DNA from: Elsinoe ampelina
Lineage: Eukaryota
Assembly: GCA_010093995.1 (NCBI GenBank)
Contig: ML992503.1
Span: 1 to 64,000 of the forward strand
Length of the DNA: 64,000 nt
Reading direction: 5' to 3'
Numbering within the stretch: position 1 is the stretch's first letter; the number at the start of each line of letters is the position of its first letter. This document shows, piece after piece, positions 1-64,000 of this stretch. The position numbers and the translations under genes were made by a program. The notes under the pieces are model-generated. The model did not search any database and was not told where the DNA came from. It worked only from the letters and a program-made list of their open reading frames with translations.

Positions 1-3000
1 GTTAGGAAGCTTAATTAGGAAGCCCCTAGTAGCCTTATTATTAGTTAGGAGACCTCTAAGGCGTCTTATAAGTCTAGAAGCCCTAGGACGTATAGAGGTA
101 AGGTTAGTAAAGAGGCGTCTAGAAGCTCTTTAGTAGTCTAGGACTTATGTTAGTTAGGATCGATTAGGAAACTTAGGAACACGTACTAGACAAGCTATAG
201 CTATAGTAATTATTCTAGAAGCTATAGTTAGTATAGGAGCCCCTTAGGAGCATAGTACTATTAGGAGTAGTTATAGTAACATAGGAGTTATATTTGCTAT
301 TCCCCTAAGCATAGGAAGTATACTTCTAACTAGCTAAGTAGATAGTATACCTAGAAGTGCTATAGACGAGCAGAGAAACTAAGTAGTTAGTGTTAGATCT
401 AGAAAGGTTTATAGTCGTTCTAGGAGTCCTTAGGTTAATAAGCTAGTTAAGCTAGAACTTAGAACTAGTCCTAGTAAAGACCTAGAGATTAGCGTTAACT
501 AGGGGTTTAACCTAGGCGTCTAGGGAATTACGCTAGGCTATATTAAGTCCCTAGAGATTAGCCTAGACCTACTAGGTAAAGGGAAGAGTTATAGGAACCT
601 AGGTATAGCCTAGAAGTGTTAGTGAAATTAGGATATATATTAGGGGCTTAGGGCTTACTTAGGGTATTTAGGTTAGTAACTCTGTCTCTAGTAGTAGCTA
701 GGAAGGTTATAGGAGTTCTAGTATGTAAGGCCCTAGGAGCTATAATAGTTACTAGGAGCGCTAGGCTTAGAAAGTTATTTAGGAAGGAAGGCAAAATTAT
801 AAGAGAGCTAGGAGGTTAGAACTAAAAGTTATAGTTAGTTAAGGTTCTTAGGAAGGCTTACATTTACTAAAGGTTCTTATTTAAGGCCTCTTAGTAGAGT
901 TAAAGCAGCAGAGATAAGATCTATAGGCTAAATAGAGCTATATATATTGCTATAAAGGCTACTAGGCTTGTTAGTGTAAAGGGCTACTAGGTATATCTAT
1001 CTCTTGCTAGTAAAAAGCTCTATAAAAGCTATAAAGGCTATAAAGGCTATAGGTAAGCTATAAAGCTAGTTCTTTCTAGAGCTAATTAGAAGCTGTTTAA
1101 TCTCTATAGTAGTATCTCTAGCTACTTTAACTCTCTTAAAGGGACTAGATAAGGATCTAGCTATAATAGAGTAAACTTACTATAATAAAGGTAATAAGAA
1201 GAGAAAGAAAGAAAGCTAGAGAGAATAAAAGAGATATATAAGATCTATAAGTCATGCTAGGTAGCTAGGTATATAAAACAAAGAGTAATATAATAACAAA
1301 GGAGTATATAAATATAGTATATAAAAGGCCTAGGTTATAATCCCTAGAGACTTAGGATATACTAACTAACGCCTAGCTACTAGAGGCTAAACTAGGAATG
1401 CTTACTAACAATTCCTTATAAAAGTTTATTATTGCCTAGAGTAATATAATAATAGGTAATACAATAGGAATAATAGCTTAAACTTTTAGATAGATAGACT
1501 TATAATTATAGCTCTATACTCTAGCGGAACTATAAGCCCTTAAGAATTCTATTCTAACTCCTGCTAATATAATATACTTACTAGATCTAAATCTAGTATT
1601 ATAAAAAGCTATTAAATATTAATCTAGCTGTCCTAAGAACTCTAGACTCTAGAAAATAATAGGGAAATACTAAGAGGTAGTTAGAAAAGATAAAGATAAG
1701 AGAGAAGGTAAGTATTTCTACTAAAGATCCTAGTTGTCTATTATTTAATTAAGGATTATAGGCTCTAGGATTTCCCTAATAACTCTAGGAGCAATATTTA
1801 TATATACAATCTAAGTACTATAGAGTTATTTATAATTCTTAGACCTCCTATTTACTAGGAAATTTATTTTGCTTTAATATATATTCTATGTCTATCTACT
1901 AGTCTACCTAGGCCTCTTTAAATTTATAAGGATGTTCTAGAGTTTCTAACTATTAGGAGTAAAGCTACTAAGACCTCTACTCTATATTTTCTTAGGAACT
2001 TTAAAAGATTTTTAGGATAGTCCTAGTATACTATAACCTAGATTCTAGGAGTAATACTCGATAATTCTAGATAATACTAAGTATTATAGAGAACCTAGGT
2101 AATATAAGTAATCTCTAAAAAATTTAGAGGGAAAAAATCTTAGAAAGTCCTAAAGAATAAAGGTTAGAAATCCTATTAGAATCTAGGAAAATACCCTAAC
2201 CCTGCTCTAGTAAAACTATTAGAATATACCCTTCCTTCTAAGATATATAGTGTCTAGGGAAGGTAGGTATTTCTACTAAAGATTCTAGTTGTCTATTATT
2301 TAATTAAGAATTATAGGCTCTAGGATTTCCCTAATAACTCTAAGAGTAATATCTATATATATAATCTAAGTACTATAGAGTTATCTATAATTCTTAGACC
2401 TTCTATTTACTAGAAAATTTATTCTACTTTAATATATATTCTATATCTATCTACTAGTCTACCTAGGCCTCTTTAAATTTATAGGGATATTCTAGAGTTC
2501 TTAACTATTAGGAGTAAAGCTACTAAGACCTCTACTCTATATTTTCTTAAGAACTTTAAAAGATTTTTAGGATAGTCCTAGTATACTATAACCTAGATTC
2601 TAGAAGTAATACTTGATAATTCTAGATAATACTAAGTATTATAGAGAACCTAGGTAATATAAGTAATCTCTAAAAAATTTAAAGAGAAAAAATCTTAGAA
2701 AGTCCTAAAGAATAGAGGTTAGAAATCCTATTAGAATCTAGGAAAATACCCTAACCCTACTCTAGTAAAACTATTAGAATGTACTTTTCCTCCTAAGATA
2801 TATAGTGTCTAGAAATAGTATACGAAGTATATCTACTCTCTACTCTATTACGTATAGAACTCTCCTTTAGTCTAGTAGAATCTATTAAATATATTAAGTA
2901 GTTTAGCTAGGGTCTAGAGCTATTATATAGAGATATAAAGCTCTCTTAATACTTTACCTTCTATTAGGCTAGAGTTAATAATCTTTAGACACCTTAGGAA

Positions 3001-3300
3001 TTTCTATAGGAATTAGGCAACTATATAGATATATCCTTTATTAAGTTTTAGTTGTTATTATCTAATATATAAGCTGTTTTTGTAGTACTATTTAGTTTCG
3101 TAGCCTTATACTATTATAAAGCAGATATTAACTAAGTATAGTATTTATTTAAGCTTAAAACATATCGGACAAAGGAGATTAATATATGCCTTAATTAGTA
3201 GCATTATAGGCTAGAGACGGGCAGTTGTAGCCTAAAGACATTAAAGAAATATACGCTACTATATAGTAACTTCTACTACGAGCTTTAGCTAATCTAAGTT
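1..3300. repeat. RIP-mutated AT-rich repeat block, element family not identifiable
   Basis: Very AT-rich, saturated with TA/CTAG/TAG, almost no CA/TG, and no ORFs in the track. This is the classical RIP signature. Confidence 0.85.
1704..2812. repeat. Direct tandem duplication with a 555-bp period (1704-2257 / 2259-2812)
   Basis: gaaggtaRgtatttctactaaagatYctagttgtctattatttaattaag starts at both 1704 and 2259, and both copies end ...agatatatagtgtctag. The differences I saw are transitions. Confidence 0.9.
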
Positions 3301-3533
3301 TATATCTCTAATGAATACAAAGCTCGTAAAGTACCTGTTACTGTTGTGTACATGTGAAAGGAAATGAAATACCAGAAAGGCAGATAAGCTTGAAGACCAT
3401 GCTTGCAGGGTTAGGGTTATGCACAGAGGTGCGTTGTTCGATTTGCGGCGTCAATTCCCGTCGATGCCATGAGCTACCAGACAAGCAACCTCGTGACCAC
3501 TTGGTTGTCAAAGCATCTTCTGATCATGATAAG

Positions 3534-4898
3534 ATGAGGGTTTCGAGGCCGCTTGCCCGTCTGTCTTCTTCAAGGTCCTTCTCGACATCGCTGCAACGGC
3601 GCAAAGTGCTAGATCTGGCTGCTCTGCCTCAGCGTATCGCGCCCTCATATCAAGGTCAGCGAATTTGTTCGGACGGTAGGTTCATGTCCTGATTTTAGCT
3701 AGAGACTGCTCATCAAGACCTGCTGTCTCTTCAATGGCCATCGCCACCGCGCAACGTCCTCATTGCCCGAAAAGAAGGATCACGTAAAGTGAGCGAGGCA
3801 CTCGTAGAATACTGTGAGCACGTCCAGTCCACCTATCCGGATGTCAACCTCATATTCGAGCCCGACGTCGCGAATGGTATTCATGAGTCTCTGAAGGATC
3901 CAGTCTACTCTCCGACCCATCCCTCCTCTCCTCTCCTCCGTTCCAAAGTCGATCTCATAACCACCTTGGGCGGCGACGGCACAATCCTCCATGCGGCATC
4001 CCTCTTTGCAACGGCTTCCAGTGTGCCTCCTATACTCTCTTTCAGTATGGGTACCTTGGGTTTCTTGGGCGAGTGGAAGTTTCAAGAATACAAACGAGCA
4101 TTCCGAGAAGTCTACATGTCAGGAGCTGGAGCAGGAGATCGGAATACAATATTCGACCCTGTTGGCACGTATCAGCGAGGAAGCTTAGGTGATCCTGCAG
4201 ACCGCGGACTATCTGGCTGGTCCTCCGTTCGAGGAAAGTCGATGGGCAAGAGCAGGGGCTCGAGGGTATTGTTGCGCAACCGCTTGAGGGTCGGCATATT
4301 TGAATCAGACGGAACACGAATTACCCGTGATGAAACCTCAACATCGCCTGCTACCGCCGAGGGTGTCGCAGGCGGCGATGTATTCGCTATGAATGAAGTA
4401 CTCCTTCACAGAGGACGGACACCCCACTTGTCACAGATCCAGATCTTCCTAGGCGGCCGCTTCCTGACCGAAGCTGTGGCAGATGGAATGCTCATTTCGA
4501 CTCCTACTGGTTCAACGGCATACTCTCTCTCCGCTGGTGGTAGCATCGTCCATCCACTTGTAAGTTCGCTGCTTCTGACACCCATTTGCCCCAGAAGCTT
4601 GAGCTTCCGACCATTGGTGTTACCAGCAAACACACCAATCGTGCTCCGTCTGAGCGACAAGAATCGAGCTGAAGAGGTGGAGGTCAGTGTTGACGGCGTC
4701 AGACGGAATCGAGGACTGAGCAGAGGGATGGAGGTGAGAGTAGTTGGCGAAGATATCAAGACAGAGGAAGGATGGAGGGGCGGCATACCGAGCATTGTAA
4801 GACCAGGCGGCAAAGGTGGACATGAAGGAGAAGACCATTGGGTCGGAGGATTGAATGGCTTGCTCAAGTTCAATCATCCATTTGGTGAAGATGGCTGA
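3534..4898 (+). CDS. POS5: Mitochondrial NADH kinase (NAD kinase family), 2 exons, intron ~3655-3702
   Basis: TLGGDGTILH and MGTLGFL motifs, NE motif, DGMLISTPTGSTAYSLSAGG and TPICPRSLSFRP. Arg/Ser-rich presequence MRVSRPLARLSSSRSFSTS. Splicing restores the frame (..YQ-ETAHQDLLSLQWP..). Confidence 0.9.
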
Positions 4899-4950
4899 CG
4901 GTACTTCTGATGTCCTGGTGGCATATCCCGACTTGATGGCCGCCAAAAAT

Positions 4951-5939
4951 CTACGATGCAACCCCGAGCCCCCCAAGGGCAGCTGCCACCGTAATCGCTT
5001 GTCTGACTCTGCGATCTGAGTCATCTAGATCGACCTCTCTTGGTCTCGACCGCACTTGAGTACCGTCACCCTCATGGCCATGACTAGGCACGACACCCTC
5101 GCCAAAATGTCGCTGCCGCTCAATGTGCCACATAGTGAGCAATGCCATGATCGCCACTTCCATTGAAGTCTCGGTCACGGAAACTTCAAGCTCAAGATCT
5201 CCAAATGTCCAGGTGTCTATGACCGAGCCTCTGGTAAAGGGATGAAGAGCGCAGCTGGATGCTCTTCCTTGGCCGCTTTCTGGCTTGTCTCCAGTATCCA
5301 GCGACCCGAAGCCGATGTTCTTTTGCGGAACGAGAAACGCCGAGATGTTTTTGGAGCCTGCTTCGTCCAAGAAAATGCCGACCATTCCATCTCACCGCCA
5401 GAAGCTAGATTGACTGCGAGGCCAGCATGGTTGTAATACCACTCCGCGCAGACTGTCGATCTGTCTGCCTCGTCGGGTGACTTGTCCGGGAAGGCTGCAA
5501 GGGCACCTTTGGTGTCATCAGCAAAGGTTACTGCAGCAGCAACAGGATCTTTCGGGGAAGTTCCGCGGTGAAGCAACAGAGCCGCTGTTGGGCTATCAGG
5601 AGATTCGAAGTTCTTTGCTACTTCTAGATAATAGTCTATCTTGGCAGGTGATGTTGGAGACCGCAATGTCATGTCGTACAATGCCAGTGGAGACTTGTGC
5701 AGAATGGACCTGGCAGTCTGCGAGATATCTGTTCCCTCGTTCTTGCTTATTGTACCAGGATCTCATGTGGTGAGTTGGCTGTTCAGCCTTTCTAGGATGT
5801 CTGAAACTCGGGCCTTATTCGAGAATGCACCGAATCGCCAGTCAATTTTCAATGTCAGATGCCCATGTCAGACGCCTTCCGGAACAAACACGTCCGGCTT
5901 GTGTCCAAAGATCCACACACGAGCCGTGTGACGCAACAT
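4951..5939 (-). pseudogene. Disrupted hypothetical gene (two in-frame TGA stops and one frameshift)
   Basis: ATG at 5939 is in frame with ORF 5217-5681 but is interrupted by TGA at 5868-5870 and 5763-5765. Coding-like sequence continues in another frame (ORF 4951-5385) after ~5240. Confidence 0.5.
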
Positions 5940-6049
5940 AGGATGTTCGTAACGGGACAGATACAGGAATGATCTTCATGTTTACAAAGTCGATATATAG
6001 CGTTTCAAACTCCTATAAACCGCTAAAGGAAAATTGATTAGCACAAAAT

Positions 6050-7650
6050 ATAGCAGATCCGATAGAGCGCCTAGAAGACTAAACATTATATTGTTAGAAG
6101 GAGATAAATAAGAATAAATTCTAGATTCTAAATAATAGACAATTAAATAGGCTAGTATCCTCTACCTCTACCTCTACTACTATCTCCGCTGCCTCTACCT
6201 CCTTTATTACTACTACCTTAGCTCTCTATTATTACCCCTATACTAATTCCCTCTTCTACTATAACTAGCTTAGCTTCTCTAATTATACTACTAACTAGAC
6301 TAGTTATATACTTAGTATTCTTAGGCTCTTTAATATTAATATAAGGTACTAAGGGTTAATACTTATTAATAGAGTAGTTCTATAACTATAAAGCTAAAAT
6401 AATAGCTACTATAGTATCTTATATAGTAAAATATAATTACTTCTCGAAGTATAAGATACTTTTTAATATCTTATTATAGTTTTCGTCCTTCTTCTACTTA
6501 AGGATCTTATCTCTTATACTTAGACAATTCTTAAGATTAGCTTCTAAAGAGAGAGTTACTATATTACTATTAGAATTATTACTAGTAGTAGTAAGTTTAG
6601 TTATGTCCTTAAGTACCTAAATATAGTAGACTATAAACTTAACTATACTAATATGCTTTATATACTATATCTTAATCTATCTATACTTATATTCTCTCTT
6701 ACTTATTATAGCTTAGAAGGCTATATATATATAATTAGAAAGTTATTTCTATTAACTCTAAGTAGTACTATAAGTAGAGTTTCTAATAGTTAAATTACTT
6801 AAGAAGTAGCCTCTAAAGTATATAGTAGCGACGATAGAATCTAGTTTATTACTAGAGTAAAGAATAAAGACTTTATTACTAAAGCTTTAAAAAATATAAA
6901 ATAGATAGACGCTCTACTAAGTAGTTAATTAAATTAGTTATAGATTAAGATCTTATATATATATATAAAGCTTAAGTCTATAACTTTTAAGGCTAGTACT
7001 AAAGGGTACTATAGTACTTATTATATTTAGACTTAAATATATATATAACTAAGTTACTAGAGATACTTAAATAGACTTACTAGATAGGGAACTTATATTT
7101 AGTATTAAAATTAAAGTATAGCTAAGATAGTTTAGGTAAGCTATTATATATAATATAACTTAAGGCTATACTTATATATAGTATAAAATAAATAAAGTAT
7201 ATTAAGTATAGGTATATATATATATTTCTTCTAGTTATATAGGAATATTTAAGAATAAAGATAAGATTAAGATTATTTAGGTATACTAGTAGCTTTAAAT
7301 TCTTCTACCTAGATATTAAAGATATAAAGGCCTATATTCTTTATTAAATTTAACTAGTTTTTTATACTTAATTAGAAAGGTATAATAGATAACTAATTTA
7401 TATATTCTTTAATAACTAATAGTTAGTCTTCTAGTAGTACTTTTAACTAGCTAGACTAACTTAATAGTCTAATAAAGTAAAGTTAGCTTATTAAGGCTAG
7501 TTCTTTATACTTACTCTTATATTTATATATATAGATAACTAGTCTTTTTACTAGTCTTAGTAAATATAGAAGTAAACCTTATATAATACTTCTTATAAAG
7601 TACCTCTTCTACTACTTTCTTTTCTACTCTCTTTACTACTTTAATTATAA
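6050..7650 (-). mobile_element. RIP-degraded relic, possibly a hAT-like transposase
   Basis: After reversing RIP the minus strand reads TTGDNSDSN..WKKDEN..SIxCFxKQLHFAVQD, loosely like hAT TTDNASN / IxCxAHxLNLxVQD. The match is weak. Confidence 0.3.
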
Positions 7651-7699
7651 CTTTAATAGTACTACTAGCTAGCTAGCTAACCTTCTAAGTAACCTCTAT

Positions 7700-9060
7700 A
7701 GTATTATTAATACTAGTACTATAGCGATTTAATAGTAGCTAGACTAATAATATAGTCTCTATACTCCTTAGTTTCTTAGTAAAGGAGAAAGCTACTAGTA
7801 AATAAGCTTAATTTAGCTTTAAAGCTATTACCTTTTAGTAGTAATATAGCTTCTAAAAGCTAGTAATATAATAGAGAAGAAGATTTATAATAAGTATAGA
7901 GCTTTAAAGGAAAATTAGTCGAATTATAAGACGCTTTACTAATAGTTTAGTTAGATAGTAGATAGTAATAGTATACTATATACTAAGCCTTATATAATAG
8001 AGAAGTATTTTACCTTTTACTCTAGTACTTAAAAATTTAAATACTATAAGTTTAAGTAGCTAGATCTTAGTAATAAGCTTTAGAGTAATATTATAGCTAG
8101 TAGTAAGTATACTCTTACTTCTACTAATATACTTAAGGTTAGTAAGAAAGAAAAGAAGAATAGAGAGATATAATAAATAGTAAAAGAGTTAGATAAGCCT
8201 ATAAAATTTAGCTAGTCTTTAAGCCTTTACCTTATATAGCTACTCTTAATACTAGTAGCTTTCTTATATATAAGTATACTAGTAAGCTTAATACTTCTAA
8301 ATAAGAGATAGAAGATAGATAAGGTAAACTAAATAATATAAGCTATTTTTAATAAAATTAAAAGGTTAAATAAGATAGCTAAGAGACCTTTAGTAGTTAT
8401 ATAAGTAATAGCTAAATTTACTAAGGAGTTTACTTATCTTATACTAGCTATATTACGAAAATTCTAAAGCTTAGAAATGCTTAGAAATAGTAGTAATTAT
8501 TATATTTCTAGCATTTTTAGTATTTCTAGCTTACTCTATATCTTAGCTATTACTAGTACTACTAGCGCTTACTAGCAAGGCTAGCGCTTACTAGCTATTC
8601 TAGCTATTTTAGCTATTCTAGCTAAAATTTAAAAAAAAAACTCTATATATAATATAGTTTAGAATTAAACTTAAAGCTTTTTAGAATAATAAATTTTATA
8701 TAGTAGAAAAAGGAATTACTTATAAGTTATATACTTACCTACTTAGCTATAGAATATATATATTTTATAAAGAGAAATAAATATATATAATAGTTATTAT
8801 AAAAATTTAACCTTAAAGAAAAAAATTCTCTTTATACTAAAAAACTAGTACTATATTTCTAGTATTTCTAGTTATTCTACTTATTCTAGCTATTCTAGCC
8901 TTAGGATTTTTATAATATATAAAGATTAAAGCTTTACTAGCTTTAAAGAAAGTAGTAGAATACTAGCTTAAGTTAGATAATAGTATAAGATATAAGCTAG
9001 TAAGTAAATAGACTAACTTACTACTTATAATACTTATTAAAGATAAGATAGCTAGAGAGA
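7700..9060 (+). mobile_element. RIP-inactivated Myb/SANT-like ORF of a PIF/Harbinger transposon, interrupted by a MITE
   Basis: De-RIP reading from 7740: WTDDMVSILLGFL..GKQAQxGFK..KIHNKYGALKENWSNYKTL..SGW..EYF.FHPGARKFK, the typical pattern of the Harbinger partner protein. Confidence 0.7.
8449..8919. mobile_element. RIP-mutated MITE-like insertion (~470 bp) with ~25-bp TIRs and subterminal CTAGC-type repeats
   Basis: Left end tatattacgaaaattctaaagct matches the reverse complement of the right end tatattataaaaatcctaaggct with transitions only. Removing it, leaving one TA, rejoins the flanking ORF in frame. Confidence 0.65.
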
Positions 9061-9349
9061 TATAATAGAAGAAGAATAAAGAGCCTTTATAGCTTAAAGT
9101 TTACTTCTTATATAACTATTACTCTTTTAGGATAAATAGTAAAGTATTTTTTATAATTTCTTTAATTCTTTATACTTACTTATAATCTTTATTATATATC
9201 TAATTTAAATATAGAAGCTACTAAACGATTATTAAATAACTAAAAACTATTATTTAATTATACTAGATTATTTACTACTTCTTCTATTAACCTTAGCGCT
9301 ACTATAGCTTAAGCTAGTAATTATACTATATCTCTTTAGCTATCTTATT

Positions 9350-10450
9350 ATAATATTTAACTATATATATATTACTTTTACCTTTATCTATTAGATAGCT
9401 AATAGACTTAGAGAACTTATTAACCTTCTTCTTTTTCTTCTTCTTTACCTCCTTAAGATAGATAGCTATCTAAATACTTAGTAGAAAGTTATAAAGTATA
9501 GCTAGATAGTATACTATTTATACCTATATAAGTATTAAGAGGTACTTAAATCGCTTATCTAATATCTACTACTACCTCTTAAGTAGTCTAAAGCTTCTTT
9601 TAATAATATTATAGAGTTATAAATAGTATAAATTAAAAAGCTCTTTTAGATACTAAGGCTATTAGTTAGTAGCTTTATACTCTTAGAGGTAGTACCTTAT
9701 ACCTTAATAGAGTACTAAGATATTAATCCTATTACTATATCTAGTATTAGTAAGATAGTAAGCTCTCTTTAGAGTAGAGAAGCTCTTATTATAAGCGTTA
9801 GTAAGTACTTAAGTATTATATATAGACCTCTTCTATTCTAGTAATAGATAAGTAAACTTTATCTTATAGTTTATAACTACTAATATATTTTATAATAGAC
9901 TACCTTTTTAATTTCTCTAAGCTAATTACTTACTAAAAATATAAGTAGAAATATAAGTACTATTAAGAGCGCTAATATAGCTTTAGAAGTAAAGCTAAAA
10001 CTTATAATTTATCTAAATATCTAGTAGTACTTAGAGTATTATAATTAGTACTATATATTTATTATATAAAGAGAAGAGGCTTTATAAGGCTTAATAGAAG
10101 AATTAACTAACTATTTAAATAACTATACTAACCTTAGTAGCGATATAGTAATAGCTAGTACTAGTAGTAAGAATATAAAGAGTAATAAAGAGCTTATAAT
10201 AAGTAAGTAATTTATAGCTATTATTAAGTACTAGAGTAGTTATTATTAAGCGCTTATAGAGATAGTAGAAGAAGACTACTATATACTATATATACTACTT
10301 ATAGTTCTTATTAACCTTAATACTCTAGTTAATCTAGTTAAGGCTAAAGCTTTAAGTATTAAGCTAATAGTTACTAGTAATCTCTAGAGGTTTATATATA
10401 TTCTTTAACTAAGTAAGTAAAGTAGTAAAGAGAAGACTTATAAGAAGTAT
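9350..10450 (-). mobile_element. RIP-inactivated PIF/Harbinger DDE transposase
   Basis: De-RIP reading: LATGxSYRxIA..TVSRFFH..KFWPYFQGCIGALDGTHI..WRNRKGSLSQNVLAV..GWEGSAHD..YYLADAGY..PYRGVRYHL..KELFNLRHS.LRNVIERSFGLLKRRW.IL. Confidence 0.88.
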
Positions 10451-11333
10451 ATATAAGTAGTTATCTATAACTACTTAATTTAGTATACTAACTTATTAGT
10501 ATAGAGTACTATAACCTTATATCTCTTATAATACTAAATGTAATACTTATATAACTTTTTACTACCTTTCTAAGCTATAGAAGTATCTTAGCCCTATATC
10601 TCGGCCTTAGCTACTATTAATTTTATACTATTTATACTAATTATACTAAAAAAGACTAGCTCTACTAAAATACTAAAGATTAAAGGAGATAGTCTTTAAT
10701 ATAATACTTATTCTTATATCTCTACCTTCCTAAGATACTAACTTATAATTAGTTACCTTATAGGCCCTTAGTAAGGAGAGCTCCTAAGCGTCTAAGGAGT
10801 CCCTTTACTAGCTTTATTATAACTTATACTTTACTCTATCTAGTATATCTATAGTAGTAACTTTATATCGATGTTAACTACTAGGCACTAGATATGTATA
10901 TAGTAATAAAACAAAATATATAGACGTCTACAATAGCAGCCACGAGATGTCGTGCTTTTATAACTGTTTTCCGGCTTTGCTAGTCCTCTTCTAGTAATTG
11001 ACCCGGCCGACGGACTGCTTTTTCGTCCGCGTGCTTTTAAATTATCAAAAGTTGAAACAATCATCCTCGCGGCATTCGTCCTAGGGCTAATTAATGGCTT
11101 CACGAAATTCCTCCGATATTTGTCATCTGAGCGACCATGTCGCTCATGCAGATGGGATATGATTGCGCCGCAAAACATACAAGTATCGGTCAGCATGTGA
11201 GTATATATTTCAACTTGCGACCATCGTACGAGGGTTGGGCTAGGTCATGATCCTTATGCGAAAGCTATTGCCCTCTGACTGCATTACTACTTCTCGAGCT
11301 TGGTACAGGCAATTTTCCAATATCACACCCGCC

Positions 11334-12359
11334 ATGTCTCACCTGGCGGCTATCCAGGAGTCACCCAAAGCACCTTTCGTGATCAAGGAAGTCCCGACTC
11401 CTGAACCCGGTGAGGATGAGATTCTTATTCGGAATGAGCTGATTGGGTTGGTACCGGTCGATATGAAAATGGCAAAATACGGAATTCCACCTATTGCATC
11501 CTATCCAGCAATCCTGGGCAACAGCTTTGGCGGTATTGTCACGGCTGTAGGATCGGCAGTCACTCGGCTCGAGGTTGGCGACAAAGTTGCCGTGAACAGA
11601 TCGTTTGGTACTGGCAACCATCACGGTCCATTTCAGCAGTTTGCGTTGGCGAAAGCCAGATACGCAGCCAAGGTCTCCAGCGATGCAGACTTGCACGGCC
11701 CGGTCGGCACGATCGGCAACATTACGACAATCGTCGCTATGCTCAGCGGATACATGGGCTTACAGAGACCTGATCTCGGTAAACCGAGGCCCGAGAACGG
11801 CCAGAAGATCTTGGTCTATGGCGGTACATCCAGTGTTGGATTCCTCGCGACACAGTACCTCGTTCAAGCCGGCTACGACGTGGTCACCACAACATCTCCC
11901 AAGAACCGGAGCCTAGTATCTGTACTGGACGCAATTCAAGTTGTGGATCACACGCAAGATTCCAGATCAGTGCTGGATGCTCTCCTCGCTCACGGTCCAT
12001 ACGACAACGTTATCGACGCAATCTCCCTGCCGGGCACCACCAAAATCACGGCAGCTGTTCTCCACGCTCAAGGCGGCGGCAAGCTATACACGTTACTTCC
12101 CCCCATGGGACCTGAAATGATCCCCGAGACTGTAGAGAGGGTGTTCCAGCCATGGGCAACAGCGCTCATGGAGGAAAAGGATGCGGACTTGGGGAACTGG
12201 GCGGTACAAGTATATTACCAGCAAGCATTGGAGCGTGGCAAGCTTGCCCATCTTCCCACCATTAAAGTTCCTGGCGGACTTGTGGGACTGAACGATGCTT
12301 GCGACATTTTGGAGAGGGGTGTCAGCGCGACAAAGGTAGTAGTAGATCCACGGGAGTGA
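11334..12359 (+). CDS. Medium-chain dehydrogenase/reductase, trans-enoyl-reductase-like (LovC/ToxD/CipB-like)
   Basis: GroES-like N-terminus (PEPGEDEILIRN..YPAILG..GIVTAVGSAV) and Rossmann motif ILVYGGTSSVG, followed by TTSPKN. Single exon. Confidence 0.85.
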   Translation: MSHLAAIQESPKAPFVIKEVPTPEPGEDEILIRNELIGLVPVDMKMAKYGIPPIASYPAILGNSFGGIVTAVGSAVTRLEVGDKVAVNRSFGTGNHHGPFQQFALAKARYAAKVSSDADLHGPVGTIGNITTIVAMLSGYMGLQRPDLGKPRPENGQKILVYGGTSSVGFLATQYLVQAGYDVVTTTSPKNRSLVSVLDAIQVVDHTQDSRSVLDALLAHGPYDNVIDAISLPGTTKITAAVLHAQGGGKLYTLLPPMGPEMIPETVERVFQPWATALMEEKDADLGNWAVQVYYQQALERGKLAHLPTIKVPGGLVGLNDACDILERGVSATKVVVDPRE

Positions 12360-12428
12360 ACTTTGATATCTGAAGGTCCACTAGCTAAGGCCAGACATGG
12401 CGGATGTCAGTTGACAAATGGAATTAGC

Positions 12429-14046
12429 TTATCGGGCTTTGATATGACAATTGAGATCCCATTGCCAATGAAACCACTTGTTTTTTGTCTTCCATTCCTT
12501 CTCCGGCTCGACCAGCTCAAGGTCATACTTCTGGAACAAAGTTCCAATGATCTTGTAGATCTCGACCTGCGCTACATTCTTACCAATGCAGGCCCGCTTG
12601 CCGTATCCGAAACTCATATCTGTCTCCCGCATGCGTTGGGTTCTCTCCTGGAAGACCTCGATCGCTTCTCCATCCTTCTTGAGCCATCTTTCGGGCACAA
12701 ACTTCTCGACGTCGGATCCGTACACTTCATTGTTATAGTGAATGACGGCTGGGTTGATGCCAACTACTGTGCCTCCGGGGAGGAATTCTCCATCTGGCAG
12801 CTTGAAGCCTTCTGCAGGTACTAATCTCTCCAAGGACAACGCAACAGCGGGATGCAGTCTAACGCTTTCTCTGATGACGGCGTCCAGGTATGGTAATTTG
12901 CTCGCATCCTTCCAGTTGATGATACCGCTATCTGATGATACGGCATCAAGCTCGGCCTGTAGCTTGCGAATCTTGCTTGGATCTTTACACAAGAAGTACA
13001 CAATGGCTCGTAGCTCGATAGCTGTGGTATCAGAACCAGCGATGACGCTTGCCATGACCCAAGCCAATACATGTTGATCGGTGACGGCTTCACTACCATC
13101 TCTGAGATCAAGAAAGTCGTCGAGAAGATCGCGTTGCACTTCATGACCAGCGGTCTTGGAGTCTCGTCGACCTTCGGAGCGATCTTTCTCTCGTTCTCCG
13201 ATAGTCCCTAGTGCAAAGCCGAGGGCGGCTTGAGAAGCAGGTGGACCATTACGCCAATAGAGGTTCTTGTCAAGAAGCTTATCCAGCCATGGCATTTGGC
13301 CGATGACAGCTTGGTAGTTGAGTGCTTCTTGACCATAGAGAATGAGGTTGTCGATATCGGAGCCGTTCCGCAAGAAGCCCAAATTGCGAGAGAAGGTGAC
13401 GGCGGAGATGATGTCCCAGGCCACTGCATGACTTAGTAGAGGGTCAAGCGACAGCGAGATGTTGCTTACAAAGATGCAGCCATAGACTAATGTCGCATGG
13501 CTCGCCGGAGATGACAAACTGTTCCTCCAATCGTTGAGTAAAGTACTTGATGATGTCGGTCATCAAACCCTCGAATTGAAGGACATTTGTGGTAGTAAAG
13601 ACGGAATGGACCGGCTTGGTCATTGCTGTGTGCCAATTTTCGTCTCGAGTGCTGAAGACGTTGCTCAGGATCTGCTTGCCCAGAACAAAATCATGTACGT
13701 TGTAGAATGCAGACTACATCAAACGGATTAGGTCGGCTACTAGAACTACAGAGTCACTCACTTTCTCCCATCTGGTCTTGCTAGAATAGATTACTTTGAT
13801 CAGATCAGGGTCATTGATTGATACGCATTTGGGTCCGAGGCGCACAACCGATCCATGTTGCTTGTGCAGCTTTCTGTGAACCTCATGAGCATTGCCTTTC
13901 CAAACAACGAGCAGTCGCCACAGATCGGTCAATTTCGCCGCAAAGGGACCAGGAATGCGATTGAGAGGAGATGTCAGAAGAGGCACGACGAATACAACGA
14001 CGGCCGCGGCCAAGCCAGTCCCGATGGCAAAGGCAGTGACAGCCAT
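12429..14046 (-). CDS. Cytochrome P450 monooxygenase, 3 exons (introns ~13714-13761 and ~13426-13470)
   Basis: N-terminal TM segment plus IPGP, then AGSDTT (I-helix), ESVR (ExxR), PERW and the heme motif FGYGKRACIG. Confidence 0.95.
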
Positions 14047-15121
14047 CCCGGATCTACTGCGTCGAAGGATTGGAGAGCACAAGGTGATAGCGACGGAGCA
14101 GGTTGATAGGGAGCCAACAGTGACCTACATATTGAGATGAACACAGACGTGTTGATGTCTGAGGTTGTGAGAGCTGAGATGCGGCACAGCTACAGTCTGC
14201 CGCCTGTCGTCATGGCCAAACGCGAGAGCGGAGATAGGCTGTGGACATGAGTTGGTGGCGCTGCGGCATGCAAGGGCCGGCCGTCGATAGATGAAGTTTT
14301 CCAGAAAGTGATGAGCACAGGATGAGTTCGCCCGTCATCGGTCCGTACCGGATCGAAGTCAAAGAGTGGTTGATGGCGTCGGTCCTACGACGACAAGGAC
14401 AATTCCCGGGCATGGAATCACCAGGGTGCTAGCGTTTTGCATTAGCGGGAGAGTCTGTGTGTTGATAGGCCCACGACAGTAGAACCAACTTGTCAAGGCT
14501 GTGATGGAAAGACACCGGTTCTGAAAGTTCCAAGTTGATCGATCTGTCGCAAGCAATAATGTAACTTAGCCCGGACTTTTGTGTGGAGGTGAGGCCATTT
14601 CCGGGACACTGACACCGGAGGCTGATGACGATCACTGGCAAGCTCGTCACCTCTCCCGCACCTGTTGTTTCTTTGTTCATCAAGTGCCAACAGGGTACAT
14701 GGCCTAGGATACTGAAGCTACTCTCGCGGATCCCAACTCCCTGTGTATTTGTCCAGAGTCTCTCTGATCCGGGAGAACGATCGATGCGACCTCGATGACC
14801 TAGACGAATGATCCATTGTTGCCAGGAGCAGACTGTCGCAAGCGAGGACGACCTTGTAGGCCCACATCATCGAGGCCGACTGCATGAGATCTGCGAGACG
14901 CAGACAACTCTAGCCTCACCAACACGGGTCCAGCTAGGTAGTCCGCGTCCAGCTAGTCACCCTTTTCTGATTTCGTGTCGTTCGTCCTCCGATTGCAAAT
15001 GTATGGGTGCATCACGAACAGTATGTAATCCTGGCAATCCGTATCTGGATGCCCTTCTTCCTTTGACCTTGTTCATGTCTATGAGCCTTACCACCATCTC
15101 ACATACCACCACGCAATCGAC

Positions 15122-16382
15122 ATGGCCAAAGACCTTCGACCCACCGTGTTCGCGATATTGGTACTGGAGGTACTGCTTGCTTTGCCTCTCGTTGTGGGAA
15201 GATTATGGTCGAGGCGCATCAAGCGCGCACTGGCTTGGGATGATGCTCTAGTAGTCGTCGGATATGTAGGTAACAATCAGGTACTGACGGGAAACGCACT
15301 GATCCGATCCAGTCATTCGTGCTTGCTTACACAATCGGCATGTGTGTATGTGTGGTCCAAGGGTTCGGCAGACCAGCAACGAATTACAGCGTGCCCGGGT
15401 ACATCGAGATCATCAAGACCGAAAGGATCTCTCAAGGCATTTGCGTCCTTGCATACATTCCGACAAAAGCTGCCGTCGCGGCGACACAAATGCGCATCTT
15501 CCCGGGCAAGATCCTACATGCGGTGCTGTGGTTTGTGATCTTTTCGCTCTTCGCATCGTATGGAATCAACACAATCTTGTGGTATCTCGAATGCCGACCC
15601 ATCTCGGCAACATGGAATAGAACACCTACCTCTGATTGCTGGGTATGTGGTCAGAACCAACTGCCCGACCTTGACTGATGGCTTGACAGAACCCCAATGT
15701 CTATCTGTACAATTCGTACTTCACTGGGTGTAAGTGCCGAGCTCTCTCGCGTAGGAATGGGCTACTGATGAATTGACAGCCTGGGGGGCATTTCTTGACT
15801 TTGTCTTGGTGGCCATACCATGGTTCTACATTTCCAAGCTGAACATGAAGCGAAGAGATCGTATCGCTGTAGCATCTGCCATGAGCCTGGGTATCTTGTA
15901 AGTAGTCATGGCACGATGATATTGTGTTAGTGAGCTGATCAGGTTCAGTGCGGGTGTCACTGCCATCATCAAGACTCAGGCGCTAGGAAGCGTTACGTCG
16001 AGAACGGATTACGCATGTTGGTAGTCGTTGGCCCCGAATGAAATCATCAGCTGACATGCTCATAGATGACACGATCGGACTTGTACTCTGGGCAGCCACG
16101 GAGCTGTTTTGTGTCCAGGTTGCTGCTTGCTTACCGCTATGCCGCCCAGTGGTTCAGCAGATTACAGGAAAATGGCATTCGACAAGAGGCGGCACCGGAC
16201 CAAAGATCTCATATCCTCTCAATGACTCGATCTCGAAAGGCTCGGAGAATAAGACGTCGCCGCATCATCATCGGGTCTTGAGGTCGCGGACAGATAGTGA
16301 AGAGCAGATACTCGTCGAGGCTGGCCTCGCCCGAGCTCCAGCCATGCCGCACATGGCGCATAAGTATGGTAGAATGTTGTGA
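15122..16382 (+). CDS. PTH11/SAT4-like rhodopsin-domain integral membrane protein, multiple introns
   Basis: RLWSR..LAWDD, ECRPISATWN, DFVLVAIPW..KLNMKRRDRIAVASAMSLG and LVLWAATE..VAACLPLCRP, spread over exons split by GT-AG introns. Confidence 0.85.
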
Positions 16383-16740
16383 GCGATGCGTGGTCAATGG
16401 TGGTCTGATGGTACGATTATGTACAGTATGGCAATTGACTCGTTCATGACTCAACAACAGCATGTTGCTCAGGTCTTGATAGCTTAGTCATGGGCTAGAT
16501 CAGATTAGATACAGATTGCGGATCTGGCGGATCTCGGATGGCATCATGACCACTTCTGTCCCAATTTTCCGAGCATGTGAACGCCCGAGCTGACCTTGTT
16601 TCTCCCACCTAAACGACTGCCTGCTGATATGTCTCAGCCTGACACCAGCCCCTCATGTTCAGCCTGAGGGACATATCCAGCTCTCATCTCTGAACGATAT
16701 GTGATCGTCTCACCCCACCAGCGACACACAAACACACAGC

Positions 16741-18012
16741 ATGGCCGAATCCGACGGCACGCGACAGCGAAAACCTCTCACATCACTTCAACCAAATGGC
16801 CATCTCGTCCACGAGCTCAAGCATGCACCCAAAGACGATCATCCTGCAGGTCCAGTCAAGCATGGCAAGCCGAAAGAAGTCCTCCGCATACTCCTCTTCG
16901 CCCTCTACTTCTTTGGCAGCTGCCTGTTCATCCACGCCAGTCAGATACTGGGCATACCATTATACTGGATTGACCGTGACCAATACTACACATGGATGGC
17001 CGTAACGAAGCAGCACTTTGGGCTTCTCATCACGACCATGACACAGTGGTGGTCTCCTACGATAGTTCGCATCTCCGGGGACTCTTCAATGGCAGGTCAA
17101 CTGCACGTCACACCCGACGGTCGTGTGGAGTGCGCTTTTCCAGAACGTCTTGTTCTGGTCGCAAATCACCAGATCTATACCGATTGGCTGTACCTGTGGT
17201 GGATCGCCTACACTGCTGGACAGCACGGTCATATCTACATTATCCTCAAACAGTCCCTCAAGTGGGTACCTCTTATCGGCCCTGCTATGCAGCTTTACAG
17301 TTTCATCTTTATGGCGCGGAAGTGGGCTTCGGATCAGGCACGTATGGCCTATCGACTACAAAAGCTTCGGACTGAACACAAGGACGATAAGGGCAACACA
17401 TACCTTGATCCCATGTGGTTGCTCATCTTTCCAGAAGGCACGAATCTATCGGCCAATACGCGAGCCAGTTCAGCCAAATGGGCTGAGAAGAGCGGGACAA
17501 AAGACTTGAAACATGCTCTACTACCCAGAAGCACCGGCCTGCAATTCTGCCTGGCTCAGCTCAAGGGAAGTGTGGATTATGTCTACGATTGCACCATTGC
17601 CTACGAGAGAATACCCGAGGGCCAGTATGGTCAGGACATCTACACACTCAGGTCGGTTTATTTCCAGGGTCGCCCACCGAAGAGTGTGAACATGCACTGG
17701 CGGAGATTCAAAGTCGCGGACATCCCCGTCGACGAAAAGGAGGCCATGGAGAAGTGGGTGTTGGACAGATGGGCGGAGAAGGACGAGCTACTAGAACAGC
17801 ACCATCAGACGGGCAGATTCCCGAGCGATGCTGTGGCTGTTACAATCCAGGGAAAGAAAGAGCATGAAGTGGTGCATATCGAGACAGAGGTCAGACCGAA
17901 GAACCCAATTGAGTTCCTGCAGATCTTTGTGCCGGTCACTGCCGTGGCGCTGGTGGTCAATGTTTTGGTCGGATTGGGTACGTTTGCGACAACGGGCAGA
18001 TTCAGGAAGTAG
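16741..18012 (+). CDS. Lysophospholipid acyltransferase (PlsC family, CST26/LCLAT1-like)
   Basis: NHQIYTDW (NHx4D), IFPEGT, LLPRSTG and YDCTIAY motifs, with TM segments at both ends. Confidence 0.9.
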   Translation: MAESDGTRQRKPLTSLQPNGHLVHELKHAPKDDHPAGPVKHGKPKEVLRILLFALYFFGSCLFIHASQILGIPLYWIDRDQYYTWMAVTKQHFGLLITTMTQWWSPTIVRISGDSSMAGQLHVTPDGRVECAFPERLVLVANHQIYTDWLYLWWIAYTAGQHGHIYIILKQSLKWVPLIGPAMQLYSFIFMARKWASDQARMAYRLQKLRTEHKDDKGNTYLDPMWLLIFPEGTNLSANTRASSAKWAEKSGTKDLKHALLPRSTGLQFCLAQLKGSVDYVYDCTIAYERIPEGQYGQDIYTLRSVYFQGRPPKSVNMHWRRFKVADIPVDEKEAMEKWVLDRWAEKDELLEQHHQTGRFPSDAVAVTIQGKKEHEVVHIETEVRPKNPIEFLQIFVPVTAVALVVNVLVGLGTFATTGRFRK

Positions 18013-18188
18013 AACGAGTAGAGGACGGCGTTGGTCTTTTTTGCTTCGCTGCTTGGACATTACGATACCCCTTCTTTCACGACGCGATGACTTGGATGCT
18101 TGAGCACGAGTTGGAGACCAGGTTCAGTGGCGGCGTTATACCTAGAAATTGCCGCACAAATGATATTCTTCCCTCCTACTTCCCGCCA

Positions 18189-19442
18189 TCATAGGCTAAA
18201 CCTAGTCCTGACCTTCTCGCTCTTGCCCTTCCACTCCCACTCCTGTCCGCTTGTCCTTTGGATACCACGATCGATCCGTCTCAGCTTCAGTGTAAATCGT
18301 GGTCCCAACTCTTGTAGACCAGTCCTGATATCCTCGACACCCTTGATCGGCTTTCCATCTGCGCCCTGCACACTCTTTTCGCTCCCTCGCTTATCCCGGA
18401 AGACGTACCTGTGGCGCCGCACAAAGATATAGTCACGCTGGTTGTGTAGCGTCACCACCGTCCTTCCTTGCAACTCGGGCTGTGGGGGAAACAGTTGCCG
18501 GAAGAGATGCGCCGTCAGTAGACCGAGAGGTGTTCGGAACCCGTTCAAGATCAGCTCCGGATCGTGACCAGTCGGATTGCCATGTCCAGGTAGCTTCGCC
18601 CCTTCAATCCAATTCGAGATGCTAAAGTGAAACATGGGCCCATTCGGCAGATGTACAATGTCCAGTCCTGAAGGCCGCTTGAGGTCTTCATTGAGGATGA
18701 CTAGGCAAGTGTAATTCCGATTCGAGGCAAAGCTGGCTATCTCTCGCACGGAGTACTTGTGTCCGTGGAAATGGGTAGTGCGAGGGACGAAGTTTGAATT
18801 CGGGAACAGTGAGGTCAAGATGTGGACTTCGTTCTTGAGTCGCGCGTTGATGCCGGTCGTGACGAGGACTTTTGGTGGATGTTCGAGAGGTGCGAAGAGG
18901 GAGGGAAATCGCGATTGAAGATTCTCCGGTGTCAAAGTAAGGTCTGTTGCTGTAGAGGGCGCTGGACTGGGTGCTCGTTTGCCGTTGCTGGCATCCTTGG
19001 TCTCATCCTCTCCTGCTGCATCCTCGTCCTCTGAGTCCGAATCTAGCATACTGTCCAAGTCGTCGTCCTTGCCTTCGGCTTCGTCGACTCCGTCCTCTCC
19101 TCCTGCAATCTCCTTGTGGTTGACTTCATCGTCAGGTCCAGGTGTTTCCAGTTCCTCCCCATCATCCACCTTGCGTCTCTTGATGGCCTGGAGATCCACA
19201 GACAGTCCCAGGTTTAGATCTTCATCCCCTTCTACATCGTCCCAGGTTCTTTTCGAGTCGATTGTCGCCGGGACATTCCTAGCCCGACGCTCCTCTCTTA
19301 GCTTCGGGTTCTTGTCCTCATTTCTTCTCCGCCGTAATCGCTCATCCCTCTTGACACTCTCCTTTGCCTTTTTGAGTTTCAGCAGCTGCTCTTGCCTCTT
19401 GATCTTGTTCGGTATGCCTCTCGGATCGCTGAGAATTGCCAT
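18189..19442 (-). CDS. RPF1: Brix-domain ribosome biogenesis factor
   Basis: PKVLVTT, HLPNGPMFHF, PELILNGFRTPLG, TLHNQRDYIFVRRHRY and LQELGPRFTLKL. Confidence 0.92.
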   Translation of the reverse strand: MAILSDPRGIPNKIKRQEQLLKLKKAKESVKRDERLRRRRNEDKNPKLREERRARNVPATIDSKRTWDDVEGDEDLNLGLSVDLQAIKRRKVDDGEELETPGPDDEVNHKEIAGGEDGVDEAEGKDDDLDSMLDSDSEDEDAAGEDETKDASNGKRAPSPAPSTATDLTLTPENLQSRFPSLFAPLEHPPKVLVTTGINARLKNEVHILTSLFPNSNFVPRTTHFHGHKYSVREIASFASNRNYTCLVILNEDLKRPSGLDIVHLPNGPMFHFSISNWIEGAKLPGHGNPTGHDPELILNGFRTPLGLLTAHLFRQLFPPQPELQGRTVVTLHNQRDYIFVRRHRYVFRDKRGSEKSVQGADGKPIKGVEDIRTGLQELGPRFTLKLRRIDRGIQRTSGQEWEWKGKSEKVRTRFSL

Positions 19443-19720
19443 GATGTCGTTTGAAAGAAGTGTGAGGAAGTTGTTAGAGAAAATGAGATTCTTCTGCCTC
19501 CGAGACCCTGGAACTTTTTTTGTGGCGAGCTACCAAAGTCTTGGCACGGCGGAGTTCGAAATTCCGGAGCGACAACTTCGTTTCAAGAAATGGATGACTC
19601 TTGTTCCCTCTCACGTTTCAGACCTTCCCTGTCGACGCAAAAACATCCGACATCTGACTGCTTCTCCTGCTCGTATACTGATACGGTCTTGAAGCAATTG
19701 GACTGCTGGCCTGCCTGTGG

Positions 19721-21935
19721 ATGCGACTCTCGGTCTCTAAATTTGAACGCTTCTGTACATCGTCTATAATAGCCAGGCAACAGATCTGGCGTATTGAAAG
19801 GACACAAAAAATCTGCTCAAGACAGGCTTCATCGACTCAAGGCCGAGCATTCAGCACGACTACTCAGCTACGGCGTTACGAAGCCGCCGTCAAGCAGAGA
19901 TTACCACACAAAATGTCCTCAGATTACAAGACGCAGAAGGGCCAGGAATTTGACAGAGGAGCTTTCGAGTCCCTACTAAGACGCAAAGTCTTCCTCTGGC
20001 AATCCTTTGAGCCGTATGGGTCAGTCAAAGGTCTCTTCGACTATGGTCCGCCACTCGAGGGTCTGGAGAGCGAAGTACTCAGCATTTGGAGAGATCACTT
20101 CATCCGAGCCGAGAAAATGATGGCACTCAAGTGCTCCATGCTCACGCCTTACGAAGTCTTCAAGGTATCTGGTCACGTGGAGCGTTTCGCAGATTTCATG
20201 TGCAAGGACCCGAAGACCGGCGAGATTCTCCGATCTGACCATTTGATTGGCGACGTGCTGGAATCGCGGCTCAAATCTGACAAGGAAGCTCGTGGTGAGA
20301 AGATTGAGGAGACTGAAGAGGATCCAAAGCGCAAGAAAAAAGCCGCCAAAGCTGCCAAGGGTGCTGTCAAGCTAGACGATAAAGTCCGCGCAGAGTACGA
20401 GCACATCCTTGCTGTCCTGGACGACTTCACTGGCGATGCTATGGGCGAGCTTATCAAGAAGCACGACATTCGCAATCCCGCATCCGGCAACGAAGTCGAG
20501 CCTCCCGTCTCGGTCAATCTGATGTTCCAGACACAGATTGGTGCAACTGGTAACAACCCTGCTTTCCTCCGTCCCGAGACCGCCCAGGGTCAATTCCTCT
20601 CCTTCCAGAAGCTCCTCGAGTTTAGCGACGGTCAGCTACCATTCGCCTCCGCCAGTATCGGCTACTCATTCCGCAACGAATTGTCTCCAAGATCTGGTCT
20701 ACTTCGAGTGCGGGAATTTCTTATGGCTGAGATTGAGCATTTCGTAGACCCAGAGTCTGGCAAGAAACACCCCAAGTTCGCGTCTGTGGCCAATGTTGAG
20801 CTACCTCTCCTAAGCCGGCAAACACAAACGAGCGGCGTGACAAAGCCAGAAATGGTGGCCATTGGCAAGGCGGTTGAGAGCAAGCTCGTCGACAACGAAA
20901 CGCTCGGCTATTTCCTCGTCCGCATCTACGAATTCATGAAGCGTATCGGTATCGATCTCAACAAGCTTCGATTCCGTCAGCACCTCGAAAACGAAATGGC
21001 TCACTATGCCAGTGACTGCTGGGACTGCGAATTGCTCAACTCTTACGGCTGGACCGAGTGTGTTGGCTGTGCAGATCGATCCGCATACGACTTGAGCGTG
21101 CATTCGAAAGCTACCGGTCAGCCTCTTGTAGCAAAGGAAATGCTCAAGGAGCCATATACCGTCGAGGAATACGTCGCAGTATTGGACAGGAAGAAGGCTG
21201 GTCCACGTTTCAAGAAGGACGCCAAAGCAGTGGAGACGGCCCTCGAGGAGTTATCACAAGACATCAAGGAGAAGCTGACGCTCGAGATGAGCGAGAAGGG
21301 TAAGGTGGAAGTGCCCGTCTCCAGTGTCGAGGGAGGTAAGGTAGAGCTCGACAAGGACCTCGTCACGTTTGAGAAGCAGAAGCGTCTGGTCAACAGCCGC
21401 GAGTACACGCCGAATGTCATCGAGCCGTCTTTTGGTATCGGCCGCATTCTGTATTCCCTGATGGAGCACAGCTACTGGACTCGCGCGGACGATGTAGCAC
21501 GATCGGTGAGTCTCCTTGATTTCCGCGTTCTCGGTGCATTGACTGATGATCCAGGTTCTCTCCTTCACTCCTAGAGTCGCCCCCATCAAAGTCCTCCTTG
21601 TCCCTCTTCAGCGCGACACCCGCTTCGCCCCTCTCATCTCCGCCCTCGAAGCCCGCCTCGACGCAAAGTCAATCTCATACAAGGTCGACCAGTCCGGCGT
21701 GTCTATCGGTAAGCGCTACAGCCGTAACGACGAGCTCGGTATCCCATTCGGTATCACCGTGGACTTTGAGAGTATCGAGGATGGCACATACACGTTGCGT
21801 GACAGAGACAGTACCAAGCAGGTCAGGAGCACAGAGGAGGAGATTGTCAGGGCCATCTCGAGGATGATCAAGGGCAAGGAGAGCTGGGCCGACGTGCAGA
21901 AGAGGTTGCCTGCCTTTGAGACGAAGGAGGAGTAG
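19721..21935 (+). CDS. GRS1: Glycyl-tRNA synthetase, 2 exons (intron 21506-21554); second in-frame ATG at 19913
   Basis: GLFDYGP, SGHVERFAD, LRPETAQG, FRNELSPRSGLLRVREF, VIEPSFGIGR, and the anticodon domain IGKRYSRNDELG. Confidence 0.97.
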
Positions 21936-22045
21936 GTAGAGCAGTTGACGAAGCATGCACGATGGAGGATGAATTGCATGGCCATGACTTTTCCCAATTT
22001 TTGGCGCCATCTACATGGTCTTGATCTGCTGCACAGACGAAGATC

Positions 22046-24485
22046 TCACTGGTCCAGCTCGACATAGTTGGCCGGGAACAGACCTTGCTTGCCGTTATAG
22101 ACTCCCAACCACCAGTCCTCGTCCGGAAATTCCTGCAGTCATAATTAGCGTTACATTGTCATGCTCATATCCGAGTGCACTTACCACTTCCGTAATCTTT
22201 GCACCTTCTGGGAAACTGATCTCATTCTCCTCTGCAGCTTCGTAATCGTATTGTGCAGTCGCTGTGGGTGCCTTCTTTGCCCCTCCAGCAGGACCAGCAG
22301 GAGGTGCGGCTGCGCTCTCTGATGGTCCCGAAGGCGATGGACCGGAATCCTCATCGCCGACAAGTTCGACGTAGTTGCTGGGAAACAAACCCGTCTCACC
22401 CTTACTGTTCTGTCCCATCCACCAGTCTTCGTCTACCATCTCAATGTTAGTGACATATTGTCCTTCCACGAGCTCAATCTCGTTATCCTCCGCTTTTTCA
22501 TAGTCGTATTGGACCAGAGCACGCTTTCCTCCAACACCGGCACCTGGCGCGGCAGCTGCTGCATTGGCGCCAAAGGTGGAAGTAGCGGCAGCTTGCGCCG
22601 CACCACGCGCATCGTCGTCGTCTTGCTGTTGGGGTTCCGGCTCTGGCGATACAGCCATTGCAGCAGCAGCGACCGATGCAGCCGGGATCGAGGGTGGCTC
22701 CGAAGTCTCAATCTCTTCCGGTTGAGCTGTGCGAGAGACAGGCATGGCGATGCGCACTGGAGACCCAGATGGTACGGGAGGAGATGGTGAACGAGGTTGA
22801 GCAGGCGGAGGCGGAATGTCGACATGCTCTTCCTCTGGTCGGTCGTTGGTGGATGGTGCTCTCACCGGGAGACCTGGCATTGGCACACCTCGCGCTCCTG
22901 CGTTCGGCTTGCTGGATGTGTCGAGTGCTGGTGGGGCCTCCTTGAATCGGTCCTTGATAGAACCAAAGCCGGTCGAAGGTTCGTCCTCGTCTTGCTGACT
23001 TTCGGGTTCCGGCTCCGCGCTGACATGACTGTTGCCAGTCTTCGTCGTTTGAACATCGCCCCATTTCTTCCCGCTGTAGCCACTCTGCCAACCTCCACTC
23101 TGCTGCGCAGGTAAAGGCGAGGTAGCAGACGTAGAGGACGGGATCGCATCGCCCGTTCCACTTGCTCCTCGTTCTCTCGCCTTCTTCTCGGCCCAGATTT
23201 GCGCAGGTGTCTTTCCTCCTTCATCAGCAAAAGTCTTGCTTGCCGTCCCGACGGGAGCTGCACTGGCCAGGCTCTTTGCACCAAAACCACCTGGAGATGG
23301 TGCTTTGGTCCCCGCAAAGCTGCTGCCGCCTCCAAATTTGTTCGCAACCTTCGGCTTTGGCAGCGATGTCAGCCGCTCCTGCTGTTGGAAGGCGGTAGAC
23401 CTGTCCGCGAGCGATCTTGGTCTCTCATCCTCTTGATCTTGCTGTGCTGGAGGTGATGCGGCTTGGGGCGCTCCTTGAGCCTTTGCGCGAATAGCCGCAA
23501 TGTCGACCTTACCTATTGGTTCGTAGGCACCCTTGACAGTTGTCGGCCGGTCATCTTGTGCACTTCCTTGCTCTTTGGCTTGCCTACGGATGGCAGCAAT
23601 GTCCACTTTACCAATTGGCTGATATCCACCTCTCACCACGTCGGGATTACCGTTGCTGGGGGCTGGCGCCTCGAACCTCGAAGGAGCTTGTTTCTGTGAC
23701 GTGAGCTCCGCCATGTTGACCTTGGTTGGTTTGTATGCAGACTCAACCTTTTCCAGCTGTGACCTCGACACTTGTGGCGCATCTTCACCCCACCCATCAT
23801 TATCCGTACTAGCATTCGGCGCCGCTCGGGAACGTGAACCGAGCGGAGCAAAACCTCCACCACCGCTGACCTTGTTGGGAGTGAAGACTGGCTTTGACGC
23901 GAGAGGGGGAGCTGGCTTGCTGCCAGAGTCGAGCGTCGCTGGGCCCCCAGCATATTTGGAGCCAGACGCATCTGCGACTTTCTGAATGATGCTCTCGGGC
24001 GTTAGGTCTCTGTCTGAGCGGGCCGTGACTTGGACGTGGTAGCCGTGTAGGAGCTTGGAAACGGCCGTCAAATGACTGGTAAAGTATCCCTTCGTCCTTT
24101 CCGGTACTCCTTCTCCGCACCATGCGATCAAGACAGATTTTGGTAGACCAGAATTGGAGTCCTTGACCTTGACAAACGCGAATTGTATGCGGCCATCTGA
24201 GAAGTCTTCGATGAGATCGACGAGCTCTCCCTCTGATCAAGATCAGCCACCAGACGCTTGAAAATGGCGGATCGACTTACCACCCGTCGTTTGGACCTTT
24301 AGTACGCTCTCCTTGGACGAGTCGTTCTGGAATGCGCTTGCTAGTGGTGCCTGAACGGTGAAGAGAGCCCATTGTCCATATGTCGCCGACGAAGCTGCGG
24401 CTCCTGATGGTGAAGGCGCGTCGACTATCTTCTGATAGCTATTCTTGATTGCCGGACCATTCGCGGACAGGTTCAGAGTCGCCAT
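22046..24485 (-). CDS. ABP1: Actin-binding protein: ADF-H domain, Pro-rich linker and two SH3 domains; 3 exons
   Basis: ADF-H ([28 protein letters not shown]) and two SH3 domains ([42 protein letters not shown]). Confidence 0.92.
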
Positions 24486-25099
24486 GATCGGAGAGGATGA
24501 TCCGAGAAGGCGACAGAAGCTGGCAGGTTGGAGGTGGTTGGAAGTGCTGGGAGGGTGTCTTTGTACCGATTCAGACAATGAGATCTGAAATGCAAGTTAA
24601 GGTACAAGAGATCCAAGAAGTCGAGGAAGATCAACGGCTTGAAATCAAGGTTCAGCCAGCAGCATTACAGTGTAGCAACGAATGCGCAGCTTTCCAAGCC
24701 ACAAACGATTCGAGGAACGAGTGAAGCTCTACCGAAGCGTCATCGTCACGCCAAGAAATGCAGAGCCGCAGCCTCACTGCACGTCAAGCTGTAACACCCT
24801 TGCACGCGCGGCATCCCAATCGTTCACTATGGACGGTCTCACTCCACAGACACAACAGAGAATCAGAGCGAGATGATGTACGTTGTCTTGCGTGCATTGA
24901 TGGGAAGGTCGACCCATCCGACCACTTGGGTCACGTCTATGCTGCCGCGACCACACGACTTTCTTTTCATGGCATACCCGATCTCACCACAACATGCACG
25001 CCTGCTACATTCTTAGTGCCTCACTTAGCATCCAAGTAGCTGTGTGACCCACGTCATCGGCCGTCCCGGTCTGCATACCCGCCATGGGATTTGCACCGG

Positions 25100-25483
25100 C
25101 TGCTTTGGGCAGAAAATGCTTCAACATCGGTGTGTCGATCGGTCCTGTGAATGCCATGTGAGGATGCTCTCATCAAGCGAGTGGTCTCAGACTTGCTCAC
25201 CTGGTTGGATGTCGTTCACTCTGATATTCAGCGGCACCAGTTCTTTGGCCAGACTTTGCGTAAAGTACTTGACCGCAGCTTTCGAAGTTGAGTATGCATA
25301 CACCTGACCTCCGTGAGTGTCGGCGGCTATGCTGGCAATATTGACAATCGTCTTCTCTCCTGGGAAGTCTTTCATGGTTCTGATTTCTTCTTTGATAATA
25401 TTCAGGGAGAATCCATACCTAGTGATGATGAGGAAATTCTGCGGGCAGATACCTCTTAGGAAATCGACTTCCGTTGTTGACAT
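25100..25483 (-). pseudogene. Short-chain dehydrogenase/reductase, C-terminal fragment
   Basis: IVNIAS..AYSTSKAAV..LAKEL..IRVNDIQPG (YxxxK). The N-terminal TGxxxGxG region is absent. Confidence 0.75.
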
Positions 25484-25599
25484 GACTTCAGATCGTCCGA
25501 CTCGAGCCTCTAGGCGTGTGTGCAGGTATCACCGCCTTCAAAGCTGCTGTAGCCTAGTCCAACCTGAAGCGTGTTACGTTAGAGTTAGGATGCAAATGA

Positions 25600-26330
25600 C
25601 CTCTAATCGTGTTGGACGACGCCGACCTTGCAGAAGCAATACAAGGAGTGACGTTCGCGATCGCAGCCCTGAACTGGCAAATCTGTATCATGGGCTCCCG
25701 TGTATACGTACATGAACGCATCGTCGACAAACTCGTCGATGGATTGAAAGCAGCCTATGAGCAACTTGTAGCCGGACTTGGAAGCGACCTGCTGAGCAGA
25801 GAGACGGTCATGACCCCGATATTTCACCATCGCTAATTCGATTCCGGTTTCAAGTGGCTTGAGAAGGGTAAGACCGAAGCGGAGCTCATCACTGGGGGTA
25901 CTCGCCATGGGACGAATGGAGCTTACATCAAGCCCACCATCTTCCTGAACCCCGAATTGCGGCGCCGAAATTGTTCAAAACTAGATCCGTGGGCCCGTGG
26001 TAGTGGTTCAGACGTTTACGGATGAAGCAGATGTGAACCGTCAGGCGAATGACACCGAATATGGTCTTGTGGCATACCTCTTCATCAAGAATGTCGACAG
26101 AGCGATGCGAGTCTCGAACCAGCTCGAGGCGGGCAATATCGGAGTGAATACCGCACTCGGCCTGGTCGACTGAGAAGCTCCTTTTGGCGGCTACATAGGT
26201 ATGTCTCATGAAATTGATCGCTTGAGTTCTTTCGTGGAACTGACACTCTATAGGAAGTAGAATCGGGCAGGAGAATGGTTTAGGGCAGCACTATACGCAG
26301 CCCAAGACTGTCGTAATCAAATACCAGACA
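25600..26330 (+). pseudogene. Aldehyde dehydrogenase, C-terminal fragment with frameshifts and stops
   Basis: DDADL..QICIMGSRVYVHE, YIKPTIF, GPVVVVQTF, ANDTEYGL, LEAGNIGVN and APFGG, spread over several frames with stops. Confidence 0.85.
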
Positions 26331-26922
26331 TAAATGTACATCAGGTTGGCAACCCATACACGATGGGTCGTTGATACAATGAACATGATCGAGAAGTGGA
26401 AAAATACCGTACATCGGTATTCAACCATGTATGACAATTGCAATGATTATGATCGAATTGATCTCATCACACGAATGTTGTTGCGCCATCTCCGCACCAC
26501 ATTTTCCGAGCGTACACAATTGTCCTTCAAAGATCAATCCATCGATACGGTACCGAACATTGTCCAAGACATCTCATGGACGCAAGTTCTCCCAAATTTT
26601 CTGGGACGAAGATCGAATCGAATCAGAGCATAGCACATCATGTCAGGCGCTGCGTGTGCCCTGTGGTACGGTGCGAGGCCGTTCAAGGCTGACACTTTTG
26701 TTATGCCAGCCTCACATCAAGAAGCCTTGCTATTACCTTATGGCAAGGTAAGCTGTACAATTACGCCTAGTCGGCTGAATGGCAGGTTGGCTCAATCATA
26801 GATGGAAACTATTCTCTTCAGTTTTGCGTTCACTTTGATACAGGATGCTGAATACTCTACGCTTACCGACACGGACATGATTTGTCGTATCATAGATCAA
26901 ACCCTGCAGTTTCACGTGGACA

Positions 26923-29916
26923 ATGGATCAACTTCCTGGCAGCCAGGACCTCAATAATGGCGGCGGCGCATCAGGAAACATTTCACCACAGCAGAATGCG
27001 TTCACTGGAGACGAGATCGGGAGGATTTTCGATGGCACAAGCGACCGGAACATGTCATCCATGGCATGGGCAAGCAGTCAAATCACCCTTCGGTATCCTA
27101 CCACTGGATGTCTAAGAGAGGCCGCTATACCACTACCTCTGGCGCCTGGCGATTTCTGTCTCGACGGTTTCTACTGCCCAAATTCAACCGATCAGATGCC
27201 ACCGCAGTACTGTCCACCCACTGAAGCATGTCAAGTGTCCCGCGACCATGGCCAATTCTGCTCTCCTCAAGGATTCTTGGAACCACAGATTTGTGGTCAA
27301 GGATTCTACTGTCCACCTCGAGGCAAACAGCAGCTTGAATGCCCATCAGGCCACTTCTGTCCATATGGGACGGTTTCACCTGTGAAGTGCGACCCTGGAG
27401 CATACTGTCCAGCCGGCAGTTCTAAGCAAATTCCCCTACTTCCCTTAGGCATGACTGCAGTAGTGGACGGATTCCTAATTTCCATTGTCATCATCGGCCT
27501 CCTTCTCGTCAGGTATAGCAAGTCTCGACCAAAGGCTCGCGATGTTGAGGAGGACCAAGAGAGCACGATCGATCTTAGACAACGCAAGTTTCACGACCCA
27601 GACTGGTTGACTAACCCACCGGTCTATCCTCGCGACGTTCACCATCAACATCAAGGGCCACACGACGAGAAGCCTGCGCCCTCCACTAAGAGTATTCTAC
27701 GAAGACAGCAGTCCGAGCAATGCGTCAAGACGGAGTCACGCAAAGTTTCGTTCTCGGCTCGTGCAATCAGATCCGACAGCTCATCCAAGTACAGCCGGTC
27801 CACAGGCCCAAGCCGAGCAAGCAGCTTCAAGTCAATCTTCTACCCTGAGATCGAGACGAGGAGACAACTTCATTTCAGAAGGTCAGGCACCAAAGAGCGG
27901 AAATCAAGTATACCACTTATCAGTCACTGGAGCAAGAGCTCATCATGGATAAGCGCAGATCCTTCGCTGCATTGTATGGCGTATAGCGAGACTTGGAGTC
28001 CAGTGGACGACTTTGAGAGCAATCCACAGATGCAGATATACCTTAAAGGACTGTCCGATGCGATTCAGACACAAGATCTTGGATTATCGTTCCAGTTCAA
28101 GGATCTAAGCTACAAGATCAAAGCTGCCGGAGAAGTGCTGAGCGGGGTGACAGGCACTATACGACAGGGTTCCATGTTTGGCATCATGGGAGGCACAGGG
28201 GCTGGTAAATCGACATTGTTGAACATACTGATGGGCAAGCGAAAGCAGAGCCGCGGTACCGTGAAGATCTGTGGTTGGGAGAAAGACATGTCCGAGTACG
28301 GCAAGCTGGTAGGATATGTCCCACAGATGGATGTGCTGCTACCGGAGCTTACCGTAAGAGAGAACATGCTTCACTCGGCAAGATGTAGACTACCCAAAGC
28401 ATGGAAAGACCGCCGCATCCAGGAGTTCGTAGACGCCCTCATATCATGCCTTGCTCTTGGCCACGTGCAGCATTCACTCGTCGGAGACACTCGGAAGCCC
28501 ATCATATCTGGTGGACAACGCAAGCGCCTCAGTATAGGTATTGAGCTCGCCGCTGCTCCAATGGCGATCTTTTTGGACGAACCCACCACTGGATTGGATG
28601 CGACATCCGCCATGTCAATCATGCGTCTTCTGAAAACAATCTCGGACATCGGTGTCACAACAGTAGCCATCGTACACCAACCACGAGAGGAGATATTCGA
28701 CTCATTCGATTCTGTACTCCTTCTCGCAGACGGGAAACAGCTGTATACCGGTCTAACAAATCACTGTCACGGGTACTTTACTAACCAAGGTTTCTCTTTT
28801 CCCTCTCGGTCCAACCCGGCGGACGTTCTCATGGACATCATCACGGGTGATGGGCAGCAGTACTCCTCCAAGTCCCACTTCGAGACTAGCACTGTCTCGC
28901 TGGCAAACTACTGGTCCACTACAGGTCGTTTCTTCAAATGGCCACCTTCTACCCGCAAATCCTCCATCAACACTTTGAAGCTGCAAAAGTCTCTTCCTGC
29001 GCGACCACATCAGTCTCCACACGAGCAGTCGTCCGCTCTCCACAGGACGATATCCTCCCGCGGCGCTCCCTGGATTTCTCAACTCTACTTTGTCCTCCTC
29101 CGTTCCACAACCCAGCAACTCCGCACCCGCACCTCCTTCTTCTTCGAGATCTCCGTCTCCTCCATCGCCGGCTTGATCATTGGTCTCTCTGCTTTCTCCT
29201 CAGGTGGACATCTGTTCCACGGTATCTTCCGCGCGCCATTCGCTCTCTTTTCGCCTGCCGTGGACAATACTTCAGCCCTTCAGCTCGCTCTGTTATCCTC
29301 CGTGGCTATTGGGCTCTGTGCATCAGCTCCGGGAGTTCGGGTCTTTGGTGAGGAGAAGTTGTTGTATGCTCGTGAGACTGGAGCGGGACATTCGAGGTCG
29401 GCGTACTATATTGGGAAACATATATCGACCTTCTTGCGGATATGTCTGGCGGTGCTGCATTTCACTGCGCTTCTGCTGGTGCTGGCTACACCCAGGATGA
29501 GCTTCACCGAAGCGTACAGTGTGAATGTGGCTTACTTCTATGCTATGTATGGTGTTGCGGGGACTGTGTCGGTCCTGGTCAAGAGAGAAGACGGCCCTCT
29601 CCTTGCTTTGTTGGTCAGCCTGGTATTGGGCGTCTTTGGTGGCGTTGCTCCAGGTTTGGCAAGGGTGAAGGAGTGGGGAATGGAGTGGTTGTGGAGGATG
29701 GGACCAGGTGTTTGGTTATGTGAGGCGTACTTTGACAAAATAGCAGGAGGTACTGGTGGGATATACATATTAGACCTCGCAGAAGAGGCCACCGGCATGC
29801 AGCTCGGAAGATTTTCAGTGGATGTGGTAGTGATCTTCGCCCTGGGAACGGTGTACAGACTAATCGGCTTTGGCGCTATGCTAGCAGCCGATTGGATCAA
29901 GAAGAGGCGAGGGTAA
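26923..29916 (+). CDS. Half-size ABCG transporter (NBD-TMD) with an N-terminal Cys-rich repeat region; the true start may be upstream
   Basis: Walker A GGTGAGKS, signature ISGGQRKR, Walker B IFLDEPTTGLD and VHQPR. C-terminal TM helices. Repeated CxxGxYCP units followed by a single TM helix. Confidence 0.9.
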   Translation: MDQLPGSQDLNNGGGASGNISPQQNAFTGDEIGRIFDGTSDRNMSSMAWASSQITLRYPTTGCLREAAIPLPLAPGDFCLDGFYCPNSTDQMPPQYCPPTEACQVSRDHGQFCSPQGFLEPQICGQGFYCPPRGKQQLECPSGHFCPYGTVSPVKCDPGAYCPAGSSKQIPLLPLGMTAVVDGFLISIVIIGLLLVRYSKSRPKARDVEEDQESTIDLRQRKFHDPDWLTNPPVYPRDVHHQHQGPHDEKPAPSTKSILRRQQSEQCVKTESRKVSFSARAIRSDSSSKYSRSTGPSRASSFKSIFYPEIETRRQLHFRRSGTKERKSSIPLISHWSKSSSWISADPSLHCMAYSETWSPVDDFESNPQMQIYLKGLSDAIQTQDLGLSFQFKDLSYKIKAAGEVLSGVTGTIRQGSMFGIMGGTGAGKSTLLNILMGKRKQSRGTVKICGWEKDMSEYGKLVGYVPQMDVLLPELTVRENMLHSARCRLPKAWKDRRIQEFVDALISCLALGHVQHSLVGDTRKPIISGGQRKRLSIGIELAAAPMAIFLDEPTTGLDATSAMSIMRLLKTISDIGVTTVAIVHQPREEIFDSFDSVLLLADGKQLYTGLTNHCHGYFTNQGFSFPSRSNPADVLMDIITGDGQQYSSKSHFETSTVSLANYWSTTGRFFKWPPSTRKSSINTLKLQKSLPARPHQSPHEQSSALHRTISSRGAPWISQLYFVLLRSTTQQLRTRTSFFFEISVSSIAGLIIGLSAFSSGGHLFHGIFRAPFALFSPAVDNTSALQLALLSSVAIGLCASAPGVRVFGEEKLLYARETGAGHSRSAYYIGKHISTFLRICLAVLHFTALLLVLATPRMSFTEAYSVNVAYFYAMYGVAGTVSVLVKREDGPLLALLVSLVLGVFGGVAPGLARVKEWGMEWLWRMGPGVWLCEAYFDKIAGGTGGIYILDLAEEATGMQLGRFSVDVVVIFALGTVYRLIGFGAMLAADWIKKRRG

Positions 29917-30007
29917 TGATAAGGTCAATGAGAATTGTCCAAGGGGTATAATGCTATAAATCAAGGCCAACCGCTATAAACAAAGTCAATCAGCTTACAC
30001 ATCCTGG

Positions 30008-31528
30008 TCAATCTTTCTCCAGTGGCATCCTTGAATGGTGACCTTCATCCTTAATCCTGATCACGACCTTCCCTGTTGCATCGCACCACACTGGATTCGC
30101 CTTCCTGATGTGATTCCGACTGGATATGTAGAGCATCAAGTAGACATGCTCAATCACTTCGCCCCAGCAGAAGACGCGCACCTGGCCCAATCTTTCCACA
30201 GAACCACCTTTTTCGTCAGGAACCTGTTGAGGCGTCCGAACACACCAGACACCCCAGCCCGCATTACCCACCTCGATGACTTGTGACATGAAGGTCCAGA
30301 AATATCTTTCTATTTGTGGCGTCCATTGGGGAGTAAAAACCCAGTAGCCTCTCTCTCGAGGTCGAATTGCCCGGGCAACGTGCTTTGGAGCGTAACGATC
30401 TTTAATGTCTTCGTTGCTCTTCATGGTTCGAAAGTTTGGCGTGACAAACGTGGTGGGCTCAGGCACAATCGAGACGGGCGCAGGTGGTGGCATGATCGAA
30501 AGGCTTAGCGGCGGAAGGGCTTCGGCGGTCAGCGGTAGGCTCGCTGACCCATTCCAGTTTTGAGATGACTTGTTCAGGATCTTTGCTTGATCTTGGGATT
30601 GAGGATGTCTCTGTGTCTTAGCTGGATTGATACACACTCCGGGAGACCCTGAGCGCTCTTGGGGGGTCACTCTCAGAATGGATTTCTCGGTAACTGGAAA
30701 CTTTGGTGGCATTGGTCTCGATGGCGTAGCACGTACAATCTCCGGCGAGGTTGATTCGATTGTCAATGGAGGCCGCGTAGGCTTCTTGGTAAGCTGTTCT
30801 GGTGTCTTGGACAAGATCTGCTTCCGCCGGGATCTCACAGGTGTCCGCAAGGGCTCAAGGGAGTGTGATTGATTCGTGTTGGAGCCTTTTGATGTTCCAT
30901 CACTGATCGAGTATGTGCTTGGTAACTCGACAGGGACGCCATCGTCTGACCAAGAATTGCTCCCATGATGGACCGGGCGAGTTGAAAAATCAGTCTGTGG
31001 AGCCGGGTCAGGTAATTCCGCCGCCTCCTGGGCGCCAGTTGCGACCTTTGTACCAGCGTCCTCGTCGTTGTGGCTGATCTGTCTCGGTACCTCGATAGAC
31101 AGGGCTGTCTGAGAAAGAACTTCATGCACTAGTCTCTGAGTCGAGGCCTCCGTGCTGTTCGGCGAGCGAAGTCCATGGTTGCTGCAACGTTCGTCCCTCC
31201 CATGACTGGCGAGCGCGTCGGTCTTACTAGGGCTCGACAGAAAATGCGAACTACCAATCGAACCAGCACTATCTTTTAAGGCCCGCTGGAGACTGGACGT
31301 GATGATCTGAGACTCGAGCACGGATATGGCTAGTTGTGTATCATCGATGTAGGCAAAGTCACGAACATCGAGTCCTTGACTGGAACCTGCTGACTCGCCA
31401 CTGCTCTGATGACAGGAAAGTCTCTGTCGCTTGTTGCTTTCGAATGCGACATACCCGCGAGCTTGTCTCCGGTACTGCTCATCGTTCTGATTTGATGTCT
31501 TTGCTGAAATGTGGGCTAGTATCTCCAT
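30008..31528 (-). CDS. Hypothetical protein with a low-complexity middle and a Trp-rich C-terminal region
   Basis: 506-aa ORF. C-terminus ERGYW..FW..GNAGWGVWCVR..VFCWGEVIEHVYLMLY looks like a conserved domain. Confidence 0.75.
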   Translation of the reverse strand: MEILAHISAKTSNQNDEQYRRQARGYVAFESNKRQRLSCHQSSGESAGSSQGLDVRDFAYIDDTQLAISVLESQIITSSLQRALKDSAGSIGSSHFLSSPSKTDALASHGRDERCSNHGLRSPNSTEASTQRLVHEVLSQTALSIEVPRQISHNDEDAGTKVATGAQEAAELPDPAPQTDFSTRPVHHGSNSWSDDGVPVELPSTYSISDGTSKGSNTNQSHSLEPLRTPVRSRRKQILSKTPEQLTKKPTRPPLTIESTSPEIVRATPSRPMPPKFPVTEKSILRVTPQERSGSPGVCINPAKTQRHPQSQDQAKILNKSSQNWNGSASLPLTAEALPPLSLSIMPPPAPVSIVPEPTTFVTPNFRTMKSNEDIKDRYAPKHVARAIRPRERGYWVFTPQWTPQIERYFWTFMSQVIEVGNAGWGVWCVRTPQQVPDEKGGSVERLGQVRVFCWGEVIEHVYLMLYISSRNHIRKANPVWCDATGKVVIRIKDEGHHSRMPLEKD

Positions 31529-31841
31529 GGGTGAAGGTCATGGCTCGGGCGAAGGCCGCAGAGACATGCAAGAAGACAGCATCGTTGGGCCTCGTGAGAT
31601 CTACTGAAAGATGATCCGATGATATTGAAGAGTGCTGAGGAAAGGTCGCCTCTGGATACAATGGATGACACGTGAAGATGAGCCGCATCGGGCTTGCCGC
31701 TTTGAGCCTAGCCGCGCCAAGATTTCGGTCGCCCCACCATTTTTGATTTTGGACGTGGAGGTCGAAATAACTTCAAGCGCTTCTCACGTACATCAGCTGC
31801 CGCCTTTCATTGCGCAGACACAATCATCCCACACATTGATC

Positions 31842-33671
31842 ATGGCGCCAGTATCTCTCCTTGATCTGGTGTCCGCACTACCCTCGGGCGACACCTGGGG
31901 TCCGCCAACCACGACCGAGACGACTCTTAATGGCGTCCCATACGCACCGTTTTCAAAGGGGGATAAGCTGGGTCGCATGGCCGATTGGACCTCGGAAGGC
32001 AGAGATCGAGAGCGAGGAGGTCGCCAGCAGTACAACAGAAACTACAGGGGTGGGTAGACATGGCAGCGAGGTCCATTCTCATACTGACTTTGCCGTAGAT
32101 CAAATATACGGAGCTGGATCCGGCCTGCAGTCAGTCTTCAACCTGGAAGGAGGTAATGAGGAGAGCTCTTTCGCCGTCGTAGATCACACTCGTACAACTA
32201 CGAGGGGACGTGGCTTCGGTCGAGGCGGCGGCACCGTGTTCCGCGGTCGCGGGCAAAGAGGCGGACCAGCACAGAGGGGAGGACGAGGCACATTCCAGCG
32301 TGTTGGTGGTAGAGGCGGTCAGCAGCAGTACGACTCTCGAGGTGGTCGTGGTGGACGAGGAGGCCGCAGACTTGGGTGGAAGGATTATGACAAGCCGCAA
32401 CGGACCCGTGAGGCCTCTGTCCAGCCCAAGGATAGCTGGCGGCTACTTGACGAGATTGACTTCAACCGTCTCCTGAAGCTCAACCTCGACACTGGCGACG
32501 GAGAAGATTTGGATGACTATGGATTCCTCTACTACTACGATCGCGGCTACGACAAGCAGCCTGGAGCACCAACCTCGATCAAGAAGCTGAATGTCGTGGA
32601 GCGAGCAGCATACAATGTTTCGACCTCCCAAGATCCGATCATTCAAGAGCTGGCCGAGAAGGACGAGGCCAGTATCTTCGTGACAGACAACATCCTTTCC
32701 ATGCTCATGTGCGCCCCACGATCAGTGTACTCGTGGGATCTGATCATCAACCGCCAGAACAACAAGATCTTCATTGACAAGCGCGAGGGGTCGAACATCG
32801 ACCGTGTCACAGTCAACGAGAATGCCGCAGATGCACCCCTTGAGACTAGCGAGAACGCAAAGGACACGATCAACAACGTTGCCGGTCTCATGGACGAGGC
32901 TACTCACATCAATCACGTCTTCCCTATCCAGGTTGTTCACGAATCCGAATCATCAAAGAAGGACATGTCAAACGAGCATCCCTTCTACAACGCCGCCGAG
33001 GAGACCGATCCACCCGCTTCCAAGGCATACAGGTACAGACGATTCGACCTCTCTCTCGAAGCTGACGCCGAGCCTCTCCACATTGTCGTCCGTACCGAGC
33101 TCGATGCCGTTGTCAAGAACGTGCTCAATGGCGAGGACCAAATGCTGGTTATCAAGGCGTTGAACGAGTTCGATAACAAAGCACAAGGCAGCGGTGGTGC
33201 TCTCGACTGGAGATCCAAGTTGGCAAGTCAGCGTGGTGCAGTCGTAGCCACTGAGATGAAGAACAACAGTTGCAAGCTCGCTAGGTGGACTACTCAGGCA
33301 ATGCTGGCCAAGGCTGATCTGATGAAGCTCGGGTACGTCTTCTTTTCTTGTGCCATCCATGACAAATCTAACACTGTAACAGTTTCATCTCCCGCGTGAA
33401 TCCCAAATCAGCGAACGACCACGTCATTCTCGGTGTGCTTGGTTACAAGCCCCGCGAGTTTGCTGCGCAGATGAACCTCAACCTCAACAACGGCTGGGCT
33501 ATTGTGCGTACGTTTGTCGACATGGTCATGAGAGAGCCCGATGGAAAGTACGTCCTCGTCAAGGATCCTAACAAGCCTACCTTGCGCATCTACAGCGTGC
33601 CACAGCACACCTTTGAGGAAGATGGAGATGATGGAGAGCCAGTGCTGCACGAGGACGGTAACGAGGAGTAG
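31842..33671 (+). CDS. EIF3D: Eukaryotic translation initiation factor 3 subunit D, 3 exons (introns 32050-32098 and 33333-33382)
   Basis: [24 protein letters not shown]-rich tract, [35 protein letters not shown] and [10 protein letters not shown]. Confidence 0.95.
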
Positions 33672-34048
33672 ATCACCGTCGATGGATGTAGAAGCCATGA
33701 TGATCGAGCGTGAATGATGATGAGGACGATGCGGGTGGCTTGATAGACCAGCGGAAATGACACGATTTCGCTTCCTCCTGCAATTGACATGCCCGTTGAA
33801 CCATCCCATAAGGCGGTCTTCGGGCCCACGCCACGGCTCAGTCTTGTCATGAGACACACCCAATGCCACAAATCTGGCGACTGCTTGAACGTAAGCTGCT
33901 CGGCGGAAGTCGGGGCTGCGGGGATTCGCGGTGATGATGTTTCGGAGGTGGAGCCCACCGTCACCACCGCCTCACAACACTTACATATAAATTCTTTTGG
34001 CTTGCATTGCCCTTCGTCAATGATAACACAACAGCCTTGAACAAGAGC

Positions 34049-35142
34049 ATGTCCCATGGCACCGTAGGACTCATATCGATATATATTGACAGCGTCGCTG
34101 ACTGATGAAAAGGACAATGACGTCGGCCCACTTGCGTCACTCGTAGCAGGAGGACTTGCAGGAGGGACTGAAGCCACCTTGACGGTAGGCTGAGAATCGC
34201 TCGATGAACTACCTGGTAATGACACGAACAGTACCCATTCGAATTCGCAAAGACTCGGGTACAGCTCAAAGTCGAAGCCGGAGCATCTACGAGCCGCAAT
34301 CCTTTCAAGGTCGTGGCTGATGTTGTGCGAGAAGAGGGACCTCGAGCATTGTACAAGGGCTGCGGCAGTCTGGTCATCGTGCGTGTCCTTTTCCGACCAA
34401 GATATTGTCTAGCTCACCAACTTCAAGGGCACTGTGGCAAAAGATGCCATTCGGTTTCTCACATTCGATCGGATCAAAGATGCCTTCAAGGACAAGGATA
34501 CAGGAAAGCTCTCCGCTGCCAACTCGCTTCTAGCTGGGATGTCGGCTGGCATAGTAGCCTCAACACTCGCCGTCACACCCACAGAGAGAATCAAGACTGC
34601 CTTGATCGACGATGCTCGTTCAAAAGGCGCACGCCGCTTTCGAGGAGCCATCCACTGCACGACGATCTTGATCGCGGAGAATGGATTGAAGGATGTCTAC
34701 CGAGGATATGTCACAACCACGCTCAAGCAAATGGGAACGACCACTTTCCGGTTAGGCAGTTACAGCATCATCAAGGATTACGAATCGACGAAAGGGATCG
34801 AGCAGACCACAGGTGTGAACTTTGCAAATGGAGCAGTCGCTGGTACCATCACCACCTATGCTACTCAAGTATGTCATCCGACTTGCACGCTCTCCACCGC
34901 GAGAATTTTGCTGACCATTCCAGCCGTTCGATGTGGTGAAGACCAGGGCTCAAAGCGCAAAAGGTGCCGGAACAGTGGAGGCATTCCAAAGCGTGATGGC
35001 AGACTACGGCGTGAAGGGACTCTGGAGAGGCACCACTATGCGTCTTGGCCGTACAGTCTTCGCAGGCGGTATCCTCTTCACAACTTATGAGGCCATAGTG
35101 AAAGTGATGAAGAGGGTTCTGCCTCAGTCGTCACTGACATGA
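34049..35142 (+). CDS. Mitochondrial carrier, tricarboxylate/citrate-carrier-like (CTP1-like), ~5 exons
   Basis: Three Px[DE]xxK motifs (YPFEFAKTR, TPTERIKT, QPFDVVKTR), plus KDAIRF and LWRGTTMRLGR. Confidence 0.85.
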
Positions 35143-35379
35143 TTACCCTAATGCACCTAACGACTATCCCATGCCGCCGACATGTCGAGAAGACGGAATG
35201 CTATGGCTCCGTTCCGGGCTAAACCAGACTCACATCACTGCCGGGTATATGCGCCTTTAGGATCGAGTTGTTAGCACAGAGAGTCGCATTCACATGACTT
35301 CGGCGCAGCTTGCGATTCGCAGCCAAGGCATGCGCCACAAGGGATCAATCCCTTATAAATCCGCGTCTTCACCCCGTCC

Positions 35380-35943
35380 AACCACTAGTCCTCAATGATC
35401 ACCAGTTGTGATGCTTGAGTCTTTCTTAGGTACGCATCTTCTGCAGTGTCCTTGTAGTCTTCTCGATCAGAATCGATGAATCCTGCTTTGGCTATCGATC
35501 GTGGGGTTATCATCAGCGAGCGGCCTTGATATGGATTAGAACTCAGTACAGTATCAGAAGTGTCAGGACGGGCCTACCGTTGATACTTCTGTCCGTGGCG
35601 ATCCTCATCATGCAGGCGGCACGATCGATCTGCTCCCCAAATTCAACGCCACGATCTACTAACCACTGCTCATACTCAGCAGAGCGGATTGCACTCTTGA
35701 TTCAGCATGGGGCCACGTAGTTGATGCGTATACCCTGCTCATGTGGATTGCGGCGTGCCGTGCGCATAAAACCTCGAAGGCCATACTTGGTGGCGGTGTA
35801 TCCCCAGTTGCCCTGCAAATTGTTAGTATGTAATGGTGCGGCTGCCAGAGCATGTATGTACCGGTGAGTCGATCCAAGCCACCATACTACCCGTGATGAT
35901 GAAACACCGATCCCTATCCTCAGTGTCCGGCTGTCGTCTAAGT
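35380..35943 (-). pseudogene. Short-chain dehydrogenase 3' half, 5'-truncated, with premature stops
   Basis: RQPDTEDRDRCFIITGSMVAWIDSP [intron] GNWGYTATKYGLRGFMRT..GIRINYVAPC*IKSAIR..D.SING [intron] RSLMITPR. Coding similarity ends abruptly near 35943. Confidence 0.8.
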
Positions 35944-36145
35944 TAGTGGAGATTCGGGCCTGGCGGGTCCGCAGGGCTGGGGCCCCTTGGGCGCTGCAAG
36001 CGCCCCAGCCACCACTCCAACAGTACATATACACGATATTTAGGCTGTCAAGGTACGGGTCGTCCTCCACTTCATCCGACTTGAATCTTCCATTGCTGTA
36101 CAATCCATTTCGTCTAGTGCTGATCTTTGAATATCCAACACCATC

Positions 36146-36875
36146 ATGGCTGTTCACCGCCAACAGAGCGTCACTGCCGTGCGCGCCATCTTGGATACGA
36201 ATTTGAATGAGAGCTTTGTCTGGGAAGCACTGCAAATGCCCGGCAATGGTGTCGCCAGGATCGATGATCGCCCTCTTCACAAAGGCCACAAAGCACTTGC
36301 CATGATCGGAGACGCGCACATGCGTGCCATCCTTGTTGAAAGCTTCTATCGCAGAGGCCTCACACCGGGTCTGTCACTTTTCAGTTACTTGATGTGCTTC
36401 ATCTTAATTGTGGTAGAAACCATCAACAACAACGCCCAGAGCCGCCTGGGTAACGAAGATCTCGCGGGGGTTTGCGATCGCCTCGGTTTGACGCAATATA
36501 TAAACATCAACCCGGCCAATAGGGGCGCTATTGGATGGCAAGTGAAGGCTGGCACTGTCGAAGCCCTGATCGGGGCCGCGTACCTGTCTGGAGGTAGTGC
36601 TCGCGCCAGAGAAATTATGACTGTCATGGGTCTGCTAGGTAACGTTACAATTCTATCCCATATACCGAGCTTCCATGCTCTTTACAACGAATCTAGGGAC
36701 AAATGCATTTACGCAGACGCTCCCGGGGTGGTCGACGAGAAGGCCCCCGATGCTCCCTTCGGGAAGGACTTCAGAGCGACTCACTTGGCATGTCTTGAGG
36801 GAACGATTCCGGCAGGCTGATGGACGGCAGTTCCTACTTCCTGCCGGGGTCTCTTCCCCCCGCCATGCGAGGTGA
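36146..36875 (+). CDS. Stand-alone RNase III-domain protein without a dsRBD (Mini-III-like); intron 36369-36416, probable second intron 36639-36696 (stop at 36875 if spliced, 36820 if retained)
   Basis: EAL..HKALAMIGDA (signature Asp), NEDLA and KAGTVEALIGAAYL (catalytic Glu). Both introns have GT-AG ends. Confidence 0.8.
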
Positions 36876-36946
36876 GATTCCCTCTCCAGTCCTTCCCGAA
36901 GGGAGCATCGGGGGCCTTCTCGTCGACCACCCCGGGAGCGTCTGCG
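36712..36946 (+). ncRNA. Long hairpin: perfect 59-bp inverted repeat (36712-36770 / 36888-36946) plus an imperfect inner stem and a ~23-nt loop
   Basis: cgcagacgctcccggggtggtcgacgagaaggcccccgatgctcccttcgggaaggact is the exact reverse complement of 36888-36946. Inner pairs are ctcacttggcatg/catgcgaggtgag and gattccggcagg/cctgccggggtc. The repeat is certain; RNA function is inferred. Confidence 0.65.
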
Positions 36947-37581
36947 CTCATGCCTTTCTTGAGGTCGATCTGCTCAGACGCCGCTGGCGCCGACTTCAGG
37001 ACTGACCTGTCCGTTTGGACTCTGCTCTTATGCAGAAAGGTCGAGTTCTGACAAGTCTCAGATGAACTCGATGGCCTGGTCGGATAGAAGACGAGGCGGA
37101 CAATTGTATGCGTTCTGCGGACTGACCCGAGTCACTCTTTCTTGCTGCGTATCTGCTTTCTCTGGTAGTTTGGGCTTCGCAAGATCTCGCCTTGTGGAGG
37201 CATGGGGGTAACACTTGCAAGCAGTAGCACAGTGATTCAACATCACTGTGAGGTTCCAATGGAAGTTCCTGTTCTCCACACTGTCTCTTTGAATCAGATT
37301 CGTCGCTGAATGTCCTCAACTCCCATAATCTGAAGGTTCGACTGAGACACAACGGAAGTGGTAGTGGTGAATCTGCCAACATGCTCCAGATCTGGGCTTC
37401 AAATAGCGAGTGACCAGCAAGTCATCTCGCCATACTGTGACTCCGGCGATAATGACCGGCTTTAGGAGATACGGTGACCACAAGTAAGCACATATACAGC
37501 ATGGTCATCCTCCACCACTGAAACACACTTGATAAGGGGCTTCCTAGCAGCTGAGCCCAAAGTTGATTGCAAAACGTCAAG

Positions 37582-38065
37582 ATGGCCGACCTAGCTGCAA
37601 CCATGCGGGCAACTACCGAAGGCTTCCTCTACTCCTTCAATGGGGACTGGCAGCCAGATGCCACTCTCGCCTACCGCTCTGAAAATTGCAAACATGTCTT
37701 TCTTCCTGCCTCGATCGGTACGCCCGAGAAGACCAAAGGCGAATGGGCAGCCTACTTCAAAAATGTCGCACCTCTCGTTAAGGACGCAAAGGTGCGCATC
37801 CCTCTCCGCACGAGTCAAGCTTACTGACAAATCACAGATGACTATCAACGACTACCTCGCTAGTCCGGCGGAGCGGAGAGCAATATGTCGCTCCTCCATG
37901 ACGGCCAGCACAGCTGCTGGACCCTTTAACAATGAGTACGTCTGGTTCCTCACCTTCGACGAGACGGGGAAGCAAATCACTCGCATCGAGGAGTTCCTAG
38001 ATAGTGCAGCGACGCAGGAGATCAGGGCGAGGTTTCGGGATGCAGGGTTGTTGCCGAAGCATTGA
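37582..38065 (+). CDS. Small SnoaL/NTF2-like protein (AusH/Trt14-like), 2 exons
   Basis: RSENCKHVFLPAS and GPFNNEYVWFLTFDETGKQITRIEEFLDS. Intron ~37792-37838. Confidence 0.8.
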
Positions 38066-38136
38066 CTTCTTGATGGGATCTATGCACACACGAGATCTGC
38101 CCTTTCCCAGTAAGACGAAACCGACGAGGAGAGCCA

Positions 38137-39674
38137 TCAAGATGTTGGTCGAAGGATGATTCGCTTGTACGCTGTCAAAGGCTGTGGTCTGCTATCCTCG
38201 ATGCTAAGGATGATGTGGATGGTCTGGGAGTGTCAGTGGAGCACACAAATCTCAATCGGAAGAAGACGCACTAAATTGTTGTTTGGGGTGACTTGACCGA
38301 TGCTGCCCAGCTCGTTGAGTGGCGTGATAGTGACGTTGGGAGACACCCTCGGTATATCGCCTTCCAATCTGATACTCGGCTCACGATAATGAAACCAGCT
38401 GAAAGAAAGGTCGTCCCCGTCTGGATCGTATGACTGTGATGCATCGACCGTGATCGAGTCTCCCAGCTTGTATGGCACTTCCAATGCGTCAAAACTGCAG
38501 GATCCATTCACATGAGCCACTGGGATATGGTTCACTCGAGATGAATCAGAATTGACAGACCATTGCATGCGGGCTGCAAAGTCAAATTGAAATGCCTGGC
38601 GCCACCTCCAGATACTGACGTACTTGCTGTAGAAGGTGTCGTTGTTTTTGCCGACGGCAAAGTCGTTGGCATCGCTATAGGTCGAGGTCAGGCCAGAGGA
38701 GTCGGCGAGGATGTAGCGGCCGCCCCAGCCGCCCCATTCTGGATGCTCGGGTGCGTTCAGGCCATTTGGTAGTAGTCCAAGAAATGATGGAGTGTCGCCT
38801 TCCATGATGTATGACCAGTTCAGATAGTGAGCTCCCAATTCACCGATGCGGATGTTGTCTTGGAGCCACTCATTAGTCACGATCGAAGTATCTGGTCCGC
38901 CTGCATCGAAGGGCCGGAGCACTTCCCCGGAGATACCCTGAAGCAGTGTCAGTCCAAGTTCATGGGACAAAGTGAAGAAGGTCTTACGATCCAGGTCGGT
39001 ATGGCATACTCGCTGAATCCATGGATCGATACAATGTAAAACAGGGTCGGGAAGTGGAATCGGATCCACGGGCCGGAGTTATCCTGATCAGAGATAGAGT
39101 AGACTCGCAGCTTGCGGACGAAACTGGCCACCTGCTCTGGTGTGCGCGAGTGCTTGATCTGGTTGAGGGCTTCGGCGAGCACATTGGCGCCTCCCCATGC
39201 GAGTACCCAAAGTGGCTCGTCTGATGCATCCGTGGCGTTGATCAACGCAGTGGAGGCGTTGCTTGAGTATGGCTCTTCAAGTGCAGCAAGACCATAGACT
39301 GGCTGCCCAGTGACGACGCTGGCAGCCACGTCCTCTGCAGCCGGATATCGCCCAGCTTCTGGTACATTTGCATTGAGGTTGTCGATGACCTGACTGTATC
39401 CGTCGATAACGCCAAAGATGGAGGCGGTGTCGATCGAGTCATTTTTCCAGGTAGAAGTCACGCCAGCAATGTTGACTATGTCAAGCTCATTTGCATGTGT
39501 CATGAGTCGGACAAGGCTCATTTGGTCGTCAGGCTCATTCGAGATATCAGTCATGACAAAGACACGGGTCTTGTTGGCGTAACGAGCGCTGTCGCATGTT
39601 GCATTCTGAGCTGTGCTGACCAGAGGCTGCAAGGCCAGCAGACTGGTGATTGCTAGGGACGCGTTGTTCTTCAT
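38137..39674 (-). CDS. Secreted DUF1593-family protein (nucleoside-hydrolase-like N-domain), 3 exons
   Basis: Signal peptide, VMTDISNEPDDQMSLVRL, WGGANVLAEAL, YSISDQD, MEGDTPSFL, WGGWGGRY, DFAARMQW and DASQSYDPDGD. Confidence 0.85.
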
Positions 39675-40604
39675 GGCTGTGTGAGAAACTGGTCATGGCA
39701 CACCGCAGACATCTTACCATCTTTGTATATTCAACCCCTCACTATACCTACCGTCATCGTTCGCTGGAATTGTGACCGAGCAAGAAAGGTTTGCGGTCCA
39801 TGTGGGCTTTATCCATGTGAAAAGGTCCTCGTAGCTCGATAAACTTGCCTGGTCCAAGGATGAAGTCCGGCTGTTTCCAATCTGGATGGCATCATGGCCT
39901 TTTGTGCGGAGAGGATCGACATGCCCCGCCAAATATTTTGTCCACCTGGCAGTTCCGTGGAAAAGACAGTGCGTCATTTGGCAGAGAAAGAGCTTGTCGG
40001 CTATTGAAAATCGGTGTCGACCCAGAGTCCCTCACCAAGGCTCTGCAGCCCTCCTACGAGAGAGAGCACCCTTGCCATTCACATTTCAACAGACGACAAA
40101 CCTCACGCCGTCGCGAGTAATGACCACTGTGGCCGGCATGGTCAATGATCCTGACCGGTTGGTAAGGCGGCTCAAGGACAAGCCATAGTCCTCCATTGCC
40201 CGGCCGAGGCTGAGAAGAGGTGATATTCCAGCAATTTGGGTCAGGACTCTGCGACTGACCTGTCATGAAACCTTCCAAAATGTGCCCTGGAGGGATTGAT
40301 GTAGGGTGTGTCCGTATACCATGCCTGGTCAGCATCGGCACATCAAGGATATCCCGGCCTCAATATCCAAGTCGTCTGGAGGTCATCTGGAAAGATAGGC
40401 TGGAGATGAGGTGGATTCGATCGACCGGATGGTGGATGAAGAAGCACCGAGTTGTTTGGGACGTGATTGGAGCGACGAGGTGCCAAGGACGTCGGATCTC
40501 GACCGATTTTGATACCAAAACGCCTCTCCCAATTTCCGGAGATGAGACCGTCTACTTTTTTTCTCATTTTCTCGCCCTCTGCCTCGCCCTCGACCCATTT
40601 TAAG

Positions 40605-41017
40605 GGGAATTGTTATCGAGTGACCGCGTTTTGGTTATCGAGTAGCCGCAGTAACTGTTTCTGGATTAGACTTTTTTAGTAACGTCCACAACGAAATTTT
40701 GACAGTTTTTCTATGGCCGAGCTGCAGCCCGGGTTTTTATGCGTATATCGTCTCCCCCGGTTGTCTGTCTCCCCCGGCTATCTGTCTCCCCCGGCTATCT
40801 CCTCCGGCTGTCTCTCCTAGCTGTCCGGCTACCTCCTCTTTAGCTACTAGCTACTTTCTCTCTGCCTCTCGATATAGGCTATAAGACAAGCTATATACGT
40901 TGATCGCCATGTACGGAGAATTTAAGGTTCTGATATGCGGGGTTAGCCGCGACTTGTCTGAAAACGGTTACTGCGGTCACTCCATAACCAAAACGCGGTC
41001 ACTCGATAACAATTCCC
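40605..41017. mobile_element. 413-bp non-autonomous Mutator-like MITE with ~55-bp TIRs and a 9-bp TSD CATTTTAAG
   Basis: Both ends read gggaattgttatcgagtgaccgcgttttggttat in inverted orientation. CATTTTAAG is duplicated at 40596-40604 and 41018-41026. Internal tctcccccggct repeats are present. Confidence 0.9.
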
Positions 41018-41377
41018 CATTTTAAGTCCCGTCCATGTCCTTTTCCTGAAGCACTCGACCAATCCGGAGCGACTCGAAACAGACTCGTCGCTAGGCCGTC
41101 ACACGCGCTTGTTGCAAGTCTCCGTCTTTACCCAGTGATGCTTAAGCTGTGCCGCAGACGCTTCATTTCCCATGCTCTTAGGTCGTGGGGACTATCCCGG
41201 CCTTTGCAACTTGGCCCTGCAGGGCCTGCCATAAAGGTTGTGATCCGGTCAGAGATAACGTTGATTGATGTGGATCCATGGTAAGGTATATCTCTGATCA
41301 CTTCCCGTTTGCTGTCAACAGTGGCGCACAGCACTTTCTCACCCCAGTCACTCGTTTTTCAGTGTGTCTTCACGCAA

Positions 41378-41667
41378 TGCGTTACAAGCTGTTGACGGCG
41401 AGTACGGCCAAGGCTGTCATACTTCTGCTGGTCACAATCTTTTTCCTGTACTCTCTGCTCGAGCGGGATGAATGTTCAGGTGGATGCGACTACGAGGACG
41501 ATGAGATGGGACCATTCGAGACTTTGTATCGGCCTGGCTGGAAGGGGTATGGACGTCAGGACAACCACATTCACTTTGCAGAGGTCAACCAAGCAGTGGT
41601 GGATATCAAAGGAGGACCACAGTCACTACCTCCGCCTCCGAAACGGAGCATTAATTTTGTGGGATGA
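41378..41667 (+). CDS. Possible small membrane-anchored protein or gene remnant
   Basis: ORF MRYKLL.. with a single hydrophobic stretch. No recognisable family. Confidence 0.3.
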
Positions 41668-42652
41668 ACACGAATGGTCTAGCACGATGAAATGAATCAC
41701 ACACACGGCAGACTGAACAAAGCAGAGACGGCGCATTACGACCAATCAACGAGGACGACGAGAAAGAGATCTCGGACAGCCATGCTGCGCTCGTCTGGCC
41801 CTCCACTTTACTGGCCCCTCGGATATTATCATAACGCGCAGCCCTTAGCGACCCCTCACACCTAGTCACAGGATCGCTGGCCTTCACAGCACAAGTCAGT
41901 GGGCGCCACACTTTACATGGCGCGCTATGAAACTAAGAACGGGGCGAGCTGGCCGGCATAATGGCCCAGATGAGACTCGTCAGAACTACCAGTGCGCAGA
42001 GCGCCAGCGACGGGCGCAAGGACGACCTCTGCGAGACGCAGATGGGGCGTTCCAGGACGAGCGAGATTTCCCAAGCAGCGTCATTGCCGATCATCCCAGT
42101 TCGATCGTCGCCGGGCTCGCCGTCATTCTCTTTTACCACACCACATGGTCCAGGTTGACCCGTGGCATCAGCGAGTCTGCGAACGTGGCGGAGCCACTGA
42201 TTAGAGCCTACTCCCACGCAACGTGGTAGTGGTTGAATGCGGATGGACGTGTCAGGGTCGGCAACATGGTCCAGGTTGTACAGCATTATGGCACACAGCA
42301 TTGTTAGGCGCTGTTGGGTACAGTCGTCGGGGTGGAAGGCTGGTGAAAGGGCACTTGGGGGGCGCCGGCGCCCAACCAGGACGGACCAGGTTATATAGCA
42401 TTCACCGGTCGTATGGCATTAGCCAGATCATAGGCACCTTGATGCAAGTTCCACAGCATTATGAGAAATTTCTGAACGATTCATGAGATTGCATACCACT
42501 GTCACATGCATACCACCAACCTCCGATGCCGGATCTTCCTTGTGCTCTATCCCGTATGTAAGCGACCTTGCATACACAAGTAAGTCTCATGCCTGTTAAT
42601 GAACGCTGTCACGTCCCTCATCACTTCTTGTCTTTCTGTTTGGTATCTCCCA

Positions 42653-43198
42653 ATGTCGTCGTCTGGCCCCACCTTCACCATCCACCCCGCCACCACCCCC
42701 ACCCACATCACCCAAGCCCGTACCCTCATTGAGGCGTACGCAAACTGGCTAGACCTGGACCTCACCTTTCAGTCTTTCTCCACCGAGCTCTCTTCTCTAC
42801 CAGGGTGCTACGCCCCTCCATCAGGCAGGCTACTCCTCGCCCTCACCCCCTCCGATGAAGCGATTGGAGTCATCGGCCTGCGATGCCTACCTTCGAGTAA
42901 GTCCGGAAAAGAAGCAGAGCTCAAGCGTCTCTATGTCTTGCCCTCAGCTCGTGGCTCGGGAGCAGGAAGGGCGTTGGTCGAAGCCGCGATCGAGGCAGCG
43001 ACGGAGGAGAGATACGAGAGACTGAGGCTAGACACATTGGGTCACATGACGGGGGCGATTGGGCTCTACAAGTCATTCGGGTTCAAGGCGGTGGACGCTT
43101 ACTATAAAACGCCATTAGAAGGAACGGTGTTTCTAGACCTGGACCTGAGGGAGCCAAGACACCAGGCACAAGGGAGACAAGTGAATATGTCTGATTGA
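42653..43198 (+). CDS. GNAT-family N-acetyltransferase
   Basis: DLTFQSFSTELSSLPGCYAPP, ELKRLYVLPSARGSGAG (acetyl-CoA motif), LDTL..M..AIGLYKSFGF. Confidence 0.88.
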   Translation: MSSSGPTFTIHPATTPTHITQARTLIEAYANWLDLDLTFQSFSTELSSLPGCYAPPSGRLLLALTPSDEAIGVIGLRCLPSSKSGKEAELKRLYVLPSARGSGAGRALVEAAIEAATEERYERLRLDTLGHMTGAIGLYKSFGFKAVDAYYKTPLEGTVFLDLDLREPRHQAQGRQVNMSD

Positions 43199-43325
43199 AA
43201 GGCTGGAGAACGCTACGTGCTGTCGTGATATTATAATGTGGGTCGTGTCTCGTCATACAACTCCCACGGGGTATGTGTCATGCTCAAATTGCTGATGTCT
43301 CTTCTCCCTAGCTCTTGCTGACTCT

Positions 43326-44273
43326 CTAATAAGGTGGCTTCTCTGTCTGCGCTCGCTTGTAGCCGCGATTCCTCCTACCAATGCAACAGTCTGCGGTCCA
43401 CCAGATGACGGTAATGAACATGGCTGCTGTAGCTGCCCACGTCAAAGCGAGGAATCTATTGCCGCGCTGAGCTTGAATACCGACTTGCTCTGCATACCGA
43501 TTGATGATGCGAACGGCGACGACGCCGATGGCTGTGACGAGACCGCTGGCTACACCGATCGCGAGGAAGGCCAAGAAACTAAGGATAAGGACACCACAGG
43601 CGGACAGGCGGCCGGAGAAGACAATCGAGACGATAGCTGCGATGGTGGCCAACGCGATCAAGGCGATGGCAATACAATAGACGATGAAAGTCGCCCGCTG
43701 GACAGCCCGGAGTGCGCGCAGACCATCGTCGATCTGAGACGGCCAGTTGAGGTCAGACACGTTGATGTTGCTATTCCCCGACTCGTTCAAGTTGCGCTGC
43801 AATGCCTCACGTGGGTCGAATTGGAAGCTCGTGGTGCGGTTGCTGCAGTAGGTGGTGTTGCGGTCAATGTCGCCGAGCGAGACGGTGGCATTGGGAGTCG
43901 GAGTGGGCTCGTAGAAGCCTTCGCAGTAGGTCATGATGTGGGCAGAGTAGTAATCACGGAGTCCAAGGCGACGAGCGACGGTAGTGATGATGTCCTCGGC
44001 TTGGTCCTGGATACTCTCAGGGACGAGGTCGAGGATGTCGTTGACTTGTTCATTGCTGGTGACGAGATCGCTGTCGAGGGCGTTCTGGCCGATTTGAGAT
44101 GTGTTCAACTGGGAATATGTCAGGATACGGTATTCTGCGCAACGTGGTCTACGTACTGTTATGAGGGGATAGTCCTCCATGAATGTTGGGGTCGAGCCTG
44201 CGAACAAACATAGGAACGATAGAGTGAGGGCGGCCAGTCCCAGCAGGACAGGCACGATGGCGGAAAATCTCAT
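43326..44273 (-). CDS. SUR7/PalI-family membrane protein (intron 44109-44156)
   Basis: N-terminal TM with LCLFAG, DYYSAHIMTYCEG..CS, and three C-terminal TM helices. Confidence 0.85.
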   Translation of the reverse strand: MRFSAIVPVLLGLAALTLSFLCLFAGSTPTFMEDYPLITVRRPRCAEYRILTYSQLNTSQIGQNALDSDLVTSNEQVNDILDLVPESIQDQAEDIITTVARRLGLRDYYSAHIMTYCEGFYEPTPTPNATVSLGDIDRNTTYCSNRTTSFQFDPREALQRNLNESGNSNINVSDLNWPSQIDDGLRALRAVQRATFIVYCIAIALIALATIAAIVSIVFSGRLSACGVLILSFLAFLAIGVASGLVTAIGVVAVRIINRYAEQVGIQAQRGNRFLALTWAATAAMFITVIWWTADCCIGRRNRGYKRAQTEKPPY

Positions 44274-45059
44274 GGTTGACTGAACGAGTGAATGTACGTG
44301 AGGAGGGATGGATGAGTGAGAAAAGGAGGAGACGCTGCGTGTTCATATGATATGGACAAAAAAGTAGCCAAAGTTGTCCAAAGGTAAAGAAAAGGTTGGC
44401 GTATGACATCACATTCCAGCTGTGCACACAGCAACCAAGCAGAACCAAGCAGAACCAACCTTTTTGATCCAAATCCAGTTTTGCAGGGGAGATCAATATA
44501 GCAGCCATTCAGAGCGCGCGTTCGTGCCATCTCCTGACATGGTGTGCCTCGTGTAGCGTGTTTCACAGATGCTGTGCTGGCGTTTGCTCCTGATGGTGGC
44601 GCAGTTGCACGCGTACAGATCGAGGCTCGACATCGAATGGGATTCACCTGCACATGTCAGAGTGCATAACCAAGGCCGCTGAGGAGGTATTTGATGAAAT
44701 TGAGATGAGAATGAAGTCGTAGACAGTGTTAGTAATTGCCTCCAACGGCTTGCCTGCGCTTGCCACATGCGGCGCCCGTTGAACCCATCCGTACCATCAG
44801 CTATCCAATATTGATAAACTCTTCCTCTAAGCTCATGACAAGAAAAATTGCACGCGACAAGTGTCCCTGAAGCTGTTCTCCTGCAGGAAGAAAAGACCCC
44901 TCTGCCCGTCACGCCGTGTCCAGGTCTCGCCCCCGCCATCGGCCTCGTCGGAGTTAGTCATCCATCCTCATCCCACATTCCTCATCCTCACCGGCATCCA
45001 CATCCTCTCGAATGTAGACATCTGGCTACATTCCTCTTCGTCGCTACACTCACTCCTGC

Positions 45060-45776
45060 ATGCCTCTGACAATCAAACCTCCGCGCCGTCCCTCGACCTC
45101 TGAAACTCTCTCCGGCGGCAATAACAGCTCCTTCGACACCACTCGAGACACGTCACCTGTTCCCCCACTCGCCAGCCCCATCAGTCCGAAAGTGCAGTCC
45201 GCAAAGACGAAAGCTCTCCCGAATGTCGACCTTATAGACAAGCCTCCTTCTCGGCCATTCTCTGACGAGGATTCGACCGATGCTATAGCTCTGCGAGCTG
45301 CCATCTCTAGCTTGCAGGTCCAACGGAGGAAGGCAGAGGAGGACATCAAGACACTACAGAAGATAAGAGACGATGCGCTAGCCAGGCCAGACGAGTTTCA
45401 GAAGCATGTGGTGGAGACGGCGACTAAGCAGCTGAAGAAGCCATCCAAATTCGATGTCGATGCGCCGGAGGAGCAGGAAGAGAAGATGGTCGACAGCCCA
45501 CAAGCCTTCCCTCCCATTCCTGAGCCGCAAGATATCGTAAGGTGTCCACCGATCAATTGGGACAAGTATCACGTTGTTGGAGAATCCTTCGATCGTATGC
45601 ATAATGCGCAAAAAGCGGGGCAGAGAGGGGTAGCCTCACAGTACGACCCAACTGTAGACCGGCTGGAGACTCGCAAGAACAGTACACCACGGGAGGGCAG
45701 GAAGGACAGCGGCGCCTCTGCTGGAAGTCCGCAAAACAAATTGAGGCCCTTCACAAAGGTCACGGCCAGTAGATGA
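45060..45776 (+). CDS. Hypothetical fungal protein with a coiled coil
   Basis: 238-aa ORF containing DAIALRAAISSLQVQR..DIKTL and PEPQDIVRCPPINWDKYHVVG. Confidence 0.75.
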   Translation: MPLTIKPPRRPSTSETLSGGNNSSFDTTRDTSPVPPLASPISPKVQSAKTKALPNVDLIDKPPSRPFSDEDSTDAIALRAAISSLQVQRRKAEEDIKTLQKIRDDALARPDEFQKHVVETATKQLKKPSKFDVDAPEEQEEKMVDSPQAFPPIPEPQDIVRCPPINWDKYHVVGESFDRMHNAQKAGQRGVASQYDPTVDRLETRKNSTPREGRKDSGASAGSPQNKLRPFTKVTASR

Positions 45777-46039
45777 TCTGATAGAGACACACGAGTTACG
45801 AGTTATGCGACACGGAGCAGCGACAGATAGCATGCCAAACCAAAATTTCCCATCCTCACAGTATGAAATCACCCACGTGTCTGTACATTTGATTTCATCA
45901 AAGCCAAGATCTGTTCGTTGCATGTGTGCTCGCCGTTTTTATCGCCACCGGTTCCGATATCGTTCACTCCGACCTCACATCGGCCAGATCCGATCGATAC
46001 ATATTCCAACCACGTGCATCTCTGCTTCCACCCTACACC

Positions 46040-46721
46040 ATGTCTTACCCGAATAAACCTACGCATGCTCGCCATGAGACGGCCCTCATACATGGGCTCT
46101 CCACAGCAGAGTTTGCGCGCTTGACAGACATTTGCACTGAGGCCAAGGCCAAAGCATACTGTATTCCATCCCCTGTCCCGCCTATTTTGTCAATATTGTC
46201 ACGACAACAGCACGAAAAGTTCCTATTTTGCCACGATATTTTCATTGTGCTCACACGAATCCTTCGATATCCTTGCTGACCATGGTAGGCCCCTATTCAC
46301 ACTTCCGAGTCGGCGCATCGGTCCTCCTCAAATCTGGCGTCTACATCGCGGGAGCAAATGTGGAAAATGCCGCCTATCCAGTCGGCACATGCGCCGAGCG
46401 AGTAGCTCTGGGAACAGCTGCTGTCCAAGAAGTATTCTCGTCCTACTACCACAATCGGAGTGCCCGCTGACTGCTTCCCAGGGAGCCAGACCAGGAGATA
46501 TTCGTGCCATCGCCGTCGCCACTGATGCCAGCACTCCCAGCAGCCCCTGTGGTATGTGCAGACAATTCATCAACGAGTTCGCCGAGGCCAGTACGCCCAT
46601 CATCATGTTCGACAAGGATGGAAAGTTTGTCGTCATGACCGTTGAGCAATTGCTCCCCATGGGCTTCGGTCCGGATCAGCTCAAGCGATCCGAAGCCGCT
46701 GCTGCGAGGATACAAGAATGA
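46040..46721 (+). CDS. CDD1: Cytidine deaminase, 3 exons
   Basis: [25 protein letters not shown] and SPCGMCRQ zinc motifs, LLPMGF. Confidence 0.93.
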
Positions 46722-46873
46722 GTGATCGCGGCAAGCATGTGGGAGGAGTAATGGTCGGATGGGGTCTGATCAGCATGGAGTTGCGGTAGAGGACGCGCAT
46801 AGCAGGTGGGACGGCGGGAGGGACGGCATTCGCAGGACAGGGGTATCATAGATTGTTGTATTCTACATCATCA

Positions 46874-47620
46874 TCAGTGCACCAGCACGACCGGCTTCCC
46901 CTTCTCCCAGCCATCTATACTTTCCCGAATGTTCACCCAATACCGCAACCTGACCGCCTCCTCCTTCGCCGTCTCCATGTCGTCCCCTTCGAACGCCTTC
47001 CCGAGCACCTCCTCACTCTCGGCTATCCGGCCCTCATTCGTCTCCTTGAGTCCCTCCAGATCCTCCTCCTTCTCCGCCTCCTCGATCGTCTCCCTCGTCT
47101 CCAACACTTCCATCAGCAAATCCGGGTCTTCCACCTTGGCTGTCTCGTCCTCTGCGACATCGATTCCCCGCAGACTCAGGAGGTATTGCGCCCTCAACAA
47201 GGGATTCTGTAACGTCTTGTACGCCTCGTTGATTCTGGCAGAAAGTCCCTCGGCTTGTCGCTTCTTGGACGCTGGGGCGAGGTCCGGGTGCGCCTTTGCT
47301 TGGAGTTGAAGGAACTCGCGCCGAAGAGCTTTGAGGTCTATCTTGAAAGGGCCTTTGGGAGGGGTGCGCTCAGCTCCAAGGGTGAGGGGAAAGTATTCGT
47401 AGTGGGTCTGCGGGAGGAGGGACTCCTTGGTCGAGGTGGCCTCCGTAGAACGGGTGACGGTGGAAGTGCCAAAGCATCGAGACATCGGTCTTGATGTTCT
47501 TACTGGTCGTGAGAAGGCGATGTTGCACCGCGGGCATGTTCGGAGAGTTGCGAGTCGTGGGGACCGGGTAGGAATGTCATATAGGACTTGGGCGGCTCGC
47601 CGCTCTATGTAAGACCGCAT
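46874..47620 (-). CDS. JAC1: Mitochondrial Fe-S cluster co-chaperone (HscB family)
   Basis: Presequence, J-domain HPD, SARINEAYKTLQNPLLRAQYLL, LLMEVLETRE and RLRYW. Confidence 0.92.
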   Translation of the reverse strand: MRSYIERRAAQVLYDIPTRSPRLATLRTCPRCNIAFSRPVRTSRPMSRCFGTSTVTRSTEATSTKESLLPQTHYEYFPLTLGAERTPPKGPFKIDLKALRREFLQLQAKAHPDLAPASKKRQAEGLSARINEAYKTLQNPLLRAQYLLSLRGIDVAEDETAKVEDPDLLMEVLETRETIEEAEKEEDLEGLKETNEGRIAESEEVLGKAFEGDDMETAKEEAVRLRYWVNIRESIDGWEKGKPVVLVH

Positions 47621-47916
47621 ACCTATATGTGAATTACTGGTTAAATCGATTGTGGTGTACTTAGAGAACTCGATGGGGCGTCAAGAAGCAATGGTAGTGT
47701 CGAGGTTGCTCAGACAAATCTCAAAATTGACGTCACTAAACGCCAAGACATCAGAGGTGCAGCTGTCCATTTGCCGTTGCGATTTATCCTCCTCTTCGTC
47801 CATACAGCTTATAGACTTGTTGCTCGCGCCATCTCATTCCTAATCCCGTCTTCACAGCGCTTCTGTTAAGCGACCGATACCCTTTTGCGATCACTGCCGC
47901 CCTCTGCGGATCTCCA

Positions 47917-49825
47917 ATGGCACCCCCTGTGTCCTTCACCAAGCTCACACTCTCCTATCCCATCTACAGCGTCGACTTTGATCCCTACAATCGCGGCTAC
48001 CTGGTGGTTGGTGGAGGTGGAGGTGAAGGGAGGAGTGGTGTCAGCAACAAGCTTGTAGAACCGTCTCAATATAATCTCCCCAGATCTACGCTGATTGCAA
48101 CAGACATTGCTCGACACATCATCACGAAGCACGCTATCGGTTGCTGGCGAGATCGAGCTTTCCCGCGATGAAGATTCGGTCACATCTCTAGCGAACTTGG
48201 CCTCTAAAGATGGCCTGATATCCTTGACCGGCATCAACTCCTCCGAAGCAGATCAGAAAGCAGGCAAGAACGAGCATCTCCGTGCTTTCGATGTCCGATA
48301 TCCAAAGCGCCGGCGAAGAAACGACGACAAGGAGGAGACGGGAGTCAAAGATACAGAAGGTTCGATATCGCTCATTGGAAAGTCCTCTCTGTTCAAGCCA
48401 GCCCAAGGACCCAAGCCTGAACAATATCAAAGAGTGCTGAAGCTGTCGCCGGCACGCAGATCCGAGACAGGAAGCAAGAGAATTGGCGTCGCGGCCACGG
48501 GGCTTGCGAAACAGTCGCAGCTCGTCGTTTTTGATGCGACCAAAACGCCGGTCAAGGACGCCGATGTGATCAATCGAGTGGACCTGGACGACGAAGCCGC
48601 CGATCTGGACATTCGGGATACTGGCGCTCAAGAGTTCTCGATTGCTTGGTGCTCGGACTACTCAGTGTATGAGCAGACCGTGGCTTATGATTTTCAATCA
48701 AAGAAGAAGGAGTTGACGCCTAAGGGGCCTAGGAATATCCACACCTTATCGAAAGAGGCTGATGGCGGGAGACCAAGGATTCGCGCAAAATACAGGAGCA
48801 TACGGTTCCTGACCAACCATCACCTACTCGTACTTTCCAACAGTCCGAATAAGAGCGGGGCGGAGCTGTCTATCATGCATGTCTATCCGACGGGCCCAGC
48901 AGCTGTGCTGTTCCACAAGGTCCTGCCCTCGCACATCAAGCAAGCCGTCGGCATGGACGTCTGTGCTCTGGATCCGGACGATAATGGTAGCAGGCAATTC
49001 ATCATCGCGGTGGCTGGACAAGATATCAGTATCGAAGTCTTCACTATCAATTACACCAGGCAGACAGATACTTTCACTCCCTTCAAGAACTTTACCACTC
49101 TACGAAACGTTCATCCGCTACAAATGACAGCGATCAAATTTGCGCCATTCTTTTCGCCCGATCCTAAGAGCTCAAAAGACCAGTACATCCAATTGGCGTC
49201 GGCCAGCATGGGTAATACCGTTGTGGTCGAAACTCTCGCCCTCCAGCCGTTCGATGGGAAGCCGAAGACACGCTATGTCCTGTCACACCCTGCCGATGAG
49301 CGGTGGAACCAGACAGCATATATCGGTCTCATTTCGCTCATTGTCCTCGTCACAGCTATATTGCTACAGTCCATGTTCTTTCCTGAACAAGGACAAGCTC
49401 TCATGCAGAAGCTTCCACCGCCAATCCGGAGCATGCTCGATGGCACGGCAGCACAAAGACTTCGGCCCGCTGCCCGCAATGCGCAACAGGAAGCTTTTGA
49501 AGCAGCCCGTGGTCTCCGCGATATCCTGCACCTGCACCGGAAGGAAGGCGGTACCAAGGCTGTGGTGCTGCGCTCGCCACCACAAGGATCGACTGCTCTG
49601 GATGTGGAGGTCATCCCCGACAAGGCTGCCTACCTGAAGAAGGACGACCAAGCGAGACACTGGCACGAGCTTGAGGAGCATGAGAAGCACAGCTGGAGGG
49701 AGGCTTTGATCAGCGCTGGCGAATGGACAGTCGATGAAGGCGAGGCCGTGCTTAAGGGCATCTTATTCAGCAGCTATGCAGGTCTGGTCGGACAGGTCGC
49801 TGGAGAGGCTATCAGGGGCATGTAG
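47917..49825 (+). CDS. SEC12: Sar1 guanine nucleotide exchange factor (WD40 plus TM); intron 48055-48103
   Basis: YPIY..VGGGGGEGRSGVSNKL motif, beta-propeller-like body, single TM helix near the C-terminus. Confidence 0.85.
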
Positions 49826-50015
49826 GGTGTGTAAATGGCCTTGAAATGGAAAGTACCTAGGATCTTATCTCGCTACTGATGAACAGCTCCGCAAATAGAG
49901 CTCTAGCGTATGTCTTCAATTGGGCTGAGATGGGACGAACCTTCGGAACCCTTCGATATCGCCTGCCGCGTTACCGCGCCCTGCCGCCACTGAGTATGCA
50001 GCCGATGTTGAGCGA

Positions 50016-50675
50016 TTAGCAAAGCTCCCAGCTGTCATGTCGGTCTTCAGGCTTGACCTTGGCCACCACCTCGTCCCTGATTTCGCGAAATTTCGTCACA
50101 AATCGAATCCCCGGCGCACAATCAGTAATGTCCGCGAAGCTACTCATCTCCAGCACCTCTCCGTCCTTGGAGTTCAACACGTCGTAGGTGAGCGCAGTCT
50201 CCTAGATCTTGTCCTCCAGCTGATCATCAGTGAGATCTTCGTCAAAGCCCAGCTCGCACAGCACATCCTCCCTGTAGCTGCGGTACTCGGGCTGGTGGTC
50301 TACGCTCTCGGCTTTGACTGTGTCCTTGTTCGTCACGTAATCGTACTCGTCATCCTCGTCGTTTCCGTCGCCGTCCAAGCTGCGCCAGTTCTTGCGGACT
50401 CGCACGACGATAGTGTCGTGGAATAGTCTCATTGCCCAGGCCATTGCCCATTCCTGGCTTTCACGAAGATGCTGGATGGCTTCCTCGTGCGCTTCGCGCG
50501 CTGTGTCGAAGTGCTGGAGAGGTCGGTATCGAGATGCGAAGATCATTGTGGTACGTACATCGAGGATGTCCATGATACTTGGATTCTTGGCTATTATCTC
50601 CTTGACTGCTTGGGAAATGTCCAGCTTGTGGACAATGGGGCTGGACATCGCTTGGTAGTACTTGATTGTGGACAC
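50016..50675 (-). pseudogene. Orphan gene with a probable premature TAG at 50202-50204
   Basis: 157-codon ORF followed in the same frame by 61 more open codons ending at TAA 50016-50018. Confidence 0.5.
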
Positions 50676-51360
50676 TGGTAGTTGGCCGAAGTGGGGTTTG
50701 TCAGGGAGGCGCTTGAAGGAAAAAGGAAGGTATTCTTGCCGGCGATCAGTGTTACTTTATCTTGCCTCTTCTCCCTATGTGGGTCCAGGCAGCAGACACT
50801 CCCTGCATGTGCGTGGCTTACCCTTACCTAGAATCTGGCATGTGGGAATCTCAGCACAAGTGAGTGACAATAGGGATGACATGGCCTTTGTAGAGGCCTA
50901 TGCATCTTCTTTGTGAACGCACATGCCCCATCTCACGTGAAGCACGTGAAGAGGGCAGACTATGGTGACCACACTAGATTTGCAAGGCGAGTGAGCAGTG
51001 AGCCATCGGGCGGGATAATCACCCACTTTCAATATCCATACACTCCTAGACGAACGACATGTACCTGTCTATCCAGATAGTCCTTGTCACCCCTCGAGGA
51101 TCGGGCATGCCGTTATCGGCATGGCCATGTGGGTGAAAAGCAATTTGAGTCAGAGGCATGTGAGCACGAGTGAAAGAACAGAAGACATGATTGTGTAATT
51201 GCAGTGAAAAAAGCAAGACGAGCAAACGCTTCGAAGTGCGCGCCTGCCTAGCTACCGAAGCCAAAGTTTCCATACCACATGAACCCATGGCGCTTCAATA
51301 ACATGCCGATGGTCCTACCAGCTCGATCTCATGCTCAGCTCCTTGTACAGCGCCATTCGC

Positions 51361-51810
51361 TCAGACCATTTCATACACAGCGCTGTTGGCGAACTCCAGC
51401 ATATGCACACGAGCCTCCTCGATTCCATAGTGACGCCTGATCATCTGAAATGCCTTGCCCGTGAATTGCCTCACCGCATCCAGCTCCTCTTTAGTACCGC
51501 TAGCATGCTTGCTTGCAGCCGCCTTCATGTCGCGCCCGCAAAGACTCTCCTCGCCGTCTGTGTCACGCTTCTTGATCTTGTCGTAGAATACGACGATGAA
51601 AGCATGCATTCTCCTCATCGTGTCCGCGTTTGCGGCAGCGCGTGGATCGCCTCCGTGATTGCCGAGGAGAAGTTGGAAGCTTGGACGATCCGATGCGCGC
51701 TCGAGACCACTGTCAACGTCGTTGGTAACCTGTCCGAGGATTTCGCTGAAGTAAGACGTCATCTCGTCTATTGCTTCTCGTTGGGATGATGTGATGTAGA
51801 CGGCAGCCAT
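51361..51810 (-). CDS. Orphan hypothetical protein, 149 aa
   Basis: ATG-started ORF with coding-like composition. No family recognised. Confidence 0.55.
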   Translation of the reverse strand: MAAVYITSSQREAIDEMTSYFSEILGQVTNDVDSGLERASDRPSFQLLLGNHGGDPRAAANADTMRRMHAFIVVFYDKIKKRDTDGEESLCGRDMKAAASKHASGTKEELDAVRQFTGKAFQMIRRHYGIEEARVHMLEFANSAVYEMV

Positions 51811-52130
51811 CTATTTCACGTGAGTCGGTGTTCCTGGCATGAGTGATATGGGCTTACGTTTCTTGACTTTGTATGCGGGATCGTGCCAGCAGGTTGGAGC
51901 AGAAATTTTTGGCGATCTGGTAGTTTCAACTGGAGGTGTTGAATGATCAAGCGATCTTGAGCATGACAAAGAAGAAAAGTTGTAATTATAGGAGAAGAGT
52001 ACTTGCTGGTAGTGACGTGACTGCCTCGAAAGCGCGTTCAATTCAGGCATCCACGGGCTCATGATACTTCAGCTCTGATCGCGTCACGTGTCTGAAGCTC
52101 GTGTGCTCACTTGATTTTCACGTGCTTGCC

Positions 52131-52174
52131 TATCATGATGCTCTCTATCATGATGCTCTCTATCATGATGCTCT
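52131..52174. repeat. 15-bp tandem repeat (tatcatgatgctctc), ~3 copies
   Basis: Directly visible in the sequence. Confidence 0.9.
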
Positions 52175-52204
52175 TGATTCTTTCGCCAACCTTCATTGAC
52201 GCCT

Positions 52205-52780
52205 CTACATCAGTAGCACATCCTCAGCGTCAACCTTTGGCTTATGATTGTAATACATAAAGCTCAGATCCCCGAACAATGCCTCGATCGCCATAACCTT
52301 TGCTGGTCCTTCCTCAGTCTGGTCAATGACTGCCTTCCAGAAGAAGACGAAGACGTAGTTGTGCATCGCGATGTTGTCGAAATTAGTCGCTCTGACCAGC
52401 CTGTTGATCGCCGACGTGAAGTCTCTCTTGGCCGTTGTAATGCCTTTGGCTCTGTCCGAGTCGAATCGCTCGATGGTGTTCCTGATAAAAATTGTGAAAG
52501 GGCTTGCTCGTCGGTAAACTCCTGGCCGGCGAAGATAGCCCACAAAGCTTGTTGAGAGCTCTCAGAAAAACTACCAGGAGGAGTGTCGAAGTCCGCGAGT
52601 CGCAGGGTACTGGTAATGCTTTTCAGCACGAGGTTGACGACCGAGATGCTCTCTACTTTACGATGATGTCTGATCTGTGAAATTTGTCAGCGTCTGAGAT
52701 GCTTGTGGGGCGACGGGGGCATGGCGGACAGCGAGTACGGCCAGAACCGAGGCGATGACGGCGAAGATAATCATGATAGC
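52205..52780 (-). pseudogene. Orphan gene split over frames (frameshift near the A5 run at ~52487-52491)
   Basis: Coding-like ORFs 52658-52858, 52264-52629 and 52205-52543 follow each other in different frames. Confidence 0.4.
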
Positions 52781-52965
52781 GAGATAGCGGCGCAGTGGCA
52801 ATGGGGTGGAACTGCTTGTAGGACGAGGAAAAGAGCGACCAAGTGTGAAGGATTCCACTTTGGCAAGGCTTCCATGTGAATCAAGAACAATAGGTGAATG
52901 TAAGATTCATAAAAAATGCACGTGCAGGAAATCTGTTCATTCCCACTTACTATTGTTACACACGT

Positions 52966-54860
52966 CTACCGCGACAGGGCGATATCGTCGATCCTGAGAA
53001 TCATCTTGACCGTCTCGCTTGCCAGCTCAATGGCGCTGGTCGTGACCAACAGCGGCTGCATGACCGACTCTCCCTGTGGACCCATATCTCCTGTCGACCC
53101 TCGCTTGATGCTTACGCCCACGCTTGACTCCCCGTTCGCATGCCTCGCTCGCAGCTCCGTGACCACCCTGATCGCGTTCAGGCCAGCATTTTCCGCCAAC
53201 GTGACCGGGCATACCTCCAATGCATCCGCAAACGCCTTGAAACATATGCTGTCCGGATAGCTGGATGTGAGGGCGAGCTTCGACAGAGCTGTTGTGACGG
53301 CCATCTCTGGAGCGCCGCCACCGGGGAGTAGAGCCTTCTTCTTCACCAAACACCTGATGACGCACATTGCATCGTGAAGACTTCGCTCTGCCTCGTCCAG
53401 GATGAGAGCGTTGGCGCCGCGACAGATCAAGCTCACGGTCTTTGGCGCATTTGGTGGTAATGACCTGACGCCTGTGATTCTAGTGATTCTGGACCCGAGT
53501 GATGATGTTTCTTCCACCAGGTCCGCCGACCCCAGCTTGTCTTCGGTGAACGAGTCGATGTCGGCGATTGGCTTGCACCCAGTGCTCTTGGCAATGAACT
53601 CGATCTCTGTCCTTTCAATATCCTTGATGCACATGATGTTGACCTTGGCTAGGAAGTGGAGGGAGAGATCGTTGACGGCGTCTCGGAGAATAGACTTCTG
53701 GATGAGGAGGACGTTGCACTTTGACTTCTTGATCTTCTTGACGAGGTTGAGAAGATATGCTCGCTCTTCTTTGAGGATCTTGTCCATTTGCCGGTAGTCA
53801 TTGACGACGATCTGGTTTTCCATCTGCAACTGGTCAGCTTCACGTTGCCTCTATCATGCGTCTTGCTCACATCAGGCTTCGGCGGGCTCAGTTGGAACTG
53901 AATCAGTCCTATCCGTGCTTTCTCAATCCGTGTTGGACCACCTCCGCTCTTGACCACTGGCTGCTCAAGTACCACGCCATCCACCATCTCGCTGTCGTCG
54001 ATCACTCCGCCAACCTTCTTGAGAATGCGAATATTGCGGAGATCAGCATTGTCGGCCGTCTTGGGGTCGATGGTTTTGAGCACAGCATCGACAGCCATGG
54101 GAGCCAGCTTCGGTTCTTGCGATACGATCTTTGAAGAGAGAGATGTGGATGCGGCTTTGAGGAGGGAAGCTCTGTCGGTGAGCTGGAGCGGTATCGAGAT
54201 ATCGTGAAGGACCTTGACGGCGTGTGCAGCGGCGCGCTGGAAAGACTCTGAGATGATGGTAGGGTGAATGCCTTTCGCGAGTAGTCTCTCCGCCGCTCCG
54301 AGTAGACTGCCCGCTATTACCACGACTGAGGTTGTGCCATCTCCTGCTTCGATATCTTGTGCGTTCGCTAGGTCTACGAGCATCTTTGCCGCCGGATGCA
54401 TCACGGACATATCTTTGAGCATTGTGTTGCCATCGTTTGTCTGGTGTGGTCAGATTCGGTATCGTTGAGGGTGTGGCCTGACATACGATGATGGTCTCGC
54501 CCTTTCCTGTTTGGATCTAGAATTGTCAGTCATGACCTGGAGCACAATTGTGGACAACATACCATCTTGTCCATACCACGGGGACCCAGCGACTATATAA
54601 TGTCAGAATGCTGCAAAGGTCAATATGTAGAGTCATGCGTACTGTCCGGATGGCATCTGCCACAGCTGCGAGACGTCAGTTTTGGGCTTCAGGAAACATA
54701 GAAATACCCACCTCTCGCAGCAACAATGTTGGCTGTGCGGACTGCTTGCGGCTTCTCCTTGTCCTGTACGAGTGTCAGTCAAGCCCAGTACTTCTGCCTG
54801 GCCTCTTCCCACCTTGAAAGCATTGTTCCCAGCATTATTCGACGCTACTTGAGCCGCCAT
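52966..54860 (-). CDS. CCT4: Chaperonin TCP-1 subunit delta, ~7 exons including several very short 5' exons
   Basis: [50 protein letters not shown] and ILRIDDI. Confidence 0.97.
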
Positions 54861-55243
54861 GATGTCGGATTCGTCAAGACTTCGCAACAGGTGGTATCAG
54901 ATGTCGAGATGTGAGTTTCGGAGCTGTATATGTCTGTTTCTGAACTTTTTTTGAGCTCGCGAAGTCCAAGTCGCGTCGGCGAGCTCTTCATGCGCCGGCC
55001 GAATGTCGGCAGATCTGGTCAGTTGAGCCGCGAGCACTCCCGGCGGAGAGCGGGCCTTGGCAAATGACGCCAGGTGGGGGATTTTTTGCGATGGACTTTC
55101 TGTGCTGAGCTCATCCTTGGGGTTGCTGTCGTGTGGTGTGTAATACCGACCGCGGAGTTGTCTAATATCTTTCTTCTCAACCTCATTCGACCGCCGATAA
55201 ACTCCCCTTTCGACCTCACACCTCATTCACAACATTTTCAGAC

Positions 55244-56193
55244 ATGGCGTCAACAGGCTCCACGATAGCAGAGATCCCCAATGAATCAGTCTTCGTCACC
55301 ACCACTTCAGCGCTGCCGCCAACCACTCTCCAAGTGATCTACTTTTTCGCAGACTGGGCCGAGCCATGCAAGCAGATGTCATCTGTCCTTTCCGATCTTG
55401 CCTCCACATATCCTGTAACATCTCCACCGAGCATTTCATTCCTCTCGCTCGACGCCGAGGAAGTATCCGAGATCAGCGAGCGATACAATGTTTCTCAGGT
55501 ACCCTATATCGTCCTTCAGAAGGGCGACGATGTGCTAGAGGCTATTGCGGGTGGTGACGCGTCCAAAGTACGAGCAGCAATCGAGAAATACGCGCCGTCG
55601 TCCAATACCGTCTCGAATCTCCCGCCGCTGCAGAAGGTCTCGAAGCCAGCACCTTCTTCCACAGACGCAAGCGGTCCAACCACAAACGGCGCCAGCAACC
55701 TCTCCGCATACGCCCCATCAGACTCAGATCCAAAGACCGCCCCTCAATTCAGCTCAGGCGAGAACCCAGCACAGGCAAAGGAGGCATTGAACAACAGATT
55801 AGCGGAGCTAGTCAAGGCAGCTCCCGTCATGCTCTTCATGAAGGGGACACCGAGTGCACCACAGTGTGGGTTCAGCAGACAGACAGTCAGCATGCTCAGA
55901 GAGCGAGGGATCAGATACGGCTTCTTCAACATCCTCGCAGATGACGACGTAAGGCAAGGTCTCAAGGAGTACTCGGATTGGCCGACATTCCCACAGGTGT
56001 ATGTGGGCGGAGAGCTGGTCGGAGGCCTGGACATTGTGAGTGTCACCCTTGCCGAGCATAAAGCATGACTGACAATCCACAGCTCAAGGAGGAATTCGAA
56101 AACGACCCCGACTTCTTATCAGATTACATGGTCAGCAGACAGAGAAACACCGGCGGTCCCGCGGCACCAGAGCAGCAGGCCACTCCAGCGTAA
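55244..56193 (+). CDS. GRX4: Monothiol glutaredoxin (Trx plus Grx domains); intron 56036-56082
   Basis: WAEPC thioredoxin-like domain, FMKGTPSAPQCGFS, WPTFPQ and GGLDI. Confidence 0.93.
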
Positions 56194-56310
56194 TGTGCTT
56201 CTTTATCCATCCGATACGCACGACCAATGATAGACAATGTATACCCTGTACAACCTTTTTCCAGATCCCCGCTATGCCCGAATTTGCTCATGCATGATGT
56301 ACAGATCTCC

Positions 56311-57369
56311 CTACCGCACTGCTCTCCTCTTCCCCCATACCCTCTGCATTCGCGCCGTGAGGCTGTCTCCGTCATGTCCTAGGTGTTGGTGATGTGAGGT
56401 GAGGATGTGCTCGCGCCATTCACTCCCGTCGAGGAAGCACGCTAGACATCCGTCGTGGACGCACATTAGGCCTTGGCTGCCTGAGCGGCCAAGCTCCAGC
56501 GTCCCGAGATCGGACGGCGTCTCCCACTTCCTGATCCGGTATGCACCCGAATTGAGCGCATGGTGACAATGAGGGAAGGGGCAGCTGAAGTCGGAGTTTG
56601 AGACATGCTCTTCCCCCTCAGCATGAGTGGTGTGTGCCTGTGGAGGAGAAGCAATTTGTCGCGATTGGTGAGGAAGAATTGGCGCACGATGAACATAGCG
56701 CGTCGAACCATGTAGACGGGCCATGTCTGCCCTGCTAACGGCTTCTTGTTCCCGTCTGGCCTTGTCGGCTATCTGGCGGAGGTGGGAACATTCTTCTTGG
56801 TGGAGGGCTGGAAGAGGAAGGATGGAAGCTTTTGATATCTGGCTAGAGAAGAGGTGTGAGGAAATGAGTCTAGCCCTCGCGGCAGCATTGGATTGAAGAG
56901 AATCATGTGTAGCATCCTCGCGGGTGGAGGTCGAGTCGAGTGGTGCATCAGACTCTTGGGACCGAATCTTATGCCAGGTGTATGTGAAAAGGCGGTCGTT
57001 GAATTTATTCCACTGGTTGTCGGTACTGATATCGTCCTGCTCGAGAGATTCCAACTGAGGGTCAAATACAGTCTGTTCTAGCTGGCTCATAAAGAGCTGA
57101 ATGTCCAGAGCATCGCCAACCCCGAGACTGACAGCCTCGGCTTCCGTTGACCTGAATTGCTCTGCTTCGTGTTTGTATAAATGCCGCCTGGTCCTTGGTG
57201 TTGATGGCTCGCCACCGTGAAAATGAACATAGTCACCGTACTGGTTGATAGAGTCCTTTCCTGAAGGTCGAAGCCGGTCGATATCAGATCCCACATGTCG
57301 GCTGGTCAAGACCTGGTTGGACAGCTGAACAGCCGAGGTGGCAATCCTTTCCGGCAAGGAGATGTCCAT
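56311..57369 (-). CDS. Hypothetical protein with C-terminal C2H2-like zinc-finger motifs
   Basis: ~350-aa ORF containing CPFPHC and CVHDGC..F..EWREHILTSHH. Confidence 0.65.
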   Translation of the reverse strand: MDISLPERIATSAVQLSNQVLTSRHVGSDIDRLRPSGKDSINQYGDYVHFHGGEPSTPRTRRHLYKHEAEQFRSTEAEAVSLGVGDALDIQLFMSQLEQTVFDPQLESLEQDDISTDNQWNKFNDRLFTYTWHKIRSQESDAPLDSTSTREDATHDSLQSNAAARARLISSHLFSSQISKASILPLPALHQEECSHLRQIADKARREQEAVSRADMARLHGSTRYVHRAPILPHQSRQIASPPQAHTTHAEGEEHVSNSDFSCPFPHCHHALNSGAYRIRKWETPSDLGTLELGRSGSQGLMCVHDGCLACFLDGSEWREHILTSHHQHLGHDGDSLTARMQRVWGKRRAVR

Positions 57370-57834
57370 TCTCACAGAGTCAAAAAGTTGGGCCGTGGCA
57401 ATTTAATTCGCCTTTCACACCAGATGAAGACTCATGTCGAAAATAATTGCTAGACCCTGGTGGAACTTGATACCGAGGGATGAGAGGAGCGTAATGAGAG
57501 AGCCAAATGTGGGACTTTTTGGGACTTTATTCCCGATCCATTTTCGGCCCTGGTCAGTTTTCCTGATTAGTAAATCCTATCCCGAGAGCAAAAGCTGTTA
57601 AAAGATGATGTGCAGCGGTGCTCTTAACACACTAGGTGCACTACTTGTTCATCAGTGGCCATGGGTTGCCCTCAAATACTTGTGTTGTATTGTTGTCTCG
57701 AGGCACAGCGATAGTAACGTAGACAGACAGTCCTTGGTCGTTGATCAGGGACCGCAGACTTCTGTACCCCAGACTTCCCCGCAGCGGAGGCACGAGTGGA
57801 ACAGTGCAAGAGGCCAAGATTAAAGTCACAGAGG

Positions 57835-59250
57835 TACTTACGAGCGTTACCCCCCTCCGAGCAACCTGGCGATCGAGCTCGCTTAGTTAACCCGATACGG
57901 AGCGGGACCGCGCGTCGCTGAGAAACGAGCGTATTGGAGCTCTAGAATCTTCGCTGATATTTGGCTTAAATAGGCAATTAAAATATCCTCCGAATTGCTT
58001 ATTATACTTAACTCCTCTATAAAAATACCTCTCTACTATAAGCTCTATAACTATACCTTTATAACGCTATAAAGCTACAATTTCTAGTGTAATTAATGAA
58101 TTAAATAGTTCTTAAGGATCTCTTACATATTTAGAAGCCTTATAACATTACGCTAGAGTATACTATATAACTATAGTATATTAAATTTCTAGATAGTAGA
58201 AGCTATAGTCTAAGGCATTTACTTAATATTAATAACTTATACTAGTATAAGAAGGCGCTCTAGTCTATTACATTAAGTGGCTTATTAATACTAGCTTCTC
58301 TCCGGATTAAACTACTATTAATAAGCTTACTTTCTAGATATTAGAGTAAGATTAAAAGAATAACTCCTTAGTACCTTAATACTAGTAACCTTAATCTATT
58401 AGTAAAAGGTAGTTTTATAAGTTCTTTAAATATTACCTAGAGCTTACTTTAAAGCGTATCTAAGCCCTAGATAGTATAAGAGCTAATTACAATTAAGATC
58501 TAGAGTTAATAAAGTTATAGTTTTAAACACTAGAGGCGACTATTAATAAGTATAATATTAAGCTAGAGAACGTTTATAATATAGATAAGACTAGATATAT
58601 AATAGGTTAAACCGGTATAATTTAGTTAGTTATTTAGTAAGGCACTTATAATTTAGTTTATTATTAACCTAGTAATCGAACGTAGACTATAACTATTAAA
58701 ACTCTTAGTGCTAACAGCTATTAAGTGCCTCTATATATTATTCTTAAAGGTAGTAATATTAACATTAATTAGAGCTAGTAGCTTACCTTACTCTTACTAG
58801 AAGATAGTATATAGTATAGTAAAATTATAGTCTCTACTAATAGCTAGTTAGACAAGAAGTATACTATTAAGTAGCTTAATCTATTCTATAAGTATATAAG
58901 GCCTAAATATCTAGAATTAAGGTAAAAGGTAGTAGATAAGGATCTTTAACACTATAAGTAACTTCTTATAATAGATAGCTATAGTACTTATAAGTTACTA
59001 GCCTTTTTATAAAAGGCTTAAAAAGAGACAGTAGTACTTCTTCTACTACTCTCTTATTTAATATACCTCCTTTAGCCTCTTAATATATTAATCTTTATAT
59101 TACTTAAAGCTACCTATTAGAGAGAGATATAAGCTAAGGCCTTTATAGCTATAATAGAGTATCTAGATAGAGTAGGTATAATGTCTCTAGAATAGAGAAG
59201 CGATAGAGAAGAAGTATATACTATATAAATATAATAATAAATTTCTAACC
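57835..59250 (+). mobile_element. RIP-inactivated pogo/Fot1-type (Tc1/mariner superfamily) transposon, 3'-truncated
   Basis: De-RIP reading: YNIxPENVYNMDETG (~58551), PGNRTW.T.IE..PPYIILKG, STNGWSD, LLIMDGHGTH and LPSHSTHLLQPLD. A GC-rich putative terminal sequence lies at ~57835-57930. Confidence 0.88.
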
Positions 59251-59259
59251 TCTCTATAG

Positions 59260-62200
59260 AAGATTAGGAACTACTACTATATATACTATATAGAATTATA
59301 GCTAGAACAATGTATCTCTAACGTCTATCTACTAGCTATAAGTTTATAGTTCCTATTATAATTGCCTTCTTCTCTATAGACCTATTCTTAGGCTAGTCCC
59401 TTATTAAAACTCTTTAGTAGTAGGGAAAGAGTAGACTACCTTCGAAGCGTCGTTACGCCGTATATAGAGGTCTATATATAGGGTCTTAGCATTAGGTAAG
59501 GAATGTAAAGTATAGCCCTACTCGACTTTATATATAAATTTACCTTACCTAGTATATATAATAACGTTGTTCTCTTATCTCCTAGCTACTATTATACTAG
59601 CTATAATAATAATTAGTAGACTACCTTATTTCTTCTCGTATTTTTCTTCTCTTAATTAGTGTAAGAGCCTTCTATTGTCCGTAATAATAGAATAATAGAA
59701 CAATAGAACGCTTTAATATATATACGAGGCTTTTCCCTTATTAAAATATCTTCTTCTCTTTCTTCTAAAAACCCTTTTACTAAAGTATAGCTCTCTACTC
59801 TCTACCTTATATTTTATACTAATATCTCCTAGTATCTCTCTAATATCTTATTGTCTTTTCTCCGCTATTAGGAACCTTCTTTTAATATGTCTTCTCTAGT
59901 AAGTACTACCTCTAGTAGACTTAACTATAGCTAGATCTAGCGCAAAGGTACTCTACTATCGTCCCCTAGTTACTCTAACTCTGTCCTTATTAAGAAGAGT
60001 CCTTACGTTAACTGCCTTAAGCTCTCTACTAAGTATATAACGTCGGATAACTCTAACTTTACTAATAACTCTTGCTACTATAAGGAGTAGAATAACTATA
60101 CCTTCTACTAGCTCTATAAGCTCTACTATAATAGCTATACCTTTATAGGTCTAATGTCTATTCTATATCGAAGTAATACTAATATTTCTAGTTTCCTAAG
60201 TGCTATAATACTAAGCTTAATACTACTAAAGTTACCTACGAGGCTATCTATATCTACTATTATAATAATAAAGATAAGTACTTAGCTACTATACTCTTCG
60301 ACAAGTAGTGCGTTTATAGCGCCTATACTATAATAGTAGAATATATTACTACTCTTAAGGCTAAATGTATTTCCGCTAAGAAGAAGAGAAAGAGAGGAGA
60401 ATCTAACTCTAATAATAATTTGCCTACGACCTATAAGGACTTTACTGCCTTACTTACTAGTAGCTAAAAGACTAACGAGTTATTAGTAAGGATTATTAGT
60501 ACCTAGCCTACTAGGAAGGCTCTTGCCTACGCTACTATACTAGCCTCTAGTAGTACTACTAGTAGAGCTTAAGAGATTTAGGAAGTTAGGGTAGTTACTA
60601 GTATAGTCTTTAGGTTTCTAGGTATAAGTATAGGTTCCTTAGTCGATATAATAGCTTAAAGCTATTAGAGATAGATTTTGCCTTTTAGAGTTTATAGAGT
60701 TTTTTGCTTTCTACTTCTTCTTTTTGCCTAAGTCTTTTATTTTATAGCCCCTAGCGAAGCTATAGCTCTTAGATCGCTCTTACTTCTTTATTAGAGGCCT
60801 ATTATCCCCTTAGGTATTATTATATTATTAAGGGTCTATTATCGAGGTAAGTATTATTAAGAAGAGTATTGTTGTTTAGATAATAGAGAAGCGATATATA
60901 TATACTATCTTCTCTCTCTTTCTCCTTAATCTCCTTAGACTCTTTATTCTCTCTATCTACTCTACTTCTATACTATAATATTAGAATTCTATAGTATTAC
61001 GACCTACTATATCTCTACTAATTAGATTAATAACTCTAGCTACGCTATGTCCTTTAAGTCTCTAGAGATTACTAATGTTATTATAGAAGTAATATATCGT
61101 CTTAGATTTAGTAGAGACTTCTCTAGTAACTATAACTATAACTATAGTAAGAGCTCTAAGCCTAAGTTCCTATAGTTCTAGACCTCTTCTAACTATGCTA
61201 CGCTAGTGTACTACTATTAGTATAAGTCTTATATTTACTACTAGACTACCCTATACCTCGACTGTAAGTAGGCCTAGTTCTAATATATTTATAATAACGA
61301 CGTAGGCACTTTTCTCCGCTACTATCTCTATTAATACTTCTATACTAAATATGTCTTTATATATTTTTGTTCTATATTATCGCTATAATAGCTAACTTAT
61401 AGTAGTACGACGTCTCTTACACTTTGCTTATTAAGAGTCTTATTTTAACCTAGTATATCTTTAATACTACTATTTATATTTAGGAGTCTAACGAAGATAT
61501 AATAGAGTCCCTACGTAGTAATCTTATCCTTAAGCTAGCGGAGCTAGATAAGCCTAAAGATTTAGAGGATAGAGTTAAGATAGACCTCTTGTAATCTACT
61601 AGTGTTATATTAGAGATACGTTATTAAGTCGACGTTATACTTTTTTATAACATAGACTTACTTTTTTAAATCTTAATCTTATACTATTCCCTTATCTCTC
61701 TCTTTCTCTATAGTGTAAGTTTAAGCTCTTTAAGCCTTATAAGCTTCTTACTTAATATAGTATTACTTCGCTATTATGCTTAGAATAAGACTCTTCTTCT
61801 TAAAGTTCTTAATTTTACTAATAGTATTCTATAGATACTCTATTAGCTCCTAGCTAGCTTCTTCTTTAGAATAGCCTTTCTAGAGTACCTTATAGTAAGT
61901 CTTATCTCTAATAAGGCTTTTATTAACTACCTCTTTAACCTTATATTCTTCTTCCCCCTTAATCTCTACTAGTAGTAGAGTAATATTATTACCTTATTAA
62001 TAAGCCTTAAGGAGAGATACGTAAAAGGTTAAGTAGATTAATTTTATATATACTAGAAGATTAAGTTAGTATACTTAGTAGCCTACTATCTTAGCGATAG
62101 TAAATAGACCTATAAACTTCGCTACTAGCTTCTTCTTTAGCTAGAGAGACTAGAGGTTCTTAGTACTTAGTATAACTTCTTAGTCTTTCTTAAACCTTAT

Positions 62201-64000
62201 TAGCTAGTACTTCTTATTATAGTACACCTTCTACTACGTAATAGTGTTAAGCCTATACTACTTAAGTTCTTCTCTTATGTCTTATAGAGCCTTTACTCTT
62301 ACTTCTACTACTAGTGCTTCTAGTAGTTATAGAGCTACCTTCTTCTCTATAGCGTTAGTCTTAACGTTATTAGAGAGATATAGAACTATTCTATAAATAT
62401 AGCAAAGTAGGCTTACCTCTAGCGACGCGCTATAGAAGCTATTATAGGCAAACTCGGCCTAATATAGCTAGTATAGCTAGTTATCTTAGTAGAAATTAAT
62501 AAACACCCTTAGGTACTATTTAATTATCTAGTTCTACCTCTCTATAGCGCTATTAGTTTAAGAGTAGAACACTATTAAGAGGCGTCTCTAGACCTTCTAT
62601 CTCTAGTAGAGAAACGTCTAAAATTTAGACTTAAATAGAGTACCTCTATTAGTAATCTAGCTTCTTAAGAACCTATAGCGACTAAGAATCTCTCTCTCTA
62701 TAATATTAGCTAACTCTCGGGCCTTTATATCTTTTCTTACTAGAACGTATCTAACATATTTAGATACTCTATCTACTAGCACTAAAATTAAATTAGTAAT
62801 AGAGCTCTATTAGTCCTTTGCTAGAGGTAAATTAGTAATAAAGTCTATTAACTAATACTAGAGTACTTCTCTAATAGAGAGTAATCTTAGAGCCTATATT
62901 TTACTATAGAGCTAATGTCGAGGAACCTTTATTCTTTAGTACTTATTATAGTAATTTACATATCTAGTAACATCTATTGTTATACCTTTCTAATAGTACT
63001 TCTACTTTAGTATAAAGAGTATCTTTTCTATTTCGAGGTAGCTTACTATTAGATTATTATAATTCCTATAGAGTATCTCTATAGTTAGTATTTTTATAGC
63101 TAGGATAAAGACTTTATCTTAAAATAGTAGAACGCTATTGTCTTACTATCTTTAGCTTTCTCTCTTAGTAGTCTCTCTTTCTTTAGGATTACTAAGACGC
63201 TTTAGCGTTGTCTCTACTATAGTATCTCGCCGCTATAGCCTCTTTACTAGGCTAAGTAGCCTTAGTAGCGCCTCTTTATATATATTGTCTTCTTTCGTAG
63301 CTATTGCGTATAGATGTCTAGAGCTAGTAAGTTCTCTATAATCTCTCTATAATCTCTTTACTATAGTTATCTATAGGGAATAGCAAAAGGAACTACTTAC
63401 CTCTAGGGGAGTAAACCTACTATCTTTACCCTTATAGAGAGCTATCTTAGCTTCCGCGTCTATATCTAGTATCTCGCCTTAGGCTATAATACTCTCTTAG
63501 GTATCTTTAGATCTCCTAGTATACTCTACTTTACTATACTATCTCGGCAAGGAATCCTTAGTAACTACTAAGTTTATATCTAGTATTTTACTCTATACGT
63601 CTTAGGTTAACTTAACTTACTTAGCTACTATTATAGCGTTAAGGAGAAGACGTCTCTCTAGCCTCTTATATAAGTCTCTTAGAACCTATAGGTATAAGTC
63701 TACCTTAGCTTACTTATCTCTAGTATCTAGGTCTAGTCTCCTTAATAGTCCGTTAGTAGAATTAAGCTTCCCCGAGTTATAGGTAATCTAGATATTATAT
63801 TATAATAGCTCTTTACTAATATAGGTCTATCGAGCTAAGAGTATCTTAGTTATTAAGAAGTATTTTAGGTTATTATAATTTATAAATATAGTAGTAGTAG
63901 AAGAAATAGAAAAGAGATACTACTACTAGTAGCGTACTACCTTAAGGATAGTAAGTAGCTCTTAGTTATATATAGGCTAGTTTAACTCTACTCTCTATAG
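59260..64000 (-). mobile_element. RIP-inactivated Ty3/Gypsy chromovirus (RNase H, integrase, chromodomain), continuing beyond the window; left boundary approximate
   Basis: De-RIP minus strand: ELLAI..W..YL..TDHNNLKYF..GKLN.ADGLSRRPD (~64000-63720), H.DP..GHL..KT..YYW.GM..C.KCQR.K..SMDFIT.LP (~63080-62820) and YKVLWKGY..EEASWE..EHL.N (~61900-61820). Confidence 0.88.

Follow-up and report, generated by a model that had tools for sequence, protein, structure and literature searches.

In Elsinoe ampelina, a gene encoding a stand-alone RNase III-domain protein is directly followed by a ~260-nt fold-back (contig ML992503.1, of which a 64-kb stretch, hereafter the window, was analysed), and in distant relatives of this fungus a hairpin behind the homologous gene is kept in position, size and pairing despite sequence change. 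Since distantly related fungi carry the hairpin at a common site, the enzyme gene and what is probably its target seem to be passed on together as a single unit. This unit would consist of the gene for a ~150-aa RNase III-domain protein and of a hairpin of 230-280 nt, with ~100 base pairs, in the 3' part of the transcript, where it immediately follows a putative 3' intron that is conserved. Our reading of this arrangement is tentative and falls slightly short of an even chance: in filamentous ascomycetes, the hairpin may be a conserved cis element through which the encoded enzyme controls its own mRNA. As a cis-acting dsRNA target, it would be bound or cut, within its own message, by the RNase III-like protein that this message encodes.

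The frame of the E. ampelina gene starts with ATG 36146 and, when read as an ORF, stays open until a TGA at 36818-36820. The locus comprises the following features:

36070..36145, + strand: 5' untranslated part of the transcript; RNA-like contigs start at 36070 (X3), 36098 (X4) and 36102 (X5)
36146..36368, + strand: exon 1 of the RNase III-domain gene, containing the signature HKALAMIGD (ORF; covered by RNA contigs)
36369..36416, + strand: intron 1, 48 nt, GT..AG, in frame (joint 36367>36416 in contigs of X3, X4 and X5)
36417..36638, + strand: exon 2, remaining RNase III core (..GTVEALIGAAYL..VMGLL); family homology stops here (profile end ~148)
36639..36696, + strand: putative intron 2 (58 nt) with donor GTAACGTT and acceptor CTAG; its homologous counterpart in relatives is a 3'-UTR intron
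36701..36782, + strand: 5' arm of the hairpin (core 36712-36770), translated within a 60-aa tail (repeat scan, fold)
36783..36875, + strand: inner degenerate fold-back and apical loop, holding TGA 36818-36820 (fold)
36876..36957, + strand: 3' arm of the hairpin (core 36888-36946) (repeat scan, fold)
36964..37367, + strand: transcribed stretch past the hairpin with no convincing ORF (RNA contigs of X3, X4 and X5)
36976..37035, + strand: possible second 3' intron, GTCGAT .. CTGAC .. CAG (likeness to the TCTGAC..YAG motif behind the hairpin of relatives)

RNA contigs show expression of the RNase III-domain gene and splicing of intron 1. Spliced contigs are present in the three RNA-like runs X3, X4 and X5, which stem from three studies and whose contigs give neither strand nor ends; intron 1 is removed in all three, the joint being described as 'skips 48, GT..AG (cut +1)'. 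Position 36070 is the earliest contig start, and a true transcript start is not fixable from such contigs. In the alignment, the orthologous protein of Elsinoe batatas (P0002) is without intron 1 sequence and shares 80% identity with exon 1. Intron 2 is unspliced in the RNA contigs that reach it (ends at 36655, 36685 and 36703), and its splicing is suggested by homology with the GTAA-donor intron of relatives. The second 3' intron (36976..37035), whose motifs were picked by eye from the alignment, is likewise unspliced in RNA contigs and is a weakly supported candidate. Most simply, the stretch 36964..37367 would be the putative 3' untranslated end of the RNase III mRNA, as read from contigs that carry no strand. 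No Pfam match was obtained for the ORFs of this stretch on either strand, and an antisense ORF at 36784-37131 returned seven candidate homologues, none of them significant.

The hairpin itself is real. Its two arms (36701-36782 and 36876-36957) measure 82 nt each, are 90% complementary and are separated by a spacer of 93 nt, and the perfect 59-bp stem noticed in the first-pass annotation is found at 36712-36770 paired with 36888-36946. The sequence 36690-36970 folds with -208.9 kcal/mol, compared with -111.1 +/- 5.7 kcal/mol for shuffled versions (n=200; z -17.1), of which 0/200 folded as well, and an inner inverted repeat (36780-36816/36840-36876) is 70% complementary. A 54-nt core occurs twice in the 64-kb window, once in each arm, with a chance expectation of 0.00. 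The perfect core adjoins degenerate inner and outer parts, and in E. batatas at least 6 of the 59 core positions of the 5' arm differ, as deduced from the protein P0002. In the DNA of a relative (X12), a k=31 contig passes through the palindrome; therefore the arms would be imperfect there, and the perfect stem would not be kept within the genus. Since the arms in other loci are 69-81% alike, E. ampelina stands alone with its perfect 59-bp stem, which is probably the result of a recent homogenisation of both arms.

In E. ampelina, the reading frame continues into this structure. The 5' arm lies inside the frame under both treatments of intron 2, just as the first-pass annotation had stated: translation would end at 36818-36820 if the intron is retained, and at 36873-36875 if it is spliced (36639-36696). 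The frame enters the 5' arm and adds a 60-aa tail because the usual stop codon, ahead of putative intron 2, has been lost in both E. ampelina and E. batatas, and among the family sequences aligned the tail is present only in E. ampelina and in P0002. Between these two species, 14/60 aa differ in the tail versus 15/148 aa in the core; the tail is fast-evolving and poorly constrained. The coding overlap with the arm is a lineage-specific stop loss and lies outside the conserved design.

This design emerges from a comparison of 16 distinct homologous loci from metagenomes, which were found with a query alignment of 10 sequences. The hairpin is present in seven of them, the nearest named relatives of which are lichen fungi and Pseudogymnoascus and fall in three classes. 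All seven loci share a common layout, i.e. the coding region, a putative 3' intron with a GTAA donor and then an imperfect hairpin of 230-280 nt. In each, the most stable 260-nt window of the locus is situated +56 to +142 nt past the end of coding homology, these minima having z values of -2.6 to -7.0 over 1223 windows (E. ampelina: z -6.7 at +84). The fold energies of the hairpins in these loci range from -122.9 to -189.7 kcal/mol, and shuffling yielded z values of -16.5, -8.3 and -9.1 for L012, L015 and L028, respectively. The GTAA donor of the intron-like segment is invariant in 9/9 aligned sequences, E. ampelina included. The longest perfect stems downstream in the homologous loci reach at most 13 nt, and the impression of homologues without a hairpin, which had come from a perfect-repeat scan, was overturned by mismatch-tolerant scans, in which the hairpins are revealed. 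A conserved protein gene downstream was not detected by tblastx of L012 against the other loci. The hairpin is absent from 9/16 loci and requires at least four changes on the protein tree (weakly resolved, with 21/43 inner branches open); the unit is therefore dispensable.

Covariation between the arms was assessed in nine sequences from five lineages, the hairpins of E. ampelina, L003 and L015 being left out because MAFFT aligned them unconvincingly with the lichen group. Over 68 stem pairs, 90.0% of the cells are paired, as against 72.4% after shuffling and 36.6-49.6% when the arms are slid. Both sides have changed with pairing kept in 42 of the 68 pairs, while the shuffled mean is 27.0 (0/500 reach 42) and slid arms give 6-11; compensatory changes above both controls are what characterises a conserved structured RNA, and arm-to-arm conversion of DNA could mimic them. 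Among the arm mismatches of eight lineages, read on the + strand, 66 are G.U and 35 are A.C (p 0.003, or 0.06 without L019), an excess that is modest and uneven (5:6 in L028, 8:7 in L005), and one U.G pair is invariant in 9/9 sequences. This mismatch pattern points to a folded RNA of the same sense as the gene. The first-pass annotation had proposed that enzyme and substrate are encoded as one unit and that a downstream scan of homologues for inverted repeats should then find a conserved position with divergent sequence. Such a pattern was indeed recovered in the 7/16 loci, and together with the strong covariation it speaks for the unit; the coding overlap and the perfect stem have no part in it, as they are specific to the lineage or to the genome.

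RNA contigs from three runs cover both flanks of the hairpin (36070-36703 and 36964-37367), and none in X3, X4 or X5 bridges it. The gap 36704-36963 alone is no evidence, because a stable stem may block cDNA synthesis and k-mer assemblies break at inverted repeats. Past the hairpin, the contigs extend over 36966-37367 (X3), 36971-37268 (X4) and 36964-37278 (X5). This common restart at 36964-36971, seen in all three with no loose end and at a place where the DNA contig of the relative continues, counts as a weak hint.

The sole domain of the encoded protein is RNase III (PF00636). With its intron still translated, the E. ampelina ORF scores 25.3 bits and remains under the cut-off of 27, the correctly spliced E. 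batatas orthologue reaches 32.0 bits and exceeds it, and 10/13 scanned family members pass. The compact ORF devoid of dsRBD, helicase and PAZ domains that had been described initially agrees with the Pfam scan, where none of these three domains was matched in the E. ampelina ORF or in the scanned family members. Searching the family profile against solved structures (PDB) supports an RNase III fold, with E 1.8e-20 for the RNase IIIa domain of Drosha and ~1e-16 for bacterial RNase III. Stand-alone RNase III-domain proteins of this kind are widespread in Pezizomycotina: the family counts 565 cluster representatives at E <= 0.001, with matches that stop near profile position 148, and those of its members that have names come from Pezizomycotina and measure 147-153 aa; where looked up, they are listed as hypothetical or have been named 'RNase III' automatically.

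The catalytic residues were mapped by aligning the family profile to Drosha (HNERLEFLGD / ANCFEALIGA, ADLLES). This alignment bears out that the Asp of IGD and the Glu of VEA are kept, as had been noticed at first reading, and that the other two acidic residues are missing: D44 and E110 have their equivalents, Ala stands in place of E40, and most members have Gly or Ala in place of D107. In E. coli, these two positions matter less than the two that are kept. In RNase III of A. aeolicus, the acidic cluster of E40, D44, D107 and E110 holds two metal ions (PMC8136814). Measured against this full cluster as the mark of catalytic competence, the family falls short with 2/4 residues present, and because only half of the catalytic acids are kept, the protein may bind without cutting, or may cut only weakly. 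A homodimer model reached a score of 0.80 (best of three controls 0.00), a value that is possibly remembered from solved RNase III dimers; contact agreement between runs was at least 97%, partner pLDDT at least 89, and the interface comprised residues 42-78 and 130-131. The pass mark used here is reached by 21/30 solved pairs and 0/23 solved single chains (17/29 and 0/30 for eukaryotes), and according to the model the ~150-aa protein is probably a homodimer.

If the encoded protein acts on its own message, the outcome would be negative feedback of a type known from other RNase III genes. The leader of E. coli rnc, the hairpins in the Drosha/DGCR8 mRNA system and the miR838 hairpin in intron 14 of Arabidopsis DCL1 all mediate negative feedback. 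As in rnc, DGCR8 and DCL1-miR838, a gene of the RNase III machinery would have a dsRNA segment in its own, here putative, transcript, and as in DCL1/miR838 the hairpin is associated with an intron in a non-coding part of the pre-mRNA. Unlike in these three systems, the Elsinoe enzyme is a lone domain of 150 aa with 2/4 catalytic acids, and the fungal hairpin is, with ~100 bp, far longer than their substrates and located 3' of the coding region. Plentiful other dsRNA could lift such a feedback, and the controlling enzyme might be Dicer instead of the encoded protein.

Among minimal enzymes, Mini-III of class IV, which matures 23S rRNA, belongs to Bacillus and plastids, whereas the Elsinoe family is fungal, and we know of no Mini-III with a hairpin of its own. 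Mini-III is a lone catalytic RNase III domain without dsRBD that is able to cut dsRNA (PMC8136814; PMC4357697). The fungal family has the same domain layout, a likeness in layout only, and no Mini-III chain occurs among its 42 PDB matches at E <= 0.01, the best of which are Drosha and bacterial class I domains. R3B2 of the Mucorales is an atypical RNase III that forms a homodimer and acts in a non-canonical RNA degradation pathway (PMC8136814). Like the Elsinoe family, it is RNase III-like and fungal, and its acidic cluster is incomplete; unlike the Elsinoe family, R3B2 bears two dsRBDs, cuts only single-stranded RNA and comes from Mucoromycota, and no R3B2-linked hairpin is described in what we consulted of that paper (PMC8136814). 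In the literature that we consulted, including PMC12663654 and PMC9757828, neither a description of such a module nor a fungal example of its layout is given.

A more far-reaching form of the feedback reading, which we consider unlikely, is that of an ancient, self-contained ascomycete module, in which a minimal RNase III-like dimer and a ~100-bp decoy or target duplex within the message encoding it would act together as a dsRNA-sensing homeostat. As long as foreign dsRNA is absent, the mRNA would be degraded or sequestered by its own product; once dsRNA from viruses or transposons titrates this protein away, its mRNA would be spared and nuclease levels would go up. Alternatively, a Drosha-like cropping step independent of Dicer might yield small RNAs. 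If true, such a homeostat would be a new arm of fungal RNA-based defence or regulation.

Foremost among the rival explanations is that the hairpin is a small-RNA precursor (hairpin siRNAs or microRNA-like) of the ordinary Dicer pathway, which we regard as rather unlikely. The RNase III gene would then be a host transcript, its protein at most an accessory 'cropping' factor, and any feedback on the host mRNA a by-product. An imperfect stem of ~100 bp with conserved pairing and G.U pairs does resemble a processed hairpin; in most relatives it lies in non-coding 3' sequence of exon or intron type, two catalytic acids are missing from the protein, and words of the hairpin are absent from RNA assemblies with deep flanks, itself a weak hint. 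This explanation offers no reason for the host being an RNase III-domain gene in every case. Furthermore, no target is evident, because searches of the loci and the window with the hairpins gave no other match, and no Rfam family is reached at gathering score: with Rfam 15, the region 35500-38000 gave no match, and six loci gave only a sub-threshold MIR5185 in L003 (36.1 bits, the gathering score being 101.7). Those fungal small-RNA hairpins that are reported as confirmed are, moreover, very short (PMC9757828).

Distinctly unlikely, in our estimate, is a cis-regulatory RNA structure independent of any RNase III, which could affect the use of the flanking putative introns, nonsense-mediated decay, export or translation, or be read by another dsRNA-binding protein. 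The hairpin does have an intron-like segment with conserved splice-type motifs on either side, the Elsinoe contigs in which intron 1 is spliced retain both putative 3' introns, and a conserved structure alone does not identify its reader. Such a structure fails, however, to account for the exclusive tie to the RNase III-domain family, and ~100 bp far exceeds typical control elements of splicing or translation.

That the fold-back is a DNA palindrome without an RNA role, i.e. an old inverted duplication kept symmetrical by arm conversion, with an accidental extension of the ORF, appears very unlikely. Recent homogenisation would fit the perfect core beside degenerate parts and the 5'-arm differences in E. 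batatas (>=6/59); the tail evolves at a roughly neutral rate (14/60 aa), many relatives have lost the hairpin, and arm conversion at the DNA level can also yield covariation. Against a mere palindrome speaks the occupation of one position, behind one intron, across relatives of three classes, and neither the predominance of G.U over A.C on the transcribed strand nor the U.G pair invariant in 9/9 sequences is predicted by DNA symmetry. Nor did a search of the window and ~95.5 kb of loci bring up a second copy.

MITEs, fold-back and introner-like elements of Dothideomycetes are short, with long inverted repeats and stable folds, and sometimes intragenic or intronic; they occur in many near-identical copies spread among unrelated genes. 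The Elsinoe-type hairpin differs in being single-copy in the DNA examined and confined to a single gene family, where it keeps its orthologous position while its sequence has diverged and its pairs have been compensated. No further hairpin copy was found in the 64-kb window, in a search of the window and ~95.5 kb of loci the hairpins of eight lineages had no match beyond their respective orthologues, and no clear target-site duplication is visible by eye at the hairpin ends. The objection of a multi-copy MITE, raised in the first-pass annotation against its own proposal, was accordingly not borne out in the DNA examined. Scarcely credible, then, is a selfish origin, be it as a multi-copy MITE or introner-like element or as a toxin (nuclease) with an RNA antidote and a drive: a patchy distribution of the hairpin over the family tree, tandem extra gene copies in L005, L023 and L027 and a 17,338-bp difference between two Elsinoe genomes that starts just upstream of the gene could be cited for it, but orthologous position and divergent sequence are the opposite of what young multi-copy elements display, there is no sign of toxicity, and nothing favours toxin and antidote or drive.

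The conserved cis hairpin, as we read it, is the family's first concrete candidate substrate and offers a regulatory circuit that is directly testable. If the feedback or sensor reading is true, the principle of rnc, Drosha/DGCR8 and DCL1 would reach down to a minimal fungal enzyme, and a Dicer-independent dsRNA pathway would be indicated in plant pathogens and lichen fungi. Long endogenous hairpins of this kind are also natural test cases for how fungal RNAi handles self dsRNA. Finally, for the purposes of annotation, the tail of the 208-224-aa Elsinoe proteins is best treated as a read-through into a structured RNA element and not as a protein domain.

The stretch 36146-36957 carries a stand-alone RNase III-domain gene and, behind its coding core, a long hairpin. 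We consider it very probable that the two form a conserved unit in which the hairpin belongs to the 3' portion of the gene's transcription unit. The features concerned are as follows.

36146-36820, + strand: open reading frame, ATG at 36146 to TGA at 36818-36820 (ORF scan)
36369-36416, + strand: intron 1, 48 nt, in frame, GT..AG, spliced out in contigs of the RNA-like sequencing runs X3, X4 and X5 (three studies)
36701-36782 and 36876-36957: arms of the inverted repeat, 82 nt, 90% complementary (repeat search)
36712-36770 paired with 36888-36946: perfect 59-bp core of the stem

The first-pass annotation described an ORF with an RNase III domain alone, and Pfam and the family profile confirm this as the sole recognisable domain. 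With intron 1 left in the translation, the window ORF scores 25.3 bits against PF00636 (cut-off 27), while the correctly spliced orthologue from E. batatas (P0002; 208 aa, 80% identity over the full length) reaches 32.0 bits (cut-off 27). Elsinoe supplies the nearest named proteins. An exhaustive profile search returned 565 cluster representatives at E <= 0.001; among the best 150 of these, the typical length is ~145-170 aa and the match stops at profile position ~148 ('..VMGL'). The named members consulted all come from Pezizomycotina and are annotated as hypothetical or, by automatic naming, as 'RNase III' proteins; they belong to Sphaceloma, Elsinoe australis, Myriangium, Acrodontium, Colletotrichum, Xylaria, Hyphodiscus, Xanthoria, Puttea and Pseudogymnoascus. 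One representative, P0078 (820 aa), bears its RNase III-like domain C-terminally and an integrase H2C2 zinc-binding domain (PF17921) besides, a composition suggesting fusion with a retroelement-derived gene.

Against solved structures, a 45-member family profile matches Drosha RNase IIIa (E 1.8e-20) and bacterial RNase III (~1e-16). The consensus GNKxLAxxGD ... TVEAIIGAVY, aligned to Drosha HNERLEFLGD and ANCFEALIGA/ADLLES, retains two of the four canonical acidic residues, which bears out the earlier reading; the canonical cluster is given as E40/D44/D107/E110 in the available text of PMC8136814. The likeness to Mini-III drawn at the same time holds for the stand-alone-domain architecture but not for kinship, since no Mini-III is found among the 42 PDB matches of the profile. 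Structure prediction lends support to a putative homodimer joined via the signature helix (score 0.80, against 0.00 for the best of three controls; contact agreement between runs of at least 97%; pLDDT >=89). Proteins solved as pairs attained the pass mark in 21 of 30 cases, those solved as single chains in none of 23; because solved RNase III dimers exist, the pass may reflect likeness only.

The inverted repeat with its perfect 59-bp stem was likewise recovered by the repeat search, and it folds at -208.9 kcal/mol against -111.1 +/- 5.7 for shuffled sequences (z -17.1). The 64-kb window holds no further copy of the core, the Rfam families give no match, and a conserved downstream protein gene linked to the hairpin was not found. 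A multi-copy MITE, raised by the first-pass annotation as the contrary case, is not detectable in the window or the metagenome loci. The available portions of the full-text literature searched, including PMC12663654 and PMC9757828, do not describe a module of this composition.

Homologues of the gene were sought by a metagenome scan with a 10-protein alignment, which returned 35 loci (L001-L035). Downstream of their coding homology, perfect repeats longer than 13 nt are absent; a mismatch-tolerant search located 58-61-nt arms (83-87%) in L005 and L012, beginning 107-112 nt past the coding homology, and weaker downstream arms in L006, L008 and L025, and an ungapped scoring scan of 95,552 nt of loci found downstream matches at +107 to +185 in L003, L005, L009, L012-14 and L016. 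Sliding 260-nt folds (1223 windows from 16 distinct loci and the window) answer the check for downstream inverted repeats with a hairpin in seven of the 16 distinct loci, where the most stable of all windows in the locus lies at +56 to +142 (z: L012 -7.0, L003 -5.3, L005 -4.2, L019 -3.6, L006 -3.1, L015 -2.9, L028 -2.6). The window hairpin has z -6.7 at +84 in these folds; L002, L004, L017, L020, L022, L023, L025, L027 and L031 give none beyond z -2.2. Over the 35 loci the hairpin is present in 16 (7 lineages) and absent from 12 (9 lineages), with seven that are cut short or match exon 1 only (L001, L010, L011, L018, L032, L034, L035) lying outside this sort. Each hairpin is one almost uninterrupted stem, 230-280 nt long, with energies of -122.9 to -189.7 kcal/mol (shuffle z: L012 -16.5, L015 -8.3, L028 -9.1). 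The hairpins lie inside long contigs, and four independent assemblies agree exactly on the L012 form, so they are not assembly artefacts.

Several loci hold further repeats or gene copies. The strongest repeat of the ungapped scan (L030 774-865/1160-1251, also in L033) belongs to one lichen-type lineage; its 92-nt arms, ~294 nt apart, are found ~900 nt upstream of the RNase III-like gene and are distinct from the downstream hairpin. Additional tandem gene copies occur in L005 (301-762), L023 (1106-1318, 2242-2412) and L027 (147-393, 1501-1719); L027 has the same hairpin as L028, followed by a second gene copy that lacks one, so that copies with and without the hairpin adjoin each other.

The hairpin-bearing loci share a fixed order: the stop codon, followed by 20-30 nt; an intron-like segment of ~70-75 nt with donor GTAACGT, a branch-like block GCTATGCGAGTTAACGTGACCG and acceptor TCTAG; a few nucleotides later the hairpin; and, 20-40 nt past it, a TCTGAC..YAG motif resembling the end of a further intron, common to five lichen-type loci and loosely resembled in the window. 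The GTAA donor is invariant in all nine aligned sequences, the window and the hairpin-less L004 included, and the window donor GTAACGTT at 36639 is that of the 'second intron' of the first-pass annotation. The hairpin would be either a small 3' exon with an intron on each side or part of one ~390-nt intron. About 20 nt before it, the putative 3' intron contains the block GCTATGCGAG(T/C)TAA(C/T)GT(G/A)AC in L012, L019, L006, L005, L028 and L003, whose conservation is far above that of the hairpin sequence and exceeds the needs of a branch site; the donor GTAACGTTAC is itself palindromic in the window. Named relatives nearest to the hairpin-bearing loci are lichen-forming Lecanoromycetes (Puttea, Xanthoria) and, for L015, Pseudogymnoascus; with Elsinoe they span three classes. 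The protein tree, which is weakly resolved and sets the Elsinoe clade apart from the lichen clade, requires at least four changes of the trait, two of them forced by well-supported branches; this would fit an old feature repeatedly lost.

Removal of intron 1 from the contigs of X3, X4 and X5 indicates that these runs contain cDNA and that the gene is expressed. The contigs start at 36070-36102 and pass the donor at 36639 unspliced.

Contigs of the three RNA-like runs at the hairpin (run; end of 5' contig; contig past the hairpin; contig depths)
X3; 36655; 36966-37367; 352.6/260.7
X4; 36685; 36971-37268; 22.8/4.4
X5; 36703; 36964-37278; 7.7/5.1

No loose ends occur at the breaks, and the DNA contig of the relative, X12, runs straight through. 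The share of sampled words is 0.54-0.56 in X3, X4 and X5 versus 0.99 in DNA runs of the same species; the former is about what the aligned contigs alone would give, and hairpin words are thus absent from these assemblies. That all three studies share a restart point past the hairpin is no more than a weak hint. RNA contigs give neither strand nor ends, and a stem of -209 kcal/mol can block cDNA synthesis. The stretch 36964-37367, without a Pfam match on either strand and with an antisense ORF lacking a homologue, is most simply 3' UTR.

What the unit might do is a separate question. The proposal that enzyme and hairpin belong together stands as regards the layout conserved in relatives; its second part, that the RNase III-like protein would act on the hairpin of its own transcript and so exert feedback, is argued by analogy and is somewhat doubtful, weakened by the missing catalytic acids. 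Precedents for such feedback are rnc, Drosha/DGCR8 and DCL1/miR838. Foremost among the rivals, Dicer would process the hairpin into small RNAs; against this, PMC9757828 describes confirmed fungal small-RNA hairpins as very short. Next, the structure could be read by other factors; third, the hairpin could be a DNA palindrome without a role as RNA.

Covariation bears on whether the structure is selected. RNAalifold on nine sequences of five lineages gives 68 pairs, 42 with compensated double changes; 90.0% of cells are paired (shuffled 72.4%, slid 36.6-49.6%), and the 42 pairs changed on both sides compare with 27.0 after shuffling and 6-11 after sliding. None of 500 shuffles, which ignore relatedness and use a structure from the same sequences, reaches the observed value on either measure. 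DNA conversion between the arms can also make them co-evolve and could mimic covariation, and a strand signal was therefore sought by aligning each 5' arm with its reverse-complemented 3' arm under a scoring that disregards wobble. On the + strand, transition mismatches are G.U 66 vs A.C 35 (8 lineages, p 0.003), or 50 vs 32 (p 0.06) without L019, the orthologue of L012; the excess is uneven (L028 5:6, L005 8:7), and one U.G pair is invariant in all nine sequences. This favours, only moderately, a hairpin RNA folded from the gene's strand. The toxin/antidote system suggested earlier found no support. A widespread, uncharacterised fungal protein family gains a candidate substrate and simple decisive experiments, hence the clear interest of the unit.

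Among the family matches listed, the window protein and P0002 alone extend past profile position 148. They differ at 15 of 148 core residues and at 14 of 60 in the tail, while nucleotide divergence from X12 is ~10% (132 differences in 1362 aligned bases); the tail is thus nearly unconstrained. In relatives a stop codon lies 0-30 nt ahead of the GTAA donor; it is absent from both Elsinoe genomes, where the frame continues into a 60-aa tail of local, accidental origin. X12 is colinear with window 36157-37518, and none of its five indels falls between 36404 and 37168; the whole fold-back region is hence present in the relative. Its substitutions account for all seven amino-acid differences between P0001 and P0002 among the rows listed, so P0002 can serve as the X12 translation, which implies at least six changes in the 59-nt 5' core. 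As a k=31 contig crosses the palindrome, the relative's arms should be imperfect and the perfect stem of the window not conserved; it is probably a recent homogenisation of the arms, which in hairpins of other lineages are 69-81% identical.

Upstream of the gene lie a mitochondrial carrier gene (34413-35142, + strand; PF00153, 64.1 bits) and a short-chain dehydrogenase fragment with the YxxxK region (35400-35930, - strand; PF00106, 25.7 bits, just below cut-off) that stops abruptly ~200 nt short of it. A GC-rich stretch with small palindromes follows at ~35940-36010, and in X12 window positions 35930 and 36157 are separated by 17,338 bases, so that the two genomes differ in structure at the very promoter of the gene. 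Downstream, a gene without a Pfam match begins at 37582 (+ strand); its RNA contig starts at 37535, only ~170 nt past the point where the RNase III transcript region ends. A second inverted repeat at 40604-41018 has 57-nt arms (GGGGAATTGTTATCGAGTGACCGCG...) that are 93% complementary and separated by 301 nt; it resembles a small terminal-inverted-repeat element. AT-rich blocks at 1-3000, 6000-11000 and 58000-64000 (GC 0.22-0.37, many low-complexity TA-rich repeats) flank a gene-bearing stretch of ~47 kb with GC ~0.5-0.57 and look like RIP-degraded repeat regions.
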